A DNA stretch of 64,000 bases, taken from contig WQVN01000001.1 of NCBI GenBank assembly GCA_009785795.1, positions 25,487 through 89,486 of the forward strand, written 5' to 3'. Shown piece after piece: positions 1 through 64,000 of the stretch. Within the stretch, counting starts at the first letter, position 1; every line of letters begins with the position of its first letter. Below the pieces are notes generated by a model that saw only the letters and a list, made by a program, of their open reading frames with translations, ran no database searches and had not been told where the DNA came from. A program made the translations under genes and the position numbers. Source of the stretch: Coriobacteriia bacterium. Its GTDB lineage: Bacteria; Actinomycetota; Coriobacteriia; WRKU01; WQUG01.

Positions 1-287
1 GTCATAGCACGTAGACCCTTTACAATTGCTGTGGCATTTTGTGCACGAACAAAATCAATCAGCATGCCATCAAAAGGTAGAACATGAATGTTTTCCAGAT
101 GTGCGGTAGCTGCACGTGCTAAATCACAGCGTTCATCCAGGGCAAATAAAGTACCTGTTCCGCGCTTACCTGTAGATCGTGCCACGCCTATGACAATTTG
201 GTCAAAAAGTGCATGGGCGCGCTCGATAATCTCAAGATGTCCACTGGTTACAGGATCAAAGGTTCCTGGAATAACTGCCTTTATCAT
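1..287 (-). CDS. coaD: Phosphopantetheine adenylyltransferase, 3'-truncated by the window edge. The translated N-terminus reads MIKAVIPGTFDPVTSGHLEIIERA.
   Basis: I translated the minus strand from an ATG at 287..285. The result carries the TFDPxTxGH nucleotidyltransferase motif. The gene sits downstream of rsmD, which is the usual rsmD-coaD arrangement. It is not in the ORF track as a full ORF because it runs off the window. Confidence 0.8.
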   Translation of the reverse strand, partial: MIKAVIPGTFDPVTSGHLEIIERAHALFDQIVIGVARSTGKRGTGTLFALDERCDLARAATAHLENIHVLPFDGMLIDFVRAQNATAIVKGLRAM

Positions 288-314
288 CTGCGTCCTTTCA
301 GTAATGCCTACCCG

Positions 315-890
315 TTATTGTGCCACAGTTGTAAAGTACAGGGCGGTTTCTGCAATGGTTTTTGATTTTACGATGGTGAAATTTTCTGGCAAGAATAACT
401 CTGATTTTGCAGATTTTGCTCGCTCGATTACTACAAGAGCATCTAAGGAAAAAGCCTTAACGTCGCCCAATTTGATAAGCAGATTATGAAGCTTCTTATC
501 TGACAAGTCATAAGGTGGATCAAGGAAGATAAGATCTGCACCCAGATTGTGCAGACGTGAGATTAACTTGAAAATATCGCCCTGATATAGCTGGAAGTCT
601 GCATGATCTGAATTGTCTGACAGCTTTGCGTAATTGTCCTTGACTAGTTGTGCAGTTCTGGGATCTGACTCTATTGCCGTAAGCCTTAAAGCTCCACGTG
701 AGAGTGCTTCTAGGCCCAAAGCACCACTTCCTGCAAAGACATCAAGGGCGTGCAAGCCATCGAAACTGCCTAGCTGTGAATGTAGGCTAGAAAAAAGTGA
801 CTCACGAACGCGACCTGTCGTTGGTCGCGTACTGTGATTTGCTGGTGCCTGTAAGCGTCTGCCACCCCACTTGCCTGCAATAATTCTCAT
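315..890 (-). CDS. rsmD: 16S rRNA (guanine966-N2)-methyltransferase RsmD.
   Basis: The track ORF is 191 aa. It contains the VLDVFAGSGALGLEALSRGA SAM-binding motif and the DPPY motif. Confidence 0.8.
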   Translation of the reverse strand: MRIIAGKWGGRRLQAPANHSTRPTTGRVRESLFSSLHSQLGSFDGLHALDVFAGSGALGLEALSRGALRLTAIESDPRTAQLVKDNYAKLSDNSDHADFQLYQGDIFKLISRLHNLGADLIFLDPPYDLSDKKLHNLLIKLGDVKAFSLDALVVIERAKSAKSELFLPENFTIVKSKTIAETALYFTTVAQ

Positions 891-1020
891 TGAAACACCA
901 GTCTTGAATGCATAAGGGATAGAGTCTCGCCAAGTACGCTTTGCTGTAGCACAAAAGATCCTTCGCTTCGCTCAGGAATGAGAGTGATATATCCAAGATG
1001 GCAGGATGAAAGTTGTGCCT

Positions 1021-3231
1021 TCATCCTGCCACTTTCCAGTCACCGAGCTTTTTCTCAAGCGCTTCTATTCGAACTTGCAACACCCTTATTTCATCTGCTT
1101 GAAGTTGTGGATCAGCGGCAATTAGGCTCAAGGCCTCTGTTCTTGCTGCTTCAAGCAAGTCAGCATCTGTGCTGAGGTCTGCAACTTTGAAGTGAGCAAC
1201 TCCACTTTGGCGGTTTCCTAATAGTTCGCCTGCGCCCCGTTGCTTCAAATCAAGTTCTGCCAAGCGAAAGCCATCGTCAGTGTCAAGCAGTGCGGCAAAG
1301 CGCTCTTTTGATGCATGCGAAAAAGAGTCTGACACCAGCCAGACCTCGCCTGCTTGCTTACCGCGTCCTACTCGTCCGCGCAACTGATGCAGCTGAGCCA
1401 GACCATAACGGTCAGCATCCAGTACCAGCATTACGGTAGCATTGTGAACATCTACTCCAACTTCAATGACTGTTGTTGAGACCAGTACATCAATTTTTCC
1501 TGCGCGGAAATCATCCATGATGCGTGTTTTATCTGCTGGCTTCATTTTGCCTGTCAGAACCTCAACGCGATATGCGCTGAACTCATCTGCGGCAAGATGC
1601 TGCGCCATGCGCAGCGCAGACTGTGCTTCGATACTCGCTGATTCATCAACGAGAGCACAAACCACGTATGCCTGCTGCCCTTGCTTTACTGCCACATGGA
1701 CTGCGTCATAGGCTGCGGCGATATTTGAAAATTTGACTTTTTTAGTTGTAATGCCTGCACCTGCAATGGGACGTGTACGCAAATAACTGGCTGCAAGATC
1801 CCCAAATGCCGTTAAGGTCAGAGTGCGCGGAATGGGGGTCGCACTCATAACCAGCACGTCTGCCGACTGTCCTTTGCTGTGCAGTGCACGCCTTTGCTGA
1901 ACGCCAAATCGATGCTGCTCGTCAACAACAACAAGGGTCAGATTTGCAAACTCTACCTTATCTTCAAGTAGTGCATGTGTGCCAAAAATAACCTGCGTCT
2001 GTCCGCCTGCAAGATCATCGAGTATCTGTTGTTTATCCGCAGCAGCTGTTGCCCCAGTCAGCAACGCCCAACGCAAGCCCATCTGGTCAAACATTGGACC
2101 AAGCTTTTTCGCGTACTGCTGTGCCAGTACCTCGGTCGGGGCCATCATGGCAGCTTGTCCGCCTGAGTCTGCTGCTACTGCAAGAGCAAAAGCAGCAACA
2201 ATGGTCTTTCCTGTGCCAACGTCACCTAGCAGCAAGCGTTGCATAGGGTAAGAGCGTGTCATGTCATCAAGTATCTGTGTAACTGCCTGATCCTGATCAT
2301 TAGTCAAGCTGAAAGGCAGCTGCTTGGATAATGCCTGGTGAAATGCACCAAGAACCTGATGAGTGTGACCGGTAGCTTGTCGCGTTAGGCGGTAACGCCT
2401 TCTTGCTATCAACAACTGCAAGTCAAGCAGTTCGCCAAAGGCAAGTCGTTTGCGCGCAGTATCTGCGTCTGCAAGTGTTGTTGGAAAGTGAATTTGCTGC
2501 AGTGCCCAACTATAGGGTGCAAGATCATGATTCTGCAAAACATGCATAGGCAGATACTCGCCCACCTGCCCATAGTCATCAATTGCCGCAGCGATTACGC
2601 GACGCAGCCAGCCAACGGACAGACCTTCAGTTGTGCTATGAACGGGCAAAACTCGTCCCATGTTTAGGCTGTCACCCATATCTACATCTGACCCCATAGC
2701 ACTATCTGGAGAGATATGGACGCCCTCTGCCGCTGAACTGTGCTCTGCAGGCACATCTGCTATTTTTTCTACAAAGGGTTGGACGATTTGCTTTAAGCCA
2801 TTGCGCAGTTTTACTTCTCCCGAAAAGGCAAGCACCTGTCCTGCTGCGTAGCTACGCTCGACCCAAGGCTGGTTAAACCAGACACCGATAAGCGTGCCCG
2901 TGCCATCCGTTAGAGTAACCTCAGTAATTGTCAGCTGTTTGCGCTTAGGGCCTGGGCTGCGATAAGTTTTGCGCTTAGTAACTTCATAGACGGTGCCCAC
3001 TACCGTGGCATCACCCGTAGACACAGGACCCAGCTGTGCCGTACTGGTCAAATCCAGATAGCGGTAGGGCACATGATAGAGTAGCTCGCCTATGCGAGAA
3101 ATTCCGAGTGTTTCAAGCTGTTTTGCACGCCCCGCATTGACAAAGCGTGCACTTGCGGCAGGATCACCCCACGCCAAAAGCCGTCTGGCTGGATCGCTAG
3201 GACTTGTCTGTGATGTAGTCGCGCGGGTCAA
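1021..3231 (-). CDS. recG: ATP-dependent DNA helicase RecG.
   Basis: The ORF is 736 aa. It has a GDVGTGKT Walker A motif, a DEQHRFG DEAH box, a C-terminal helicase domain, and an N-terminal wedge/OB region. Confidence 0.9.
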   Translation of the reverse strand: MTRATTSQTSPSDPARRLLAWGDPAASARFVNAGRAKQLETLGISRIGELLYHVPYRYLDLTSTAQLGPVSTGDATVVGTVYEVTKRKTYRSPGPKRKQLTITEVTLTDGTGTLIGVWFNQPWVERSYAAGQVLAFSGEVKLRNGLKQIVQPFVEKIADVPAEHSSAAEGVHISPDSAMGSDVDMGDSLNMGRVLPVHSTTEGLSVGWLRRVIAAAIDDYGQVGEYLPMHVLQNHDLAPYSWALQQIHFPTTLADADTARKRLAFGELLDLQLLIARRRYRLTRQATGHTHQVLGAFHQALSKQLPFSLTNDQDQAVTQILDDMTRSYPMQRLLLGDVGTGKTIVAAFALAVAADSGGQAAMMAPTEVLAQQYAKKLGPMFDQMGLRWALLTGATAAADKQQILDDLAGGQTQVIFGTHALLEDKVEFANLTLVVVDEQHRFGVQQRRALHSKGQSADVLVMSATPIPRTLTLTAFGDLAASYLRTRPIAGAGITTKKVKFSNIAAAYDAVHVAVKQGQQAYVVCALVDESASIEAQSALRMAQHLAADEFSAYRVEVLTGKMKPADKTRIMDDFRAGKIDVLVSTTVIEVGVDVHNATVMLVLDADRYGLAQLHQLRGRVGRGKQAGEVWLVSDSFSHASKERFAALLDTDDGFRLAELDLKQRGAGELLGNRQSGVAHFKVADLSTDADLLEAARTEALSLIAADPQLQADEIRVLQVRIEALEKKLGDWKVAG

Positions 3232-4108
3232 GGTCTCGCCAATGCAAACTGGCTACCGTTCCTGGTCCGCAGTAGATACCTACAACGATACCAATTTGGT
3301 TCATGCCCAGAAACTTTCCAGGTAAATCTGCCTCCTTGATTTTTTCATGCAATTCTTCTGCAGGCGCAGTATCGTCTGCAAAGAGCATTGCATAACGCAG
3401 ATCTTCAGTATCCTTGTAACGTTCTGCAATCAGTCTGGGTATTGTCTGAAAAGCCTTTTTGCGTCCGCGTGTCTTTTTGACCGAATCGATAACACCGTCT
3501 GACTCGAAAGTGCAGATAGGCTTAATGTCGAGTGCTGACGCCAACAGCCCTGCTGTACGTCCTGCACGTCCCCCGCGAACAAGGTACTCTAAAGTGTCGA
3601 ACACCATGAGCAAGCTCATAGTATCGCGAACTGCATCAACATAGACAAGCAAATCTTCGAGATCTAGTCCGGCTTCTGCGCCTTTGATGGCAGCCTTGCA
3701 AAGGATGACCATGGGCCAAGTTACGATACGTGAATCAAGGACGCGTGCAGGAATAGGAGCTTGTTCTGCGGCCATAACAGCTACATCATAGGTTGAAGAA
3801 AGTCCTGTTGATATGGTGATAATCAGGGCTGATTCATAGCCTGCGTCTGCCGCTTCTTGCAGTTTTTGCTCATAGCTAAACTTGGTTGGCTGTGAGGTTT
3901 TGGGCACACTTTCGTAATCACTAAGCAGAGCTTCCCAGAAATCACGAACGCCAAAATCATCTGAAGATGATGGACTGCCATCAGTAAATGCAAGTGGAAT
4001 GGGAATTAGATCAAAGCCAAATTCGCGCGCCTCTGCACTTGTGCGATCACAGCCACCATCTGTGATAATTGCAACCTTTGACTGATTTTTCGCCATTTTT
4101 TCTGCCAC
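3197..4108 (-). CDS. DegV-family fatty-acid-binding protein (FakB-like).
   Basis: The ORF is 303 aa and has an N-terminal VAIITDGGCD signature typical of DegV/DUF194. It overlaps the recG start by about 35 nt, so the recG start may be further downstream. Confidence 0.75.
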   Translation of the reverse strand: MAEKMAKNQSKVAIITDGGCDRTSAEAREFGFDLIPIPLAFTDGSPSSSDDFGVRDFWEALLSDYESVPKTSQPTKFSYEQKLQEAADAGYESALIITISTGLSSTYDVAVMAAEQAPIPARVLDSRIVTWPMVILCKAAIKGAEAGLDLEDLLVYVDAVRDTMSLLMVFDTLEYLVRGGRAGRTAGLLASALDIKPICTFESDGVIDSVKKTRGRKKAFQTIPRLIAERYKDTEDLRYAMLFADDTAPAEELHEKIKEADLPGKFLGMNQIGIVVGIYCGPGTVASLHWRDLDPRDYITDKS

Positions 4109-4127
4109 AATTGTCTCCTACTTGCCT

Positions 4128-5765
4128 CTACTCGCATGCCATCAATAGTGGATAGAGCGGCTGATCACCACGCTGGTTGTCAATTTCAAGGTCTGGCCAT
4201 TGAGCTTCGATTTCTTCTGCCAGTGCTTCGAGATCTTTGTCAGAAAAGTCTTCGCCTGCAAGCAGGGTCAGATTCTCACAGTCAGCAGCACCTAATTTTG
4301 GCAGTAATGCCATAGCAACCTCGCTGACACTGCTACCTTTTGCCACAATGTCTTTTGCATCTACGATGCCGATAATTTCGCCTTTTTTGATAGTGCCAAC
4401 CTCTGCTGCCTTTGAATCTTTAATTGCTGCAGTAATTTCACCACAGCGAACATCTTCTGCAATCTCAAGCATTTCTGCAGCGAGATCATCCAAGTTGTTT
4501 GCACCAGGATTAAAGACAAGCATCGCAGAAAACGATGCAGGCACATTCGTTGTTGGCACAACTACTGCAGGTACGGAAAGTGCCGTTGCTGCCGCCTGGG
4601 CTGCCATGACAATGTTTTTGTTATTTGGCATCAAGACAAAGTTGTCGGCAGACAACTTATTTGCTGCATCAATAAAGTCTTGAGTTGAAGGGTTCATGGT
4701 CTGCCCTCCCGTGATGACATAGTCAACACCAAGAGATGTCAAGATATTGGCAAGACCATCACTGGGGGCAACTGCGATGGTGGCAATCGACTTGTGCTCG
4801 ACAGGAGCATCTGCAGCAGCTTCGCTTTGTGCCTCTTGCTGTTGCTTCATATTGTGGATGTGCACTTCTGCTAAATCTCCTTGCTTTAGGAAAAAGCCCA
4901 GGATTTCAGCAGGATTGTCGGTGTGAACGTGCACTTTGAACTGTCCATCTGTGCCAACAATAAGTTCACTACCACCTGTAGTGCCCAAATAGTCTAGTCC
5001 CTGTTCTTTGTCAAGCTGATCACCGTAGAACAGAAACTCTGTGCAGTAGAGGAACTCGTCATCATCCCAGTCATCAACGGGAACAACCTGCATGGCATTA
5101 CTGCGCGCAGGATCAAAATGTGCAATATCTGCAATTTCACGACCGAGGAATAAGGCGACAAAAGCATCAAACACAATGACAAGGCCAAATCCGCCCGCAT
5201 CGACCACGTTCGCTTCTTTTAAAACAGGAAGTAGGTCGGGAGTACGCCTAACCGATTCATGTGCGGCTGCACTGACGCCATCAAGTGCTTCTTCAAGCTC
5301 TAAGCCTGCATCTGCTGCGGCACGCGCGGCACGCGCCATATCGGAAATAACGGTAAGCATCGTGCCTTCAACAGGTTTACGCACAGCCTGATAAGCAACT
5401 TCTTTTGCCTTCTCAAACGCTGTTGCAAGACGCTCGACAGGCTCGAAGCCCTCTGAGGCAACCATGCCCTCGCAAATTCCGCGCACGATTTGAGATAAAA
5501 TAACGCCCGAGTTTCCACGCGCACCCATTAGCGAACCGTGAGTTGCTGCTTTACATAGTTCCTCCATGCTGGCATCATCAGACAGCTTTGAAACATCATT
5601 GACAACGGATTCGAGAGTCAGTGACATGTTGGTACCTGTATCCCCATCAGGAACAGGGAAAACATTTAGTACGTTTACGTCTTCAATACGCTCCTTGAGT
5701 GCTGCTGCAGCACCCGCGATTAAGGCACGTGCAGGCAGCACGGCGGCAATCTTTTTGCTATTCAT
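4128..5765 (-). CDS. fakA: DAK2-domain fusion protein (YloV/FakA-like fatty acid kinase).
   Basis: The ORF is 545 aa with an N-terminal Dak2 phosphatase-like domain (DGDTGTNM). It lies in the conserved asp23-yloV-recG arrangement. Confidence 0.75.
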   Translation of the reverse strand: MNSKKIAAVLPARALIAGAAAALKERIEDVNVLNVFPVPDGDTGTNMSLTLESVVNDVSKLSDDASMEELCKAATHGSLMGARGNSGVILSQIVRGICEGMVASEGFEPVERLATAFEKAKEVAYQAVRKPVEGTMLTVISDMARAARAAADAGLELEEALDGVSAAAHESVRRTPDLLPVLKEANVVDAGGFGLVIVFDAFVALFLGREIADIAHFDPARSNAMQVVPVDDWDDDEFLYCTEFLFYGDQLDKEQGLDYLGTTGGSELIVGTDGQFKVHVHTDNPAEILGFFLKQGDLAEVHIHNMKQQQEAQSEAAADAPVEHKSIATIAVAPSDGLANILTSLGVDYVITGGQTMNPSTQDFIDAANKLSADNFVLMPNNKNIVMAAQAAATALSVPAVVVPTTNVPASFSAMLVFNPGANNLDDLAAEMLEIAEDVRCGEITAAIKDSKAAEVGTIKKGEIIGIVDAKDIVAKGSSVSEVAMALLPKLGAADCENLTLLAGEDFSDKDLEALAEEIEAQWPDLEIDNQRGDQPLYPLLMACE

Positions 5766-5767
5766 TG

Positions 5768-6148
5768 TTATGCCCCCTGACGCACTCGAACCTCAAGGAC
5801 ATGCACATCAACACGATCAACCTTGATGTCCGTCATGGATGTCAAAGTATAACGCACACGATCAGCAAGGTTGCGCGACACTTCTGCAAGCTGAGTGCCA
5901 TATTCGATAACAACATACAAGTCAACTTCAACCTGATCAGGAAGTTCTTCACCATCCGCATCAAGAGAATTGGTAATCTTTACGCCCCTGCGCAGTTTTT
6001 GCTGTGGCAGTAGCTGAACCAGTCCATCACGCAGACTGGGAGCAGCCATCCCAACAACTCCATAGCTTTCCATTGCAGAATATCCCGCTAGATCAGCTAG
6101 CACGTCAATAGAGATGTGTACTGCGCCACCTGTCAGTTTAGCTGCCAT
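5768..6148 (-). CDS. Asp23/Gls24-family alkaline shock protein.
   Basis: The ORF is 126 aa and resembles Asp23-family envelope stress proteins. It sits immediately upstream of the DAK2 gene, as in Firmicutes and Actinobacteria. Confidence 0.7.
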   Translation of the reverse strand: MAAKLTGGAVHISIDVLADLAGYSAMESYGVVGMAAPSLRDGLVQLLPQQKLRRGVKITNSLDADGEELPDQVEVDLYVVIEYGTQLAEVSRNLADRVRYTLTSMTDIKVDRVDVHVLEVRVRQGA

Positions 6149-6183
6149 GAGAATTCCTTTCCCAGAGTGTTTTATCGGTCCTG

Positions 6184-7068
6184 TTAATTTGTGCTTCCCA
6201 GGTCATAGCGCGTAAACGCTACAATTTCGATTGTGTCATCAAGTAGTTTTGCGCTACGCTTTGTATATTCGTCAACGCTGATATCCATATCCTTGACATA
6301 AGCCTGTTCGACCAGAGCCTGCTCCTTGAAAAACTTTTTCAGGCGACCTTCTGCCATCATCTCTTGGATGTTTTCTGGCTTACCGCTTTCTGCAGCTTGT
6401 GCCTTGTAGATATCTTTTTCCTTCTCAATTAGTGCAGAATCAAAGTCTTCACGGCGCACTGCAATAGGGTTCGCTGCCGCAATCTGCATGGCAACGTCAC
6501 GTGCATAGATTTTGAATGGCTCTTTTTCAGCAGTTACCTGGTTGCCCAACTTAAACTGAACCATGATGCCAATTTTTGCCCCACCATGGATGTATGCAGC
6601 AAGTGCACCAGTGTCTGCGAGTTCAATGCGTGTGAAGCGAGCAACCTTGATGTTTTCACCCAGCTTGCCCACAGTCTCACCAAAAAGCTCTTCAATAGTA
6701 ATATCGCGACCTGGCACAGACAGCTTCATTAGAGCATCATTGTCTGCTGGATCATGCTTTGCTACAACCTCTGCAAGCAACTTTGTGAATGAAGTAAAGG
6801 TCTGGTTGGTTGCCACAAAGTCTGTCTCGCAATTGACTTCAATCAGGACGCCTGTCTTGTCATCAGTGCTAATGTATTCTGCAATCGCGCCCTCATTGGT
6901 TGCACGATCAGCTTTCTTGGACAATGCTGCCAATCCACGTGTACGCAAAAAATCAACGGCTGCCTCTATGTCGCCTTCGACCTCTTGCAGTGCATTTTTA
7001 CATTCCATCATGCCTGCTCCTGTGATTTCACGAAGCTCTTTGACTAGCTTTGCACTAACATTTGACAT
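6184..7068 (-). CDS. tsf: Elongation factor Ts.
   Basis: The ORF is 294 aa with an N-terminal UBA-like segment (LVKELREITGAGMMECKNAL). It sits directly downstream of rpsB. Confidence 0.92.
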   Translation of the reverse strand: MSNVSAKLVKELREITGAGMMECKNALQEVEGDIEAAVDFLRTRGLAALSKKADRATNEGAIAEYISTDDKTGVLIEVNCETDFVATNQTFTSFTKLLAEVVAKHDPADNDALMKLSVPGRDITIEELFGETVGKLGENIKVARFTRIELADTGALAAYIHGGAKIGIMVQFKLGNQVTAEKEPFKIYARDVAMQIAAANPIAVRREDFDSALIEKEKDIYKAQAAESGKPENIQEMMAEGRLKKFFKEQALVEQAYVKDMDISVDEYTKRSAKLLDDTIEIVAFTRYDLGSTN

Positions 7069-7118
7069 GACTCTCTCCTCTCCAAATTCAAAATACTATA
7101 TGTAATCGTATTTATTGC

Positions 7119-8018
7119 TTAGTTGGTGCCTGCAGGTGCTGCTTTGTCCGCAGGAACGGTACCTGTATCAGCTGCGGCTTCTGCCTCTGCGTCTGCAACA
7201 TCAGTTGCGTCAAGCTGCACATCTTCATCAAAGCGAATGGGACTTTCCTCACCGCTTTGTGTAGCTGCATCTGAAGCTGCCTGTTCAGAAGCCTCTTCTG
7301 TCTCTGCCTCTGCTTCTGCAGCCTTCATTGCGGTAACGCCACCGTTTCCTTCAAGCACTGCTGCTGAAATAACGTTCGTGATCAGTGAAATTGAACGAAT
7401 CGCATCATCGTTTGCAGGAATGGGAAAATCGACTTCATCTGGATCAGAATTGGTATCCAAAATTGCAATAATTGGGATACCTAGTCTGCGCGCCTCTGCA
7501 ACTGCAATGGTCTCGCGCATCGTGTCAACAATGAAAAGTGCTGCAGGTAGGCTGCGCATGTTGCGCACACCTTCAAGATTGTTGCGCAGCTTTGCGAGTT
7601 CCTTGCCTTTAAGAATTTGCTCCTTTTTGGGAAGTGTCGCCATAGTGCCATCTTCAATCATGGCTTCGAGTTTTTCCATGTGAGATACACGTGAGCGCAC
7701 TGTTTCAAAATTTGTCAACATTCCACCCAGCCAACGCTGAGTTACATAAGGCATGCCCGCTTGCTCTGCTGCTTTTTCCAGTGGCCCTTGCGCCTGCTTC
7801 TTTGTGCCGACAAAAAGAACTTCGCCACCACGCTGACCGACGGTATAGGCATATTTGTAGGACTTTTCCAATTCCTGCATAGTTTTTTGCAGGTTTAGAA
7901 TGTAGATTCCACCCCGTTGCGTAAAAATAAAGGGTTTCATCTTTGGATTCCAGCGACGGGTCTGATGCCCAAAGTGGACGCCTGCTTCTAACAGGCCTTT
8001 CATAGTTACAACAGCCAT
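7119..8018 (-). CDS. rpsB: 30S ribosomal protein S2, with an acidic C-terminal extension.
   Basis: The ORF is 299 aa and begins MAVVTMKGLLEAGVHFGHQTRRWNPKM, the S2 signature. It carries a long Ala/Glu/Asp-rich tail of about 60 aa. Confidence 0.92.
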   Translation of the reverse strand: MAVVTMKGLLEAGVHFGHQTRRWNPKMKPFIFTQRGGIYILNLQKTMQELEKSYKYAYTVGQRGGEVLFVGTKKQAQGPLEKAAEQAGMPYVTQRWLGGMLTNFETVRSRVSHMEKLEAMIEDGTMATLPKKEQILKGKELAKLRNNLEGVRNMRSLPAALFIVDTMRETIAVAEARRLGIPIIAILDTNSDPDEVDFPIPANDDAIRSISLITNVISAAVLEGNGGVTAMKAAEAEAETEEASEQAASDAATQSGEESPIRFDEDVQLDATDVADAEAEAAADTGTVPADKAAPAGTN

Positions 8019-8154
8019 AGTACGTTTATTCCTTTCGTTGTGTCCTCTACAGGTTTCATCCTAGAAAACGCCACCCATCTTGGGCACGTTGGCGTCCTAG
8101 TCCACCTGTATGTGTAATGTCTCTGACATGCGTACACGGCAGAGATTTGCCAAA

Positions 8155-8196
8155 AGAGGCTCCCCAAGCTTTAGGTATATGCATAGAGCTTGGGGC
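8155..8196 (-). terminator. Hairpin plus T-run immediately 3' of tRNA-His.
   Basis: CCCCAAGCT (8162-8170) pairs with AGCTTGGGG (8188-8196). On the minus strand a TCTTTTGG run follows. The stem uses the tRNA 3' CCCCA. Confidence 0.5.
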
Positions 8197-8268
8197 GAGT
8201 AACGGGATTTGAACCCGCGGCCTCCTGAGCCACAGTCAGGCGCTCTAACCAGCTGAGCTATACCCGCC
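8191..8268 (-). tRNA. tRNA-His (anticodon GUG) with the extra 5' G-1.
   Basis: The reverse complement folds as a cloverleaf with acceptor GCGGGTA/TACTCGC, D-arm GCTCAGCTGGTTAGAGC, anticodon loop CTGTGGC (GTG), and T-arm GCGGGTTCAAATCCCGT. The discriminator C and the G-1 are typical of tRNA-His. Confidence 0.85.
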
Positions 8269-8357
8269 ACTTTCAGCAGCTAGCTATTGTAGCAAATATA
8301 CGATTATCTGCCTAGGGCAGCTCAAAAAATCTCCTAGAAAAGAACTATACTGGTTAC

Positions 8358-9518
8358 ATGGAATATCGCATCGATAAAAAATCAGGAAACAAGCTTTCTG
8401 CTCTGGGATTGGGATGCATGCGCTTTCCTCGTGACAGGGCAGAAATTGAACGTATTGTCCTTGCTGCAATTGATGGTGGCATTAACTACTTTGATACTGC
8501 ATATATGTATCTAGGCAGCGAAGTCGCACTGGGAAGAGTTCTTGCGAAACACAACAAGCGCAAAAATGTCTATATTGCCACAAAGCTACCCTTAAGCATG
8601 TGCAAGCGCAGCACCGACTTTGACAAGTATTTCGATGAGCAATTGTGCAGGCTGCAAACTGACTATATCGATTATTACTTCATGCACAACATAACCAGCT
8701 TTGCACAATGGGAAGCAATGTATGCACTGGGCATTGAAGATTGGATTGCTGCAAAAAAATCGACAGGGCAGATTCATCAAATTGGATTTTCCTATCATGG
8801 CAACTATGATGATTTTTTAAAAGTCATCGATTCTTATCCTTGGGAATTCTGCATGATCCAATACAACTATTATGATCAAAACTATCAGGCTGGTGCACAG
8901 GGGCTTGCCGCTGCCCACAACAAAGGTATGACCGTTATGATTATGGAGCCATTGTTGGGCGGCAAGCTTGCCACAGGTTTACCAAAACAGGCAATGCAGC
9001 TATTCAGTGAAGTAAATCCAGATTTGAGTCCTGCGGACTGGGCACTGTGGTGGTTGTGGAATCAATCTGAAATTACAACAGTGCTTAGTGGCATGAGCAA
9101 TGAGCGGATTGTACAGACCAATCTGCGCTCACTAGACAACTTTAGGTTCTTGACAGACACTGAACTGGCAGTCTACGACGATGTCATTGATGTGTTTAGG
9201 CAGTCATATAAAATTAACTGCACCAGTTGTAATTATTGCCTGCCCTGTCCCAAAGGAATAAACATACCAGCTTGCCTATCAGCATATAATACCAGCTACG
9301 CGCAAGGATATATTGCAGGGATAACTCTGTATCTGACCAGTACTGCAGTAATCACAAAAAATCCTCTAAGTCCGCATCTGTGCAATCAGTGTGGTAAATG
9401 CGAAAAGCTCTGTCCACAGCATATCCCCATCAGCGCATCACTCAAAAAAGTAAGTCGCCGCTTCGAACCACAGCCGCTACGCGCCATCCTCGCATTGGCG
9501 AGAAAACTCATACATTAA
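8358..9518 (+). CDS. Aldo/keto reductase fused to a C-terminal 4Fe-4S ferredoxin-type domain.
   Basis: The ORF is 386 aa with an N-terminal AKR fold (LGLGCMRF, YIDYYFMH). The C-terminus has two Cys clusters, CTSCNYCLPCP and CNQCGKCEKLCP. Confidence 0.75.
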   Translation: MEYRIDKKSGNKLSALGLGCMRFPRDRAEIERIVLAAIDGGINYFDTAYMYLGSEVALGRVLAKHNKRKNVYIATKLPLSMCKRSTDFDKYFDEQLCRLQTDYIDYYFMHNITSFAQWEAMYALGIEDWIAAKKSTGQIHQIGFSYHGNYDDFLKVIDSYPWEFCMIQYNYYDQNYQAGAQGLAAAHNKGMTVMIMEPLLGGKLATGLPKQAMQLFSEVNPDLSPADWALWWLWNQSEITTVLSGMSNERIVQTNLRSLDNFRFLTDTELAVYDDVIDVFRQSYKINCTSCNYCLPCPKGINIPACLSAYNTSYAQGYIAGITLYLTSTAVITKNPLSPHLCNQCGKCEKLCPQHIPISASLKKVSRRFEPQPLRAILALARKLIH

Positions 9519-10211
9519 TGCCGTAGCTGCCTGTGCCACATTTAACGATTGAACCTTGCCAAGCTGAGGGAGCTTGACCAGAAAATCACAGTTATCTTTT
9601 ACCAGTCGCGACAGACCTTTATCCTCTGCCCCCATCACCAGGGCTATTCTGCCATTAAGTTGTGTATCCCATACCGCAGTTTTTGCATGTTCACTTGCCC
9701 CCGCTATCCAAAAATCAGCATCTTTTAGCTGCTGCAAGGTACGACTGATGTTGGTTACCTGCACTACAGGCAAGTGCGACAAGGCACCTGCGGCAGCCTT
9801 ATGTGCCGCAGGAGTAACGGCAGCAGCACGATCTTTTGCAACGATGAGACCTGCTGCGCCAAAAACTTCTGCACTGCGAGCAATGGCTCCCAGATTGCCA
9901 GGATCAGTAACGTGATCCAGCACAATTACCAGGGCATTGGATTGGCCTTCTACGTTTTGAACGACTTGATTCAAGGGTGAAAATTCAAATGGAGCAGTCC
10001 ATATCATTACGCCTTGATGTGCACCGTGCTCGCTGCGCTTGTCAAGGTCTGCGCGCGCAACGTACTGAGGCTTTATCTGTTGTTGCTGTAGATGCGCAAG
10101 GATCTCATCAGTATTTTTGCCTGGCTTGATACCACGCAACAGCATCGCACGCTGTACTTTTAGCCCCGAGCGCAGTGCTTCAAGGACTGCATTTCTTCCT
10201 TCAATACGCAT
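9477..10211 (-). CDS. rlmB: TrmH/SpoU-family RNA 2'-O-methyltransferase (RlmB-like).
   Basis: The ORF is 244 aa with a SPOUT fold (VLDHVTDPGNLGAIARSA) and an N-terminal substrate-binding domain. It sits immediately downstream of cysS, the usual cysS-rlmB pairing. Confidence 0.7.
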   Translation of the reverse strand: MRIEGRNAVLEALRSGLKVQRAMLLRGIKPGKNTDEILAHLQQQQIKPQYVARADLDKRSEHGAHQGVMIWTAPFEFSPLNQVVQNVEGQSNALVIVLDHVTDPGNLGAIARSAEVFGAAGLIVAKDRAAAVTPAAHKAAAGALSHLPVVQVTNISRTLQQLKDADFWIAGASEHAKTAVWDTQLNGRIALVMGAEDKGLSRLVKDNCDFLVKLPQLGKVQSLNVAQAATALMYEFSRQCEDGA

Positions 10212-11668
10212 TATCTTGCAACCAATTGCGGGCCTTGAGGAGTGTCTTTGATCGCATAGCCCAGTTGATCTAGTTCATCGCGAATTTCATCAGCGCGTGC
10301 CCAGTCCTTTGCTTCACGTGCCGCAGTACGTTCCTGCAGCAAGGCTTCTGCTTGTGGATTGCCTTTATCTGCCACATCATTTGCTACAAGTTGTATCCCC
10401 AATACATTAAACAGCTCCAGCAAGGTATCATGGGCAGATTGCAAGGAAAGGACTTCGTCTTCGTCAAGTGCCTCTGCTGCCGTATCGTCCAAAAAAGTAT
10501 TCATCTGACGAACTAAATCAAACAAGCTTGCCAACGCACCTGCCGCATTAAAGTCATCGTTCATTTCTCTGCGGAATTCGCTACCAGTCGCAACATATGC
10601 CGTTTGCAACACGGTAGACGCAGCACTAGGAAACATCTGCCTGCTACGCTTGCGCCAACTGGCAGGATTGCTTGATGCAGCAAGCACAAAAGTGGCACGA
10701 TCAACCAATGACTGAACGCGCTCTAAGCTTGTTGCGGCCTCTACAAGACGTGTGTCAGAAAAGTCCAAAGGACTACGATAGTGCGTCTGCAACATCAACA
10801 AGCGAATGACATTAGGATCATATTTTTTTAGCACATCATGTAGCAGCATAAAGTTACCCAGCGACTTGCTCATCTTTTCGCCTGAAGTTTGCAGCATGCC
10901 GCTGTGCATCCAGTAGTGTGCCATCTGCTTACCCGTGGCCGCCTCTGTCTGTGCTATTTCATTTTCATGGTGCGGAAAGACCAGATCAACACCACCACCA
11001 TGAATGTCAAAGGGAATGCCCAGTTCTGCATCACTCATAGCGCTGCATTCGATATGCCAACCTGGACGTCCCGCACCCCAGGGGCTATCCCAAGACGGCT
11101 CACCGGGTTTTGCGGACTTCCACAGCGCAAAATCTAAGGGGTCGTGCTTACTGTCGTCAAGATCCTTACGTACTCCATGTAGCAAATCATCAATATCGCG
11201 TCCCGACAACTTGCCATACTCTGGGAAAGAACGTACTGCAAAGTAGACATCACCATCTGCTGTTGCATAGGCATGGTCGCCTGCAATTAGCTGTTGGATG
11301 ATTTCAATCATTTCTGGAATCATCTGTGTCGCCTTTGGACGAATGTCGGGGTCTGCTACTCCCATCGCACGCATATCGGCAATAAAGGCATCTGTGTAAA
11401 ACTGCGCAACTTCATTAGGATTGCGTCCTTCCTCTGCTGCGCGCTGGATAATTTTGTCATCAATGTCGGTAATGTTCTGCACAAAGGCAACATCATAGCC
11501 ACTCCACTGCAGGTAGCGCCTAATAACATCAAAAGATAAAAAGGTACGTGCATTGCCAATATGAATGTAGTTATAGACAGTCGGTCCGCAGACATACATG
11601 CTGATTTTGCCGGAATTGCGCGGTTCAAATAGTTCTTTTTGTCTGCTGAGTGTGTTGTAAATTTTCAT
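10211..11668 (-). CDS. cysS: Cysteine--tRNA ligase.
   Basis: I see HIGNART and KMSKSLGN class-I motifs and Zn-binding cysteines. The track ORF extends to 11740, but I prefer the internal Met (MKIYNTLSRQ) at 11668. Confidence 0.88.
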   Translation of the reverse strand: MKIYNTLSRQKELFEPRNSGKISMYVCGPTVYNYIHIGNARTFLSFDVIRRYLQWSGYDVAFVQNITDIDDKIIQRAAEEGRNPNEVAQFYTDAFIADMRAMGVADPDIRPKATQMIPEMIEIIQQLIAGDHAYATADGDVYFAVRSFPEYGKLSGRDIDDLLHGVRKDLDDSKHDPLDFALWKSAKPGEPSWDSPWGAGRPGWHIECSAMSDAELGIPFDIHGGGVDLVFPHHENEIAQTEAATGKQMAHYWMHSGMLQTSGEKMSKSLGNFMLLHDVLKKYDPNVIRLLMLQTHYRSPLDFSDTRLVEAATSLERVQSLVDRATFVLAASSNPASWRKRSRQMFPSAASTVLQTAYVATGSEFRREMNDDFNAAGALASLFDLVRQMNTFLDDTAAEALDEDEVLSLQSAHDTLLELFNVLGIQLVANDVADKGNPQAEALLQERTAAREAKDWARADEIRDELDQLGYAIKDTPQGPQLVAR

Positions 11669-11734
11669 ACGGATATTATAGCAAGAGGAATATATTCCAT
11701 CGCGCTTTGTACTAGAGTGTTCCAGATGCGCAAG

Positions 11735-11800
11735 TGTCAAGGAGAATTGAAAATCCAGCTGTGCAGCGTAGTTGCTTTACGTGAGCAGCTGGATTTTTTG
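11735..11800. repeat. Copy 1 of a roughly 65-bp palindromic intergenic repeat that also acts as the metQ terminator.
   Basis: The sequence is gtcaaggagaattgAAAATCCAGCTGtgcagcgtagttgctttacgtgagCAGCTGGATTTTTTg. It forms a 12-bp stem flanked by T runs. A near-identical element lies at 18205-18268. Confidence 0.7.
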
Positions 11801-11832
11801 ATTCGACGCAGAGGTTGCGTGTCTGGAGCACT

Positions 11833-12696
11833 TTAGAATGTGGGGACAACTCTACCTTCATATTGCTCGAGAATGAAATTGCGAACCTCTTCTGAATTCA
11901 AAACTTCTGCTAGCCTGAGGATTGCAGGGTCATCTGCACGCTCAGTTTGTGCCACTAACAGGTTAGTGTAGGTAAGTGCAGCCTCGGACTCTCTGTCCTC
12001 GGTGATCAGCACGGTATCAAAATCAATGCCTGCCTGCAGGGCAACATTGCCATTAATGACTGCAAAATCAACATCTGGCAGCGTGCGAGGCAGCTGAGGT
12101 GCCTCTGCTTCTACGATTTCGACATTATGAGGGTTGCCTGTAATGTCGCGTGATGTTGCCAACAGACCCGCGTCTGGATCCAGTGTAATAATCCCTGCCG
12201 ATTCAAGCAGATTAAGAGCACGTGCCCCATTGGTAGGATCGCTGGGTATCGCAATCTGTGCATCATTTGGAATGTTATCAAGATCATCGCTTTGACCAGG
12301 ATACAGTCCTAAAGGCTCAAAGTGAATACCTGTGATGGGTGTGAGATCAGTGCCATTCTCTTCGCCAAAACTTTCCAGATATGGCAGATGCTGGAAGAAA
12401 TTCGCATCGATTTCACCTGCGTCAAGCGCCATGTTTGGCAAAACAAAATCCGTGTAAACGGTTACCTCTATCTCGATTCCCTCTTCACGTAGCTTCTCGC
12501 CTACAAATTCAAGAATTTCTGCATGTGGTACGGGAGTCGCACCCACTACCAAGGTCACTGGCTCTGCAGTATCAGCGTCACCGTTTACTGTACCCTTGTC
12601 TGCATCTGCATCATCGCCACAACCAATCAGCGCAAATGAAAAGATGAGCGCCAGTGCCAGTAACAATACGACGAACTTGTTTCTTCCAGTAGTCAT
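11833..12696 (-). CDS. metQ: Methionine ABC transporter substrate-binding lipoprotein (MetQ/NlpA family).
   Basis: The ORF is 287 aa. It has a lipobox (LIGCGDD) and the NlpA/MetQ fold. Confidence 0.8.
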   Translation of the reverse strand: MTTGRNKFVVLLLALALIFSFALIGCGDDADADKGTVNGDADTAEPVTLVVGATPVPHAEILEFVGEKLREEGIEIEVTVYTDFVLPNMALDAGEIDANFFQHLPYLESFGEENGTDLTPITGIHFEPLGLYPGQSDDLDNIPNDAQIAIPSDPTNGARALNLLESAGIITLDPDAGLLATSRDITGNPHNVEIVEAEAPQLPRTLPDVDFAVINGNVALQAGIDFDTVLITEDRESEAALTYTNLLVAQTERADDPAILRLAEVLNSEEVRNFILEQYEGRVVPTF

Positions 12697-12794
12697 TTCT
12701 TCCTCCTATTTTTGTAACGCTTTTGCCCTTACGCCCTCTTGCGTGGAACAAAAGCATGCGATACAGTGTAAGCGATTTTCTCTCGCAGAAAAAG

Positions 12795-12819
12795 TTATGT
12801 AACAAAGTGTTACATAACA
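12795..12819. promoter_or_regulatory. Perfect 10-bp inverted repeat GTTATGTAAC-N5-GTTACATAAC in the metQ/coaBC divergent intergenic region.
   Basis: I read it directly. It has the geometry expected of a dimeric regulator operator. The cognate factor is unknown. Confidence 0.4.
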
Positions 12820-12977
12820 GTATTACTGCATACAAGGGGGGGCGGATGCTTATAGCCATAAACGGTCTGCTCCTAAAGTCTGTATCTGAAATCATCGCAA
12901 CATAGGCTCATCAGCTGCAGCGGTTTTGCTATTCTCTTCTTCTCTTTTGCTCGTGACTTGCTGATACAATAGCAGGC

Positions 12978-14375
12978 ATGACTGATGGCGCACAACAAAA
13001 AACTATTCTGCTGGGAATCACAGGTGGCATTGCTGCTTATAAAATATGCGACCTTGTACGTCAGCTGGTACATGCGGGACATAATGTCAAGGTCGTAATG
13101 ACTGAACATGCACAAGAATTCATCGGTGCAGCTACCTTTCGATCGCTGACAGGTAATCCCGTTGCAACTGAGTTATTTGATGACCCACATGCACCCATCA
13201 ATCACATCAGCTTGGCACAAGAAACAGATATCTTTCTAATCGCACCCACAACGGCAAATGTCATCGCCAAAATCGCACATGGTCGTGCTGATGACCTGCT
13301 AACTACCACTGCGCTCACCTTTCAGGGTCCGCTACTAATAGCCCCTGCTATGAACACACAAATGTATCTTGACTCGGTAACACAGGAAAACCTCACGACC
13401 CTTGCATCACGTGGAGCAAACATTATCGGGCCCGCAGCAGGAGAGCTCGCCTGTGGAACCAGTGGTCCTGGACGTATGGCAGACATTGCTGACTTGTTCA
13501 CTGCAGTAGAGGAGCATATCCAAACCAGCACCACTCTTGCAGGCAAAAAAGTTCTTATCAGTGCTGGACCAACTCATGAATATTTTGACCCTGTGCGCTA
13601 TATGACAAATCGCTCATCTGGAAAAATGGGCATTGCTCTGGCACGAGCAGCATTGCACAAAGGAGCAGAGGTGGAACTAGTCGCAGGACCCACAGCAGAA
13701 ACTGTACCTGTTGATGAACATCTAACACATATTGATGTCACAACAGCTGTCGAAATGCATCAAGAAATGCTTAGAGCGGCTTCAGATGCTGACCTCATCA
13801 TCTGTGCTGCTGCAGTGGCTGATTACAGACCATCTGAAATATCGCCAACAAAAATCAAGAAGCAGATGTGGGGCAGCGGTCAAAACTTAGCCCAGAACAT
13901 CGAAACCTATCTGGATGCCTTAAGCAATGGCACTGCTGACGCTGAAAAACCAAGAAATGAAATTGCGTCTGATGCATCTAGCGACAACATGCGCGACCTT
14001 GCAATTTCGCATGAAGGCAAAAGGCAGGCAGAGGACGACATCTCTGAGCATCTAATTGTTGAATTCGTTCCAAACCCCGATATCCTGGCAGAGCTCGGCC
14101 AAATGAAGTTGGATGGTGCCTTGAAGAACGATATGATTTTGGTTGGGTTTGCTGCAGAAACTGACAACATTGAAGAAAATGTTCGTGCAAAGCTCGATCG
14201 TAAAGGAGCCGACTTCATCGTAGCCAACGATGTCTCTCGTGCAGACATAGGCTTTGAATCTGAAGACAATGAAGTGCGTATCTTTAGTAGGGCTGCACCA
14301 GATGCAGACATTCTTCTTCCCCAGAATTCAAAGGTGCAACTCGCAGAACAAATCCTAAAAATTGTAATGGAATAA
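12978..14375 (+). CDS. coaBC: Bifunctional phosphopantothenoylcysteine decarboxylase / phosphopantothenate-cysteine ligase.
   Basis: The ORF is 465 aa. It has an N-terminal flavoprotein domain (ILLGITGGIAAYK) and a C-terminal DFP/CoaB domain. Confidence 0.9.
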   Translation: MTDGAQQKTILLGITGGIAAYKICDLVRQLVHAGHNVKVVMTEHAQEFIGAATFRSLTGNPVATELFDDPHAPINHISLAQETDIFLIAPTTANVIAKIAHGRADDLLTTTALTFQGPLLIAPAMNTQMYLDSVTQENLTTLASRGANIIGPAAGELACGTSGPGRMADIADLFTAVEEHIQTSTTLAGKKVLISAGPTHEYFDPVRYMTNRSSGKMGIALARAALHKGAEVELVAGPTAETVPVDEHLTHIDVTTAVEMHQEMLRAASDADLIICAAAVADYRPSEISPTKIKKQMWGSGQNLAQNIETYLDALSNGTADAEKPRNEIASDASSDNMRDLAISHEGKRQAEDDISEHLIVEFVPNPDILAELGQMKLDGALKNDMILVGFAAETDNIEENVRAKLDRKGADFIVANDVSRADIGFESEDNEVRIFSRAAPDADILLPQNSKVQLAEQILKIVME

Positions 14376-14409
14376 TCTGGGTTTCGAAGTCTTAACATGT
14401 GTACGAAAA

Positions 14410-14486
14410 TGGTCGGGCTGACTGGATTTGAACCAGCGACCCCATGACCCCCAGTCATGTGCGCTACCATGCTGCGCCACAGCCCG
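14410..14486 (-). tRNA. tRNA-Pro (anticodon GGG).
   Basis: The reverse complement folds with acceptor CGGGCTG/CAGCCCG, anticodon loop CTGGGGG, T-arm GCTGGTTCAAATCCAGT and a terminal CCA. Confidence 0.85.
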
Positions 14487-14520
14487 ACGCGGATGCTAGT
14501 TTAGCACATTTCCACAGCAA

Positions 14521-14555
14521 AAGAGGGTAGGTCAAACTGACCTACCCTCTTTTTA
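14521..14555. terminator. Bidirectional rho-independent terminator serving groEL and the coaBC/tRNA-Pro side.
   Basis: AAGAGGGTAGGTC-aaact-GACCTACCCTCTT is a perfect 13-bp stem. T runs follow on both strands. Confidence 0.7.
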
Positions 14556-14705
14556 AACAATGTTCTTACCATTCAAAGTTTTGAGTTGTTTTAGCAAAGC
14601 GTGGGCGCAAGGCTCGTGTAGCTGCAAAACGTAAGCGACCATTGGGGTCGTGTCGTTTTGCAGATAGCGAACGAGCGATGCACGCGCAGATAAAACAGGT
14701 CAAAA

Positions 14706-16349
<1,644 letters not shown>

Positions 16350-16379
16350 TTATTTCTCCTTTATAGATAGCTGCGAGCT

Positions 16380-16670
16380 TTAGTCTTGGACGATTGCGTA
16401 AATCTGGTCTGACTTCAAGATGATGTATTCTTCATCTTGAACCTTGACCTCATTACCACCATACTTGCTGTACACAACAACGTCGCCCACTGCAACATCC
16501 ATGGGAATGCGTTCGCCAGCTTTATTAAACTTTCCTGCGCCAACCGCCAGTACTTCGCCTCTTTGCGGCTTTTCAGTTGCAGTATCTGGTACGTACAGAC
16601 CGCTCTTTGTCTGCGTTTCAGCAGCAGCTTGTTTGACAATGATGTTGTCGCCTAGTGGCTTCAAATTCAC
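16380..16670 (-). CDS. groES: Co-chaperonin GroES.
   Basis: The ORF is 96 aa and begins [13 protein letters not shown]. It sits directly upstream of groEL. Confidence 0.95.
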
Positions 16671-16718
16671 TGTAGTCCTCCTTCTCGTCTTTCGTTCTAA
16701 TCCATTTACCTATTATGA

Positions 16719-16745
16719 TTTAGCACTCATATTGTCAGAGTGCCA
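16719..16745. promoter_or_regulatory. CIRCE operator (HrcA binding site) upstream of groES.
   Basis: TTAGCACTC-N9-GAGTGCCAA matches the TTAGCACTC-N9-GAGTGCTAA consensus with one mismatch. Confidence 0.85.
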
Positions 16746-16816
16746 AACGCTCAACTATTGTAGCAGACTTTTCGCGCTGTTATCACCCTGTAAAATTGAC
16801 AATTCTGTCAATTGAA

Positions 16817-16844
16817 AACAGCCACGGCAATTGCCGTGGCTGTT
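16817..16844 (-). terminator. Terminator of the alpha-oxoamine synthase gene.
   Basis: AACAGCCACGGCAATTGCCGTGGCTGTT is a perfect palindrome. On the minus strand a TTTTCAATT run follows. Confidence 0.7.
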
Positions 16845-16867
16845 AAACATCAAGATAGGGACTGGAT

Positions 16868-18082
16868 TTAGATGATTCCTAGTTCCTTGCCTGCTTTTTC
16901 AAACATCTCAAAAATAGTCGCAAGGTCTTCTTCTGTGTGAGTTGCCATCAGGCAAGTACGCAATCTTTCAGTTCCCTTTGGCACAGCGGGATGGACAATA
17001 GGACAAACAAATATGCCATATTCGAATAGTTTGCGCGTAAAGTCGAGTGTCTTCATCTCATCTTTAATGCGAACAGGCACAATCGCCGTACTAGTTTCCA
17101 TGGTGTCAAAGCCCAGTTCTAGCAAGCCGCGCGCATAGTCACCTTGAACTGCTTGCAAGCGCTGTACACGCCATGGCTCATCTTGAATCACATCCAGTGC
17201 CGCAATGGCTGACGCACATTGTGCTGGTGGTAAACCTGCACTGAATATAAAGGGGCGTGAATTGTGCTTCAGATAGTTGATTAGTTTACGGTCGCCTGTT
17301 GCGTAACCACCAACAGAAGGGATCGCCTTTGAGAGTGTTCCCATTTTAATGTCAATGGAGCCAAACATGTCAAAATGCTCTTCGATGCCCTTGCCTGTTG
17401 CACCCAAAGCTCCCACTGAATGAGCCTCGTCAATCATGAGACGTGCACCGTATTCATCGCAGATGCGACGTAGGGCTGGTAGGTCACACATATCACCATC
17501 CATTGAAAAAACGGAATCTGCAATGACCAGAGTTGACTCATACTTGCCCTTTGCGCGACGCAAAATGCTTTCCAGATGATCCATGTCATTGTGACGATAC
17601 GTGCGCCAACGCGCACCAGACAACATACAGCCATCTACGATTGAAGCATGGTCAAGCTTGTCCATGACAACCATATCTTTTGGCGTAGTCAGTGCCGTAA
17701 TAATGGCAACATTGGTCAAGAAGCCACTGGAGTACACACAGGCATCTTCGCGCTGAGAGTATTCAGCAATACGTGCTTCAAGTCGTTCGTGCAAGTCAGT
17801 TGTACCCGTCAGTAAGCGCACACCGCCAGCACCTGTACCATATTCATCGATGGCTTGTTTTGCCGCAGCCTCGATACCTTCATGTCCCATCAATCCAAGA
17901 TAAGAATAGGATGCAAGCATAATCAGTTCTTGCCCGCTGGCCATGGTCACACGATTATTAACTTTGCCAACTATTGGTTGCAAATAGAAATAGCGATCCA
18001 TCTGGCGCATCATCTGATAGCGCTGGTCAAATTCTTCAAGACGCGCGCTCATCGCATCGTCATACTGTCGTAATTCCTGCAT
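16868..18082 (-). CDS. PLP-dependent alpha-oxoamine synthase family acyltransferase (BioF/Kbl/serine palmitoyltransferase-like).
   Basis: The ORF is 404 aa with a class-II aminotransferase fold. The lysine region reads DSVFSMDGD. Confidence 0.75.
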   Translation of the reverse strand: MQELRQYDDAMSARLEEFDQRYQMMRQMDRYFYLQPIVGKVNNRVTMASGQELIMLASYSYLGLMGHEGIEAAAKQAIDEYGTGAGGVRLLTGTTDLHERLEARIAEYSQREDACVYSSGFLTNVAIITALTTPKDMVVMDKLDHASIVDGCMLSGARWRTYRHNDMDHLESILRRAKGKYESTLVIADSVFSMDGDMCDLPALRRICDEYGARLMIDEAHSVGALGATGKGIEEHFDMFGSIDIKMGTLSKAIPSVGGYATGDRKLINYLKHNSRPFIFSAGLPPAQCASAIAALDVIQDEPWRVQRLQAVQGDYARGLLELGFDTMETSTAIVPVRIKDEMKTLDFTRKLFEYGIFVCPIVHPAVPKGTERLRTCLMATHTEEDLATIFEMFEKAGKELGII

Positions 18083-18204
18083 GGATTTCCTCCGCTGTTT
18101 GCCTATCGACTACTGCGCTATTAAGCAGCAACCTAAAGATGTATACAAAAGTGTATACATCATATCATAGATGGCAAAACGTCCAGAGTGCGTCAAGTGT
18201 CCTG

Positions 18205-18268
18205 AGGTCAAGGAGCAGTAAAATCCAGTTGTGGAGCGTAGCAACTACGTGAGCAACTGGATTTTTGC
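18205..18268. repeat. Copy 2 of the roughly 65-bp palindromic intergenic repeat, acting as the MFS gene terminator.
   Basis: The sequence is gtcaaggagcagtAAAATCCAGTTGtggagcgtagcaactacgtgagCAACTGGATTTTTg. Its stem, loop core (agcgtag...acgtgagc) and upstream tcaaggag match the copy at 11735-11800. Confidence 0.7.
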
Positions 18269-18305
18269 ATTGCGACACAGAGATCAGATGCCTGATGTGC
18301 TCTGA

Positions 18306-19667
18306 TTAGTCCTCGCCAAATATATCTACCCCTTCAATATTTCGACTATCACCACTATCTGCATCGAGTTTTTTACCCATGGGAAACAGCAACAAGCCCA
18401 GAACCAGCGTAAGGATTCCAGCCGACACTAATACCTCTTGCACGCCAAACAAATTGGACAAGCCAGGCGCAGCTACTAATGGAATCAGCAACAGTCCCAC
18501 CATAATCGTATTGATAGTGCCCAACACACGACCAGAGACTTCAAGTGGTGAATCTGCCTGTATTAAAGTGCGTAACAGGGGATCAAATATGCCAAACACT
18601 GCACCAAGTGCAAGCTGACCTGCTACTACAAAGTAGAGATTTGTTGTTCCCACATACAGTATTGTCGCAAATCCGCATATAGGTATCAGCAGCACTAGTA
18701 GGCGTGCATTGATTTTGCGTGCAGGTATTAGAACCAGCAATGCAACACCCACAATTAGTCCAATGCCGCCAACAGCATTAATCCAGCCTATCCAAGACAA
18801 TTCAACTTCAAGAACCTGCTTGAAGTACAGTGGTTCTAAGGCATCAAATGCGCCAAAACCAAAAACGATTGCAATCGACGCAATCAGATAAAAGCGCAGA
18901 TTACGTGACTGCTTGATGATGTACCAACCTTCAAGAGCTTCGGCAAAAGGATTGCTTTTTTCTTTTGCTGAACTGTTTGTGGGCTGGACGCTCTCTGCCG
19001 CCTTTACTGTTGTCTCATCTATGTCGCCTGTAGCAACTATGGCAACTGCCTGATCAGCTTTGTCACTGTCACCATTGCCATTAGGTGAATAAATTTCACG
19101 CACCACCATAGTAATGCCTGTGCCAATAGCTGTTGCCACTGCCATCAAGATAAATACACTATAGACAGAAAAGCTGTCAGTTGCCACTGCTCCCATAGCG
19201 GGTCCAACTATTGCCGCAATAAATGTTCCGACCGTCAGAAAAGAATTTACGCGGCGCAGCCCCACCTTTGTGCGCTCCAAGTAGGGTGCAAATGACATGT
19301 AAGCTGTGTGCAGCACCGTGGTAGTAATGCCAAAAATTGCAACCATCACAATAAAAGCAGCCAGACTGCCTTCCATGGTAAATGCCAGAACACAAACAGC
19401 AATCGTAATAAGCGAGCTGTACAGTACTGTTTTGCGTGGTCCAATCCTGTCAACGACCATACCGCCAACAACGCTTCCCACCATGCTTGAAGCATTAAAG
19501 GTCAACATGACAGCTGCGATGATGGTGGGATTTCCACCAAAGCCATAGGCCGCATAACCAAAAATGCCAACCCAGTAGGCTGCCTGCATTCCGACTTCGC
19601 GGACGAGGTTGGCCAGAACGAGCCATCTCTCATTTAGATTGGCTGATGCCAATGATTTTATATTCAT
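18306..19667 (-). CDS. MFS transporter.
   Basis: The ORF is 453 aa and has about 12 predicted TM helices. Confidence 0.75.
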   Translation of the reverse strand: MNIKSLASANLNERWLVLANLVREVGMQAAYWVGIFGYAAYGFGGNPTIIAAVMLTFNASSMVGSVVGGMVVDRIGPRKTVLYSSLITIAVCVLAFTMEGSLAAFIVMVAIFGITTTVLHTAYMSFAPYLERTKVGLRRVNSFLTVGTFIAAIVGPAMGAVATDSFSVYSVFILMAVATAIGTGITMVVREIYSPNGNGDSDKADQAVAIVATGDIDETTVKAAESVQPTNSSAKEKSNPFAEALEGWYIIKQSRNLRFYLIASIAIVFGFGAFDALEPLYFKQVLEVELSWIGWINAVGGIGLIVGVALLVLIPARKINARLLVLLIPICGFATILYVGTTNLYFVVAGQLALGAVFGIFDPLLRTLIQADSPLEVSGRVLGTINTIMVGLLLIPLVAAPGLSNLFGVQEVLVSAGILTLVLGLLLFPMGKKLDADSGDSRNIEGVDIFGED

Positions 19668-19807
19668 AATTGTTATATATCCATATCAAAAAAGGGGGAA
19701 TGACACCCCACGGTAAATTTCCATGTGTGACACACAAGACTTTGCCACCAGTACCCGTCGCCACCCTACAAAAAGCAAAAGGCGTGCATCGTGAAATTGA
19801 TATGAAT

Positions 19808-19830
19808 GGGGCGGATATGAAGCCCGCCCC
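19808..19830 (-). terminator. rpsA terminator hairpin.
   Basis: GGGGCGG-atatgaag-CCCGCCCC. It lies immediately 3' of the rpsA stop on the minus strand. Confidence 0.5.
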
Positions 19831-19852
19831 TACAAGTTACTTGTGCGTCAAG

Positions 19853-21211
19853 TTATTTTTCGCCAGCAGATTCTACATCTTGAGCTACTTCTTTGGCAGC
19901 TTCATCATCTGCGGCTTTATCAGTATCAGCAGTTTCTGCTGCTGGAGTTTCTGCGGCCTCTTCAGCTACATCTGTCGCACTTGCATCGTCTTTGCTGTCA
20001 GCTGATTTATCGTCATCTGCTGCATCTGCTTCTTCTGCTGGCTTCTCTTTCTTTTTGATCTCGATCTCAAAGCCTAAGTCTTCTGCAGCTGCACGCATTG
20101 ATAGTGATACACGGCGGCGCTCTTCGTCAATAGTCATTACCTTGACTTGAATTTCGTCACCAACTGCCACCACTTGATCAGGTGTGTCAACATGTCCACG
20201 CGCCATCTCGCTGATGTGTACCAGACCTTCAACGCTGTTGCCTAAGTCTACAAAAATACCAAAAGGAACGAGCTTAGTTACTTTGCCCTCGACAATAGAG
20301 TCGATTGGGAATTTTGATACCAGTGCTTTCCACGGATCTTCTTGCGTCTGTTTCAAGCCCAGCGAGATACGCTCGCGCTTGACATTTACATCAAGTACCT
20401 TAACTTCTACAGGATCGCCTACTTTGACGACCTCGTTTGGATGCGTAATATGTCCCCAGGACAGTTCGCTAATGTGAACTAGGCCGTCAATACCGCCCAA
20501 GTCAACAAAAGCACCAAAGTCAACAATGCTTGAAATAGTTCCAGGCAAAATCATGCCTTCTTGTAGCTTGCTCAAAATCTCACCGCGATCAGCCTTGCGG
20601 CCTTCTTCTAGAATCACGCGACGCGACAGGACAACATTGTTGCGATGACGATCCATCTCGATTACTCTGGACTCAATCTTTTCGCCCAGGAAGGACTGCA
20701 AGTCTTTGACGCGACGCAAGTCAACCAGTGATGCAGGCAGGAATCCACGCAGACCAATGTCTACAATCAGACCGCCCTTAACGATTTCGATAACTTCGCC
20801 CTCGACGATTTCAGCAGACTCAAAGTAGCGCTCAACATCTGCCCATGCACGCTCGTATTCAGCACGTTTCTTAGATAGAATCAAGCGACCTTCTTTGTCC
20901 TCTTTTTGCAGGACAAGTGCTTCAATGTCATCGCCCACTGCTACGAGATCAGCAGGATTAACATCTTTGCGGATGGTTAGTTCACGAACGGGAATGACTC
21001 CCTCTGACTTATAACCAATATCGACGAGCACTTCATCATGCTCGATTTTGACCACAGTACCTTTGACTAGGTCACCATCCTCAAAACTGGTCAAGGTGGT
21101 ATCGATGAATTTCTCCATCTCTTCTTCGGTCAAATCGACCTGTTCAAAAGTTACTGCAAAGCTCTGGTCACTCATTTGGACCCCTCTCCAACTGGGTCCC
21201 CAACCGCTCAA
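19853..21211 (-). CDS. rpsA: 30S ribosomal protein S1.
   Basis: The ORF is 452 aa with four S1 domains and an acidic C-terminal tail. Confidence 0.9.
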   Translation of the reverse strand: MSGWGPSWRGVQMSDQSFAVTFEQVDLTEEEMEKFIDTTLTSFEDGDLVKGTVVKIEHDEVLVDIGYKSEGVIPVRELTIRKDVNPADLVAVGDDIEALVLQKEDKEGRLILSKKRAEYERAWADVERYFESAEIVEGEVIEIVKGGLIVDIGLRGFLPASLVDLRRVKDLQSFLGEKIESRVIEMDRHRNNVVLSRRVILEEGRKADRGEILSKLQEGMILPGTISSIVDFGAFVDLGGIDGLVHISELSWGHITHPNEVVKVGDPVEVKVLDVNVKRERISLGLKQTQEDPWKALVSKFPIDSIVEGKVTKLVPFGIFVDLGNSVEGLVHISEMARGHVDTPDQVVAVGDEIQVKVMTIDEERRRVSLSMRAAAEDLGFEIEIKKKEKPAEEADAADDDKSADSKDDASATDVAEEAAETPAAETADTDKAADDEAAKEVAQDVESAGEK

Positions 21212-21555
21212 TCCTGCCTAAATTCGTTAAAATCGCAGCCAACAGGTCAATAATCGGGGCCATTACATGCCGACCCATTCCGTCAAGGTCAGCGGGACTA
21301 GGAATTATAGCATAGGAATCAGTAGAAATTGCGTATTCCAAGTAGGAGCAGCAAAAGTTTCAGAAAAGCGGTACATGGCACACAGATGAAAGTAAGCTTG
21401 CACAACATTGCAACAGGCTCATACCGTGCAAATCTATGTATGCATATTATGTTACACTACTACATGTGCTGCGCTGGGAACTTTACTAGCAAGGCACATT
21501 GGTGCGATTTAGTTAGATTAAAAACGTAACAGATTAAATGTGGAGGAATTTAACT

Positions 21556-21786
21556 ATGTCTGGAATGTCTGGCGATAACGAAATGGGCAACATGACTGGC
21601 GGCGGAGCTGGAGCAGCCGGCGGAGCTGGTGGTGCAGGCGGTGCTGGTGGTGCACCTGCTACAGGCGATTTTACTACCCCAGAAACATGGGCAGGCTTAC
21701 TAGTTGCTTCTGCAATAGGCGTAATTGCAGCCCTCTATCTTTTGACAAAGGGTGATAAATTTATCATCAAGAAACGACCAATTTAG
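21556..21786 (+). CDS. Small Gly/Ala-rich membrane peptide (76 aa).
   Basis: A GGAGG RBS sits 7 nt upstream of the ATG at 21556. The product begins MSGMSGDNEMGNMTGGGAGAAGGAGGAGGAGGAP and has one C-terminal TM helix followed by KK. The locus is low-GC. The track ORF at 21538 includes the RBS. Confidence 0.55.
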   Translation: MSGMSGDNEMGNMTGGGAGAAGGAGGAGGAGGAPATGDFTTPETWAGLLVASAIGVIAALYLLTKGDKFIIKKRPI

Positions 21787-21910
21787 TGCTGTAGAATTTT
21801 GCAACACACCTGCTAGTGTTAAATACTTTAGTTTGTAGGGCAATCGAAACTTCGCACTGTCGAGTTTTCGATTGCCTCTCTTTTTGCCAGGATACACAGG
21901 AAGTACATAA

Positions 21911-23392
21911 ATGAAGATCGATAAAGGGGTTGGCGTATTTCTAATATTGCTCTCCCTCGTAGTATATGGAACATTCCTATATTTGATAAATCCAACACTG
22001 GGGAACAACCTAGTGCGACTAATTTGGGTTTTAAGTTACGCGCTTAGTTTAATTGGCATGATTTCTTTTGTCTTTCACCGTGACCCAAACAATTATCCAA
22101 TCCCTAAAGGAAAAATCATCTGCATTGTTCCCACGTACAATGAAAATGCAGCTAATCTGAATAGCTGCATACAATCCCTTTTGCAGCAAACACTTCCCAT
22201 TGACCATATTTACGTTGTAGATGACGGATCAGAAGCTCCAGTCGACTTGAGCGAATTTGGAGAACGTGTTGAGCTAATTCGCTTAGAGGAAAGTAAGGGC
22301 AAGCGCAATGCGGTGGCAATTGCCTTGAGCGTTATCGGCACACAGCACGCACATAGTGTGCGCGAAGAGGACTGCCTGATAGAAGATCCTGGCGTCCTCT
22401 TGGGGCCTTCGAACCCCATTGATGACCTTCAGGAACAGATTGGCTTGATTCCTCTCGAGGAAAACCAAGGAAAGCGCAGTGCGCAGGCATCAGTACTGGG
22501 TGCTATTGATGTGAAGGAATATCCCTTCTGCCTAACAGTAGACTCCGATTCATTTTTGACACCTCGTGCCCTGGAGTACATGGCGCGCGAAATGCACAAC
22601 CCTCACGTGAAGGCCTGTACTGCCACTGTACTCGCAAGTAATTACAGTGAGAATCTTCTTACAAAAATTCAAGACTTTAACTATGGCATTGCTCTTTCGA
22701 TTACACGCAGTTCAGCGCGAGCATTTGGCCTACTTGATACAACTGCGGGAGCTTGTTCCCTCTACAGGACAGAAATTGTGTCCTATCACCTTGATGACTA
22801 TTTAAAGCACGGGGAAAGACATCCCTACGGTGACGACCGGCGCATGGCACTTTACTCTATGATGGAGGGATACGGAAGGTTTGTGCCAGAAGCCGTCGTC
22901 TATACAGAGGTTCCCGACACATTCGAAACTTTGTGGAATCAGAGAGTGCGTTGGGCACAGGGAGTGTGGTCTGCCCTACCCTACTTCGTCACGAATTTGG
23001 GCGCAAGTAGATCCATCTTTCCGCTTCAGACCGCGATTTTGACCCTTGCTTTCCCCGTCGTCTTTGCTCTTATGATATATTTCTCTATCGCATCAAGCCC
23101 AGTTTGGATGCTTCTGTATGTTTCGTTTATATTTCTGACTACGTATTCCAGAGCTCTTTTCTATACTGTTTCCCGCTTTGAGATACTTTCAATGTCTGAG
23201 GTCTTTGGCACTAATCGAAAATTGAAGCATTTTCATAGTTTTTGGCATAGAGAAATTCTCTTTCGAAGACTCGTTGACTGGATCATCATATCGCCCCTAT
23301 TTGTACTTTTTACTCACTTTGTTTTTGTTCCTGTCCAGTATGTTGCTCTCTATAGGCTCTTTAGGCAAAACAAGGGCTGGGGAACGCGCTAG
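21911..23392 (+). CDS. Polytopic family-2 glycosyltransferase (GT-A), with an internal partial duplication.
   Basis: The ORF is 493 aa. It has two N-terminal TM helices, a GT2 catalytic core (IVPTYNE, VVDDGS, TVDSDS, QRVRWAQG) and four C-terminal TM helices. The region is AT-rich. Confidence 0.8.
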   Translation: MKIDKGVGVFLILLSLVVYGTFLYLINPTLGNNLVRLIWVLSYALSLIGMISFVFHRDPNNYPIPKGKIICIVPTYNENAANLNSCIQSLLQQTLPIDHIYVVDDGSEAPVDLSEFGERVELIRLEESKGKRNAVAIALSVIGTQHAHSVREEDCLIEDPGVLLGPSNPIDDLQEQIGLIPLEENQGKRSAQASVLGAIDVKEYPFCLTVDSDSFLTPRALEYMAREMHNPHVKACTATVLASNYSENLLTKIQDFNYGIALSITRSSARAFGLLDTTAGACSLYRTEIVSYHLDDYLKHGERHPYGDDRRMALYSMMEGYGRFVPEAVVYTEVPDTFETLWNQRVRWAQGVWSALPYFVTNLGASRSIFPLQTAILTLAFPVVFALMIYFSIASSPVWMLLYVSFIFLTTYSRALFYTVSRFEILSMSEVFGTNRKLKHFHSFWHREILFRRLVDWIIISPLFVLFTHFVFVPVQYVALYRLFRQNKGWGTR

Positions 23393-23429
23393 TGGCCGAC
23401 TGTTGCTCAAATACCCTCTATCCCAATAC

Positions 23430-23472
23430 CAGCACGCCCCCGATTACCCTGTGGGCAACCGGGGGCGTGCTG
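23430..23472. other. Perfect 13-bp hairpin abutting a direct repeat of the tRNA-Ser 3' end.
   Basis: CAGCACGCCCCCG-attaccctgtgggcaac-CGGGGGCGTGCTG. Confidence 0.6.
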
Positions 23473-23489
23473 GCGGAGAGCGAGGGATT
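23471..23489. repeat. 19-nt direct repeat of the tRNA-Ser(GCU) 3' end (tggcggagagcgagggatt).
   Basis: It is identical to 23595-23613, the 3' end of the tRNA gene. This is the geometry of an att-site remnant from an integrative element. Confidence 0.6.
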
Positions 23490-23594
23490 AGCATGTGTGC
23501 TACGCACCCACTGGTCTCGCTTACGCTCAACCCTGAATGCTCCTAACCGTCGCATTCACCCCTGCGGGTTCAAATCGTGCAGCTTTTCAAAAAA

Positions 23595-23687
23595 TGGCGG
23601 AGAGCGAGGGATTTGAACCCTCGATACGGCTCTAAACCGTATACGCGCTTAGCAGGCGCGCGCCTTCAACCACTCGGCCAGCTCTCC
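23595..23687 (-). tRNA. tRNA-Ser (anticodon GCU).
   Basis: The reverse complement reads GGAGAGCTGGCCGAGTGG...CTGCTAA...GGGTTCAAATCCCTCGCTCTCCGCCA. It has a long variable arm and a terminal CCA. Confidence 0.85.
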
Positions 23688-23765
23688 GTAAATATGCCAT
23701 AGAATTTTGGCATCTGCGCTAAGTGAGCATATCATAAATCAGCTCAAAACGGTATAGTTAGCTAC

Positions 23766-24299
23766 ATGGAAATGCGCTCAAACATACAAACTTCGCACCT
23801 AAATCTGCGGCCAGCTGCCACAGATGATGAGCAGTACATGCGCTTAGCACTTGAGGAAGCTGCTCATGCCGCTGAATTGGGAGAAGCCCCCATAGGTGCC
23901 GTAGTTGTCAATTCGGATGGCATTGTTGCGACTGCTCACAACCGCAGAGAAATTGACCATGACCCCACAGCACATGCCGAATTGCTTGCTTTGCGCACAG
24001 CTGCACAGTCCCTTGGACGTTGGCGCCTACACGATTGCACTGTATATGTAACTCTTGAGCCCTGTCCTATGTGTGCAGGTCTCATGCAGCAGGCACGTAT
24101 CAAGCGCTGCGTGTACGGCACTGCCGACCCAAAAGCAGGAGCGCTAGGCAGCTTATATCACTTGCATGACGATAATCGTTTAAACCACAGCTTCCAAGTT
24201 ACTGCTGGAATACTTGCAGGTGAATCCAGTGCGCTGCTGCGCAATTTTTTCGCCAGCCTACGAAAAATCACCACAAAGGATGCCAGCAGTGTCAGATAA
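23766..24299 (+). CDS. tadA: tRNA-specific adenosine deaminase TadA.
   Basis: It has the CDA zinc motifs HAELLAL and PCPMCAG. The track ORF overlaps the downstream histidine kinase. The TAA stop at 24297-24299 overlaps the ATG of the next gene. Confidence 0.8.
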   Translation: MEMRSNIQTSHLNLRPAATDDEQYMRLALEEAAHAAELGEAPIGAVVVNSDGIVATAHNRREIDHDPTAHAELLALRTAAQSLGRWRLHDCTVYVTLEPCPMCAGLMQQARIKRCVYGTADPKAGALGSLYHLHDDNRLNHSFQVTAGILAGESSALLRNFFASLRKITTKDASSVR

Positions 24300-24300
24300 A

Positions 24301-25671
24301 ATGCAACTACATACGTCAAGGATAGATTCGCCAACTACGTCAAGTGAGTCTCATCACGCCGACTACTATGATCAGCTTGAGGGTGCAACACGTGTGGACG
24401 CTCTTGGCATTGCAGCCTTTATTGCAATTGCAGTTCTTTGTGGCTTTGCAACACTTGCGCTATTGGCAGGCTGGTCTGTAACGGTACTTGCGATTTGTGT
24501 GTTCTTGCTTGCAGCTATAGCGTTTGCTCTGGCCTACAGCCACAGTGCAAGACGCCCCGACCACTTACAGGCACTTGAATCAGAGCGCATCTCACGTACT
24601 GCTAACGAAGCCTTATCCTACATGGGTGAAGGACTGACCTCAGAAAATGCACAGGCAGTCTGCGAAATCATACTGGCCGCTAGTCCCAGTACTGTGGCAG
24701 TAGCGATGACTGACGATCAGCAGGTGCTGGGCTTTGCAGGGCGCGGAGCAGATCATCACACTCCTGGCAGACCTATCGTCACTCGCGCAACTCAGACAGC
24801 ACTCGAGCGCAAAGAGACTGTTGTGTTGACCTCAAAAACAGCCATCGGCTGTCGTGATCCCCGTTGTCCGCTACGTGCCGCCATTGTTGTGCCACTAAAG
24901 GTGGGTGCACGAGCAATAGGTACTCTTAAGTACTACTATCTGCGTCCGTCGCAACTAACAGAAACTGAACTAGTTGCCGCAGAAGGTCTTGCTCGTCTAC
25001 TCTCAACACAGCTAGTCAATCTGGAACTGGAAGCTCAGGCAGTCCTTGCCACAGAACTTGAACTTAAAGCGTTGCAGGCACAAATCAATCCTCATTTCCT
25101 GTTCAATACCATTAACACCATTAGTGCTTACATTCGCACTGATGCAGAAACCGCCCGTCACCTGCTGCGTCAGTTCGCAGCCTTTTATCGTCGCACTTTA
25201 GAACACGGTGACCATCCCATCACACTGGGACTTGAAATTCAATTTCTGCAGCAATACTTCGAACTGGAAAAGGCTCGTTTTGGCGACCAGGTCAATCTGA
25301 CTCTCGACGTTGATTCTGCAGCCCTTGAACTGCCCATGCCTTCGTTTATGTTGCAGCCGCTGGTCGAAAATGCAATAGGTCACGGCATGTTCGATGACGG
25401 TCGTCCCCTAGAGATAACAGTTTGCGTGGCAGAGTGCGACCAAAATCCCGAAATGTGGTTGGTCAGTGTTGCAGACGACGGTGTGGGGATGGATGCAGAT
25501 TTAAGTAGTGAAGTTCTTGAGAGGACACACAACACGGGACTAGGCGTTGCATTGCGAAACGTGACTGATCGTTTGCGTGGCTTTTATGGGCCTGAAAGCG
25601 AACTGCAAATTGAAAGCGAGCCAGGCAAGGGTACAAAGGTTAGCTTCATCATAGATAAGCTCCTCACTTAG
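24301..25671 (+). CDS. Sensor histidine kinase of the LytS/YehU family, probably with a GAF-like middle domain.
   Basis: It has the His_kinase internal region (LKALQAQINPHFLFNTINTI) and an HATPase_c domain (ADDGVGMD), with two N-terminal TM helices. The start is reassigned to the Met at 24301 (MQLHTSR), which overlaps the tadA stop. Confidence 0.7.
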   Translation: MQLHTSRIDSPTTSSESHHADYYDQLEGATRVDALGIAAFIAIAVLCGFATLALLAGWSVTVLAICVFLLAAIAFALAYSHSARRPDHLQALESERISRTANEALSYMGEGLTSENAQAVCEIILAASPSTVAVAMTDDQQVLGFAGRGADHHTPGRPIVTRATQTALERKETVVLTSKTAIGCRDPRCPLRAAIVVPLKVGARAIGTLKYYYLRPSQLTETELVAAEGLARLLSTQLVNLELEAQAVLATELELKALQAQINPHFLFNTINTISAYIRTDAETARHLLRQFAAFYRRTLEHGDHPITLGLEIQFLQQYFELEKARFGDQVNLTLDVDSAALELPMPSFMLQPLVENAIGHGMFDDGRPLEITVCVAECDQNPEMWLVSVADDGVGMDADLSSEVLERTHNTGLGVALRNVTDRLRGFYGPESELQIESEPGKGTKVSFIIDKLLT

Positions 25672-25688
25672 CAGCTGTTAGGAGCATC

Positions 25689-26165
25689 ATGATTCTCTGT
25701 ACAGAGTGCTACATACAGCGTGATGGTCAGACTCTCATGCTGCACCGCAACAAGAAAGCTGATGATATCAATCAGGGCAAATGGATTGGTGTTGGAGGCA
25801 AATTCGAGCCCGGAGAATCACCAGAACAGTGTCTAATCCGTGAAGTACAGGAAGAAACAGGGCTCACCGTAACTGATTTTCAGTTACGCGGAATAGTAAC
25901 CTTTGTCACGACAGATGACTCAAGTGATCCTATGCTGATTTTCATCTATACAGCAAGTGGCTTCACAGGGGAACTTTCACTCACCTGCAGCGAAGGTACC
26001 CTGCAATGGGTCGAGACGAATCAAATTTGCGACCTTGATCTGTGGGAAGGTGACAGACTATTTTGGAATTGGATGCAGAACAGCAGTGCACTCTTTTCTG
26101 CACGCTTTACCTATCATGGTGGTGTCCTCACGCACCATGAGGTCACGCACTATGCGACCAGTTAA
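25689..26165 (+). CDS. NUDIX hydrolase (MutT-like).
   Basis: The Nudix box is GGKFEPGESPEQCLIREVQEETG. Confidence 0.8.
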   Translation: MILCTECYIQRDGQTLMLHRNKKADDINQGKWIGVGGKFEPGESPEQCLIREVQEETGLTVTDFQLRGIVTFVTTDDSSDPMLIFIYTASGFTGELSLTCSEGTLQWVETNQICDLDLWEGDRLFWNWMQNSSALFSARFTYHGGVLTHHEVTHYATS

Positions 26166-26232
26166 GGGCTATAATGAATTTTCTGTATCAATGTGCAAAT
26201 TGCCAGCACACATATTTAGCAAGGAGAAAGAT

Positions 26233-27237
26233 ATGAAGCAATCCATCGCCGACAGACTAACGCTATTCAGTGACAACAGCCAAGCTGCCAGAACTGCTTT
26301 TCGCTGGTCTGGTGGTGGCAGTCAGCAAGGACGACTAATATCACTGATCTATGCACTTGAAGGCAAATCTCTTGACCCTGCAGCAGTGAGAAATGCTCAC
26401 GACATAATCAAGGATAAAACTGGCATGTTTTCAAAATTTAGAGGCATTACCTCTTTGTGTGTTGCTGCAAAGCTTTCGCTGAACAATGATCCACAGCAAC
26501 TTTTTACCGATACTTTGGCAGCACACGACCGTCTGCGTCAAGCAAAATTTCCTAATTCCGATCAGCTTGCCATTGCGGCCTTTCTTGTCGCGTCGGGCAC
26601 AGAGCGACATAACTTTAAAAAGACAGCTGACCGCGCAATGCAATTCAGCAATGGCATGAAAAATAGGCTGCGATTCCTTGCAGGACAGGACAACTCTATT
26701 CTTGCCGCAATGCTAGGCCTCTCAAACATGATTCCTTCAGTGGGAATCGAACGAATTGAACAACTTTATCAGCAGCTAAAGCCAGAACTTAGGCGAGCAG
26801 GCAGTAACAGCGTAGAAACCTTGTCGCAGATATTAGCACTAGGGGGAACATCTGATGAAGCACTTGATTGTTTACTTAGCCTAAATCAAACTTTGCGCGC
26901 ACAAAGAATACGACTCGACAAACAATTCACCTTGCCAGCTCTAGGAACCCTGTCACTGCTTTCCGTTGATGCCACCACGCTGGCTGACGATATTTTAGAA
27001 GCTCAAAGCTATCTGCGAACACAGCGAGGGCTTCGTACCCTTTCAGGACAAGAGCTACTGCTCTTTACAACAGCAATCATTAGCTCGGTCTACATCGAAG
27101 AGTGCATGGATTCAGCAGACAACGCAGTACTTGCAACTGCATCTGCAAGCATAGTAAACATCATCATTGCACAGCAAATCATGATGATGATCATTATCAT
27201 GGCAGCGGCATCAAGTGCAGCAGCTGCAAGCGCATAG
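26233..27237 (+). CDS. DUF4003-like hypothetical protein with a hydrophobic Ile/Met/Ala-rich C-terminus.
   Basis: An AAGGAG RBS precedes the ATG at 26233. The track ORF at 25957 overlaps the NUDIX gene and is an over-extension. Confidence 0.55.
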   Translation: MKQSIADRLTLFSDNSQAARTAFRWSGGGSQQGRLISLIYALEGKSLDPAAVRNAHDIIKDKTGMFSKFRGITSLCVAAKLSLNNDPQQLFTDTLAAHDRLRQAKFPNSDQLAIAAFLVASGTERHNFKKTADRAMQFSNGMKNRLRFLAGQDNSILAAMLGLSNMIPSVGIERIEQLYQQLKPELRRAGSNSVETLSQILALGGTSDEALDCLLSLNQTLRAQRIRLDKQFTLPALGTLSLLSVDATTLADDILEAQSYLRTQRGLRTLSGQELLLFTTAIISSVYIEECMDSADNAVLATASASIVNIIIAQQIMMMIIIMAAASSAAAASA

Positions 27238-27274
27238 CAGAGCATGCTCAAGATATAAGCTAAAAGGAGAGCAC

Positions 27275-27760
27275 TTGAAAATATTGAGAAAAAGAGTGGT
27301 TTATCTGCTAGGAACAGCACTTGCAGCCTATTCATATTTCGTCATGACTGATTGGATCTTCCAAGAAGTCGCTGAGGGAGACATGCTAACCATGATGATT
27401 TGGAATCTAATGCTGATTCTAAGTTGGCTGGCAATGGATAAGATGGAAAAATACATTTATCGCTGGGTCAAAGCAAGAGACAAGAAAAAAGGTGTCACTT
27501 GGTGGTCAAAGGCTCTTGCAGTGATGTTTTACAACATATCGCTTAAGTCAGCACTTTACTTCTTTTACATTGGAGTCTTGGTTTGCTATGCGATCCTTGC
27601 AGCTGATCCTGACTTTCCTCACATAAGTCATATGGGTGACTACCTGCAGTCGGTATACTACGGCGCACTGATATTGTTTGCAACAGACAAGCTGCTAGGA
27701 CAGGTATTCAAAGATGTTGACAGCAATGACGCGGATGCAGGTATCGAAGAGGACGAATAG
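27275..27760 (+). CDS. Hypothetical polytopic membrane protein with an acidic C-terminus.
   Basis: It is the 3' part of the track ORF at 27215. The start is uncertain: it is either the TTG at 27275 after AAAGGAGAG or an internal ATG. Confidence 0.4.
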   Translation: MKILRKRVVYLLGTALAAYSYFVMTDWIFQEVAEGDMLTMMIWNLMLILSWLAMDKMEKYIYRWVKARDKKKGVTWWSKALAVMFYNISLKSALYFFYIGVLVCYAILAADPDFPHISHMGDYLQSVYYGALILFATDKLLGQVFKDVDSNDADAGIEEDE

Positions 27761-27805
27761 ACCCATTCCAATCACCAGCTATGCTAGACTGTATTTTCGC
27801 ATTTG

Positions 27806-27900
27806 CGGAGGATTGCCCGAGCTGGCTGAAGGGGCACGACTGGAAATCGTGTGTGCCGTTTGAAGCGGTACCTAGGGTTCGAATCCCTAATCCTCCGCCA
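27806..27900 (+). tRNA. tRNA-Ser (anticodon GGA).
   Basis: GGAGGATTGCCCGAGCTGG...CACGA-CTGGAAA-TCGTG...GGGTTCGAATCCCTAATCCTCCGCCA. It has a long variable arm. Confidence 0.8.
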
Positions 27901-27939
27901 GATTACCCCAGTGAGCACGAAGTGTTTGCTGGGGTAATC
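27901..27939 (+). terminator. Hairpin immediately 3' of tRNA-Ser(GGA).
   Basis: GATTACCCCAG-N17-CTGGGGTAATC is an 11-bp stem. Confidence 0.5.
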
Positions 27940-27952
27940 TGATGATGGAATA

Positions 27953-28013
27953 GAGGGATTCGAATAGAGTACATTGCGCAGCAATGTGCGGGAATCCCCG
28001 TTTCCTCCGCCAT
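27953..28013 (+). other. Degenerate tRNA-Ser 3'-half fragment, interrupted by a palindrome.
   Basis: gagGGATTCGAAT-[acattgcgcagcaatgt]-GGGAATCCCCgtTTCCTCCGCCA mirrors the tRNA's AGGGTTCGAATCCCTAATCCTCCGCCA 3' end. It looks like an att-like remnant. Confidence 0.55.
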
Positions 28014-28016
28014 TTC

Positions 28017-28436
28017 CTAAAATAGTTCGCCTTTGCTCTGAGGAGGCTTCATCGAGCAACTGACCTGGATTCCCTCTCTTTGCATGTAGTCACTGCCAAA
28101 GTGATACATAGCTGCCAGTGTAGGTTCGATTTCTTTGCCAAGGTCAGATAGAGAGTATTCTACTTTTGGTGGAACAACAGGATACACAGTTCGTATTACC
28201 AAGTTATCCTTTTCTAGTTCTCGCAATTGCTGTGTCAGCATTTTAGGAGTTGCTTGAGGAACCAGCTTACTTAACTCTCCAAAGCGCAAAACTCCATCGA
28301 GCAGATGCCACACAATTAACGGCTTGTATTTCCCGCCGATCATGCCAAGTGTTGTAGCAACAGGGCAGTTACCTTTTATGCAATCTTTATTCAATGGATT
28401 ACTCCTTACAGTATCTTTTTGGATAGTATAGCACAA
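28017..28436 (-). CDS. HxlR-family winged-helix transcriptional regulator.
   Basis: CPVATTLGMIGGKYKPLIVWHL is a typical HxlR N-terminus. Confidence 0.8.
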   Translation of the reverse strand: MCYTIQKDTVRSNPLNKDCIKGNCPVATTLGMIGGKYKPLIVWHLLDGVLRFGELSKLVPQATPKMLTQQLRELEKDNLVIRTVYPVVPPKVEYSLSDLGKEIEPTLAAMYHFGSDYMQREGIQVSCSMKPPQSKGELF

Positions 28437-28536
28437 TAAGGTGCGTACTTGTTTTCAAGATAGCTATTAGACATACTTAATTTAAGTACTTAGGATAAAT
28501 GATTGATTTGACTGCTTTAAAGGAGGTGATGTGCAA

Positions 28537-28638
28537 ATGTCAAAAGATAATGGTTGTTCTAATCCGCACTGCAAGTGCGTAAATTGTACCTGTGATCCCT
28601 GCCTGTGTACTCCAGATAATCCTTGTGCTTGTGAGTAG
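28537..28638 (+). CDS. Cysteine-rich 33-aa peptide (MSKDNGCSNPHCKCVNCTCDPCLCTPDNPCACE), metallothionein-like. It is not in the ORF track.
   Basis: I read it directly. An AGGAGGTGA RBS sits 7 nt upstream of the ATG at 28537. The peptide has 9 Cys and 1 His in 33 residues, with CxC and CxxC spacing. It lies between hxlR and arsC. Confidence 0.6.
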   Translation: MSKDNGCSNPHCKCVNCTCDPCLCTPDNPCACE

Positions 28639-28700
28639 CGGCAAGAAGACTTCAAAGAGGTGTCTGACGGCATCTCTTTTTCTTTTACTGCTGTGTTTGT

Positions 28701-29132
28701 CTATAGTCGGTGGACTAACTCTCGAATCTTCTTTTCAATTTCGGCAATAATTTTCAAGAAGGCATCGTTACCTTTCCCCGAAGGGTCATCTAGCTCCCAA
28801 TCTTCGCGATGCTGACAAGGCAGAGTAGGGCAGTTCACGTTACAGCCCATTGTAATCACTACATCAAGCGGTAGTATGTCCTCTATTAATTTGGGACTTT
28901 GTGTTAGCTCCATGTTAATGTCATATTGATCTTTCATGATTCGAACAGCATCTTGATTGATCTTGTCTACCATATGTGTACCTGCACTATAACTTTCAAA
29001 TATGTCTGCTGCTATATGCCTTGCAATTGCTTCTGCCATCTGACTGCGGCACGAATTGTGAATGCAAATAAAACCTACCCTTGGCTTTCTGTCCTCCATG
29101 TTTAGGTCAAGCTTGTTTGCTGAATGCATCAA
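28701..29132 (-). CDS. arsC: Arsenate reductase / low-molecular-weight protein tyrosine phosphatase family (thioredoxin-coupled ArsC type).
   Basis: It has the CIHNSCRS P-loop (CX5R) and distal Cys residues. Confidence 0.75.
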   Translation of the reverse strand: MMHSANKLDLNMEDRKPRVGFICIHNSCRSQMAEAIARHIAADIFESYSAGTHMVDKINQDAVRIMKDQYDINMELTQSPKLIEDILPLDVVITMGCNVNCPTLPCQHREDWELDDPSGKGNDAFLKIIAEIEKKIRELVHRL

Positions 29133-29273
29133 TTTGAATCCTTTTCACTTTTAGCTTCGGTATTTGAAAACAGGTATCTATACACCACATATGCCAGAAG
29201 TGCACCTATTACCTGCATAGCAATAAAGACTAGTCCATCATCGATAGGCCAATTTGAACCTAATGTGGCTTTG

Positions 29274-29723
29274 ATGACCATTGGCATCATCATGATACTT
29301 CTAAGCGTCGTGCTCTTTATTGCAATTTTTGCTCTCTATGGACGGATTTTGTATAACCTTGTGCAATGTTTTGGCAAAGGACTTGGCTTTACCTTGGGAC
29401 TTCTCTTTTTAGGGCCTATCTTTTGGCTAATTCTTGGCTTAGATGATTCACAGTATCGTCCTCGGTCAGAGCCAATGTATCCTCCTTACGGAACTGCAAC
29501 AATGTCAGGGATACAGGGTCCTGGCCCATACGGACAAGTTGTGGATCCACATGTTCAACAAGAGATGCCAGTCACTGGTGCATTTCCGCAGCAGTCACAA
29601 CAGGCTATGCCAGAAAATTCTGGCAGGCTTTCACCGGGAGCAGTTGTTGGATATACCTTGCTGATTATAGTTCCGCTTATACTTTGCTGTATGGCAATGG
29701 AGTTTTTTGCACTAACAATATAG
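29274..29723 (+). CDS. Hypothetical membrane protein with a Pro/Gln-rich central region.
   Basis: It is the 3' part of the track ORF at 29124. TM helices flank a PPYG.. Pro-rich segment. The start is uncertain. Confidence 0.4.
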   Translation: MTIGIIMILLSVVLFIAIFALYGRILYNLVQCFGKGLGFTLGLLFLGPIFWLILGLDDSQYRPRSEPMYPPYGTATMSGIQGPGPYGQVVDPHVQQEMPVTGAFPQQSQQAMPENSGRLSPGAVVGYTLLIIVPLILCCMAMEFFALTI

Positions 29724-30326
29724 CTAGGCGAGTTGCCTGCAGAATTTACAGATGGTGCTCATTTGTACTGTTGCTCCACAGCCATTGCAACGCACAGTGG
29801 CTGGCTGCGAGTTTTCGCTTTTGCTGCATTCTGCAGAAGCGGACATGCCAATACTTGCTTGAAGTGCATACACAATTTGCTCTACTAATTGAACGGTTGC
29901 TTCTTTGTTGCCAGCCTCAACATAGCCAATGTGCGCATTCAAGGGCTCGTCTGTCTTAGAGTGTATCTGCATCATATGAGCTCCACCAGACCCTCTGGGC
30001 ATATAATCCACGCTAGTAATATCGACAATTTTTATCGATGAAGCTTGCGTCCAAAGCCTCTTGCTATAGAAGCGATTGGTAGTTAGGATAAAGCCATTCT
30101 TTGCATTCCCCGTGAAGGTGTCATCATGAAGCAAGATCACTGTTTCGCTACTGCCCATTGTTTGGGCAAAACTTTTAGCGGCATTTCCCAACTTATTGAG
30201 CGGAATTCTATTGAACGCGTACAGTCCGCTTAGGTTCTTGCTTAGAGCTTTCATCTGCGAAGTGAGTGCAACCAATTCATTTCTCAATTCTTGGGTCATC
30301 ACTATCCGTTTTTCTGGCATCTTCAT
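29724..30326 (-). CDS. Hypothetical protein with a PH/GRAM-like core and a C-terminal CxxC...CxxC zinc ribbon (paralog 1).
   Basis: It is 200 aa. It shares LGNAxxSxAQTMGSxETVIxLxDDT...GFxLTTxRFY and a C-terminal VRCxGCGATVQ..TICKFCRxLA with the ORF at 34113-34733. Confidence 0.6.
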   Translation of the reverse strand: MKMPEKRIVMTQELRNELVALTSQMKALSKNLSGLYAFNRIPLNKLGNAAKSFAQTMGSSETVILLHDDTFTGNAKNGFILTTNRFYSKRLWTQASSIKIVDITSVDYMPRGSGGAHMMQIHSKTDEPLNAHIGYVEAGNKEATVQLVEQIVYALQASIGMSASAECSKSENSQPATVRCNGCGATVQMSTICKFCRQLA

Positions 30327-30357
30327 CCCATCTGGTCACTGCAAGCTACATGATATT

Positions 30358-30894
30358 CTATGCTCCGTCGTCCCGTGCAGCTTTGTATCTGTCGTGGAAT
30401 TCTTGTAGTGTGCCTACGATTACTTCAGGCTTGATGAATGAGAAGGAAAGTCCGATTAGCAAAGTCGGAGCCTCTTCCCATCCTGTTACTACTTCTGTTG
30501 CCGTTTGCGAAATTGCGCCTGCTCCTACAATTCCTTTCGCCTTGGGTGCAAAAATTGCCACATGTTTATGCTTTGTGCCCCGAACAGACTGTGTAACTAT
30601 CTCAAACCTCTCAACATCTTTCCACCGAACAAAGTTTTCGCCCCACCCATAAGGAACAGTGATGCCTTTGCTTGACGCGATAACGATCGGCTTTCGCATT
30701 TTTGCTATAACAAAAAACAGTCCGCCGCCGCCAAAAAAGATTATACCTACAATAGCAATAAATCTTTCAAAGGCATCCCCCAGTTCTAGTCGTAATATAA
30801 ATACGCAAATCGCCACAAAAGCAGAACATGCTAGGATGAACAAAATATTTCCCAGCAAGGGACGTCTTATCTCGATCTTTTGTGGCTCTTGCAT
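30358..30894 (-). CDS. Membrane protein with a bacterial PH-like (bPH_2/DUF304-type) domain.
   Basis: Two N-terminal TM helices are followed by a soluble domain. Confidence 0.5.
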   Translation of the reverse strand: MQEPQKIEIRRPLLGNILFILACSAFVAICVFILRLELGDAFERFIAIVGIIFFGGGGLFFVIAKMRKPIVIASSKGITVPYGWGENFVRWKDVERFEIVTQSVRGTKHKHVAIFAPKAKGIVGAGAISQTATEVVTGWEEAPTLLIGLSFSFIKPEVIVGTLQEFHDRYKAARDDGA

Positions 30895-30943
30895 GGTAAT
30901 TATTTCTCCGCCAATTCTAGTCAGGCTCTAACTAGATTTGATA

Positions 30944-31480
30944 TTACGAGCGGTGTATGAGGGTTGATGCCTTCTGATTGGGCTCTGCTTGTTTAATGAT
31001 AGATTTGCGTATTCTTGACAGGACAAGCGCTATAAGAAGCATAAACGCGCCACTGCCACCAAAAGCACCCATGAATATCCAGCCCAGAATTGAATACAGC
31101 GATCGTTCGTAATCGACAGGTATGGCTCTGCCACTGTCAGTTACGCGAATCTGGATTGTGGTGCCCACCATGTCTTCAGCTTCAGCTTGTGTGTATACTG
31201 GGTTGGTTTGCGCGCTCTTGCCATCCCATTCAAACGCAGCACGATACATTGTCACGCCATTTAGTGTGCTATTAGTGCGCACAGGCTGTGTCACAACTGC
31301 CATCTGAACAGGCAAATCTTGATTTTGCGCAATTGCCAAATCCCGTGACTCTGGATAAGCAAGTCCCAGCATTGTTGCTGTGCCTGCAACCAGAAAGAAT
31401 GTGCCCAGCGCAAAGGTTACGATACCTGCAATCTGCAGTGACGTTGCTGTAAATTTTGAATCCAGTGTTAGTTGTATCAT
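30944..31480 (-). CDS. DUF3592-family membrane protein.
   Basis: Two TM helices flank a beta-rich extracytoplasmic domain. Confidence 0.55.
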   Translation of the reverse strand: MIQLTLDSKFTATSLQIAGIVTFALGTFFLVAGTATMLGLAYPESRDLAIAQNQDLPVQMAVVTQPVRTNSTLNGVTMYRAAFEWDGKSAQTNPVYTQAEAEDMVGTTIQIRVTDSGRAIPVDYERSLYSILGWIFMGAFGGSGAFMLLIALVLSRIRKSIIKQAEPNQKASTLIHRS

Positions 31481-31584
31481 GCTGCAATTGTATCATCTAG
31501 CTTCAGCTGCTTTGCTCCACCACAGGTAAGTTCTCTCGCTTACTCTGTCCAGTCATTGACATCTCCATACTGGCAATGTATCAT

Positions 31585-31615
31585 TTATGTGACCGAATAG
31601 TAAAGATGGTCATAT
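31585..31615. promoter_or_regulatory. Imperfect palindrome TATGTGACC-N13-GGTCATATA, a putative TetR operator.
   Basis: It lies in the divergent promoter region between the DUF3592 gene and the TetR gene. Eight of nine positions are inverted-repeat matches. Confidence 0.35.
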
Positions 31616-31634
31616 AAATTGAAGGGTTAGGATT

Positions 31635-32243
31635 GTGCCAAAGTTCAGCGAGTCAGAAAAAGTTGCTATACGAGAAAAACTACTTGCCAAGGGAGAGCAG
31701 CTTTTTATCCAGCATGGATTCAAAAAAGTAACCGTCGAAGACTTAACAAAAGAAGTGGGAATTGCAAAGGGATCTTTTTATTCTTTCTATAAAAATAAAG
31801 AGCATCTTTATGCTGAAATTCTGCTTGGCATACAGAGGAAAGTGCTCGCTGATGCAGAAATCTTTTTGCAGAAAAACCACACACTGCCCTCAAGGCAGCT
31901 GGTAAAGGACTTAACTCTTTGGTCTTTTAAAGAGACAGAGAAATACCCCCTACTGTTACAACAAGATGCAGAACTCATCAGCCATCTATCACGCAAGCTA
32001 GCAGAAGAGACCTACCCTGATATCGATGAGGAAATGATGCGCATGCTTGTAGTACGCGGAGTGAAGTTTAGACACGATCTGAAACTTATTACAGAAGTGT
32101 CTCAAACTCTCACCATTACCTTTTTTGATCTACGGAGTCGCAAAGGCTCAAAAGGTGTCGAGGCAATAATGAGCATCCTTATCGATGCTGTTGCCAATGA
32201 GATCGTACGTGATGATGAGCAACTCACAGGCTGCTCACAATAA
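31635..32243 (+). CDS. TetR-family transcriptional regulator.
   Basis: It has an N-terminal HTH (VTVEDLTKEVGIAKGSFYSFY). Confidence 0.8.
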   Translation: MPKFSESEKVAIREKLLAKGEQLFIQHGFKKVTVEDLTKEVGIAKGSFYSFYKNKEHLYAEILLGIQRKVLADAEIFLQKNHTLPSRQLVKDLTLWSFKETEKYPLLLQQDAELISHLSRKLAEETYPDIDEEMMRMLVVRGVKFRHDLKLITEVSQTLTITFFDLRSRKGSKGVEAIMSILIDAVANEIVRDDEQLTGCSQ

Positions 32244-32262
32244 TACGGAAAGAACAATAACA

Positions 32263-33327
32263 ATGAAGTTAAATTTAAAGGACTACGGATTAAGCGAGCG
32301 CTATGAGCAAGAAGCGACCCTTTATGAGGATCTCTCTTTGGCGCGCGTCACTGAACAACATCGCGACGCATGTAGAGTGGTATGCGAAGCTGGCGAAATA
32401 AGTGCTAGTGTATCAGGCAAGTTTGCCCACAAGGCTCATGATAGAACAGAGTTCCCAGCAGTGGGTGATTGGGTCATGATTGATGGTACAGAAGAAGACA
32501 CTGACAATGCAATTATTCATCAAGTCCTGCGCCGAAAAAGCGAACTTTCAAGACAGTCCGCAGGTACTGGTGTCTCTGGCCAAGTTATTGCGGCAAACAT
32601 CGACACCGTTTTTATCTGCATGTCGCTTAATGCAGACTTCAACTTGCGCAGATTGGAGCGCTATCTGGCTCTGGTCTGGGACAGTATGGCAACCCCGGTA
32701 ATTGTGCTTACAAAGTCTGATTTATGCGATGACTTGCCACAAAAACTTGATGAGATCGAAACAGTAAGCATTGGAGTAGAGGTAATTGTGTGCTCCTCTA
32801 ACACTGAAGATGGCTACAAAGACATCGCAGCACAGGTCAGCAAGAGAGAGACAATCGCACTGATTGGCTCATCTGGTGTCGGTAAGTCAACTCTCATTAA
32901 TCGTCTCGCGGGAGAAGATGTGATGGCAGCACAAAGAACACGTCAAGACGACAAAGGTAGGCACACCACAACACACCGCCAACTATTATCTCTGCCTTGT
33001 GGTGGTATCGTCATCGACACGCCAGGGATGCGCGAGCTTCAAATGCTGGGTGGTAACATCTCAAAGACTTTCGAAGACATCGAAGAGATTGCTACAGGAT
33101 GCAAGTTCCGCGACTGCTCGCATGACAGCGAGACAGGATGCGCCATCAAAAAGGCAATCGCAAGCGGTACGCTATCATGCGAGCGCTTCGCAAGCTATCA
33201 AAAATTGCAGCGCGAAGTAAGGTACAGCAGCCTTACTTCGCGGCAAATTGAAAACGAAAAGTTCATAGGATGGTTTGGCAGTAAAAATGAAATAAAACAG
33301 TTCAAGCGCCACCTTAAAAAGAGATAA
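32263..33327 (+). CDS. rsgA: Ribosome small-subunit biogenesis GTPase RsgA (circularly permuted).
   Basis: It has G4-G1-G3 order (LTKSDL ... GSSGVGKSTL ... DTPG) and a C-terminal zinc finger (CKFRDCSHDSETGC). The start is reassigned to MKLNLKDYG after a GGAAAGAA RBS. Confidence 0.85.
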   Translation: MKLNLKDYGLSERYEQEATLYEDLSLARVTEQHRDACRVVCEAGEISASVSGKFAHKAHDRTEFPAVGDWVMIDGTEEDTDNAIIHQVLRRKSELSRQSAGTGVSGQVIAANIDTVFICMSLNADFNLRRLERYLALVWDSMATPVIVLTKSDLCDDLPQKLDEIETVSIGVEVIVCSSNTEDGYKDIAAQVSKRETIALIGSSGVGKSTLINRLAGEDVMAAQRTRQDDKGRHTTTHRQLLSLPCGGIVIDTPGMRELQMLGGNISKTFEDIEEIATGCKFRDCSHDSETGCAIKKAIASGTLSCERFASYQKLQREVRYSSLTSRQIENEKFIGWFGSKNEIKQFKRHLKKR

Positions 33328-33470
33328 TTATACTTTTCTCCACTGCTATGCAGCTGCACATCGACAATGCGAGTAAGGCAAGCACGATGCACAGCAATCA
33401 CCTTGTCACACGCAACGTAGTAATATGTACTGTAGGTTCGTGCGGGACAAAGTAAAGGCAGGGTACAAAT

Positions 33471-34031
33471 ATGCTTGAAACAAAAAAGATAACACGCGGA
33501 TTTGTTGATCAGGATTTGATTTTGCATGATTTGACAAATCAATTTCCCCGCGAACAACACGTTCCATATGCGATTCTAATGCGACGAGTCGAGCAGGGCT
33601 ACGCTGACTTTCTAGCCTTTTATGATGGAAGCAAATATGTTGGACTTGCCTACTGCATTGTACGCGCTGACATAATGTACGTCTTGTTTCTGGCAGTGTC
33701 AGAAGCGGTACACTCCAAAGGTTACGGTGGGCAAATTATTGATACGCTCAAAGCATGCTATCAGGGCAAAAAGATTGTGCTCAATATAGAGGAACCAAAT
33801 GAAAGTGCTCCTAATGCGCAACAGCGTGTGCGTCGCAAGATATTCTACGAAAGACATGGCTTCAAAGTCGCTGATTTTCGCGTAATCGAAAGTGGCGCTA
33901 TCTATGAAGTCATGGTTTACAGAGGAACCTGTACACCCATTGAATACAAGACAATGCTTCGCATATTAAAGGGACCTGTGTTAAGCATCTTTATCAAGTC
34001 AAAGATTCTCAATGCAAGTGAGACCACATAG
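33471..34031 (+). CDS. GNAT-family N-acetyltransferase.
   Basis: It has a Q/RxxGxG/A-like acetyl-CoA motif (HSKGYGGQII). Confidence 0.65.
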   Translation: MLETKKITRGFVDQDLILHDLTNQFPREQHVPYAILMRRVEQGYADFLAFYDGSKYVGLAYCIVRADIMYVLFLAVSEAVHSKGYGGQIIDTLKACYQGKKIVLNIEEPNESAPNAQQRVRRKIFYERHGFKVADFRVIESGAIYEVMVYRGTCTPIEYKTMLRILKGPVLSIFIKSKILNASETT

Positions 34032-34112
34032 ATATTTCAATTGCGTGATGGGTTCGTACAGGCTGCATCAGTCTCTGTCAAAGCATGCACGCAAGCTTGC
34101 TTTAACCTGCTC

Positions 34113-34733
34113 CTAGGCAAGGCTTCTGCAAAATTTACAGATAGTGCCTGCTTGGACTGTTGCTCCACAACCCTTGCATCGCACTGCAGTTTGCTGCTGT
34201 GAGCTTTCGTCCTGAACATTTGCAGCAGGAGCAGAATCTTTAATGCCTGACTGAAGCAGCATAACGATTTGCTTTACTGCCTGAACCAGATTTTCTGCTT
34301 GATTTTTTTGTGCCGACATGGTGAGGTGTTTCCGCAGTATCACACCCGCCTTGATGTGCACATGTATTTCAGCTGGACTCAGTACTCCCCCGCGCTGAAA
34401 GTCTACCGAAGAAATATCTGAAATTTCTACAAAAGAATTGGAGTCAGCTATATTTTTTCCATAGAAACGTTTTGTGGTCAACAGAAAACCATCTCTTGCA
34501 GAACCCCAAAGAGTATCATCGTAGAGCATGATCACTGTCTCGTCACTTCCCATTGTTTGAGCATAACTTGTAACAGCGTTTCCCAGTTTTCTCGGCGGAA
34601 TTCCGTTAAGTGTATATACTCTGTGCAGATTTCCTGTTTGAGGAGCAACTGCTGCAATTTGGTTCATTAATTCTTGGGTTAAAACCACTTGTTTCCCCAC
34701 AATTTCATCCCTATCTACTTGCCCATCAGCCAC
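34113..34733 (-). CDS. Hypothetical protein with a PH/GRAM-like core and a C-terminal zinc ribbon (paralog 2).
   Basis: It is 206 aa and paralogous to 29724-30326. Confidence 0.6.
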   Translation of the reverse strand: MADGQVDRDEIVGKQVVLTQELMNQIAAVAPQTGNLHRVYTLNGIPPRKLGNAVTSYAQTMGSDETVIMLYDDTLWGSARDGFLLTTKRFYGKNIADSNSFVEISDISSVDFQRGGVLSPAEIHVHIKAGVILRKHLTMSAQKNQAENLVQAVKQIVMLLQSGIKDSAPAANVQDESSQQQTAVRCKGCGATVQAGTICKFCRSLA

Positions 34734-34868
34734 AAGATTATAAAATGCTTACAGTCCAACTCCAATTTGATATACAGCCCTCAAAGTGCCTGCGTTACGT
34801 GCAAGCAAAGGAATGCAGTACCATTGAAACAGTGTATATAATTATAATCAACCAATATGGGAGGAATC

Positions 34869-35234
34869 ATGAAAACGTTAGGCAATATTATCTGGTTCAT
34901 TTTTGGCGGTCTACCTATGGGCCTAAGCTGGCTGTTTATTGGGGCTCTCTGGTGCATTACCATTATTGGAATTCCTATTGGCAAGCAGTGCTTTAAGCTG
35001 GCATCCATAGCATTTTTCCCCTTTAAGAAAGAAGTTGAATTAGGAGGAGGAGCTCCATCACTCCTACTAAATATTCTATGGATAGTTTTCGGTGGCTTCA
35101 TGCTAGCAATCGAAGCTTTTCTACTGGGCATACTATTTTGCATCACCATTATTGGTATTCCCTTTGGCAAACAATGCTTTAAGCTGGCAAAGCTATCCCT
35201 TATGCCTTTTGGCGCAGAAATAGTCCACACATAA
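34869..35234 (+). CDS. YccF-family (DUF307) inner membrane protein with the typical two-repeat structure.
   Basis: It has an internal duplication of the ITIIGIPxGKQCFKLA unit. A GGAGGAA RBS precedes the ATG at 34869. Confidence 0.7.
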   Translation: MKTLGNIIWFIFGGLPMGLSWLFIGALWCITIIGIPIGKQCFKLASIAFFPFKKEVELGGGAPSLLLNILWIVFGGFMLAIEAFLLGILFCITIIGIPFGKQCFKLAKLSLMPFGAEIVHT

Positions 35235-35314
35235 TAACTGCGGCGCTACCTTATTGTGAAATAAAATGTTCGTGACAGAAATACTCGCTACGATATAAGG
35301 AGCATCGAAACGCT

Positions 35315-36112
35315 ATGAAAGCTCTGTTCACCCTTACTTCTGCAGAATCAAAGCGACTTATCGCAAAAGCTGTCGCTGCCTTGCCTGAGGTACAAAATGC
35401 TCTCACAGGTGGCATGATTATCATAGGTGCTGGCACAACTAATGCTTTTGTGCTTGAGGAACTGACAGGCAAACCTGTAGACAAGGCACGCTACACTGCA
35501 GGAATCGTCTCTGCGGGACGGCAGTGCATAACTCCCGCAGATGAACGAATTGCACCTGCAGTTCTTATTGGCGGAAAGGCAAGCGACTTGAATTGGGAAG
35601 AGGCCGTCCAAAAAATGACCGCCGATGACGTATTTATCAAGGGTGGCAATGCCATCGATGCAAATGGAGTTGTCGGCGTACAACTCGCACATCCCGAAGG
35701 AGGCACTATTGGCAAAGCACTGCCTATAGTAGTTGCTCGTGGAGCACACTTAATTTTGCCTGTGGGTCTTGAAAAGCTTATCCCCGATGTAGTGCTTGCT
35801 GCTGATGTTTCTGGCATCCAAACATTTAATCTATCGATTGGCATGAAAGTAGGACTTATGCCGGTGACCTATGGACAAGCAATAACTGAAATTGATGCAC
35901 TTGAAAAACTTGCAAAAATCGATGCCTACTGCATCTCTGCTGGCGGCATTGATGGCTCTGAAGGATCAATAGCTCTCGCTATCGAAGGCGCATCAAACGA
36001 AGTTGAAAACGTCTTCGGACTGGTAAAAAGCATTAAGGGAGAGCAGCCCGTAAGCGCAATCAAGCTAAAATGCTCAAAATGCGCGAACAGGTGCGATTAT
36101 CCTGGCACCTAG
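35315..36112 (+). CDS. Hypothetical protein.
   Basis: The ORF is 265 aa with a Gly-rich GGMIIIGAGTTNAF segment and a C-terminal CSKCANRC. I do not recognise it. Confidence 0.45.
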   Translation: MKALFTLTSAESKRLIAKAVAALPEVQNALTGGMIIIGAGTTNAFVLEELTGKPVDKARYTAGIVSAGRQCITPADERIAPAVLIGGKASDLNWEEAVQKMTADDVFIKGGNAIDANGVVGVQLAHPEGGTIGKALPIVVARGAHLILPVGLEKLIPDVVLAADVSGIQTFNLSIGMKVGLMPVTYGQAITEIDALEKLAKIDAYCISAGGIDGSEGSIALAIEGASNEVENVFGLVKSIKGEQPVSAIKLKCSKCANRCDYPGT

Positions 36113-36138
36113 ACAATAATGCACTGGGTAGCATGCCC

Positions 36139-37266
36139 TTAGGTATTGACAATAGCCAAGAACGCTTTTGACTTCAGCATTTTCTTTGTAACGCGCTTTA
36201 AGCAAACTTCTGGATTTTTCAAGCTTTCCTCAACAGAGCTACCTTTGCTGATCTCAAAGACTGTTATACCATGCCTGCACAGCAGATCTTCTGACGCATC
36301 ATTTATTCCGCATATTGAGACTATGGGAACATCCCCACTACTATGCAGAATGCCCGAAAGAACTTTACCGGAAAAACTCTGGTTATCAAGTTTACCCTCC
36401 CCCGTAATAATGAGATCGGCACCCGCAAAATGTTTTTCAAAGTTACAAAGGCTAAGGATAGTATCAATTCCATTCCTTAGATTCCCACCTAAAAATACCA
36501 TGCTGCCAAACCCTAGACCACCTGCAGCGCCTGCGCCAGGAACAGCTGCATAATCACTTCCGAAGGTCTGTTTGCATATTTCACTTACATGGCGCAAGCC
36601 TTGATCAAGCATGCAAACTTCTATAGAATTTGCACCTTTTTGAGGACTGTAGACATAGGCTGCTCCACTTTCTCCATACAAGGGATTATCAACATCACAC
36701 AGTACGGTAAATGTGCTGTCTTTGACCCAAGGATTAATGTCGCTTACGTCAATGCGTACTATTTTGTGCAGTGTCGCACCACTGGGAACAAAGGATTGCC
36801 CTGCACTGTCAAGAAATTGTACTCCGAGGGCAGCTGCCATGCCACATCCTGCATCAGTACTTGCACTGCCACCTATGCATAGAAAGAAGTTTCGCAGTCC
36901 CCGATTAAGAGCAGTTACAATAAGCTGCCCAAAACCATAAGTGCTCGACGTCATGGGATGTAGACCAACTTGCCTGGTGATTCCCGTGCTTTGGGCGATT
37001 TCTAGAACAGCAATGTTGTCAGCCGCCACTCCAAAATATGCTTTTATGTTCCTGTTGTCAGGAGACTGTACCTGCACATATTCAAAAGTTCCACCCACTG
37101 CTGCAACAATCACTTCAACACTACCCTCGCCACCGTCTGCCACTGGCAGTTTCTCGACCTTTAGCCTTGGATAGTGCCGTGTAACTTCAGCAGCAATTAC
37201 GTCAGCAACCTGTTTGGCACTCAGCGTTCCCTTAAAGCTGTCGGGTGCAATAAGTATCTTTTTCAC
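36139..37266 (-). CDS. glxK: Glycerate kinase.
   Basis: It begins MKKILIAPDSFKGTLSAKQVA and has the glycerate kinase family fold. Confidence 0.85.
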   Translation of the reverse strand: MKKILIAPDSFKGTLSAKQVADVIAAEVTRHYPRLKVEKLPVADGGEGSVEVIVAAVGGTFEYVQVQSPDNRNIKAYFGVAADNIAVLEIAQSTGITRQVGLHPMTSSTYGFGQLIVTALNRGLRNFFLCIGGSASTDAGCGMAAALGVQFLDSAGQSFVPSGATLHKIVRIDVSDINPWVKDSTFTVLCDVDNPLYGESGAAYVYSPQKGANSIEVCMLDQGLRHVSEICKQTFGSDYAAVPGAGAAGGLGFGSMVFLGGNLRNGIDTILSLCNFEKHFAGADLIITGEGKLDNQSFSGKVLSGILHSSGDVPIVSICGINDASEDLLCRHGITVFEISKGSSVEESLKNPEVCLKRVTKKMLKSKAFLAIVNT

Positions 37267-37336
37267 CGCTGCATCATCCTGCTAATCACAACTTGTCTCA
37301 ACTTGTCACAGAGCTGGACGTACTCTGCCAGCTTTA

Positions 37337-38587
37337 TCATGCACGCTCTAACCCAAGTCTCTCATTCTTTGCCCTCCAGTAGCGCGTATAGCGATTTTTG
37401 CCAGAAAGCATCTGCCAGTCTTTATCATAGAATTCATCAATCAGCGATTGCTCATCTCTATTGGCACTGGCAGAAAGTGCAGCAAGATCATCTGGACTGG
37501 GATTGTCAGAACTCATAATTTGCTCTTCTTGAGCAAACCACTGTTGTTCTAAAGTTCTGATTCTTTTGCGAAGTGCAGCAACATCAATCTTTCCTGCTAT
37601 GACTGCTCGGTGCAGGTGCTCACGCCGCAACCAGTAATCGAGACTCTGCATCGCGTCGTCAAAAAGCGGCGGAGTAGAAGAGCTCCAAAACACAGGCTTA
37701 AACGCAGATATGCAAGGCGTCGAAGATCCCGTAAGCCACAAGGTAATTGGTTTGCGCTCACGCAATGTTAGCACTATAGATCCCGTAGTGTGATCACCAA
37801 TCATGCCACCTGCATGCATGCACACACTTCCTGTGCTCTTGCGGGAGAATTCTTTTCCGTCAAGGCCTTCTTCATGTGTTCGAAGAATCTCTATCAGGCC
37901 TCTTGCGCCAGCCGTGGGCTGCAGACCACATTCTGCTTGATGTCTACGCTGCTTCGATTCAGCAAAATATGAGCGAATTGGCTCGGTATAGGAGCGAGCA
38001 AAATCTTCGCCAGGCGCAATACCTGCCTGTGCAATATGATTAGTTCCAATGCAAAGACGATTCGAAATAGCATACGCATCTTTTACTTCTGCTAGCGCAT
38101 AATTTTTGGCAGAGGTCTCCAGCACAAAACTGCGTGTAGGATCACTAATCAGAAAGCTGTTATCGTAGTGGAATTCTTTATCAAAGCCGCAATTGCCTCC
38201 TTGACCATACTGCAGCAGCAGATCAACTATCAGTTTGGCCGCTTCGAGAGCTGTACCCGTACGTTCAAGCGCCAGGCGGAGCAAATCCATTCCAATTAGA
38301 GATGGTTTTCCTCGCTTTGCTTTTGTGAACACCGCCTCATTACCAATTGCAACACGGGCATCATTCACGCCCATTTCAGCACCCCACATCCATGAAGGTT
38401 TGCAGATGATTATTTCTCGAGTCTGCTCTACCTGAGGAATATCGATGTAGGTGCATTTAAGCGTAGTGCCAGGCGCATGGCGCATGGCAGAAACGCGCAA
38501 GGTTAGCAATGGCTCATTGGGACTCCGGTCACTGTTCTTAGCAAAATAGCCCAGCCCGTCAGAGCTGAAGCCTGACATAATGCACAT
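37337..38587 (-). CDS. C69-family (dipeptidase A / secernin-like) cysteine peptidase.
   Basis: It has a Cys nucleophile directly after the Met (MCIMSGFSSDG...AKNSDRSPNEP). The start is trimmed to the second Met. Confidence 0.6.
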   Translation of the reverse strand: MCIMSGFSSDGLGYFAKNSDRSPNEPLLTLRVSAMRHAPGTTLKCTYIDIPQVEQTREIIICKPSWMWGAEMGVNDARVAIGNEAVFTKAKRGKPSLIGMDLLRLALERTGTALEAAKLIVDLLLQYGQGGNCGFDKEFHYDNSFLISDPTRSFVLETSAKNYALAEVKDAYAISNRLCIGTNHIAQAGIAPGEDFARSYTEPIRSYFAESKQRRHQAECGLQPTAGARGLIEILRTHEEGLDGKEFSRKSTGSVCMHAGGMIGDHTTGSIVLTLRERKPITLWLTGSSTPCISAFKPVFWSSSTPPLFDDAMQSLDYWLRREHLHRAVIAGKIDVAALRKRIRTLEQQWFAQEEQIMSSDNPSPDDLAALSASANRDEQSLIDEFYDKDWQMLSGKNRYTRYWRAKNERLGLERA

Positions 38588-38726
38588 AGTGTCACACATT
38601 GCTGCCTCCTTGTTTGGCTAAGGGTCATCTGCCGCACTGCAAAGTGGGCTAATCTTAGTTCAAGACATTACCAGCAGAACGTGCTCAATGCAGCTATACA
38701 TGTTTGCTCTACAACCTACTGCACGT

Positions 38727-39455
38727 CTATTGCGTGTCTGCGAAACCCTGTTCCATTTTTTCAATGATGCTTTGTGCTGCCTCGCGCCTGGTTTTCCCAT
38801 CTTGCGGAGCAGTAATTGGTCTACCAACTACTAAAAAGTCAGCACCTGCCTTGATGGCAGCATCTGCCGACATCTTTCTTTTTTGGTCATCTGACGGAGC
38901 ATCCTCATCACGAATGCCTGGTGATATGACAAGTAATTTGCCTTCAGTTTCTTCTTTGATAATCCCTGCTTCATGCGCCGAGGAAATCACTCCGTTAGCC
39001 CCATATTTGAGCCCGTTTTTTGCACGAGTCAAAACTAAATCTTCAAGGGGCACTGGATATCCCATCTCACTTAAGTCTTCCTGGTCAAGACTTGTAAGTA
39101 CCGTAACCAGCAGAATCTGTAAATCACTGTCCCCTTTTCCTCTTACCGCACCGCGGATTATTTCGCTATTGCCATGAACTGTTAAAAAGGTGACACCCAG
39201 TTGAGCTGCCTGACGCACTGCCTGCTCAACAGTTTCTGATATGTCATAGTATTTCAAATCGAGAAAAACACGCTTGCCTGAATCAAGCAGCAGGTTCACA
39301 ATCTCAAGTCCGCTCGCCAAATGAAGGGTAATGCCAATCTTGAAGAACGAAACTACCCCGTCTAGCTCATCAATAATCGCCTTAACTTCATCTACATCTG
39401 CGGTATCCAAAGCACAAATTAAGCGCTCAGAAACTGCTAAATCTTTTATGTCCAT
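38727..39455 (-). CDS. pyrF: Orotidine 5'-phosphate decarboxylase.
   Basis: It has the RLICALD ... DLKYYDI ... LVISPGIR motifs. Confidence 0.85.
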   Translation of the reverse strand: MDIKDLAVSERLICALDTADVDEVKAIIDELDGVVSFFKIGITLHLASGLEIVNLLLDSGKRVFLDLKYYDISETVEQAVRQAAQLGVTFLTVHGNSEIIRGAVRGKGDSDLQILLVTVLTSLDQEDLSEMGYPVPLEDLVLTRAKNGLKYGANGVISSAHEAGIIKEETEGKLLVISPGIRDEDAPSDDQKRKMSADAAIKAGADFLVVGRPITAPQDGKTRREAAQSIIEKMEQGFADTQ

Positions 39456-39592
39456 TATTCATTCTTTCTCGACATTAGTTGGCAACTGCAGTATAACGGT
39501 ATCATAGTATCACGATGCAGTAATTCCACTATTCGGTATACTTTTATTCTGGCAGTACATCAAGGCAAACGTGTTGGAGAGGACTCCCATCC

Positions 39593-40288
39593 ATGAGATA
39601 CAAAATTGTCTTAATTGTCGTAGCAATTGTGGGCTTCTTTGTCTGCCTAACATTGCATTTCTACTTTTTTCACGATATTGACGGACTGCTGATAAATCTC
39701 GCTGCAGTCTTTCTGCAAATTTTGATTGCGATACTCTTAGTTGATTATCTGCTTGACCGCGATGAGCGCGTCAGATGGAAAGGTTTTGAAGAAAAGGTTC
39801 AGAAGAAAATTATTGCGCTTGCAAACTTTACGATACTTGAGATTCGTGGGATGCTGGGAATAACATTTGATCAGGGCACTGCTACAAACATTCCTGCACT
39901 TGACTCGTTAGAAATCAACAAAGCAATCTACTCTGAAATGCACGGCAAAGGGCAAGACTTCACTGCGCTGATGCATGATTTCACACCTGAGCAATGGGCA
40001 TCACTCGTCAAAGGACTGCGCCTAATATCTTCTGAAGTTGAGCGAACAATGTTGCTGTACTTTTCCAGGCTTAACCCCAAACAACTTGAACTGCTTTCAG
40101 AAATGAAAGAAAAGATTGATCTAATAATATTGTTTCCAGAAGTTTTTCCAGACATCGTTGGAAACTTGCGACAGGACACAGTGACAGAAAAGCCAAATTC
40201 CCCTCTGATTAAAGAGCAGATTGTCCAAAGAACCGCAGACAGAATGAGGGAACTACTTGCTTTGTCGGCTGAACTAGTCAAAACCTAG
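39593..40288 (+). CDS. Hypothetical membrane protein.
   Basis: The ORF is 231 aa with two N-terminal TM helices. Confidence 0.45.
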   Translation: MRYKIVLIVVAIVGFFVCLTLHFYFFHDIDGLLINLAAVFLQILIAILLVDYLLDRDERVRWKGFEEKVQKKIIALANFTILEIRGMLGITFDQGTATNIPALDSLEINKAIYSEMHGKGQDFTALMHDFTPEQWASLVKGLRLISSEVERTMLLYFSRLNPKQLELLSEMKEKIDLIILFPEVFPDIVGNLRQDTVTEKPNSPLIKEQIVQRTADRMRELLALSAELVKT

Positions 40289-40402
40289 CCATGTGCAAAA
40301 GCGCATCTGGCACTTAGATCAGACAAGCATCGCCACATAAAAGGGGCTGCGCTTTTAGCAACCCCTCTGTTAGTTTATGGACGTACTCTTCCGCCTTTGC
40401 TT

Positions 40403-41485
40403 CTACTGCATTGATGGTGGCGGTGATCCCAGCGGTGGCTCAACTGGTGGCGCATTTTGGAATTCACTTGCAGATGAGATAGGCGAAGGTTCGGTTGGCA
40501 ATGGTGGTTGCGGTAACTGTTCAAGTTTCTTTTTGCGTTTTTTGATGCTGCGACGTACCAGTACCCAGATTACCGCGACAATTGCTGCTAACAAAAGAGC
40601 GAAGGGCGCTATCGCAATGAGCACCAGAGCAAGACCCTGCATGAACAACACAAAAGCATTTATCGAAACCGTGAAAGTATGGCCTGCGCGGGTAAGGAAA
40701 CCGTCCTCTTCAATAGGAGTAATAGTCTGAACCTCGGTTAATGTCAGAGTAACCGTGCTCATAGTGACAAGGCTCTCTGTTCTGATGTTCTCGCCCCTAA
40801 GGCGTTCAATATCGATGCGAATTTCTGATACGCGGTCGCGTATGCGGAACACATCTGCAACATCGTCTGCGCCCTCCATAATGGCAAGCAGTTCTGTTTC
40901 CTCTGTTTCGAGGATTTTGATACGTGCCTCGCGATCAAAAAATGCGTCAGTGACATCATCACCTGATTTCGTCAAGGATAATAGGTTGCCCTGCGCGGTC
41001 ACGCCCTCTACAAACCGATCAAACTGGTCTTGAGGCACACGCAGCACCGCATGATAGGTGCGAAGATTATCTGCACTTCCGTCTCCGCTCAATTCGGAAT
41101 CTTGGGTAAAACCGCCTGCTGCACTGAGGGCTGTCTCAATGGCAGTGCGCGATTGATCAAAATCCTTTGTTTCAAGTCTGGCGGTTGCCGAGCGAATCAG
41201 CATACGATCTGCATCTGTCGGCGCACCGCCACCTGCAGGCGGCACAACAGAAGTAGCGGATTCAATGGAATCAAGCGAATCGAATTCTTCTTCTGTCATG
41301 TAGCTGTAGCGCTGCACCCCGCCAATACCAGCAGAATCATCCGATAACAGTCCAAGAGATTCGGATCCGGCTGCCCATTCATCGGCAGAATCAGTCGCAG
41401 TCATTGGTGCAGTACAACCTGCTACACCAATCGCCAACAGCAGAACTGCCAGCAATGCCAACAGCAAAAATTTAGTCTTTTTCAT
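40403..41485 (-). CDS. DUF4349-domain lipoprotein with a C-terminal TM helix and a Pro-rich tail.
   Basis: It has a lipobox (GVAGC), a DUF4349-like core and a C-terminal TM helix followed by RKKKLEQLPQPPLP. Confidence 0.6.
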   Translation of the reverse strand: MKKTKFLLLALLAVLLLAIGVAGCTAPMTATDSADEWAAGSESLGLLSDDSAGIGGVQRYSYMTEEEFDSLDSIESATSVVPPAGGGAPTDADRMLIRSATARLETKDFDQSRTAIETALSAAGGFTQDSELSGDGSADNLRTYHAVLRVPQDQFDRFVEGVTAQGNLLSLTKSGDDVTDAFFDREARIKILETEETELLAIMEGADDVADVFRIRDRVSEIRIDIERLRGENIRTESLVTMSTVTLTLTEVQTITPIEEDGFLTRAGHTFTVSINAFVLFMQGLALVLIAIAPFALLLAAIVAVIWVLVRRSIKKRKKKLEQLPQPPLPTEPSPISSASEFQNAPPVEPPLGSPPPSMQ

Positions 41486-41559
41486 GGACGTGCTCCCTTC
41501 TTATTCTGGGTTAATGGTACATCTATAGCGAACACATAGTGCAGATTATGACAGAGCGG

Positions 41560-41886
41560 TTAGGCAGTCGTCTGCTCATCAATCCAATTCAGGTACGCAG
41601 GCAGACCATCCGTTATGGGCAGCTGGACTATTTGCGGCACATCATAGGAATGATTTTCTGTGATAGCTATTTGCAGCTGATCAAAGAGTTCTGTCTTTGA
41701 TTTTATGATGAGCAAAACTTCGTCCTCTTCGTGGACTGTTCCCTCCCAACGATATATGCTCTCGATATCGAGCAGCTGCGCACAGGCAGCAAGTTTGCTC
41801 TGAACCAGTAGTCGTGCCAACGCACGAGCAGCACCTTTGTCAGGACAAGTCACTAATATAGTTGAATGCTTACCTTTCATGAGCAA
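41560..41886 (-). CDS. cutA: Divalent-cation tolerance protein CutA.
   Basis: The ORF is 108 aa and matches the CutA1 family (ILVTCPD...YRWEG). Confidence 0.8.
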   Translation of the reverse strand: MLMKGKHSTILVTCPDKGAARALARLLVQSKLAACAQLLDIESIYRWEGTVHEEDEVLLIIKSKTELFDQLQIAITENHSYDVPQIVQLPITDGLPAYLNWIDEQTTA

Positions 41887-41952
41887 ACCCCGTTCTTACG
41901 ATTGGGCAAGATGTCCATTATCTCACTGTTTGCTGGTCTCTAACAGCACTCA

Positions 41953-43050
41953 CTATTCAAGAAAGTCAACAATTGCTGTGTGTACTTGGTCTGGAACCTC
42001 AAGAAGTGGATTATGGCCAACCCCGCCAAGAATTGTGAGTTCCTTATGAGGTGCTCCAACCCGCACATAATAATCTTCAATCAATTCAACAGGTGTCAAC
42101 CAGTCATTGTCACCCACGATAAAAAGCACAGGCACAGCAAACTGTGCCGCACGATCACGCGCATCATAGGAAAAACTTTCCTGCAGTATGCTTGTCTGGA
42201 TTCGTTCAAATTCTTCCGCAGATATTATGGTCAAAAACCACCGCAGATCGGTCACATTAATAACAGGAGAACTTGCACTGGCCCAGACAGTCACAGGAAT
42301 TGATCGCTGATGTTCGTGAGGCAAATTACTGTGTGCAAGCATTGGTATCCGATTAAAGTAATGTAGCAGGTCTGGGCTATACTCTTCCGTCATTTCTAGC
42401 TGTTCAATCAGGTTCGTTAATTCGCTCGCATCTGCTCTGCTGGTTCGCCCATCTTGCTCGCCTGCAAGCATTTCGCGTGCTGTTATGCCGACACCTTGTC
42501 GCACGTTTACCACCTGGCTGACAGCAATAAATGCCTCAACTTTTTCAGGGTGGCGCTGCACGTATTGGCCGCCTACCACCGTACCCCAAGAATGTCCTAC
42601 CACGATGACCTGACGTGTCGCAAATCGCTCCCGCACGTAGTCAACTATTTCATCCATATCACGTAAGATCAAGTCAAGCGAGACATCTGGTTGATCTACA
42701 TCAAGATTTTCGAAATAAGTCCGTCCAGAGCTGCGCTGATCCCAATGCACAATCGTAAAATCACGTTCAAGCCCGCGCTGAAAGTGATACGCCAAATGAG
42801 GCAGCGGATTTGCAGGTCCGCCATGTACAAAAACAATCACAGAATTGCTGGTACACTCTCCCCTAATTTGCACAAATTGTTGCAACCCTCCAATGTCGAG
42901 GAAGAACTGTTCGTCAACGCCAGTATCTGACACAATACGATACTCATTTGCATTAATCAGTCGAGCGCTCCCAACAATCCCGCATGCCAGAAGCACCAAC
43001 GCCAGCAATGTCAAGCAGACACTACGAACTATCTTTTTTCGATTCCTCAT
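41953..43050 (-). CDS. Secreted or lipid-anchored alpha/beta hydrolase.
   Basis: It has a signal/lipobox (LLACG) and a GHSWG nucleophile elbow. Confidence 0.7.
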   Translation of the reverse strand: MRNRKKIVRSVCLTLLALVLLACGIVGSARLINANEYRIVSDTGVDEQFFLDIGGLQQFVQIRGECTSNSVIVFVHGGPANPLPHLAYHFQRGLERDFTIVHWDQRSSGRTYFENLDVDQPDVSLDLILRDMDEIVDYVRERFATRQVIVVGHSWGTVVGGQYVQRHPEKVEAFIAVSQVVNVRQGVGITAREMLAGEQDGRTSRADASELTNLIEQLEMTEEYSPDLLHYFNRIPMLAHSNLPHEHQRSIPVTVWASASSPVINVTDLRWFLTIISAEEFERIQTSILQESFSYDARDRAAQFAVPVLFIVGDNDWLTPVELIEDYYVRVGAPHKELTILGGVGHNPLLEVPDQVHTAIVDFLE

Positions 43051-43261
43051 GACTCTATTGTAAGTTAATCCATCATCTGGCTTGTATTTTCCCTACCATC
43101 TGAACCTGAAAAGGTTTATCATTAAATATACGTGTAAAACAGCATCGTCCCTCGTCGCAGGCAACTACGCTTGAGTGTCCGCGCACGGGCAGCCGTCTAC
43201 ACGGACAGCTGTGCAAGAGCTGCACAGAGATGAACGATTCAACAGGAATGGATGTAACACG

Positions 43262-44266
43262 ATGAAAAAGAGCTTTAGGACAGTCAGGACACTTTTCATG
43301 GTACTCATCTTGCTGTGCGCGTCCCTTGTTGGGGGCAGCTTAATTGCAGGAGCGTTACCGGAGTATGAGGACAACGGGTCAGATGCGGATGTCCCTACAG
43401 ACGTACAGCCAGTTGATGTTCCAGAAACTGAGGAAGGCATCATGGCAATCAGCGGAGAGCTTGATGCTGAAATGGCTGCCACACTAGGTGGACCCATTAC
43501 TCCCTTTGAATCCATGATTTATAAAGTCATGCAATCGCATGGTTCATGGATTGTTATTGTAGGTGGAGACTTGGCAGAAAATATGCCACTGCCAGCAACT
43601 ATCGAAATCGCAGTGCCCGCAGATGCTCCTGTCTTTTGGTTTGGTGAGGTTGGTAATACAGGCGATCCTGCTCAAGACCCACGCTTTCCACAACCATGGC
43701 AGTTCCGCACAGAGGGTGACTTTGACATCTACACTGCAACTATGACGCAGTATCATCGAGTCCAAATTGAATATAGGCTGAACGATAGCCCATTTAGCCA
43801 AGGACCAGACGGACCCTCAATCCACGTAGAGTACACTCCCTTGCAGGATCTTGAAGAGCTGCGCTTAGCTGTTGCACTACCAGCAGGTGGCGCGGTACTT
43901 GCACGCGATGTTCAGTTCCTCGGTATGGGACCTGGTAATGAACCTGCCTTTGCTCGCATTATCGAAAACGCTCAAGCAGGCGAGTTGTATTCCACAGAAA
44001 TTACCTACACCATTACTGCAGGTGGAAACGCCATAACAAATCTCGACGGCTGGGTAGTTATCGTTCTCGCTGCCCTATTGTTTGGCGGTGCTGCCCTAAC
44101 CTTCTGGCTGTTTATCAAGACAAGAAATAAATCAGCCCACTACGATGATGACTGGAGTGAAGACGAGAGCGTCCAAGAAGATGACGACAGCGACAACGAT
44201 ACAAGCGAAGATGTTGATGATGATCGCTCTGAAGCTTCTAAAAGTGGTGGAGCTTGGGGCAACTAA
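43262..44266 (+). CDS. Paralog A of an uncharacterised type-I membrane protein family, built as a signal peptide, an extracytoplasmic domain of about 230 aa, one TM helix and an acidic cytoplasmic tail.
   Basis: AGGAA precedes the ATG at 43262 (MKKSFRTVRTLFMVLILL). The motifs IAVPADAPVFWFGEV, RTEGDFDIYTA, IEYRL and HVEYTPL are shared with the next two genes. The TM helix is followed by a DDDSDNDTSEDVDDD tail. Confidence 0.7.
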   Translation: MKKSFRTVRTLFMVLILLCASLVGGSLIAGALPEYEDNGSDADVPTDVQPVDVPETEEGIMAISGELDAEMAATLGGPITPFESMIYKVMQSHGSWIVIVGGDLAENMPLPATIEIAVPADAPVFWFGEVGNTGDPAQDPRFPQPWQFRTEGDFDIYTATMTQYHRVQIEYRLNDSPFSQGPDGPSIHVEYTPLQDLEELRLAVALPAGGAVLARDVQFLGMGPGNEPAFARIIENAQAGELYSTEITYTITAGGNAITNLDGWVVIVLAALLFGGAALTFWLFIKTRNKSAHYDDDWSEDESVQEDDDSDNDTSEDVDDDRSEASKSGGAWGN

Positions 44267-45297
44267 TGGCAACATCAACACATAAGGTCACACACAGACT
44301 CAGGGCAAAAATCCTGAGTCTGACCACATATGTTCTTGCGCTATCACTACTTTTAATGGTTCTTGCTCCCACGCTGGGACTACTTGCAGACAGCACCACT
44401 ATGCCGATTCCCGCATTGCTGACTGCTGCGGTTGCTGGAGCAGATGAAACTGATCCAAGCAATACAGCAGACGAACCTGAAGAAGAACGGCTTGTCGCAC
44501 CTGTAGTCGAACCTGCCACAGATCAGATAATGCCTCTGGACTTCGTGCTGTACAAGGTATATCGCACTCCAGATGGCTATGCTGGATTAGTCAGTGGCGG
44601 CATGGACATATCAGAAGAACAACTTCCCGCACGCTTTGAGGTTGCCGTTCCTGCAGGAGTTGAGCTTCTGTGGTTTGGTGAAATACATGGCGGCGATAGA
44701 GAGAACGATCCTGCCTTTCCTGAGCCATTTGAAATGCGCACAGAGGGTGACTTTGACATCTACACTGCTGTCACTACAGTGCCCGTCATGCAGATTGAAT
44801 TCCTACTGGGCTACACTGCCACTGAACTTATGCGTAATGGAAATCATTCAATACACCTAGAATACACCCCTCTGCATAATGCACGAACGTTGCGTTTGGC
44901 GACATATATCCCTGATGGCAGTACCGTACTGGACGCTCCGCTGCTTGAAAACTTAGGTCTATCCCCTCACCTGCATGAATATATTTATGCACGCACCTTC
45001 AGCAATGTTGCCGGTGGCAGAGCCTACGAAATCACTATTGAATACCAGCCCTCAGCGGCTGCGGCACGTCACGGTACCGCTGACCTTGAGATGGGCATCG
45101 TTGTCGTAGCGGTCACAGTGATAGGAACCCTGTTTTTGGCGGCAGGACTCATGTTGCTTGTCAGGCACAGGCGTAACCAAGCAGAGTCATACGATGACAC
45201 AGATTACGATACTTATTACGGCGAAAACAACGATGAAGGCACTGATGATGTTGATGACAGCACAGAAGACAGGGAAGAAAGTAGCGATGACGAGTAA
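44266..45297 (+). CDS. Paralog B of the same family.
   Basis: Its ATG at 44266 overlaps the TAA stop of paralog A in a TAATG junction. It has the same motifs (VAVPAGVELLWFGEI, RTEGDFDIYTA, HLEYTPL), a TM helix and an acidic tail. Confidence 0.7.
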   Translation: MATSTHKVTHRLRAKILSLTTYVLALSLLLMVLAPTLGLLADSTTMPIPALLTAAVAGADETDPSNTADEPEEERLVAPVVEPATDQIMPLDFVLYKVYRTPDGYAGLVSGGMDISEEQLPARFEVAVPAGVELLWFGEIHGGDRENDPAFPEPFEMRTEGDFDIYTAVTTVPVMQIEFLLGYTATELMRNGNHSIHLEYTPLHNARTLRLATYIPDGSTVLDAPLLENLGLSPHLHEYIYARTFSNVAGGRAYEITIEYQPSAAAARHGTADLEMGIVVVAVTVIGTLFLAAGLMLLVRHRRNQAESYDDTDYDTYYGENNDEGTDDVDDSTEDREESSDDE

Positions 45298-46087
45298 TTC
45301 GCTGCAGCTACGCAATTCGCACAGCAGAGGTCAGCGGCAATTCAAAGCGCTCATCCTGTGCTGCGTGATTTTTGCACTGTGTCTAAGCATGGGATTTGGG
45401 CTAGTTCTGCCATCTGCTGCACAGGCTTCACAAGATATCGCTCCCTTCTCCTTTTTGCAATATAAGCAATTTCGTGTTCCTGACGGATATACGGGAGCTG
45501 TGATGGGCATCCTGTATCCAGATGTCGAATTGCCTGCAACAGTACAAATTGCTGTGCCGGAAGGTGTCGATGTCTACTGGTTTGGCGAAGTGCCAGAAGG
45601 TGGAGTCAATCCAGAATCTGTACCCTTTCCAGGAGCTCTTGAGCCTCGAACTGCAGACGGAATGGATATCTATACTGCAGTAGTGCAGAATTCTCACACC
45701 GTTCAAATCGAATTTTACCTCGAAGGCTTTCCTGTGCGGTCACTTCCGAATGGCAACCATTCAATCCAAATTGAATACACGCCACTCGACGACGTCGGCG
45801 TAATGCGTCTGGCCGCTTTTATTCCCGCAGGCAGCGTTGTTCAAAGCCCTGGAGCTGAATACATGGCAACGAGTCCCACAGGCGACATTGCCTATGCCTA
45901 TTCTTTCATTGACATTGAAGCGGGGCAGCGCTTGTCATTTGACATCGAATATATCCCGCCAGAAGTCACTGCTCGTGAAAACGCAGATGGCGTTGCTGGT
46001 GGCATCATGGTTGTCGCAGGAGCACTCTTGCTTACAGCTATCATTGCGATAGTCATGGTGCTGTTCATGAAGGCTCGCAAAAAGTAG
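45287..46087 (+). CDS. Paralog C of the same family, with a short basic tail instead of an acidic one.
   Basis: Its ATG at 45287 lies within the 3' end of paralog B, overlapping it by 11 nt (ATGACGAGTAA). It has an AQA/SQ signal-peptidase site, the motifs IAVPEGVDVYWFGEV and IEYTPL, and a TM helix followed by KARKK. Confidence 0.7.
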   Translation: MTSNSLQLRNSHSRGQRQFKALILCCVIFALCLSMGFGLVLPSAAQASQDIAPFSFLQYKQFRVPDGYTGAVMGILYPDVELPATVQIAVPEGVDVYWFGEVPEGGVNPESVPFPGALEPRTADGMDIYTAVVQNSHTVQIEFYLEGFPVRSLPNGNHSIQIEYTPLDDVGVMRLAAFIPAGSVVQSPGAEYMATSPTGDIAYAYSFIDIEAGQRLSFDIEYIPPEVTARENADGVAGGIMVVAGALLLTAIIAIVMVLFMKARKK

Positions 46088-46113
46088 CGGACGCGAAACA
46101 CAGGAGATCTGAT

Positions 46114-48105
46114 ATGTCCATAAACACGCCCGAAGACCGCGAACTCATACTGCGCGACAAAGCAGCGCGTGAAGGCTTCAATGTGCCACAAGATGTTATT
46201 GATTTTTTGGTCAACCGCTTTGACAGCGAGGTTGGACTAAAAAGCGCACTCATCAATATTGCAATGTTTGCGTCATATCGCTCAATCCCCATTAGTCTTG
46301 ATGTTGCAAAGCTCGTAATTGATGGTGAGAGAGTGCGTCCACTTTCTACGATGACCCCTGAATATGAAGCAGAGCGTGCCACTACATCTACAAGCGCGCC
46401 TGCTGAAAAGCGCGTACCTGCCACACCCATGCAGGCAGCAAGTGCAGCTCCAAAAACACCAGCAGCTTCAGCAGCATCACCGACCCCTAAGCTTGCTGCA
46501 ACACCCCCAGCTGTCAAATCAGAGCAGCAGGATGATCCTCCATCGCTCTTTGATTTGCCCATCCCTACGCCAGCACCTTCTGCACCACAGCCACAAGTTC
46601 CCGAACACGACCTTACAGCACCTTTCACGGTTCAACCTGCCCAGAAGGCTGCAACACCTGTCACCGAGCCTGCTGCATCTACAATACCTACACCAGAACA
46701 GGCACCTGTTGCTGCACCTATATCAGTAAGCCCTGAACCAACAACATCTGCACCTGCAAAACCAGCACCTGTAGCACGATTCTGCTCACAGACTGGTAAA
46801 CCTCTGAATCAGGAAACCACAGTACCGCCTACGCCAGTTGCGACGCCGGCTCCTGAACCAGTAGTGCCAATGCCGATGCCAACACCCGCTGTGCAGCAAG
46901 CTCAATACTTCCAGCCAATCAAAGAGGCTCCTCCCCAACAATCAGAAGCGCAAATGCGCCTTGTCTCGCAAACAGGAAGTGACGTGTTCTTTATTCCCTT
47001 GCGTACTCAGCGCAAGCGATCATTGTTTGAGCGCATCAATTTGGCACTTACTCGCGCCGGCATTGACGACGTGATTCAGGCAGACGACAAGGTCGCTGTT
47101 AAAATTCATTTTGGCGAAGAAGGCAACACTGGCTTTGTCAGTCCAGTCCATGCACGTAATGTAGTAAATCGTGTTAAAGAGTTGGGTGGAAAACCATTCC
47201 TCACTGACACAAACACGCTTTATGCAGGGCAGCGTCAAAACGCCATTGATCACATAAATTGTGCTATCGCAAATGGATTTGGCTATTCAACCGTAGGTGC
47301 GCCCATCATTATTGCAGACGGTCTGATTAGTCGCGATTCTGTTGTCGTGCCCGTCGCTGGTGGAAAACATTTCGAATCGGTGCGCGTTGCAAGTGCCACC
47401 ATAGATGCCGATGTCATGATTGTCATTAGTCACGTCAAGGGACACAGTCTAGCAGGCTTTGGCGGTGCGATCAAGAATATCGGTATGGGGTTGGGTTCGC
47501 GTAGCGCAAAGCAGCGCATGCATTCTGGCATCAAGCCAAGCGTTGTTCCCGATAATTGTACAGCCTGTGCTCGCTGCATTGACTGGTGTCAACCAAAGTG
47601 CATCACTATGGCACAGGGTCAGTCAGGAACACGCTACGCTCACATCAATCATGATGTATGCAATGGCTGTGGCGAATGTCTGACAGCTTGTGCCCATGGT
47701 GCGATTGCTATTAACTGGGACACCTCTCCTCAGGATTTCTTAGAGCGAACTGTTGAACATGCAGCAGGTGCGCTTGCGCACTTTAGTGCAAAAGAACAAA
47801 ACAAGGTCATCTACTTGAACTTTTTAACCAATATCACGCCAGACTGTGATTGCTGCACCTATTCCGATGCCCCCATCGTTGGCGATATTGGCATACTTGT
47901 TAGCTGCGACCCAGTTGCAATTGATCAAGCAGCCGTTGACTTGGTCGAACAAGCACAGGGCGCAAAAGACTCTGTTGGTGAAGACCTCAAGTGCGGTGAT
48001 GAAAAGTTTCAGGCAATCAATGACGTTGATGTTTCTTTGGCAATGCGCTATTCGCAACAACTAGGGCTCGGCTCACAAAACTACCGCCTGCGTACGATTA
48101 ACTGA
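46114..48105 (+). CDS. Fusion protein: DnaA-lid-like helical domain, a Pro/Ala/Thr-rich linker of about 220 aa, and a DUF362 domain with an inserted 2x[4Fe-4S] ferredoxin.
   Basis: An AGGAG RBS precedes the ATG. The N-terminus, ELILRDKAAREGFNVPQDVIDFLVNRFDSEVGLKSALINIAMFASY, resembles the DnaA/Hda AAA+ lid (compare the DnaA segment [33 protein letters not shown]). The C-terminus has CxxCxxCxxxC and CxxCxxCxxxC clusters embedded in a DUF362 core. Confidence 0.7.
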   Translation: MSINTPEDRELILRDKAAREGFNVPQDVIDFLVNRFDSEVGLKSALINIAMFASYRSIPISLDVAKLVIDGERVRPLSTMTPEYEAERATTSTSAPAEKRVPATPMQAASAAPKTPAASAASPTPKLAATPPAVKSEQQDDPPSLFDLPIPTPAPSAPQPQVPEHDLTAPFTVQPAQKAATPVTEPAASTIPTPEQAPVAAPISVSPEPTTSAPAKPAPVARFCSQTGKPLNQETTVPPTPVATPAPEPVVPMPMPTPAVQQAQYFQPIKEAPPQQSEAQMRLVSQTGSDVFFIPLRTQRKRSLFERINLALTRAGIDDVIQADDKVAVKIHFGEEGNTGFVSPVHARNVVNRVKELGGKPFLTDTNTLYAGQRQNAIDHINCAIANGFGYSTVGAPIIIADGLISRDSVVVPVAGGKHFESVRVASATIDADVMIVISHVKGHSLAGFGGAIKNIGMGLGSRSAKQRMHSGIKPSVVPDNCTACARCIDWCQPKCITMAQGQSGTRYAHINHDVCNGCGECLTACAHGAIAINWDTSPQDFLERTVEHAAGALAHFSAKEQNKVIYLNFLTNITPDCDCCTYSDAPIVGDIGILVSCDPVAIDQAAVDLVEQAQGAKDSVGEDLKCGDEKFQAINDVDVSLAMRYSQQLGLGSQNYRLRTIN

Positions 48106-48123
48106 CCAGCCGAATACATACCT

Positions 48124-48885
48124 ATGACTGGTGATACATCACCTGGAACGCTCTACGTCGTTGCCACCCCCATTGGCAACTTGGGAGATATGACCTTGCG
48201 TGCAATTGAAGTTTTGCAGCAAGTATCGGCAGTCTATTCAGAAGATACGCGTGTTTCCAGACGGCTGTTTAATCACTTTGGAATCGATACGCCACTCAAA
48301 CGCTTCGATGACAGAACAAGCTCACGTAAAATTCCTGAGATTTGTACGCACCTAAAAACTGGCGCAGACATTGCACTGATAAGTGATGCAGGAACTCCTA
48401 CAATCTCTGATCCTGGAATGCCACTAGTCGCCGCAGCACGTGCAGACAATATCCCCGTTACGGTAGTTCCTGGTGCAAGCGCAGCTGTGGCAGCGCTTTC
48501 AATTAGTGGACTGCCTGCTCATGCCTACTACTTTGGCAGCTTTCTGCCCCGCAAAAAAGGCAAGTGCGAAACCTTGCTACAGTCGCTAGATATGCTAAAC
48601 GCCACTCTGATTTTTTTCGAATCTCCTCACCGCATTGTGACAGCAACACAGCACCTCGCACAGCTCTACCCCAATAGACAGGCAGTCATCGCACGCGAAC
48701 TGACAAAACATTATGAAGAAGTTTTGCGCGGCAATCTAGAAGAGCTGTCTGCAGAGCTCACTCACAGGCAAAACAATAATCTAGTCAGCACACTGCGGGG
48801 CGAGTTCGTTATACTATTAGCTCCGCTTAAATTTGACGGCACACATACTGATGGCATAAAAGACAGACAAAGGCAGGATTCATGA
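48124..48885 (+). CDS. rsmI: 16S rRNA (cytidine1402-2'-O)-methyltransferase RsmI.
   Basis: It has the tetrapyrrole-methylase fold, with LYVVATPIGNLGDMTLRA and ISDAGTPTISDPG. Confidence 0.85.
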   Translation: MTGDTSPGTLYVVATPIGNLGDMTLRAIEVLQQVSAVYSEDTRVSRRLFNHFGIDTPLKRFDDRTSSRKIPEICTHLKTGADIALISDAGTPTISDPGMPLVAAARADNIPVTVVPGASAAVAALSISGLPAHAYYFGSFLPRKKGKCETLLQSLDMLNATLIFFESPHRIVTATQHLAQLYPNRQAVIARELTKHYEEVLRGNLEELSAELTHRQNNNLVSTLRGEFVILLAPLKFDGTHTDGIKDRQRQDS

Positions 48886-50111
48886 AATACGCAATTGTAA
48901 TACTCGACGGAGCAGCTGACTACAAAATTGGACAGCTTAACAACAAGACTATTATTGAGGCTGCAACAACGCCCATTCTGGATATGATGGCACAACAAGG
49001 AATGGTAGGTCTTGCTCGCACTGTTCCAGAAGGCATGGAAGTATCCTCCAATGCAGCATGTACTTCAATTCTAGGTTATGACCCTGTTGCAAACTTCATT
49101 GGGCGCGGTGCTATTGAAGCTGCAGGACAGGGCATTGAACTTGCTCCTGACGAGATTGCCATGCGCATCAACACGCTAACTATTCTAGATGGCAACATGG
49201 CTAGCTATGCAGGCGGCAATATCTCTACTGCAGATTCCACTGCAATTGTCACGCGCCTTGCCGAACACCTTAATGACGACACTTTCACCTTTTATCCTGG
49301 CAAAGCCTATCGCCATATCTTGGTCGCCAAGGGATATCCAGAGGTAATGAACTTGAACTATACTCCCCCACACGACATTAGTGATATGCCCATTGGCCTT
49401 GATGAATTGCCAAATGGTCAAGGCGAAGATGCACGTCCACTACTCGAAATGATGGCACATGCTCATGAGATCTTGAAGGATGACCCCACGAATGCGCGCT
49501 TGGTTGAAGCGGGAGAGTTGCCCATTACCGATATCTGGCCTTTCTGGCCAGGCACTGCCTCGCAAAATCTGCAATCCTTCAAAGAAGCATATGGCTTACG
49601 AGCATCCATGACCAGCAGCGTTGACCTTTTGCGCGGTATGGCAGATCTTTTTGGCATCAACTTTTTAGAAATTGATGGCGTGACCGATGGCCTAGATAAT
49701 GATTTTGGTGCACAGGCTGACGGCGCTATTGATGCAATCAAGAATGACACTGCTGATCTGGTCATCATTCACGTCGAAGCTCCCGATGAGATGGGTCATC
49801 AAGGCGACATCGAAAAGAAGCTCAAAGCTGTTGAGCTTATTGACCACAAGATCATGAGCAGACTTTTTGCCTATGCCAAGCAACTTGAGTCAACAGAAGA
49901 TAGTCCAGGATTTCGCATTCTTGCCATGCCTGACCATTTCACCCCCATATCAAGCAGAACACACGAGGATGATCCCGTGCCCTTCTTAATCTGGGGTGAC
50001 GGCATCAAAGAAAATGGTGCCAGGGTCTACAGCGAAGAAGAAGCAATGCGCACAGGTCTTTTACTTGACCCCAACGGCTATGAGGTATTCAAGCTCTTAA
50101 CAGGCAGCTGA
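48882..50111 (+). CDS. apgM: 2,3-bisphosphoglycerate-independent phosphoglycerate mutase, archaeal-type.
   Basis: It belongs to the ApgM family (MKYAIVILDGAADY..., metalloenzyme domain). It overlaps the rsmI stop by 4 nt. Confidence 0.8.
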   Translation: MKYAIVILDGAADYKIGQLNNKTIIEAATTPILDMMAQQGMVGLARTVPEGMEVSSNAACTSILGYDPVANFIGRGAIEAAGQGIELAPDEIAMRINTLTILDGNMASYAGGNISTADSTAIVTRLAEHLNDDTFTFYPGKAYRHILVAKGYPEVMNLNYTPPHDISDMPIGLDELPNGQGEDARPLLEMMAHAHEILKDDPTNARLVEAGELPITDIWPFWPGTASQNLQSFKEAYGLRASMTSSVDLLRGMADLFGINFLEIDGVTDGLDNDFGAQADGAIDAIKNDTADLVIIHVEAPDEMGHQGDIEKKLKAVELIDHKIMSRLFAYAKQLESTEDSPGFRILAMPDHFTPISSRTHEDDPVPFLIWGDGIKENGARVYSEEEAMRTGLLLDPNGYEVFKLLTGS

Positions 50112-50150
50112 ACATTGCGCGTCGACCGATCAGAAAAGCGATAGTAACAC

Positions 50151-50561
50151 TCATAGCAGGTTCTCGCACCCGTTATTGCTTTTGCGTGGCAGATGGGACA
50201 TGTCTTCATTAGGTTCATGTTCTTCTCCTAATTTCGCGGTTATATTTTCAATATGGTCACCTACAAGCAACCATGCGTTTTTGCTTGCAGGTCGTTCAAG
50301 CACGCTATGCGTTTTGGGCGGACTTTGGCAGACACGATTCGGAACTACATTCCTGTACAACGCAATTACTTGTCCCTGCCTGTTTAAGAATGCGAGGTCA
50401 AGCGCATACTGCATGCCAAAGGTGTGTACTCCCTTACACGGAATTAGATGCAGCACATCGAAATTAAGCTGATGTTGTCTGGTGCCTAAAAGACCTTTCA
50501 TGCGTCCGTAATAACTGGTGACCGTCTTGACCTTCATGCATGTTTTATGTGTTCTGCTCAT
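50151..50561 (-). CDS. DUF192-family protein (COG1430) at the distal end of the Tad operon.
   Basis: The ORF is 136 aa and reads like DUF192 (CKGVHTFGMQYALDLAFL). Confidence 0.6.
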   Translation of the reverse strand: MSRTHKTCMKVKTVTSYYGRMKGLLGTRQHQLNFDVLHLIPCKGVHTFGMQYALDLAFLNRQGQVIALYRNVVPNRVCQSPPKTHSVLERPASKNAWLLVGDHIENITAKLGEEHEPNEDMSHLPRKSNNGCENLL

Positions 50562-50999
50562 TTATAGTCCTGTGCTCCAAAAAATGTTCAAACTTTTTTC
50601 GCGCGTCAGAAACTCTGGTGAGCTTGCAGCTGCACTTGCAAAAATGCGTGTCGCAAACAACTCGTATTCAAATGTAAAGTGCAGTGTTCTCTTTTGCAGA
50701 AATAGTTCACCGCTGCTCTCAACATGTACCTGAATCCTATAAGGACCTTTTGATCCTTTGTCATATCCCATAGCCTCATCAAGCACCTGACCTGCTATCG
50801 CTACCGGATCTTCACTCGATGTCACCAATGCGCGCGCAACTTCATTTACGGAACGATCAAAGCGTGCTGCCTCTGCAAAAAACATGCCCACATTCACTAT
50901 GATTGCTAACACTAGCAACACACAGGGGATCAGCATGACCAATTCTGCCGTCATCTGTCCGCACTCGCAGCGAAGCCGCTTCAAACAAGGCAACATCAT
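50562..50999 (-). CDS. TadE/TadF-like pseudopilin.
   Basis: Its N-terminus is GQMTAELVMLIPCVLLVLAII, the TadE-like signature. Confidence 0.65.
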   Translation of the reverse strand: MMLPCLKRLRCECGQMTAELVMLIPCVLLVLAIIVNVGMFFAEAARFDRSVNEVARALVTSSEDPVAIAGQVLDEAMGYDKGSKGPYRIQVHVESSGELFLQKRTLHFTFEYELFATRIFASAAASSPEFLTREKSLNIFWSTGL

Positions 51000-53140
51000 C
51001 GAAATCCCAGCGCGACGAAGAGTTCTTGCTCTCTGCCTCGAACAGACTCGAAAGCAGTGCTTGCCATATTTTGCACTGTCTGACTAAAGGGTAGTGGAAT
51101 ACTGACTCCCAATACGCGAACTTGCATCAGCTCTTCAATGCGACTACCAACATCTGCATCAAGTTCATTAATCATGCCACTTATAGCTTCGCGCATACCT
51201 GCAATTGAAGCACCTCCACTTTGCTCAAGCCCCTCTTTTGCTGTAGCAACCGATTGGACAAAGCTGCCTTCAAATCCTGACGCATTGATATCTCCAACAT
51301 CTGAAGTACTGACTAGTGTTGGCATAGGTCTACGCAAATCTGGAGCACTTATCTGAGCTGTATCAAAGAATGATCGTAGGCTGCTCGTTGCAATGCTGTC
51401 CAAGCCAAAAGGCAATCCCAGCATTAAGCGCTCAATTTGTGCACTGCCATCTGCATGCATCTGTAGGCAACTGCCCCAGATGCTTAAGGCAAATCCAATA
51501 ACCGATCCTGCAAAGCTATCATCCTCACCACCTAAAAGTTCATGTGTCACGCCTGCAAAGCCCTCTACTCCTGCACTATCTGCCATATCAGCAGACTGTG
51601 ACAACAAGCTGGGAATCGTTGACTCGCCACCTGATGGCATGAGGCGTGCACCTGCCATTGCCATCTGCCTACCTAAAACAACATCCTCGGAAGCGGTCAA
51701 AACTGGCAGTGTAAATGCTGGCAGTTCACGCTGCCCTGATGACACAACAACACAAATGTAGCCCCGCGCACCAGCAGGTGTGTAACTTAAGCGATTGCCT
51801 ATCAAAAATGATTTCGACTCTTCAAGCAATAAATCAAATGCATCCTGCGTTCTTTCACGAACCTGATCTTGTTCAAGCTCAATTGATTCTGTCGCCTGAT
51901 ACCACCAACGCAGTGCTGCTGCCTCAAAGTTCCAAGATTGGACGTACTCTGCCAATTGTTGTTCCCATACTTGCAAGGCGCGCCAATGCGGAGGTTCGCA
52001 CAATACGCAGGGTGGATGGTCAACATCACCAGCGACATAACTTAAGGTGCGCGTGCGCAATTCTGCTGTTGAGCCTGCAAGCCCAAAGCAATTCGGATTG
52101 CTGTGATATGCTCTACGATCACCATCAGCACGTTCTAGCACGTAGATGCGTTGTCCGCGTTCGCTACCAAGCAAGTCACTCATGCTAATATCTGCAACAT
52201 CGGCAGCCTCTGTCGCGGCCGCTCTATCTAAAATCACATGGACTTGTTCATCCACGGACTGTCCTATGCGACGATAGTCCTGCAGATAGCGCTCTTGCAG
52301 GCGGTCACGGTTAATCTGTGTGTTATCAATCGGCACAGGACCATCAATCACTGGTATTGACTGCGCCTGTAATTCTCCCCACCCGCGAGCAAAATCGTCA
52401 ATAGCAGACAAAGGATTCCAATGAGCCCTACTAGTTCCTGGCAGCAAAAAGACATTTAGTCGGAAACATTCATCAACGGCCGCCTCGACATCGCCCTCTA
52501 ATCGCTTGATTTCATGGGCAGACTCGGTATTTTCTTTGCCTGCCCTTGTCACTTCTTGTAGTAACTGGTCTGCATCACCAGAAGAATTTGTCAATTCAAC
52601 TTTTCCGCGCAAAGGAAAGGGTACTGCTATCGCTGTATAGGCTGTACCATTAAAGTCCCCCAACAGTCGCGAATTTTCCGTTGCCGAATAATAGCTGGTC
52701 GCCATTGCCAAATAAGGAGTTGCCTCGCTAACCACAGATGCCAACTGATAGGCATGTTGTGCAAATTCACGCCGCTTTTTGCAGTATCGATAATTGAAGT
52801 CAACTATCCGTTCAAGAAAAGGCGTCGCGGCCACACCTCCAACAGGTGCCGAAAGCACCGTTAGCAAGCCTGCCACAATCGTTATTGCATGAAGCACTAA
52901 TCCAAATAAATTTGCCGTAAGTAACATAGCATCGAGAGCTTGAATTAGCATGACAGACTGCGCTGTTACATCAGCTGCTGCCAAAGCCCCAATGTCTGCC
53001 ACAACTTGAATATCTGAAGAGGTCGAGTTTGTCCAGTACCACTGCACGCTGGATGCTAGTAACACCACACTGAGCATAATACCTAGCACCATCGTTAATG
53101 ATGTTGAACCTTCTTCATTTTTGAACCATGAAAGCCTCAT
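50996..53140 (-). CDS. Large (714 aa) TadG-like membrane-anchored protein.
   Basis: It has an N-terminal Tad_N-like segment (EEGSTSLTMVLGIMLSVVLLA) and a long soluble region with no other domain I recognise. Confidence 0.6.
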   Translation of the reverse strand: MRLSWFKNEEGSTSLTMVLGIMLSVVLLASSVQWYWTNSTSSDIQVVADIGALAAADVTAQSVMLIQALDAMLLTANLFGLVLHAITIVAGLLTVLSAPVGGVAATPFLERIVDFNYRYCKKRREFAQHAYQLASVVSEATPYLAMATSYYSATENSRLLGDFNGTAYTAIAVPFPLRGKVELTNSSGDADQLLQEVTRAGKENTESAHEIKRLEGDVEAAVDECFRLNVFLLPGTSRAHWNPLSAIDDFARGWGELQAQSIPVIDGPVPIDNTQINRDRLQERYLQDYRRIGQSVDEQVHVILDRAAATEAADVADISMSDLLGSERGQRIYVLERADGDRRAYHSNPNCFGLAGSTAELRTRTLSYVAGDVDHPPCVLCEPPHWRALQVWEQQLAEYVQSWNFEAAALRWWYQATESIELEQDQVRERTQDAFDLLLEESKSFLIGNRLSYTPAGARGYICVVVSSGQRELPAFTLPVLTASEDVVLGRQMAMAGARLMPSGGESTIPSLLSQSADMADSAGVEGFAGVTHELLGGEDDSFAGSVIGFALSIWGSCLQMHADGSAQIERLMLGLPFGLDSIATSSLRSFFDTAQISAPDLRRPMPTLVSTSDVGDINASGFEGSFVQSVATAKEGLEQSGGASIAGMREAISGMINELDADVGSRIEELMQVRVLGVSIPLPFSQTVQNMASTAFESVRGREQELFVALGFR

Positions 53141-53166
53141 GATTACTGCACCATCCTTATCTGTCC

Positions 53167-53757
53167 TTACCTATTAGGAACAAACCCGAACTGTTGGGGA
53201 GCATTCTGTGGTGTCCCTTCAACCCCTTGTTGTGTGCCACGCACGACAGCATGACCAGTGACTTCAACATTCTGATTTATGCTTGCTCCTACTAAAAATC
53301 CCATCAATGGCAATGGTTCTTGCTTTAGCGAAACACTTACTTCTATGACTTCTGAGCGCGAATTGCCACTAACCTCAACCTGCAATGTTCCGGGAATCCA
53401 AAAAGCATCGCCCCTCGGCAGACCCGCTAATCTATCTGCTGCATAACTGTGCAATAATCCGTCCTGTCCATGACCTGTTTCTTCGTCTTTTGTCGCCACA
53501 ATTCGACCAATTCCTACCGCGACCTGTCCCAATGTCATCTGTGTGTATAAATAGATAGCAGGCTGTATCATCATTAGGATAAGCACGCACATGATTAGGA
53601 TGACCCAGGGCAACTCTGCAAGAGCTTGTCCTTTTTCATTTTGTCGCAGCTTTGCAAGAATCTGCCCTTTAGCGTCTTGCCATAACTTTATACAGGTCTG
53701 TCCGTTTTCGCGCCGTACTTTAAACGAAACTAGTGCATGATTAGATCCTTTAGCCAT
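53167..53757 (-). CDS. tadE: TadE-like pseudopilin.
   Basis: It has GQALAELPWVILIMCVLILMMIQ. Its N-terminal leader contains a short duplicated KGQxLAxL unit. Confidence 0.65.
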   Translation of the reverse strand: MAKGSNHALVSFKVRRENGQTCIKLWQDAKGQILAKLRQNEKGQALAELPWVILIMCVLILMMIQPAIYLYTQMTLGQVAVGIGRIVATKDEETGHGQDGLLHSYAADRLAGLPRGDAFWIPGTLQVEVSGNSRSEVIEVSVSLKQEPLPLMGFLVGASINQNVEVTGHAVVRGTQQGVEGTPQNAPQQFGFVPNR

Positions 53758-53951
53758 TGACCACTAACCCCCGTTCCTGCAGGTGGCAATGAATAAGGTG
53801 CATGTAGGTACGTTCGCGAACTGTGCGTATCTGCATTGGACTCTGCTGCACTAAAATAGCTGAGCAAGGCTGCCCCAGCCAGCACCACAGCAAGGCTCAC
53901 AAGCAGCGCAATAACATACTCTGCATTCGCCTGCCCACTTTCATTGCGCAT
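53730..53951 (-). CDS. flp: Flp-family pilin or pseudopilin (second copy).
   Basis: It has the G/QANAEYVIALLVSLAVVLAG Flp prepilin motif. Its start overlaps the stop of the upstream flp in a TGATG junction. Confidence 0.6.
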   Translation of the reverse strand: MRNESGQANAEYVIALLVSLAVVLAGAALLSYFSAAESNADTHSSRTYLHAPYSLPPAGTGVSGQWLKDLIMH

Positions 53952-54145
53952 CACGCAATGCCGCCCAATTGACTGGTTATGCTTTCCCACACATTTACCA
54001 GTTGCTCATGAAACGCAATCGCTAGAATGATGCAAGCAATCACAATGACCGCTAGAATAATGACGTACTCTGAAACCCCTTGTCCGCAGTCCTTGCGCAC
54101 ATAACTCAAGCCTCTTGCCATGCAACTCAAAACCATATCTCTCAT
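53951..54145 (-). CDS. flp: Flp pilin.
   Basis: The ORF is 64 aa. It has the Flp prepilin motif G/QGVSEYVIILAVIVIA followed by a hydrophobic helix. Confidence 0.75.
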   Translation of the reverse strand: MRDMVLSCMARGLSYVRKDCGQGVSEYVIILAVIVIACIILAIAFHEQLVNVWESITSQLGGIA

Positions 54146-54273
54146 AAAGCTTTCCTCTCATCTTATTGTTATGACTACCTAACCAGCTTTGATGCTTCTG
54201 ATGAATGAACATTGTTTCTGAAAGCAACGTGCAGCACCTATACGTAAGGCTTCAAGAACAACACTCGGCTTCA

Positions 54274-55089
54274 TCAGAAATTGCCCATTCCGGTTAGAAC
54301 TTGTGCCATGATTGGTCCCATCAGCAAGATTAATACTGCTGGTACGATGCATAAGCCTAGCGGAGCCAGAATTTTCACGGGAGTCTTTGCAATGCGCTCT
54401 TCGAGGCGTGCAATACGATATTCGCGCACATCCCGAGAAAAGGTTCCCAGCACAGTTCCCAGTGGTGAGCCCAGAGAAAATGCCTGACGTAAAGCATTCA
54501 CAAATCGCAGTACCGCCTCTTCCTGTAGTGAGTCTGCAAGCTGTTCAAAGGCCTTCATGCGCGAAAGCATTCCTGCCTGATACACCTGCTCTGCGCGACG
54601 AAACTCGTCTGCAAGTGGCGTATCATAGCGCGATAAATACCAGTCAAAAGCCTGGTCAACAGACAATCCTGCACCCAAAGCAAGCAGCAAAATATCAATC
54701 ATCTCGGGCAAGTCGTTTACACAACTATCGCGCAAAGCCTGTGCCTGTCGCTGCTCTATCTTCGATACAATAGGTTTCGCAAATACGCGGACTACAGGAA
54801 GCTCAACCGCTACATTTATTGCCTGATTCAAGCTATTTATTGCATCAGAAAAACCTGCAACACTCACGCCTCTGTCCTGCTTGACTTTGTGTACGGTAAG
54901 CACAGCACCATTACTGTCAATGCTTCCTATTCCCTTAAGGTCATGCAAGCTCTTGCGCTGTTTGCGCGTATGACTTTCGTCAAATTGAAACAGACAGTAT
55001 GCCATCATGCTGACAAGCACAGCTACAGCACTTACGCATATAAGACCCAAAATAAGACCTTGGATCTCTAGATTCGTCAGACTAAACAT
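54274..55089 (-). CDS. tadC: Tad pilus inner-membrane platform protein TadC (T2SSF domain).
   Basis: It has the T2SSF fold with TM helices. Confidence 0.75.
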   Translation of the reverse strand: MFSLTNLEIQGLILGLICVSAVAVLVSMMAYCLFQFDESHTRKQRKSLHDLKGIGSIDSNGAVLTVHKVKQDRGVSVAGFSDAINSLNQAINVAVELPVVRVFAKPIVSKIEQRQAQALRDSCVNDLPEMIDILLLALGAGLSVDQAFDWYLSRYDTPLADEFRRAEQVYQAGMLSRMKAFEQLADSLQEEAVLRFVNALRQAFSLGSPLGTVLGTFSRDVREYRIARLEERIAKTPVKILAPLGLCIVPAVLILLMGPIMAQVLTGMGNF

Positions 55090-56173
55090 GGATATTTACC
55101 ACCGAGCGAACCCATAAGAATCCAACAACTACCAATCCTATCGCCAGAACAAACAGCATTTGTCCTCCCGCAGTGCTTAGCCACAAACCCAAATATCCTG
55201 GCATCATCAGTGAGAGTAGCCCAATCAAGATAAAGGGAATGCTGCCCACTAAACGCACAGAGCTTCTTCCCTGTGCCGTTTGAACCTTTAGCTTCTTGTT
55301 CAGCATCAAATCCTGCCGAATGGAGGTCGCCAGCTCTTCAAGTAACGCAGGGGCACTTCCTCCAATTTGGGCAGTAATATCTATGACCGCTGCCACTGAT
55401 TTAAGTTCGCGGAGTTCTGTTGCACCTGCCATATCATGTAAACTTTTTGAATAATTGCGCCCTAAGCTTGCATCTGCATCAAGGCGTCGCAGCACATCAA
55501 TTGTCGGACTATCTTCACTTTGCCCATCAAGAACAAAACGTAATGCCTGTGAAAACGATCTGCCAGCACGCAAGGATTGTGCTAGTTCATCCAACATGTC
55601 AGGAATTGCTGCACGTAGTGCCTGGCGTCGCCCATCTGCACAAGCCTGCACATAAACCAAGCTACCTATCACCATAAGCACAGCCATAGCAATGGATAAC
55701 AAAGGTGAGCCTAGGGCAACACCCAGTATCATGAACAACAGCAGAACAGCAAGCCACCATTGCAAAACAGCCTCGATATGCTCTACAAAGCCTGCTTGTT
55801 CCAACAATCGCAAGAATCGTCTGCCTGCAACACTATGCTCGCACAATGTTCGGCATGGTCCACTTGTCTTACTCCCCCACAGGGGACGCTTCCACAGGGA
55901 TAAAGTTACACCTTCTCTGCTGCCTGTTTCACTATTAGCAAGCATTGCCTCTGAAGCTATTTTGCCTTGCAGGCGCAGGCGCAATTGCTGCTCATCGCGC
56001 TGTGCTTGTGCTACATCAAAAAGCATTGACGCGAGGGTACTAACCGCGTACCAAGTGCAACCCACCGCACATGCAGCAACGGTAATCCAAAAGAACTGTG
56101 CCAGTACTCCATTCAGCACTCCAAGCTCAAGATTAAGCATGTGCAATCTCCTCTCGCCACAGTGCAAGTTCAT
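55082..56173 (-). CDS. tadB: Tad pilus inner-membrane platform protein TadB (T2SSF domain).
   Basis: It has the T2SSF fold and overlaps tadC and tadA. Confidence 0.75.
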   Translation of the reverse strand: MNLHCGERRLHMLNLELGVLNGVLAQFFWITVAACAVGCTWYAVSTLASMLFDVAQAQRDEQQLRLRLQGKIASEAMLANSETGSREGVTLSLWKRPLWGSKTSGPCRTLCEHSVAGRRFLRLLEQAGFVEHIEAVLQWWLAVLLLFMILGVALGSPLLSIAMAVLMVIGSLVYVQACADGRRQALRAAIPDMLDELAQSLRAGRSFSQALRFVLDGQSEDSPTIDVLRRLDADASLGRNYSKSLHDMAGATELRELKSVAAVIDITAQIGGSAPALLEELATSIRQDLMLNKKLKVQTAQGRSSVRLVGSIPFILIGLLSLMMPGYLGLWLSTAGGQMLFVLAIGLVVVGFLWVRSVVNIHV

Positions 56174-57491
56174 TAGAGTCTGTTACATTTTGAACAAGCA
56201 GCGAATCAACAAAAGTTGGCACTGCAAGGAATCTTGACTGTCCCAATACTGCACCATCATCACCCATTCCTGTCTGTTCAAAACAGTAGATTGGGCGCAA
56301 GTAATATCCTTGCTTACGCCTTGTAGCAATATCGTGCACGTTGTCAGCATGAACAGAATCTGCCACTTTGCTGTCATCACCATTCGACTGGCCATCATCT
56401 GTGCACAGCTCTACCACTTCAATTATTCGGCGTTTGCCATCAGAACAGCGTTGTACATGCACTATAAGATCAAGAGCAGCAGCAATTTGCGCCTCGATTT
56501 GTGTCTGCGATTGATTTGTTCCATAGCCAACCATAGTAATGAGCCTTGTAATAACCTCATGTGGAGTATTCGCATGAAGCGTCGTCAGTGAACCATCATG
56601 TCCCGTATTCATTGCTTGCAGCATTTCGAGTGCTTCAGCGCCACGTACCTCGCCCACAACAATGCGATCAGGACGCATACGCAAGCTATTAATTACCAAG
56701 TCGCGCATGGATATCTCACCCTGCCCTTCAAGATTTGGCGGACGTGCTTCTAAGCGCAGTACATGCGGATGTGCAGAAAATTTCAATTCCGCAGAATCCT
56801 CAATAGTGATAATGCGTTCATCTGCAGGAATTTCTAAAGACAGGGCATTAAGTAATGTTGTCTTGCCACTGCCCGTTCCCCCACTGACAGCAATATTCTG
56901 TCCACTTGCAACGGCCCAACTAAGCAGAGTCGCCAGCCGTGCATCAACACTATTCATCGTCGCTAGCTCATTTAGTGAAAAGGTAAAATCGCTAAACTTG
57001 CGAATTGTCAACAAAGGCCCACTTAGAGACACCGGTGGTATTATCGCGTTAACACGATGCCCTGCAGCAAGACGCCCATTGACCATAGGATTTTGTTCGT
57101 CAATGCGTCGTCCGATAGGCGATATTATTCGGTCAATTGCAGTACGCAACTGCTCTTCACTGCCATAACTATCGGGACTTAAGATTATCTTGCCCTCGCG
57201 CTCAAAGAATATCCTGTCCTCACCATTTACCATGATTTCTGTGACACTGGGATCTGCAAGGAGTGAATCAATGACGCCCAATCCCAGCACTTCACTTGCC
57301 GTAAGTGCGACTAATCTATCACGCTGTTCTCGTGACTTAAATCGTACAGATCCTGTCTGCGCAAGCCTGCGTAAAACTTCTTCAACTTCTTTTCGTGCCA
57401 TGTCGCTATCTGCTTTTAGCAGCGCAGCAATGCGCTCAGGACTGAAAATTTGATACAGTTCGGACTTAAGCTGTTCGATATTCTGGCGCAC
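56133..57491 (-). CDS. tadA: Tad secretion ATPase TadA/CpaF.
   Basis: It has a GGTGSGKTTLLNALS Walker A motif and belongs to the VirB11/CpaF family. Confidence 0.9.
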   Translation of the reverse strand: MRQNIEQLKSELYQIFSPERIAALLKADSDMARKEVEEVLRRLAQTGSVRFKSREQRDRLVALTASEVLGLGVIDSLLADPSVTEIMVNGEDRIFFEREGKIILSPDSYGSEEQLRTAIDRIISPIGRRIDEQNPMVNGRLAAGHRVNAIIPPVSLSGPLLTIRKFSDFTFSLNELATMNSVDARLATLLSWAVASGQNIAVSGGTGSGKTTLLNALSLEIPADERIITIEDSAELKFSAHPHVLRLEARPPNLEGQGEISMRDLVINSLRMRPDRIVVGEVRGAEALEMLQAMNTGHDGSLTTLHANTPHEVITRLITMVGYGTNQSQTQIEAQIAAALDLIVHVQRCSDGKRRIIEVVELCTDDGQSNGDDSKVADSVHADNVHDIATRRKQGYYLRPIYCFEQTGMGDDGAVLGQSRFLAVPTFVDSLLVQNVTDSNELALWREEIAHA

Positions 57492-58917
57492 GACGCAACA
57501 ACCCCCTTTGCCCTTTCTCTTTTCTGGTCAGCCTTCTATTGCCAGTTTCGCCAGATGCAATTGTTCTTTTCGCTGATAAAAGTCGTGTTCCGCCCTCACG
57601 ACGCATCGCATGACGAACTGCAGCCGTATCATGCAAGACTAAATCACTGCGCACTGCAAGTTCATCCAAGATGCCCATAATCTCTGCTGTCAAAGTGCTG
57701 TTCTGAAAGGCCTTATCTATCTGGCCACTATCAAGACTTACCGCAAGTTCACGTCCCGAATCGTGTATGCACATCACTTTATCGACCAGTAAAACTTCTG
57801 CAACCTCTTGCGCGCGAAGTCCCGATTGTTGCATACGGTTCATCACAAACAGCAGTCGTGAAACTGGTATGCCTAGCCTGCGGCACAAGTCCTTCAATTT
57901 GGCAGTTGCTCGCACTCCTACCACAGATTGATCAAAAACACAGATAGCAATATCACTGTGTTCGAGCAATTCCCCATGAAATAGCGTCCAGTAGGCACCT
58001 GTATTCACAACAATCAATTCATAATCATGACGCAGACGCTCTAATGCTGCAGGTAAGACCTGCGCTAGAGCCTCAGCTTTTTCAGGAATTGCACGAGGAG
58101 CATATAACGACAGATTTGATGCGAGCTGCCTGCCAAATCTACGATGAGCATTCTGCTCTGCCCCATTGCTTACAGTTAGCGCTTCGAAAAGTTCAGAAAG
58201 ATCACAGCTCTCGTCTGCAAAAGTTTCATGTATACGCTGTTTTCCTGTAGAGCCAAATAAAAATCCCAAATCACCAAATTGCAAATCAAGGTCAAGTACA
58301 GCCGTATTAATATTCATCTGAGCAGCCAGGTAAGCAAGTGCGCAGCTAATCGTTGATCTGCCTGCACCACCGCGCGCACCGATCAAAGGAACAACTACTG
58401 CCCTATGTACATCCTTGTCACTAGAAGGCGATATCTGTACCGCCCCATTTCCAGCGCTAACAGCACTGGCCGATTCAGTCAAGCGCTCAAGCAGAAGTTC
58501 AAGTTCTGTCACAGATGCTTGACGTGAAATGGTCGCCCTAGCACCCGCAAGCATTGCCCGTTGAACATAGTCAACGTCATTGACCTCAGTCACCACAATA
58601 ATTCCCAGATTAGGGTGTGACAGGCGAATGGCATCACACAAGTTCAAAGGTGAAATATCAGAAATTAGCTTGTCAATAATTACTATTCGCTGCGTTGTTG
58701 GATCATCAAGTGCAAGCGCGCGAAAACATTCAGCGCCACTGCGAAAAGTATGCACTAAGCGCACTGCGCCATTGGTCATAAGTCCCGCAACCTCAAGAGG
58801 AAAATGTTTGTCCGAACTTACAACTGTCAGCACGTCCAACATAATCTTACTCATCCAATTCCGTATCATCTGCTGTGAATGCAGCTGCTGGCAAAACCAA
58901 ATGGATTGCACCTGCAC
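57466..58917 (-). CDS. tadZ: TadZ/CpaE: a receiver-like domain fused to a MinD/ParA-type ATPase.
   Basis: It has a deviant Walker A motif, GARGGAGRST, and an N-terminal pseudo-receiver domain. Confidence 0.8.
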   Translation of the reverse strand: MQVQSIWFCQQLHSQQMIRNWMSKIMLDVLTVVSSDKHFPLEVAGLMTNGAVRLVHTFRSGAECFRALALDDPTTQRIVIIDKLISDISPLNLCDAIRLSHPNLGIIVVTEVNDVDYVQRAMLAGARATISRQASVTELELLLERLTESASAVSAGNGAVQISPSSDKDVHRAVVVPLIGARGGAGRSTISCALAYLAAQMNINTAVLDLDLQFGDLGFLFGSTGKQRIHETFADESCDLSELFEALTVSNGAEQNAHRRFGRQLASNLSLYAPRAIPEKAEALAQVLPAALERLRHDYELIVVNTGAYWTLFHGELLEHSDIAICVFDQSVVGVRATAKLKDLCRRLGIPVSRLLFVMNRMQQSGLRAQEVAEVLLVDKVMCIHDSGRELAVSLDSGQIDKAFQNSTLTAEIMGILDELAVRSDLVLHDTAAVRHAMRREGGTRLLSAKRTIASGETGNRRLTRKEKGQRGLLRRAPEYRTA

Positions 58918-59644
58918 GCGCCGCTGTTAGAACTTGCTCGACTTGCGCATCTGGGATAGCGAGTGTGACCCAAGTAATAGACTCATTGCCACTTTGCATT
59001 CTATTGGTACCACTGCTTGCACTGCCACCAATCAGTGTTGTCCGTCCATCACTCACATCATCGCTGGCAGCAGCATTTTCTCTTCCCATCTGCACTGCAG
59101 ATGTGTTTGCGGACAACACCTCAATACTGTGCGCTAATTCCTCTACACGACCGTTGGGTACCGCTGCCATTAGGCTTAAATGCATGCCACGTACTAATTC
59201 TCCGCCTAATGCATGAACATTGTCTGTTGACAGGGTAACTGCAGTCATTCCTTCAGCAAGACGATCCAATGGGAGAGCCTGGTCAAATATGCGCGCTTTT
59301 GTCGCCACTTCCCCTGCCAATATGACTGCACTTGTTCTGTGGCCTTCAATGCGCTCATAATCCTGTGCTGCTATAGCTCCTTCTGGCAAATATATCTGCG
59401 GCCACAGCTGCTGTTCAAACAAGTGGCTCGTCAGTACCGTACCCACATCAATTTGCTCGCGGGCGACCAACACTTGCTGCAATTCGCCATCAAATTGCTC
59501 AATAGCTTCTGCACGAGCATTGCTCGCAGATTGCGCATAGCTAAACAGAAAAAGTCCTGCGCACAGTGCTCCAATCAACCCAGCACCCATCGATGCAATT
59601 AACTTCCTGTTCTGTTTCACCTTGTTCCTCCTCGCGCAAAGCAT
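58847..59644 (-). CDS. cpaB: Flp pilus assembly protein CpaB/RcpC (SAF domain).
   Basis: It has an N-terminal TM helix and a SAF-like domain (EQIDVGTVLT). Confidence 0.75.
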   Translation of the reverse strand: MLCARRNKVKQNRKLIASMGAGLIGALCAGLFLFSYAQSASNARAEAIEQFDGELQQVLVAREQIDVGTVLTSHLFEQQLWPQIYLPEGAIAAQDYERIEGHRTSAVILAGEVATKARIFDQALPLDRLAEGMTAVTLSTDNVHALGGELVRGMHLSLMAAVPNGRVEELAHSIEVLSANTSAVQMGRENAAASDDVSDGRTTLIGGSASSGTNRMQSGNESITWVTLAIPDAQVEQVLTAARAGAIHLVLPAAAFTADDTELDE

Positions 59645-59920
59645 ACAAATAGCTTGTATTGACTGTGGCGAGCAGCCCCCACGTCCGCCAGAATGTCAGT
59701 GAGGGCAATGCTCATATCATGCCAACAAAAAGCCTAGCAGGAGGTGCTTAAAGGTGGATTAAGATTGGGTTAAGCTGTGATTAAATTTGAACATTTCCGC
59801 AGGTAGGATGCGGTAAAACTTTTTTCAAAAATTTAATAGAATTAGCCCCCAATGGGATAAAAATTTGAAAACCCATCAGCCTCGGAGTTTGTCCAAGATT
59901 AGTGGGTCATTTCAACAGAA

Positions 59921-59996
59921 TGGTGCGCGATACTGGACTTGAACCAGTGACCCCTTGCGTGTCGGGCAAGTGCTCTCCCAACTGAGCTAATCGCGC
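59921..59996 (-). tRNA. tRNA-Val (anticodon GAC). The anticodon loop reads CCGACAC.
   Basis: The reverse complement is GCGCGATTAGCTCAGTTGGGAGAGCACTTGCCCGACACGCAAGGGGTCACTGGTTCAAGTCCAGTATCGCGCACCA. All stems pair. Position 33 reads as C rather than the near-universal U. Confidence 0.7.
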
Positions 59997-60016
59997 ACTA
60001 ATGCGAACTATTAAGT

Positions 60017-60940
60017 CTAGCGCAGATTATTGAGCGCGTCTACTATCGCCTGAGCAACCTGAACGCCAGCGCGCACCTGTGCTTCCTTCGTCGAAGCACC
60101 CAGATGTGGAGCAAGTACCGCTCGATCGCAACCTACCAACGGATAGTCCACTGGCGGCTCTGGATCGTAGACATCAATTCCTGCTGCCCAGATTTTGCCA
60201 CTATCTAGTCCCTTGCGCAGAGCCACATCATCATAGATGCCTCCGCGCGCAACATTGAGCACAATGACGTTGTCCTTCATTATTGCAATTTGCTCTTCAC
60301 CAATCATGCCTGCTGTTTCAGGTGTCTTTGGTAAGTGTACGGAAATAACATCAGAGGTACGCAGTAGCTCCTCAAAAGATGGCAGCAGTATTGCACCGTT
60401 GCGAGTTACAAAGTCAGGATCTGCATAGGGATCATAGGCATGAATAGTCATGCCGAAAGCCTGAGCGCGCTGAGCCAACAATGCGCCAATCTTGCCAAAG
60501 CCAATAATGCCAAGTGTCTTTTCATAGAGCTCAATACCAGTAAACAGTGCGCGATCCCACTTGCCTGCGTGCATACTTGCATTTGCCTGTGCTGTATTGC
60601 GCGCACACGCAAGCAGCAGTGCAAAAGTCTGCTCTGCCGCAGATACGACGTTTGCTGCAGGAGTGTTCACCACCTGAACACCATGCTGCATTGCAGCTTC
60701 TTTGTCAATGTTGTCAGTGCCAACACCCGCACGTCCAATGACCTTGAGATCTGTACCTGCTTCGATGATTTCGCGCGTCACTTGTACGGCACTACGCACA
60801 GCAAGCGCACTGAATCCAGGAATTTCTGCCACCAGCTCTTTAGGTGACAATCCAATTTTCACTTCAACGTCGTAACCTGCATCTTTCAAGTAGTCAATAC
60901 CTGCTTGATGCACCTTATCTGCTACTAATGTTTTCATCAA
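60017..60940 (-). CDS. serA: D-3-phosphoglycerate dehydrogenase / D-isomer-specific 2-hydroxyacid dehydrogenase.
   Basis: It has a GxGxxG NAD motif (IGFGKIGALLAQRA) and a catalytic His region. It sits adjacent to the aminotransferase gene. Confidence 0.75.
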   Translation of the reverse strand: MMKTLVADKVHQAGIDYLKDAGYDVEVKIGLSPKELVAEIPGFSALAVRSAVQVTREIIEAGTDLKVIGRAGVGTDNIDKEAAMQHGVQVVNTPAANVVSAAEQTFALLLACARNTAQANASMHAGKWDRALFTGIELYEKTLGIIGFGKIGALLAQRAQAFGMTIHAYDPYADPDFVTRNGAILLPSFEELLRTSDVISVHLPKTPETAGMIGEEQIAIMKDNVIVLNVARGGIYDDVALRKGLDSGKIWAAGIDVYDPEPPVDYPLVGCDRAVLAPHLGASTKEAQVRAGVQVAQAIVDALNNLR

Positions 60941-60985
60941 AATCCTTTCAGGTAAAACGAGGGAATGTGCTCTAGGGGTTCAGAC

Positions 60986-62140
60986 TCAGTGTGCATTCAA
61001 AAAGACACTTTCTGCTGCCTTTATACTTGCACCCTGTTCAAAGTTGTATCCTAAACGCGTCAAAGCCATTTCCAGTGCAGTCAGTGCCGTAATGATGTCA
61101 AACGGTCCAAAGTAGCCTAGATGTCCAATGCGGAAAATTCTATCCTTGTAATCATCTTGACCATTCGTGATGGTGACACCGTAATCTTCCTTCATAATTT
61201 TTACAATCTTGCCTGCCGGAATTCCTTCCGGTGACCACACAGGGGTCACTGCACTGCCCCGCCCCTCTGGCGGTGCAAACAGCTGTAGACCGATTGCTTC
61301 AACACCCTCGCGTGTTGCTTTTGCCAGCAAATTATGACGCGCAATAATGTTCTCGCGCCCTTCTTCCTGCATTAGCTTTAAGGCTTCACTCAGGCCCTGA
61401 ATCAGTGTCAATGCCGGAGTAAAAGGTGTCGTATCCTTTTCAAGTGACTTGCGGTATTTCTTCCAATCAAAGTAAAACTTCGGCAGCGTAGAGCGCTCTG
61501 CAGCACGCCACGCTTTTTCTGATACCGACACCGCAGCAAGACCTGGTGGCAGCATTAATCCCTTTTGCGAGCCAGTCATTACAACGTCAAGTCCCCAGTC
61601 GTCGGTCTCACACTCCATCGCTCCAATGCCTGTAATGGAATCGACAATCATGACTGTATCTGACAAATCGCGCACACACGCTGCGATTTCCTTGATAGGA
61701 TTTAGTACGCCCGTCGAAGTCTCGGACTGCGTGACAATGACACCACGTGCATCTGGATTAGCTGCCAGTGCATCAGCAACATCACTTACGCTGACCACTT
61801 GATTCCATTCATAGCACAGATCGATAACTTCTAGTCCATAAGCTTTGGCAATGCTCTTTTCGCGATCACCAAATTTGCCGTTACGCGCAATAATGACCTT
61901 ATCGCCTGCAGAAAAACAGTTAACAATGGCACTTTCCATCGCTCCTGTACCACTTGATGCAAGCATCAGCACATCGTTTTTTGTATTAAAGATATACTGC
62001 AGGCCACGCACTGCCTCTGCAACTGTTGCCTCGAATTCTGCTGTTCGATGATGAATGATAGGGCGTGCCATCGTCAGCAGTACATCAGCAGGAACAGGAG
62101 TTGGTCCTGGAGTCATCAAGTAGCGCTTTGGTAAAGACAT
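60986..62140 (-). CDS. serC: Class-V aminotransferase (archaeal-type phosphoserine aminotransferase / serine-pyruvate aminotransferase).
   Basis: It has the AGXT-family fold with a PLP lysine region. The start is trimmed to MSLPKRY after a GAGAGGAA RBS. Confidence 0.7.
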   Translation of the reverse strand: MSLPKRYLMTPGPTPVPADVLLTMARPIIHHRTAEFEATVAEAVRGLQYIFNTKNDVLMLASSGTGAMESAIVNCFSAGDKVIIARNGKFGDREKSIAKAYGLEVIDLCYEWNQVVSVSDVADALAANPDARGVIVTQSETSTGVLNPIKEIAACVRDLSDTVMIVDSITGIGAMECETDDWGLDVVMTGSQKGLMLPPGLAAVSVSEKAWRAAERSTLPKFYFDWKKYRKSLEKDTTPFTPALTLIQGLSEALKLMQEEGRENIIARHNLLAKATREGVEAIGLQLFAPPEGRGSAVTPVWSPEGIPAGKIVKIMKEDYGVTITNGQDDYKDRIFRIGHLGYFGPFDIITALTALEMALTRLGYNFEQGASIKAAESVFLNAH

Positions 62141-62185
62141 TGCAATTCCTCTCACAGTCGTCAATGTGTGCACGTACAAATAAGA

Positions 62186-62212
62186 AAGAGCGGGAGTCAG
62201 TCCCGCTCTTTA
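62186..62212 (-). terminator. Terminator of the cytochrome gene.
   Basis: AAAGAGCGGGA-gtcag-TCCCGCTCTTT. On the minus strand a TTCTTATTT run follows. Confidence 0.65.
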
Positions 62213-62247
62213 ATACGTAGGAGTGTCAGCAGTTATTGCTCCTAAGT

Positions 62248-63840
62248 TTAATCTTGATATCCTGGACTCAATAAGCTGTTTAAGAAGCCCAATATTCCCG
62301 ATTCACTGTTGTCAACTTGGCCGTGTGTGATGTAGTGTTGCGAGATGATAAATCCATTTGGCACTTCGTCACTATTATCTGCGTGACAACGAGCACAGAA
62401 TAGCTCTCCCAAATCATCACGAGTCGGCTCTGGATCGCCACCCAAGCCATCTGAATCTACCAGACCCAATAAAGCTATGTCATGGTCTGGTGATCTATGT
62501 GGCCAGTCGCTATCAGGTGCCACACGTGCATAGTCAGCAGTACCAAAGTGACAGCTTGAACATGCAAGATTAATTGCCTGCTGCGCCCGCATTTCAGCAT
62601 CAGTACCTGAATCAAGTGCGAAATAGCCTAGTGCGCGGAATGCTGCAAGTTCTGCAACCTGAGGGTTTTCAGCATCGGCAATAGGCACAATGCCATTAGA
62701 ATCCCATTCTGCTGTATGCGATCCACTCAGGTCACCACGATGGCAAGTATAGCACTGAGCTGGTCCCGAATAAGCACCATTCCAGATAACTGGATGTGCT
62801 CCCTCAATAGGCTCATCTTCTAGATCAGTCGCAAAATCGCCCACATGAACATCAGTGGCATCAGTCAAGATAAATTCGTTCAACTCTCTCGGATCACCAT
62901 TCGGCACAAGAGGTTCTGGTTCTGCTGCGAGTAGATTGTGACAACTCGCACACCACACACCAAGAGTATATTGATTAATCTGATAGCTCTCGATTGCTGG
63001 TTCATCTGGCAGATCGTCAATACTTACTGGAACATTTCCTGTGCCACCTGGATCCTTGCGAAGCAGCTTATAGCCTATTTGATCTGTTGTTTCATTATTC
63101 TCAAATTGACCAGCATCAACGAAGTCTTCTCCAGTAATCGGATCTGTTACGCCACCTGTCCAGAAATCGGCAGGCATCCACGAAGCAAAGTTTCCACCAT
63201 GCACAACATGACATGTTGCACAGGTCATATCAATAGTTCCCACGTCAGAAGTGGAAGTAGGAATTTGTCTGTTTAATCCAAGGGAATGTCCAGAATCAAG
63301 GTCGGTAATCTCACTAGTGCCACCAGTAACGCCACCGTGATACACAAGATTTGAGCTCATGCCTGCAGCACCAACAGGAGATCCTGTTAGGTGACAGTAT
63401 TCGCAGCCCGTTGAACCTCGACGCGTCAACCAGTTATTTGTTCTGGTCGCACTTGCAAGTCCCGTGGATGGCTCGGTCACCTGCGCACTATGAGCCGAGT
63501 GACACACGCTACACTTTGCTGATGTTGTTGTGTAGCCACCATGAGGGCCACGACCCTGTAGTTCAAATTCCCCCAGTGTAGGTCCTCCAAGCAACACATA
63601 TTCGTTGCCATCACTCGGAAAGAGCAGTTCGCCACCCGGTCCGACTGCTGCATTAGAGCCAAAATCTGCCGGCTCACTGAACATGCGCGGTGCAGGAACC
63701 AAGCTGGCACCACTTGCGCTCAATCCAGATATCGATAATTCGTTGGCGTCTGCAGCAAATGCAGGTGTAGCAACCAACACAGTTGCACACGCAGTAAGTA
63801 CGAGCGCAGTTCCAAATCGTCCAATTCGCTTAATCTTCAT
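62248..63840 (-). CDS. Secreted heptahaem c-type cytochrome.
   Basis: It has a signal peptide (ALVLTACATVLVATPAFA/AD) and seven CxxCH motifs: CSVCH, CEYCH, CATCH, CASCH, CYTCH, CSSCH and CARCH. The start is trimmed to MKIKRIG after an AAAGGA RBS. Confidence 0.8.
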   Translation of the reverse strand: MKIKRIGRFGTALVLTACATVLVATPAFAADANELSISGLSASGASLVPAPRMFSEPADFGSNAAVGPGGELLFPSDGNEYVLLGGPTLGEFELQGRGPHGGYTTTSAKCSVCHSAHSAQVTEPSTGLASATRTNNWLTRRGSTGCEYCHLTGSPVGAAGMSSNLVYHGGVTGGTSEITDLDSGHSLGLNRQIPTSTSDVGTIDMTCATCHVVHGGNFASWMPADFWTGGVTDPITGEDFVDAGQFENNETTDQIGYKLLRKDPGGTGNVPVSIDDLPDEPAIESYQINQYTLGVWCASCHNLLAAEPEPLVPNGDPRELNEFILTDATDVHVGDFATDLEDEPIEGAHPVIWNGAYSGPAQCYTCHRGDLSGSHTAEWDSNGIVPIADAENPQVAELAAFRALGYFALDSGTDAEMRAQQAINLACSSCHFGTADYARVAPDSDWPHRSPDHDIALLGLVDSDGLGGDPEPTRDDLGELFCARCHADNSDEVPNGFIISQHYITHGQVDNSESGILGFLNSLLSPGYQD

Positions 63841-64000
63841 AGTCCTTTGCCTGCTTCTTAAGCCATGCTCCATCAATAATCCATCGCGTAGTCATATAAA
63901 AATCATACAATCCTACCCGTACAATAATACAATACCGCGGCTAAATATGATAGTTTTACTCTAAAAAAGTGCTGGACTGTCGTGAATTTCGAGGCAATCC

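Follow-up and report, generated by a model that had tools for sequence, protein, structure and literature searches.

A predicted secretin-less Tad pilus operon in a Coriobacteriia bacterium and its conserved, uncharacterised accessory genes

Introduction

Tad pili contribute greatly to colonisation and biofilm formation, and to our knowledge the components of the Tad machine are taken to be largely known, TadZ and TadA being the only cytoplasmic ones. In Bifidobacterium breve UCC2003, the locus reportedly reads tadZ-tadA-tadB-tadC-flp-tadE-tadF, and tadV lies at a separate site; actinobacterial Tad loci normally have their tadV unlinked. The tad operon described for Bulleidia extructa and Helcococcus ovis contains a 112-aa DUF192 gene near its 3' end, for which a role is not given (PMC12786226). 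A literature search on Tad systems in Coriobacteriia and Eggerthella returned nothing relevant.

Here we describe a locus within a 64-kb window of a Coriobacteriia bacterium, the window being the whole stretch of DNA analysed, to which all positions refer. Domain matches, processing motifs, and conserved synteny support its reading as a chromosomal, secretin-less, monoderm-type Tad (type IVc) pilus operon, as predicted from its genes. On its own, the locus adds little, indicating that a termite-gut-like lineage is probably able to make Tad pili. The pilus system itself is ordinary, and it is accompanied by conserved, uncharacterised accessory genes.

Results

Organisation of the locus

Between positions 50078 and 59644, the minus strand carries an intact, tightly packed set of 12 Tad/Flp genes in the order cpaB, tadZ, tadA, tadB, tadC, flp1, flp2, tadE-like 1, the gene for a 714-aa protein, tadE-like 2, DUF192, and a 46-aa zinc-ribbon gene. 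The eleven minus-strand ORFs of the original prediction are all present where it had placed them, and no ORF is interrupted, disruption of the locus having been named there as grounds for doubt. With the starts assigned by the gene caller, the successive gaps are -8, -26, -8, -8, +128, -1, -28, +26, -4, 0, and -68 nt, and overlapping or abutting junctions number 8 of 11, where the original prediction had almost all junctions overlapping. Likely starts differ slightly from those of the longest ORFs for cpaB (59620 by gene call, giving 257 aa), tadZ (58854, 462 aa), tadB (56140, 352 aa), and flp2 (53951, 73 aa). A promoter and terminator scan of the locus yielded signals at or below chance, and a search for tandem repeats gave nothing notable.

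The remainder of the window is housekeeping chromosome, including RecG, FakA, CysS, GroEL, and RpsA. The identical 12-gene order also occurs in metagenome-assembled genomes (MAGs) of Coriobacteriia and Actinomycetes, and loci in Raoultibacter, Eggerthellaceae, and Atopobiaceae keep the overall layout, with extra genes or genes undetected by tblastn.

Core machine genes

The identities originally proposed for the first five genes, from cpaB to tadC, are borne out by Pfam and NCBIfam matches. The cpaB/rcpC-like gene (58847..59644) encodes an N-terminal membrane anchor together with SAF and RcpC domains (Pfam RcpC, 3.6e-9; SAF, 0.0026; TIGR03177, 1.8e-18). The product of the tadZ/cpaE-like gene (57466..58917) combines a receiver-like N-domain with a ParA/MinD ATPase (Response_reg, 8.4e-7; AAA_31; CbiA; TadZ_N, 0.0044; CpaE_hom_Actino, 2.4e-18); this architecture fits TadZ, with single scores near or below cut-offs and CpaE_hom_Actino under its equivalog cut-off. 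The tadA/cpaF gene (56133..57491) encodes a 452-aa secretion ATPase (T2SSE, 1.8e-56), whose best NCBIfam match is the TadA-family model TIGR03819 (1.1e-93; 314 bits against a cut-off of 373). The platform proteins TadB (55082..56173; T2SSF, 4.2e-11) and TadC (54274..55089, 271 aa; T2SSF, 1.6e-11) both exceed the Pfam cut-off.

Pilins, pseudopilins, and their processing

The flp1 gene (53951..54145) encodes a 64-aa prepilin with the site G/QGVSEY and a weak Pfam match to Flp1_like (0.016); cleavage at that site would leave a predicted mature pilin of ~43 aa. The flp2 prepilin (53730..53990) carries G/QANAEY and a conserved C-terminal tail, ..TYLxAPYxLP..QWxKDLIxH. The first TadE-like pseudopilin (53167..53757, 196 aa) has a 43-aa leader ending at G/QALAEL and is without a Pfam match; its homologues retain G/QAL[AV]E. 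The second, TadE/F-like pseudopilin (50562..50999, 145 aa) matches Pfam TadE at 2.5e-4 (21.5 bits against a cut-off of 22.9), and its G/QMTAEL motif is conserved in homologues. Neither Pfam nor NCBIfam returned an above-threshold family for flp1, flp2, tadE-like 1, or the 714-aa protein, and the first three of these were identified by motif. All four pilin-like products have a G/xxxxE(Y/L) processing site, which their homologues conserve; the original prediction had named the lack of a functional site as grounds for doubt.

The secretin and the prepilin peptidase had been reported missing from the window, and both absences are upheld here. No secretin (RcpA/CpaC) was detected in the 64-kb window by a check of multi-TM ORFs and by Pfam on large and membrane ORFs, as expected for a monoderm. 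Likewise, no A24 prepilin peptidase (TadV/CpaA) was detected in the window by the multi-TM ORF check, a GxGD motif scan, or Pfam, and none was found within 10 kb in the loci L001, L002, and L004.

The 714-aa protein

The 714-aa protein (50996..53140), of an unnamed family, has a first, Tad_N-like membrane helix at residues ~13-34, a second hydrophobic segment at ~72-98, and a long, mostly helical remainder with a conserved H346/C351/C378/C381 motif, the four residues of which are near-invariant across the family. This family comprises at least 264 clusters of proteins of ~700 aa each, and its named members all belong to Coriobacteriia or Actinomycetes. The Pfam Tad model PF13400 matches 17 of 68 family members (best E 2.4e-6) and gives no match at E<=1 for the protein encoded in the window, in which the N-terminal motif GSTSL...IQVVADIGALAAAD is similar to the model on visual inspection.

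The original prediction had called this protein TadG-like and suggested that it be searched for vWA and other domains and its structure predicted. The label holds at most for the N-terminal anchor; it does not extend to the rest of the protein, the body of which is predicted to be cytoplasmic. Neither a vWA nor any other domain was found by Pfam and NCBIfam, or by Pfam in the 68 family members. AlphaFold models residues 12-97 as one continuous helix; a Foldseek search of the model against the PDB gave no match (best E 0.38), and a profile search of PDB sequences returned nothing meaningful. NCBIfam searches with the 714-aa, DUF192, and zinc-ribbon proteins matched no specific family.

By an alignment-based count, Lys and Arg residues are few (0-2) in the loop between the two segments and number 4-8 directly after the second in 97% of the 68 family members, with a family median of 4.5 at the latter position. 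Segment 2 scores as membrane-inserting on the Hessa scale in 65% of members, and the most conserved residues lie within or close to the membrane. The second membrane segment, the charge pattern, and the H-C-C-C motif together suggest that the bulk of the protein (~600 aa) is cytoplasmic, the opposite of classical TadG, in a topology derived from hydrophobicity and the positive-inside rule only. The body is probably zinc-binding, judging from its conserved residues. The family would constitute a lineage-specific Tad component for Coriobacteriia, including the cultured, human-associated Raoultibacter, with no fold relative found.

DUF192 and its association with Tad loci

The DUF192 gene (50151..50561) encodes a protein of 136 aa, as compared with 98-116 aa in homologues, and matches PF02643 at 1.9e-6 (28.3 bits against a cut-off of 27; relatives score 50-58 bits). 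The protein starts directly at the domain, without a signal peptide, and no signal peptide was seen in Tad-linked DUF192 proteins of any phylum sampled. The Tad-linked subfamily is marked by residues R12, G15, C34, H38, D47, and E81; in a pattern-independent sample, His38 is kept in every Tad-linked copy spanning the site. The AlphaFold model (pLDDT 77) has as its top Foldseek matches 3pjy, from Sinorhizobium meliloti, and 3m7a, from Novosphingobium aromaticivorans (probability 1.0, E ~1e-4), which have the same fold and in common a T-x-x-M ... LD core motif. In 3m7a, however, the domain begins only at chain residue ~45, and the alignment places Ala at the position of His38. We know of no Tad link for either structure. 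A literature search on COG1430/UPF0127 found no papers; for 3pjy, the description given is "hypothetical signal peptide protein" (PMC12786226).

Two samples of 80 loci each, both biased, were anchored on DUF192 and on TadA. Among informative genome loci of the DUF192 subfamily, 61 of 70 have tadA-tadB-tadC directly upstream, with tadA on the same strand at a distance of 1.8-6.6 kb; ten or more phyla are represented, and secretin-bearing loci are included, as in Geobacter (L025), where the order is TadE-RcpC-secretin-TadG-TadZ-TadA-TadB-TadC-DUF192. Among TadA-anchored metagenome loci, DUF192 is present in 13 of 37 (~35%). The original prediction had counted DUF192 as last gene among the unusual parts of the locus and proposed checking its co-occurrence with Tad operons across genomes; in these counts the association is widespread across many phyla, although it has been overlooked. 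The gene occurs, among others, in cultured Achromobacter and Bordetella, genera that both include human pathogens, in Geobacter relatives represented here by MAGs only, and in gut Coriobacteriia. DUF192 is missing from about two thirds of the sampled Tad loci and from a related Coriobacteriia-type locus (L089), and is therefore not essential to Tad machines generally.

In five loci of other phyla, DUF192 is fused to a PEMT/ICMT-like membrane methyltransferase, and in further loci of other phyla it is adjoined by GT-C glycosyltransferases; neither arrangement is found here. These fusions and adjacencies hint at a role in maturation or modification, and the placement of DUF192 immediately behind tadC in many phyla suggests that a component of the Tad machine, or of pilin maturation, is still missing from the parts list. 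A function as a substitute prepilin peptidase, considered on account of the conserved Cys, His, and Asp, was set aside because the protein is soluble and has no membrane segment; the annotated diderm Geobacter locus, a complete canonical Tad locus, also disfavours it.

The zinc-ribbon gene

DUF192 had been taken for the operon's final gene; it is followed by a conserved 46-aa ORF (50078..50218), absent from the original prediction, which shares 68 nt with the 3' end of the DUF192 ORF and is preceded by an AGGAG ribosome-binding site. Its CPIC-x11-CYEC motif is conserved in 11 relatives, and metal binding is predicted, the Zn_ribbon_3 match (0.0014) being below the cut-off. The gene is conserved after DUF192 in relatives; in one locus (L022), the zinc ribbon is fused to a cytoplasmic FHA domain, and in L089 it is present in the absence of DUF192.

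Discussion

Proposed working of the pilus

The locus is likely to be an intact monoderm Tad pilus operon with a three-gene, probably cytoplasm-facing accessory set (the 714-aa, DUF192, and zinc-ribbon genes). Its gene content, motifs, and synteny are observed here; the topology and the functions of the accessory genes are predictions. By homology to established families, TadZ would position the machine, and the TadA ATPase would drive the TadB/TadC membrane platform, which would polymerise Flp1 and perhaps also the tailed Flp2. Before polymerisation, the leader would be cleaved at G/xxxxEY by TadV, a peptidase whose gene must lie elsewhere; the fibre would be primed by the two TadE-like pseudopilins, and the membrane-anchored CpaB would line its passage across the cell wall.

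The 714-aa protein is predicted to form a membrane hairpin with its ~600-aa helical body in the cytoplasm, and we propose that it serves as a scaffold or coupling factor for the TadB/TadC platform. DUF192, the sole accessory protein of the three that is common to many Tad loci, is proposed to work on the cytoplasmic side, with TadB/C, TadA, or the prepilin as its target, and possibly to help mature or modify the pilin; the small zinc-ribbon protein may have an adaptor or regulatory role. More tentatively, and as something we regard as possible rather than probable, the His-bearing, signal-less DUF192 could be an overlooked cytoplasmic component of about a third of Tad machines across bacteria, acting on the platform or prepilin during maturation or modification, and accompanied in Coriobacteriia by a zinc-ribbon adaptor, in some relatives fused to FHA, and by a 700-aa cytoplasmic scaffold, anchored in the membrane, that evolved from a TadG-like anchor.

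Alternative interpretations

Instead, the 714-aa protein might be of the genuine TadG type, a giant minor pilin or an adhesin of the tip that the Tad_N helix anchors while the whole helical body is extracellular; residues 72-98 would then be buried in the fold or the fibre and would not cross the membrane. Its gene is flanked by two pseudopilin genes, the usual TadF/TadG position, which favours an extracytoplasmic role; the PF13400-like N-terminus in 17 of 68 relatives, the single AlphaFold helix resembling an extended pilin alpha-1 helix, and the Hessa-scale score of segment 2, marginal in a third of the family, are also in keeping with it. We nevertheless consider it rather unlikely that the protein is of this type, given the charge pattern of 97% of the 68 members, with 4-8 Lys and Arg residues immediately behind segment 2 and 0-2 in the loop, and given that neither a vWA or adhesin domain nor a structural match was found. 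The invariant G11-S-T-S-L, moreover, is without Glu at +5, whereas all four processed pilins have it. The near-invariant H/C/C/C residues suggest zinc binding, which with such motifs is more typical of cytoplasmic proteins; this is not decisive.

As for the genes at the end of the operon, neither DUF192 nor the zinc ribbon has a known function, the zinc ribbon occurs without DUF192 in L089, and two thirds of the sampled Tad loci dispense with DUF192, all of which would suit a pair of unrelated passengers downstream of the pilus operon. Such an explanation appears very improbable, however, as ten or more phyla have DUF192 on the same strand directly after tadC or after the pseudopilins, the gaps to the preceding gene measure 0 nt (DUF192) and -68 nt (zinc ribbon), and both genes stay while flanking genes vary among relatives. 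The output of the machine could also be other than adhesion: Tad-like competence pili have been described for Micrococcus luteus, gene content cannot tell such outputs apart, and simple adhesion accounts for neither the conserved, tailed Flp2 nor the large accessory protein. That the apparatus is mainly a Tad-like one for DNA uptake or protein secretion, rather than an adhesive pilus, is improbable all the same, since neither in the window nor in relatives do comEA/comEC-like or DNA-processing genes adjoin the operon, and the locus lies among housekeeping genes. The preferred interpretation is still a Tad pilus operon with a cytoplasm-facing accessory set.

Comparison with known Tad systems

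Like the locus of B. breve UCC2003, the operon has no secretin, a tadZABC block and flp followed by pseudopilins, no prepilin peptidase gene of its own, and pilins of the G/xxxxEY type; it differs in having a leading cpaB, a second, tailed flp, the 714-aa protein between the pseudopilins, and terminal DUF192 and zinc-ribbon genes. With the diderm Tad/Cpa systems of Aggregatibacter and Caulobacter (flp-tadV-rcpCAB-tadZABCDEFG), it shares homologues of TadZ, TadA, TadB, TadC, Flp, TadE/F, and RcpC/CpaB, whereas the RcpA secretin, RcpB, the TadD pilotin, tadV, and a vWA-bearing TadG are absent; the Geobacter locus, unlike that of the window, also has a secretin. The Bulleidia extructa and Helcococcus ovis operon differs in that tadV is first, TadG is separate, the gene for a coiled-coil protein is last, and a zinc-ribbon gene is not reported (PMC12786226). 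It is likewise a Gram-positive tad operon, in which DUF192 adjoins the large coiled-coil protein gene at the 3' end, and that protein is SMC-like by HHpred (PMC12786226).

Operon structure and conserved gene order

The minus strand between 50078 and 59644 carries 12 intact ORFs, most of them matched by Pfam or NCBIfam, which bears out the original prediction of a complete and undisrupted Tad locus. The product of cpaB matched RcpC (3.6e-9) and TIGR03177 (1.8e-18); tadZ encodes a receiver-like domain with ParA/MinD (CpaE_hom_Actino, 2.4e-18); tadA matched T2SSE (1.8e-56), and both tadB and tadC matched T2SSF. One TadE-like gene fell slightly below the cut-off (TadE, 2.5e-4), the DUF192 gene passed its 27-bit cut-off with a score of 28.3, and flp1, flp2, the first pseudopilin (TadE1), and the 714-aa protein had no family above threshold in either database. 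With gene-caller starts taken from an identical public contig (ENA k141_279463, 109.5 kb, ERZ27257300), the junctions measure, in order, -8, -26, -8, -8, +128, -1, -28, +26, -4, 0, and -68 nt. These lengths make it reasonable to read the locus as one operon; most junctions overlap or abut, though a promoter and terminator consensus scan of the locus returned nothing above chance. Neither a secretin nor an A24 peptidase was found in the 64-kb window by inspection of multi-TM ORFs, a GxGD motif scan, and Pfam searches of large ORFs.

Elsewhere the window carries ordinary chromosomal genes (RecG, DegV, FakA, CysS, CoaBC, GroEL, RpsA). It also includes a 542-aa secreted protein (62248-63876, minus strand), which lies upstream of the Tad genes at a distance of 2.6 kb, with seven CxxCH heme-binding motifs and a weak MtrC/MtrF-like domain match (3.2e-7); such a multiheme cytochrome in a monoderm member of the Coriobacteriia hints at extracellular electron transfer. 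A 663-aa protein (46114-48105, plus strand) shows an unusual architecture: a short N-terminal Hda-lid-like stretch, a Pro/Ala/Thr-rich linker (~250 aa), and then a DUF362 domain and 4Fe-4S clusters.

The class-III processing sites (G/xxxxE(Y/L)) on which the original prediction depended are present in all four pilin-like products (G/QGVSEY, G/QANAEY, G/QALAEL, and G/QMTAEL) and are kept in homologs from eleven related loci. The 43-aa TadE1 leader (53629-53757, minus strand) contains three consecutive G-Q-x-x-x-x-L units (NGQTCIKL, KGQILAKL, KGQALAEL), only the last of which has Glu at +5; no tandem repeat was detected at the DNA level. Homologs of flp2 (53730-53951; comparison loci L001, L002, L006, L008, and L010 from other genomes and metagenomes) share a C-terminal tail, ..TYL(H/R)APY(S/T)LP...(Q/E)W(L/A)KDLI(M/I)H, that is absent from flp1, and flp2 seems to represent a separate class of pilin conserved in this lineage.

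The gene order is cpaB-tadZ-tadA-tadB-tadC-flp-flp-tadE-(about 700 aa)-tadE-DUF192-ZnR, where ZnR encodes a zinc-ribbon protein. All 12 genes recur in this order in MAGs, at 40-70% protein identity and with different flanking genes. The closest relatives are MAGs whose isolate names (e.g., Lab288, Emb289, Th196, Md513, and Cf509) suggest termite-gut series. The order is also found, with small variations, in Raoultibacter (including cultured R. massiliensis), Eggerthellaceae, and Atopobiaceae. In the related metagenome locus L089, a 181-aa membrane protein (9205-9750) replaces DUF192 and the zinc ribbon is retained. Proteins of 181-210 aa with an N-terminal membrane helix occur between the second pseudopilin and ZnR in both L089 and R. 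massiliensis (L033, 9303-9935); in the latter the protein precedes DUF192 rather than replacing it.

The zinc-ribbon gene

DUF192 had been taken as the terminal gene, but an overlooked 46-aa ORF (50078-50218, minus strand; MNLMKTCPIC...CYEC), preceded by the ribosome-binding site AGGAG, lies 3′ of it and is kept in relatives (L001, L002, L006-L008, L010, L019, L022, L033, L034, L042, and L053). In an Atopobiaceae MAG the zinc-ribbon protein is joined to an FHA domain (1.7e-12), and this fusion points to a role in the cytoplasm, as an adaptor or in regulation. In the window genome only, the DUF192 ORF is ~25 residues longer than its homologs, giving a 68-nt overlap with the start of the zinc-ribbon gene (50151-50218). 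Because this extension is modeled at low confidence, the DUF192 stop codon may have shifted recently.

Linkage of DUF192 to Tad loci

Assignment of the window protein to DUF192 is supported by its Pfam score, its AlphaFold model (pLDDT 77), and the best PDB matches of that model, crystal structures 3pjy and 3m7a (probability 1.0). A subfamily motif scan of one genome per GTDB species yielded 80 loci, 70 of them informative (at least 3 kb of upstream sequence). Far from being an unusual Tad neighbor, as first supposed, DUF192 follows tadA on the same strand at 1.8-6.6 kb in 61/70, although this sample and the reverse one both carry bias, from the search pattern and from ranking on query similarity. 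Outside Coriobacteriia the distance from the end of tadA is nearly constant (~2.0 kb), and DUF192 therefore directly follows tadC. Carriers include Achromobacter, Bordetella, Pseudomonas, Geobacter and relatives, Nitrospirota, Gemmatimonadota, Acidobacteriota, Bacteroidota, Verrucomicrobiota, KSB1, and a Dethiobacter; a fully annotated Geobacter MAG locus reads TadE-RcpC-secretin-TadG-TadZ-TadA-TadB-TadC-DUF192-GT87. In the reverse direction, among 80 metagenome loci drawn via TadA and searched with the subfamily HMM, DUF192 was present in 13 of the 37 with at least 3.5 kb downstream and in 8 of the 20 with at least 7 kb. DUF192 at Tad loci is common, not universal. In three TadA-anchored loci (L090, L114, L122) it lies within 350 nt of the tadA match end, not after tadC.

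In both monoderms and diderms, Tad-linked DUF192 proteins begin right at the domain and lack a signal peptide. In a pattern-independent sample they share R12, G15, H38, D47, and E81, with C34 usual; a non-linked DUF192 protein from this sample lacks the His. Directly after tadC in five loci, in MAGs of Cytophagia, KSB1, and unclassified bacteria, DUF192 is fused to a PEMT/ICMT-like multi-pass membrane methyltransferase (L012, 6558-7589; L014, 2556-3533; L024, 8348-9325; L031 and L035, 9962-10939). Large multi-pass membrane proteins are encoded 3′ of DUF192 in Tad loci of Geobacter, Nitrospirae, and Thermodesulfovibrionales (L020, 10293-11579; L025, 10378-11748; also L017, L028, L032, L037), two of them GT-C glycosyltransferases, one PMT_2/TMEM260-like and one GT87. 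In several Desulfobacterota and Nitrospirota loci such a GT-C gene comes directly after DUF192, and pilin glycosylation is possible there. For Bulleidia extructa and Helcococcus ovis, a 2025 genome paper places two genes at the 3′ end of the tad operon, one for a 112-aa DUF192 protein and one for a coiled-coil protein, and assigns neither a function (PMC12786226); literature searches, including COG1430 and UPF0127, returned nothing further on Tad-linked DUF192.

The 714-aa protein

The product of 50996-53140 (minus strand) retrieved 32 relatives in a word-based search, none of them named and each from a MAG of Coriobacteriia or Actinomycetes. An exhaustive profile search recovered 264 clusters (50% identity), of which 74 reach E<=1e-30. 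Almost all have a length of ~700 aa; the few annotated members are labeled "hypothetical protein." The proposed Tad_N-like anchor stands at the family level, with PF13400 (Tad) matching the N-terminus in 17 of 68 diverse members (best E 2.4e-6); beyond it, Pfam yielded no domain above threshold in these members. The AlphaFold model (pLDDT 76.6, pTM 0.65) consists mostly of long helices with few small sheets, and Foldseek found no PDB match. The invariant positions G11, Q45, D49, and D70 group within the membrane part or close to it, and a putative zinc site is suggested by the near-invariance of H346, C351, C378, and C381.

The 68 members consistently show two hydrophobic segments and no further ones. 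The 32-residue loop between them contains a median of 1 K/R and 3 D/E, and the following 35 residues a median of 4.5 K/R; K/R counts after segment 2 exceed those of the loop in 97% of members. Under the positive-inside rule, this distribution favors an N-in/C-in hairpin, and the ~600-aa body is probably cytoplasmic. Three real caveats count against this topology: the gene occupies the TadF/TadG slot, where a classical extracellular TadG-like protein might be expected; segment 2 is scored as inserting in just 65% of members; and residues 12-97 form a single helix in the AlphaFold model. We consider the cytoplasmic body somewhat more likely than not and the classical extracellular TadG-like arrangement less likely.

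Proposed mechanism and comparison with known systems

By homology of its families at every step, the core would work as a standard monoderm Tad machine, and prepilin processing would depend on a TadV peptidase whose gene lies elsewhere. Together with DUF192 and the zinc-ribbon protein, the membrane-anchored 714-aa protein would form a locus-specific accessory set, probably facing the cytoplasm. The 714-aa protein could serve as a coupling or scaffold for the platform. PodJ and TipN are membrane-anchored coiled-coil polarity proteins that organize Caulobacter pili, and a loose functional analogy to them may be drawn. DUF192 might have the prepilin as its target or work at the platform's inner face, and the zinc-ribbon protein, which some relatives carry fused to FHA, might provide a link to regulation.

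The system is a Tad family member of the actinobacterial secretin-less type, an already known kind, and it is of value for its accessory genes, which are testable leads, rather than for the locus itself. Within the searchable literature, both the wide association of DUF192 with Tad and the 714-aa family found across Coriobacteriia are essentially undescribed. Four features set the window locus apart from the Bifidobacterium-type layout: the presence of cpaB, an additional flp with a tail, the gene for the 714-aa protein, and the pair of DUF192 and ZnR.

Follow-up and report, generated by a model that had tools for sequence, protein, structure and literature searches.

The 64,000-nucleotide stretch of DNA analysed here (the window) encodes, on its minus strand, a heptahaem c-type cytochrome that we interpret as an exported, non-catalytic electron carrier of the cell envelope, with seven bis-histidine-ligated haems that would relay electrons to acceptors outside the cell (probability about 0.55). 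An initial annotation had described a secreted heptahaem c-type cytochrome from a Gram-positive genome, and had associated such multihaem proteins with either a respiratory reductase or extracellular electron transfer (EET). The description was borne out: the 530-residue product has a Sec signal and seven CxxCH motifs, and a protein at 99% identity carries the name of a Coriobacteriia MAG, that is, of a monoderm. Of the two associations, EET fits the evidence presented below, while no reductase gene adjoins the cytochrome gene.

Table 1. Features of the cytochrome locus, in window coordinates (L001 is the near-identical contig described in the text).
Feature	Coordinates	Strand	Basis
Heptahaem c-type cytochrome precursor CDS, 530 aa	62248..63840	-	ORF and translation; seven CxxCH; conservation in homologues
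Signal-peptide coding part, residues 1-29, predicted cleavage after AFA	63754..63840	-	Sequence reading; conserved PAFAA
Intrinsic terminator, between cytochrome stop codon and aminotransferase gene	62185..62211	-	Terminator scan and RNA fold
Intergenic region, NHL-repeat gene to cytochrome gene	63841..64000	-	blastn of L001 against window; GC 39%
Conserved upstream element TGTATTATTGTACGGGTAGGA	63911..63931	-	Invariant block in intergenic alignment of 5-6 species

The cytochrome begins with MKIKR, as translated from the open reading frame. A longer reading, from TTG at 63876, exists, but its 12 extra residues are missing from all homologues. The N-terminal sequence MKIKRIGRFGTALVLTACATVLVATPAFA, followed by AD after the cleavage site, has the basic n-region, hydrophobic core and AFA-A junction of a Sec/signal peptidase I signal, as recognised in the sequence itself and in the alignment. 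An alternative reading of LTAC (cysteine 18) as a lipoprotein motif was rejected, because C18 varies among homologues while the PAFAA cleavage region is kept. No membrane or cell-wall anchor motif was found in the cytochrome's own sequence. The precursor would cross the membrane via Sec and lose its signal peptide, and an envelope location of the mature protein is probable.

The seven CxxCH motifs (residues 110, 146, 207, 297, 363, 427 and 482) account for 14 of the 14 cysteines of the mature protein; the fifteenth cysteine, C18, belongs to the signal peptide. Shuffling the protein sequence 20,000 times never produced more than two such motifs. Lack of conservation of the motifs among homologues had been named as an observation that would count against the initial annotation; all seven proved invariant or at least 98% conserved in alignments of 32 and 55 sequences, the larger of which reaches down to about 30% identity. 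The 55 sequences share exactly seven further conserved histidines (H100, H117, H185, H214, H332, H349 and H448), and neither CxxCK, another variant haem motif nor an open-site signature was found in them. Seven haem motifs with seven additional histidines predict one distal ligand per haem, hence seven bis-His haems, and therefore an electron carrier rather than a catalyst.

The same features bear on a catalytic role for the protein, as a peroxidase or as an enzyme of the kind that reduces nitrite, hydroxylamine, sulfite or tetrathionate. With about 72 residues for each haem the protein has a low haem density, as might suit an enzyme, and profile searches returned octahaem nitrite reductase models (E 0.02-0.04) and, weakly, a di-haem peroxidase model. 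All of these matches fall far below the family cut-offs, however, and a protein with only CxxCH motifs, seven distal histidines and no match better than E = 0.02 does not resemble the catalytic multihaem groups (NrfA, ONR, HAO, OTR), so that we consider an enzymatic function very improbable. Nor does the cytochrome belong with membrane-anchored quinol dehydrogenases: it has no match to the NapC/NirT domain (PF03264), and its signal peptide is cleavable, leaving no uncleaved transmembrane (TM) anchor. MtrC and OmcA (PF22113, TIGR03507) share with it a presumed role as extracellular electron conduits, but are diderm lipoproteins with ten haems in four domains, two of them pentahaem domains, where the window's protein has seven haems. 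The PF22113 match is borderline (30.2 bits, cut-off 30) and confined to residues 104-154, and TIGR03507 scores 15.4 bits against a cut-off of 209.3, which does not place the cytochrome among the MtrC/OmcA proteins.

The initial annotation placed a partner reductase just past base 64000. A contig 99.6% identical to the window (L001) shows the genes beyond this edge. Window base 64000 corresponds to L001 base 9841 in blastn alignments, and an NHL-repeat ORF ends at L001 9831, so that its stop codon sits 10 nucleotides outside the window. Along L001, a TPR gene (7029-7829), the NHL gene (7840-9831) and the cytochrome gene (from 10001) follow one another on the same strand; the NHL gene, directly upstream of the cytochrome gene, encodes a two-TM beta-propeller protein, and the TPR gene immediately before it a TM-anchored protein. 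Further upstream are genes for a Zn_peptidase_2 protein, a HAD-like hydrolase, 5-FTHF cyclo-ligase and purine genes, and downstream of the cytochrome gene are those for a class V aminotransferase and a 2-hydroxyacid dehydrogenase. Some 25 syntenic loci give the same picture, with genes for membrane proteins of the NHL-repeat, TPR and Zn-peptidase kinds and housekeeping genes after them, and in every close locus the TPR and NHL genes stand directly upstream of the cytochrome gene on its strand. No molybdopterin or flavin reductase, NrfD-like subunit or cytochrome c maturation gene was found in L001 or in these loci, and the proposed neighbouring reductase was therefore abandoned. Two other features of the window were set aside: the Tad pilus locus at 50-59 kb, a possible functional partner, for its lack of synteny among relatives, and a TP_methylase gene at 48124-48885, followed as a lead to haem synthesis, because it encodes RsmI.

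Electron-transfer partners encoded near the cytochrome were also sought. NapC/NirT/NrfH-type membrane multihaem proteins are absent within 10 kb on either side of the cytochrome gene in the window's clade, and in the window's own organism no quinol-oxidising or other cytochrome is encoded within about 74 kb. The cluster contains no electron-input protein, so the genes for any partners must be located elsewhere in the genome anyway, and the cytochrome could deliver electrons to a distant respiratory reductase acting on a soluble substrate, a kind of enzyme in which Coriobacteriia are generally rich. On the other hand, none of about 30 family loci links the cytochrome to a reductase, NrfD or Fe-S subunit, and the NHL and TPR partners, joined in relatives by NapC/NirT-type proteins, are the make-up of an EET cluster and not of a reductase operon. 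We regard delivery to such a reductase as unlikely.

The gene order at the locus recurs outside the family. In 33 of 77 loci, a cytochrome carrying the HGGY..CxxCHxxH motif has an NHL homologue encoded upstream of it, at a distance below 2.5 kb; one of these loci is from Thermincola ferriacetica, an organism that transfers electrons to electrodes. In Thermincola and in environmental Coriobacteriia and Actinomycetota this module is flanked by NapC/NirT-like multihaem proteins, and in some cases by ResB/CcsA genes; even within the family, one member from an Embiratermes gut contig directly follows two NapC/NirT-type membrane multihaem genes. TPR, NHL and cytochrome genes together form a recurrent module that extends from Thermincola to Coriobacteriia. 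The window's cytochrome has the same-strand TM-TPR and NHL genes upstream and the first-haem signature (PHGGY..T..KCxxCHxxH, residues 99-117) common to Thermincola and the environmental Coriobacteriia, and differs in having no adjacent quinol dehydrogenase. NHL and TPR proteins have been reported repeatedly in EET cytochrome clusters (PMC10376724, PMC5815863, PMC10734462).

Two loci, from T. ferriacetica (L078) and an environmental Coriobacteriia (L058), allow a closer comparison. Both have the order TM-TPR, TM-NHL and secreted multihaem, and their cytochromes have seven CxxCH motifs and a nearly identical first-haem motif (GPHGGYTTTS.KC..CH..H), to which pairwise similarity with the window's cytochrome is limited. 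To our knowledge, neither heptahaem protein has been characterized. Their clusters add NapC/NirT-type multihaem proteins and, in L058, ResB/CcsA, all of which the window's cluster lacks. The clusters of Anaerosoma tenue and Parvivirga hydrogeniphila, cultured OPB41 Coriobacteriia and thus of the same class as the window's organism, are described as bringing together multihaem genes, Rex and genes for cytochrome c biogenesis (PMC9686372), a combination also seen in L058, the likeness being drawn from the description; the window's family, in contrast, is confined to termite-gut contigs where origins can be traced, and in the window's clade it has no adjacent quinol dehydrogenase or biogenesis genes. 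In relatives that have them, the adjacent NapC/NirT/NrfH-type quinol dehydrogenases would supply the electrons.

Among characterized proteins, the cytochrome can be compared with terminal reductases found at the surface of Gram-positive metal-reducing bacteria, OcwA of Thermincola potens (6i5b) and OmhA of Carboxydothermus ferrireducens (6qvm). Like them it is a secreted monoderm multihaem c-type protein with a similar ratio of residues to haem, but it has seven haems against nine in OcwA and eleven in OmhA, and there is no fold match. OcwA is reported to include haems with non-bis-His ligation, whereas all seven distal histidines are conserved in the window's cytochrome. Whole-protein profiles against PDB sequences gave only CxxCH-motif matches (e.g. 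reaction-centre cytochromes), which we rejected as homology, and two such profiles (A1 and A2) did not retrieve OcwA or OmhA. A sub-profile of the N-terminal trihaem region weakly matched solved structures that include the surface or extracellular electron-transfer cytochromes OmhA (E = 4e-6), OmcE (7tfs; 1e-5), OcwA (7e-4) and OmcS (6ef8; 3e-3), as well as 9yuq (2e-3), an entry with 16 chains named 'putative multiheme cytochrome'. Similarity to characterized EET cytochromes is thus at the level of motifs and is not collinear, and no curated family or solved structure matched the cytochrome beyond that level. AF2 gave a poor model (pLDDT 46) when supplied with the alignment of 32 sequences; the 55-sequence alignment gave a model with pLDDT 71 and pTM 0.72, for which Foldseek found no match in the PDB.

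The matches to OmcE and OmcS, the Geobacter nanowire subunits, raise a further possibility, namely that copies of the cytochrome join into a haem filament outside the cell, with the NHL and TPR proteins as its assembly or retention machinery. All three cytochromes have an H-x-G-G...CxxCHxxH-type first-haem motif, and OmcS and OmcE are extracellular without an anchor; the window's cytochrome, also anchorless, is probably extracellular too. Beta-propeller, TPR and spermidine-synthase genes lie near omcS and near the Thermincola relative, whose cluster contains a fused MFS/spermidine synthase gene together with TPR and beta-propeller genes; for Geobacter sulfurreducens this likeness is drawn from the omcS neighbourhood gene lists in two papers, which name GSU2502, GSU3586 and GSU2508 (PMC10599522, PMC3495685). 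The OmcE matches, however, are short, repeated CxxCHxxH segments in non-collinear order, whole-protein profiles find neither nanowire subunit convincingly, and the Foldseek search gave no structural support. OmcS has six haems and OmcE four, against seven here, and because the distal histidines equal the haems in number, a ligand from a neighbouring subunit would not be required. Polymerisation therefore seems unlikely to us.

We return to the cytochrome as a carrier retained in the envelope, for which a sequence of steps can be proposed. A System II (ResB/CcsA-type) apparatus encoded elsewhere in the genome would add the haems on the outer side of the membrane, and the anchorless protein would be held or organised in the envelope by the TM-anchored TPR and the extracytoplasmic, two-TM NHL proteins encoded upstream, from where it could hand electrons from respiration on to extracellular acceptors. 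Absence of a maturation system from the organism was the other observation named as counting against the initial annotation. No Ccs, Res or Ccm genes were seen in the window or in 10 kb beyond it; a WGxxWxWD regular expression and tblastn with ResB/CcsA found these genes only at distant loci, and a search with CcsA listed 120 close relatives of the query, none of them attributable to the MAG of the window. ResB/CcsA genes do adjoin relatives of the cytochrome in other Coriobacteriia, L058 included. Taken by itself, the lack of maturation genes in the window and its flank would also suit a non-functional relic in an organism unable to make c-type cytochromes. Yet 21 haem-binding residues and the seven distal histidines are strictly conserved across lineages that have diverged to 30-55% identity, and nothing disrupts the reading frame, the signal peptide or the terminator; we give a relic almost no weight.

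The full-length family is small, with about 30 clusters among 5.8 billion. Family contigs of traceable origin come from Coriobacteriia or Actinomycetota in the guts of soil- and humus-feeding higher termites (PMC7024585), and the cultured relative Parvivirga, in the same class, reduces Fe(III) and has 17 multihaem proteins (PMC9686372). Fe(III) and humic substances would be the obvious candidates for acceptors in the guts of soil-feeding termites. Iron and humus reduction has been reported there, and the family would offer a molecular candidate for it. Multihaem cytochromes are the best-understood bacterial electron route to solid or polymeric acceptors, and we know of very few proteins for which passage of electrons through a thick Gram-positive wall has been described. 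We also know of no organism in which a role has been assigned to the NHL and TPR components of the module; the family, a compact three-gene version of it (TPR, NHL propeller and heptahaem cytochrome), is therefore a convenient handle on that question. A speculative extension, to which we attach little weight, is that TPR and NHL proteins constitute a dedicated, unrecognised monoderm apparatus that assembles or retains an extracellular haem conduit, possibly a polymerised wire, across the wall. The smallest version of this apparatus, with three genes, would then be that of the termite-gut heptahaem family, by which Coriobacteriia would respire Fe(III) and humics in the alkaline gut of soil-feeding termites. 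Should our reading prove wrong, about 30 'hypothetical proteins' will still have gained a well-supported annotation.

Electrons might instead flow inwards, from Fe(II) or reduced humics for example, or the cytochrome might report extracellular redox state through the NHL partner. The latter has, besides its two TM helices, a C-terminal cytoplasmic tail of about 180 residues that belongs to no assigned family and is conserved in L058, and the cytochrome gene has a conserved upstream element of its own. No kinase, GGDEF or DNA-binding domain was detected in the tail, however, and the Thermincola NHL homologue is without it, which makes uptake or sensing improbable. The upstream element itself, a candidate promoter or operator for the cytochrome gene on the basis of its invariance, is present as a single copy in the window, where chance predicts 0, and again as a single copy in each related locus, at the corresponding position; a sigma-70 promoter scan of the region gave nothing at its threshold. 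The description of this region as AT-rich holds in direction, its 160 nucleotides having a GC content below the window's 47%, but the bias is moderate. At the other end of the gene, a terminator of its own, as first annotated, was recovered by both scan and fold, with a stem of 11 bp and a T-rich tail behind it (-25.5 kcal/mol, z-score -3.7).

The window gene is real and well conserved; it encodes a secreted heptahaem cytochrome for electron transfer and is embedded in a recurrent module with genes for a TM-anchored repeat protein (TPR) and a beta-propeller repeat protein (NHL). The 530-codon ORF begins MKIKR; an alternative TTG start at 63876 is possible but would add 12 residues without counterpart in any homologue. 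The N-terminus reads as a Sec/signal-peptidase-I signal (basic stretch, then hydrophobic core and AFA↓A), whose PAFAA cleavage region is kept across homologues. A lipobox reading via Cys18 was discarded, since that residue varies among homologues. All 14 cysteines of the mature protein, which is acidic (pI 4.3) and has ~72 residues per haem, sit in its seven CxxCH motifs; 20,000 shuffles of the sequence yielded a maximum of two. LPxTG motif, lipobox and C-terminal helix are absent from the protein. These data confirm the secreted heptahaem cytochrome proposed in the initial annotation, as well as its own terminator and an AT-rich upstream region (160 nt at 39% GC, compared with 47% for the window).

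Features of the window and of related loci
Feature	Sequence	Coordinates	Strand	Description
Cytochrome gene	window	62248-63840	-	530 codons
CxxCH motifs	window protein	residues 110, 146, 207, 297, 363, 427, 482		
Terminator	window	62211-62185	-	11-bp stem, then T-rich tail; between cytochrome stop codon and next gene
Conserved element	window	63911-63931	-	TGTATTA(T)TGTANNNNTAGGA; non-coding, ~70 nt 5' of cytochrome start
Tad/Flp-type pilus locus	window	50151-58917	-	CpaE-like receiver/ParA, TadA ATPase, two T2SSF (TadB/C), TadE-like, DUF192
TP_methylase gene	window	48124-48885	+	
DUF362 protein	window	46114-48105	+	663 aa; 4Fe-4S dicluster domain; precedes RsmI gene
Pfam-less ORFs	window	43175-45297	+	
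Pfam-less ORFs	window	37337-38599	-	
Pfam-less ORFs	window	29724-31480	-	
NHL protein	L001	7840-9831		663 aa; two TM helices; ends 10 nt outside window
TPR protein	L001			266 aa; one N-terminal TM helix; directly before NHL gene
Zn_peptidase_2 membrane protein	L001			before TPR gene
NHL homologue	L058	8192-9631		distant locus
Module cluster	L078 (Thermincola ferriacetica MAG)	4840-12373		fused MFS/spermidine synthase, NapC/NirT-type multihaem, TM-TPR, TM-NHL, two secreted seven-haem paralogues
Module cluster	environmental 'Slackia sp.' MAG			ResB, CcsA, Rex-like gene (by eye), two NapC-like multihaems, TPR, two-TM NHL, cytochrome
NHL-multihaem locus	L105 (Embiratermes gut contig Ga0123357_10027296)	11-4548		NHL gene, two TM-anchored NapC/NrfH-like multihaems, P0041

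Conservation of the motifs was checked in alignments of 32 and 55 homologues, the latter extending down to ~30% identity. In both, every one of the seven CxxCH motifs is either invariant or conserved to at least 98%, and exactly seven further histidines are conserved as well (H100, H117, H185, H214, H332, H349 and H448). Seven proximal and seven distal histidines match the requirement for seven bis-His, low-spin haems, as the haems are probably ligated. A catalytic multihaem enzyme is a rival reading; because there are seven distal histidines for seven haems, and CxxCK is absent, as is any conserved Met or Lys that could mark an open catalytic site, the protein appears to be an electron carrier rather than an enzyme. 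A relic is another rival; the 21 haem-binding residues are strictly conserved, which argues that the motifs are in use. The almost invariant RGPHGGY motif includes Pro99 in the window protein (codon 63544-63546, minus strand); the 99%-identical homologue P0001 has Ser there and differs at two further residues. SPGY is conserved close to the C-terminus; behind it, many homologues have tails rich in Pro, Thr, Ser and Asn, among them many of P0004-P0019, P0022 and P0039 (alignment A1). In these, a 60-130-residue insertion is common right behind the signal peptide; P0022 and P0039 carry C-terminal extensions of 380-500 residues, and the window protein represents the shortest form.

The conserved element upstream of the gene occurs once per locus at a constant position in five or six species whose cytochromes are merely 40-55% identical. 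It is present as a single copy in the window (chance expectation 0) and is a candidate promoter or operator of the cytochrome gene.

Genes beyond the window were read from L001, a contig that overlaps it at 99.6% identity (window base 64000 is L001 base 9841). The L001 NHL protein has its N-terminus in the cytoplasm and an NHL-repeat beta-propeller between two TM helices, followed by a cytoplasmic C-terminal tail of ~180 residues without family match. This architecture recurs in L058, and the two-TM NHL protein of the 'Slackia sp.' MAG has such a tail too; the Thermincola homologue has an N-terminal anchor only. Every close locus has Zn-peptidase, TPR, NHL, cytochrome, aminotransferase V and 2-hydroxyacid dehydrogenase in that order, with housekeeping genes farther upstream in L001. 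A more distant termite clade retains TPR-NHL-cytochrome, and one sub-clade instead carries an S8 peptidase. The initial annotation had placed a partner respiratory enzyme past 64 kb. The neighbours there are NHL, TPR and Zn-peptidase, and no molybdopterin or flavin reductase, NrfD-like protein or maturation gene lies beside the cytochrome in L001 or syntenic loci; the prediction was therefore not borne out. A rival reading makes the cytochrome the partner of an unlinked reductase for a soluble substrate.

The module was surveyed by tblastn with the NHL protein of L001: in 33 of 77 loci, an HGGY..CxxCHxxH cytochrome is preceded on its own strand, at a distance of <2.5 kb, by an NHL homologue. 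Many environmental loci have NapC/NirT-like pairs on the flanks of the module; such pairs were absent beside it in the window's clade. L105 is the only termite-clade locus seen linking the family to putative quinol dehydrogenases: its two NapC/NrfH-like multihaems (about 12 and 6 CxxCH motifs) are followed by P0041, a true family member (474 aa, seven haems, SPGY end). NHL and TPR genes occur, without assigned function, in extracellular electron transfer cytochrome clusters of Dethiobacter, Desulfovibrio ferrophilus, Tenderia-type Uet and Geoalkalibacter (PMC10376724, PMC5815863, PMC10734462, PMC12016550). Gene lists of the Geobacter omcS neighbourhood include spermidine synthase GSU2502, YVTN beta-propeller GSU3586 and TPR protein GSU2508 (PMC10599522, PMC3495685). 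Spermidine synthase, beta-propeller (NHL or YVTN) and TPR genes occur both there and in L078, and may be a shared accessory set.

The sequence supports export of the precursor via Sec with signal peptide cleavage. No cytochrome c maturation genes were found in ~74 kb of window and flank; haem would be attached by System II machinery encoded elsewhere in the genome, because ResB/CcsA-type genes accompany relatives and the haem-binding residues are strictly conserved. From synteny, the NHL propeller and TPR proteins may retain or organize the cytochrome in the envelope. Electrons would enter from a quinol dehydrogenase of the NapC/NirT/NrfH type, which lies alongside in relatives but is unlinked in this organism, and family context and habitat suggest that they pass to extracellular acceptors; reverse or sensory electron flow is a rival. 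Cultured OPB41 Coriobacteriia have 17-18 multihaems, and one is an obligate Fe(III) reducer (PMC9686372).

Whole-protein profiles matched PDB sequences only at CxxCH motifs. An N-terminal trihaem profile gave weak matches to OmhA (6qvm, 4e-6), OmcE (7tfs, 1e-5), OcwA (6i5b, 7e-4), a 16-chain multihaem entry (9yuq, 2e-3) and OmcS (6ef8, 3e-3); photosynthetic reaction-centre cytochromes matched equally strongly. In the OmcE alignment, short CxxCHxxH stretches match repeatedly and are not collinear. We treated the trihaem-profile matches as resemblance in kind, not homology. A polymerising wire is a further rival. An AlphaFold2 model from a deeper alignment (pLDDT 71, pTM 0.72) had no Foldseek match in the PDB. 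The protein is not described by any curated model: its top Pfam match is borderline (50 residues, MtrC/MtrF domain), and NCBIfam matches fall far under cut-offs.

A 99%-identical protein carries the annotation 'hypothetical protein FWD93_03270 [Coriobacteriia bacterium]'. DNA matches of 99.5-99.6% come from an ENA assembly and JGI sample 3300010162, whose contig prefix, Ga0131853, is that of MAGs named Lab288P1, a name that stands for gut compartment P1 of Labiotermes labralis, a soil-feeding termite (PMC7024585). Among 5.8 billion clusters, a word-indexed search picked up only 35 relatives, and its profile repeat no more; HMMER run exhaustively over 1.84 billion representatives gave 488 proteins at E <= 1e-3 and 50 at E <= 1e-30, roughly 27 being full-length members. 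JGI metagenome contigs held 31 full-length loci (prefixes including Ga0123352-57, Ga0131853 and JGI20163/20166), and those traceable to MAG titles stem from gut compartments of Labiotermes, Embiratermes and Cubitermes (PMC7024585). As far as traceable, the family is restricted to termite guts; distant relatives, found in Coriobacteriia of sediment and groundwater and in other Actinomycetota, have mainly the first three or four of the haem sites in common with it. The family belongs to a known kind, the extracytoplasmic multihaem cytochromes of Gram-positive bacteria, of which this member is uncharacterized. A secreted heptahaem cytochrome is unsurprising for its class and moderately interesting; it offers a compact system for probing the roles of NHL and TPR proteins in electron export.

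The remaining window genes are ordinary housekeeping genes (ribosomal protein S2, EF-Ts, GroEL, CysRS, RecG, serine-pathway genes, four tRNAs). Medium-sized ORFs in three stretches (363, 347 and 420 aa, and three consecutive ones of 178-200 aa) had no Pfam match, and two ORFs of the Tad/Flp-type pilus locus (714 and 196 aa) had no Pfam or NCBIfam match. The pilus locus does not adjoin the cytochrome in related genomes. The TP_methylase gene, considered as a tetrapyrrole-synthesis gene, was identified as RsmI, a 16S rRNA methyltransferase.
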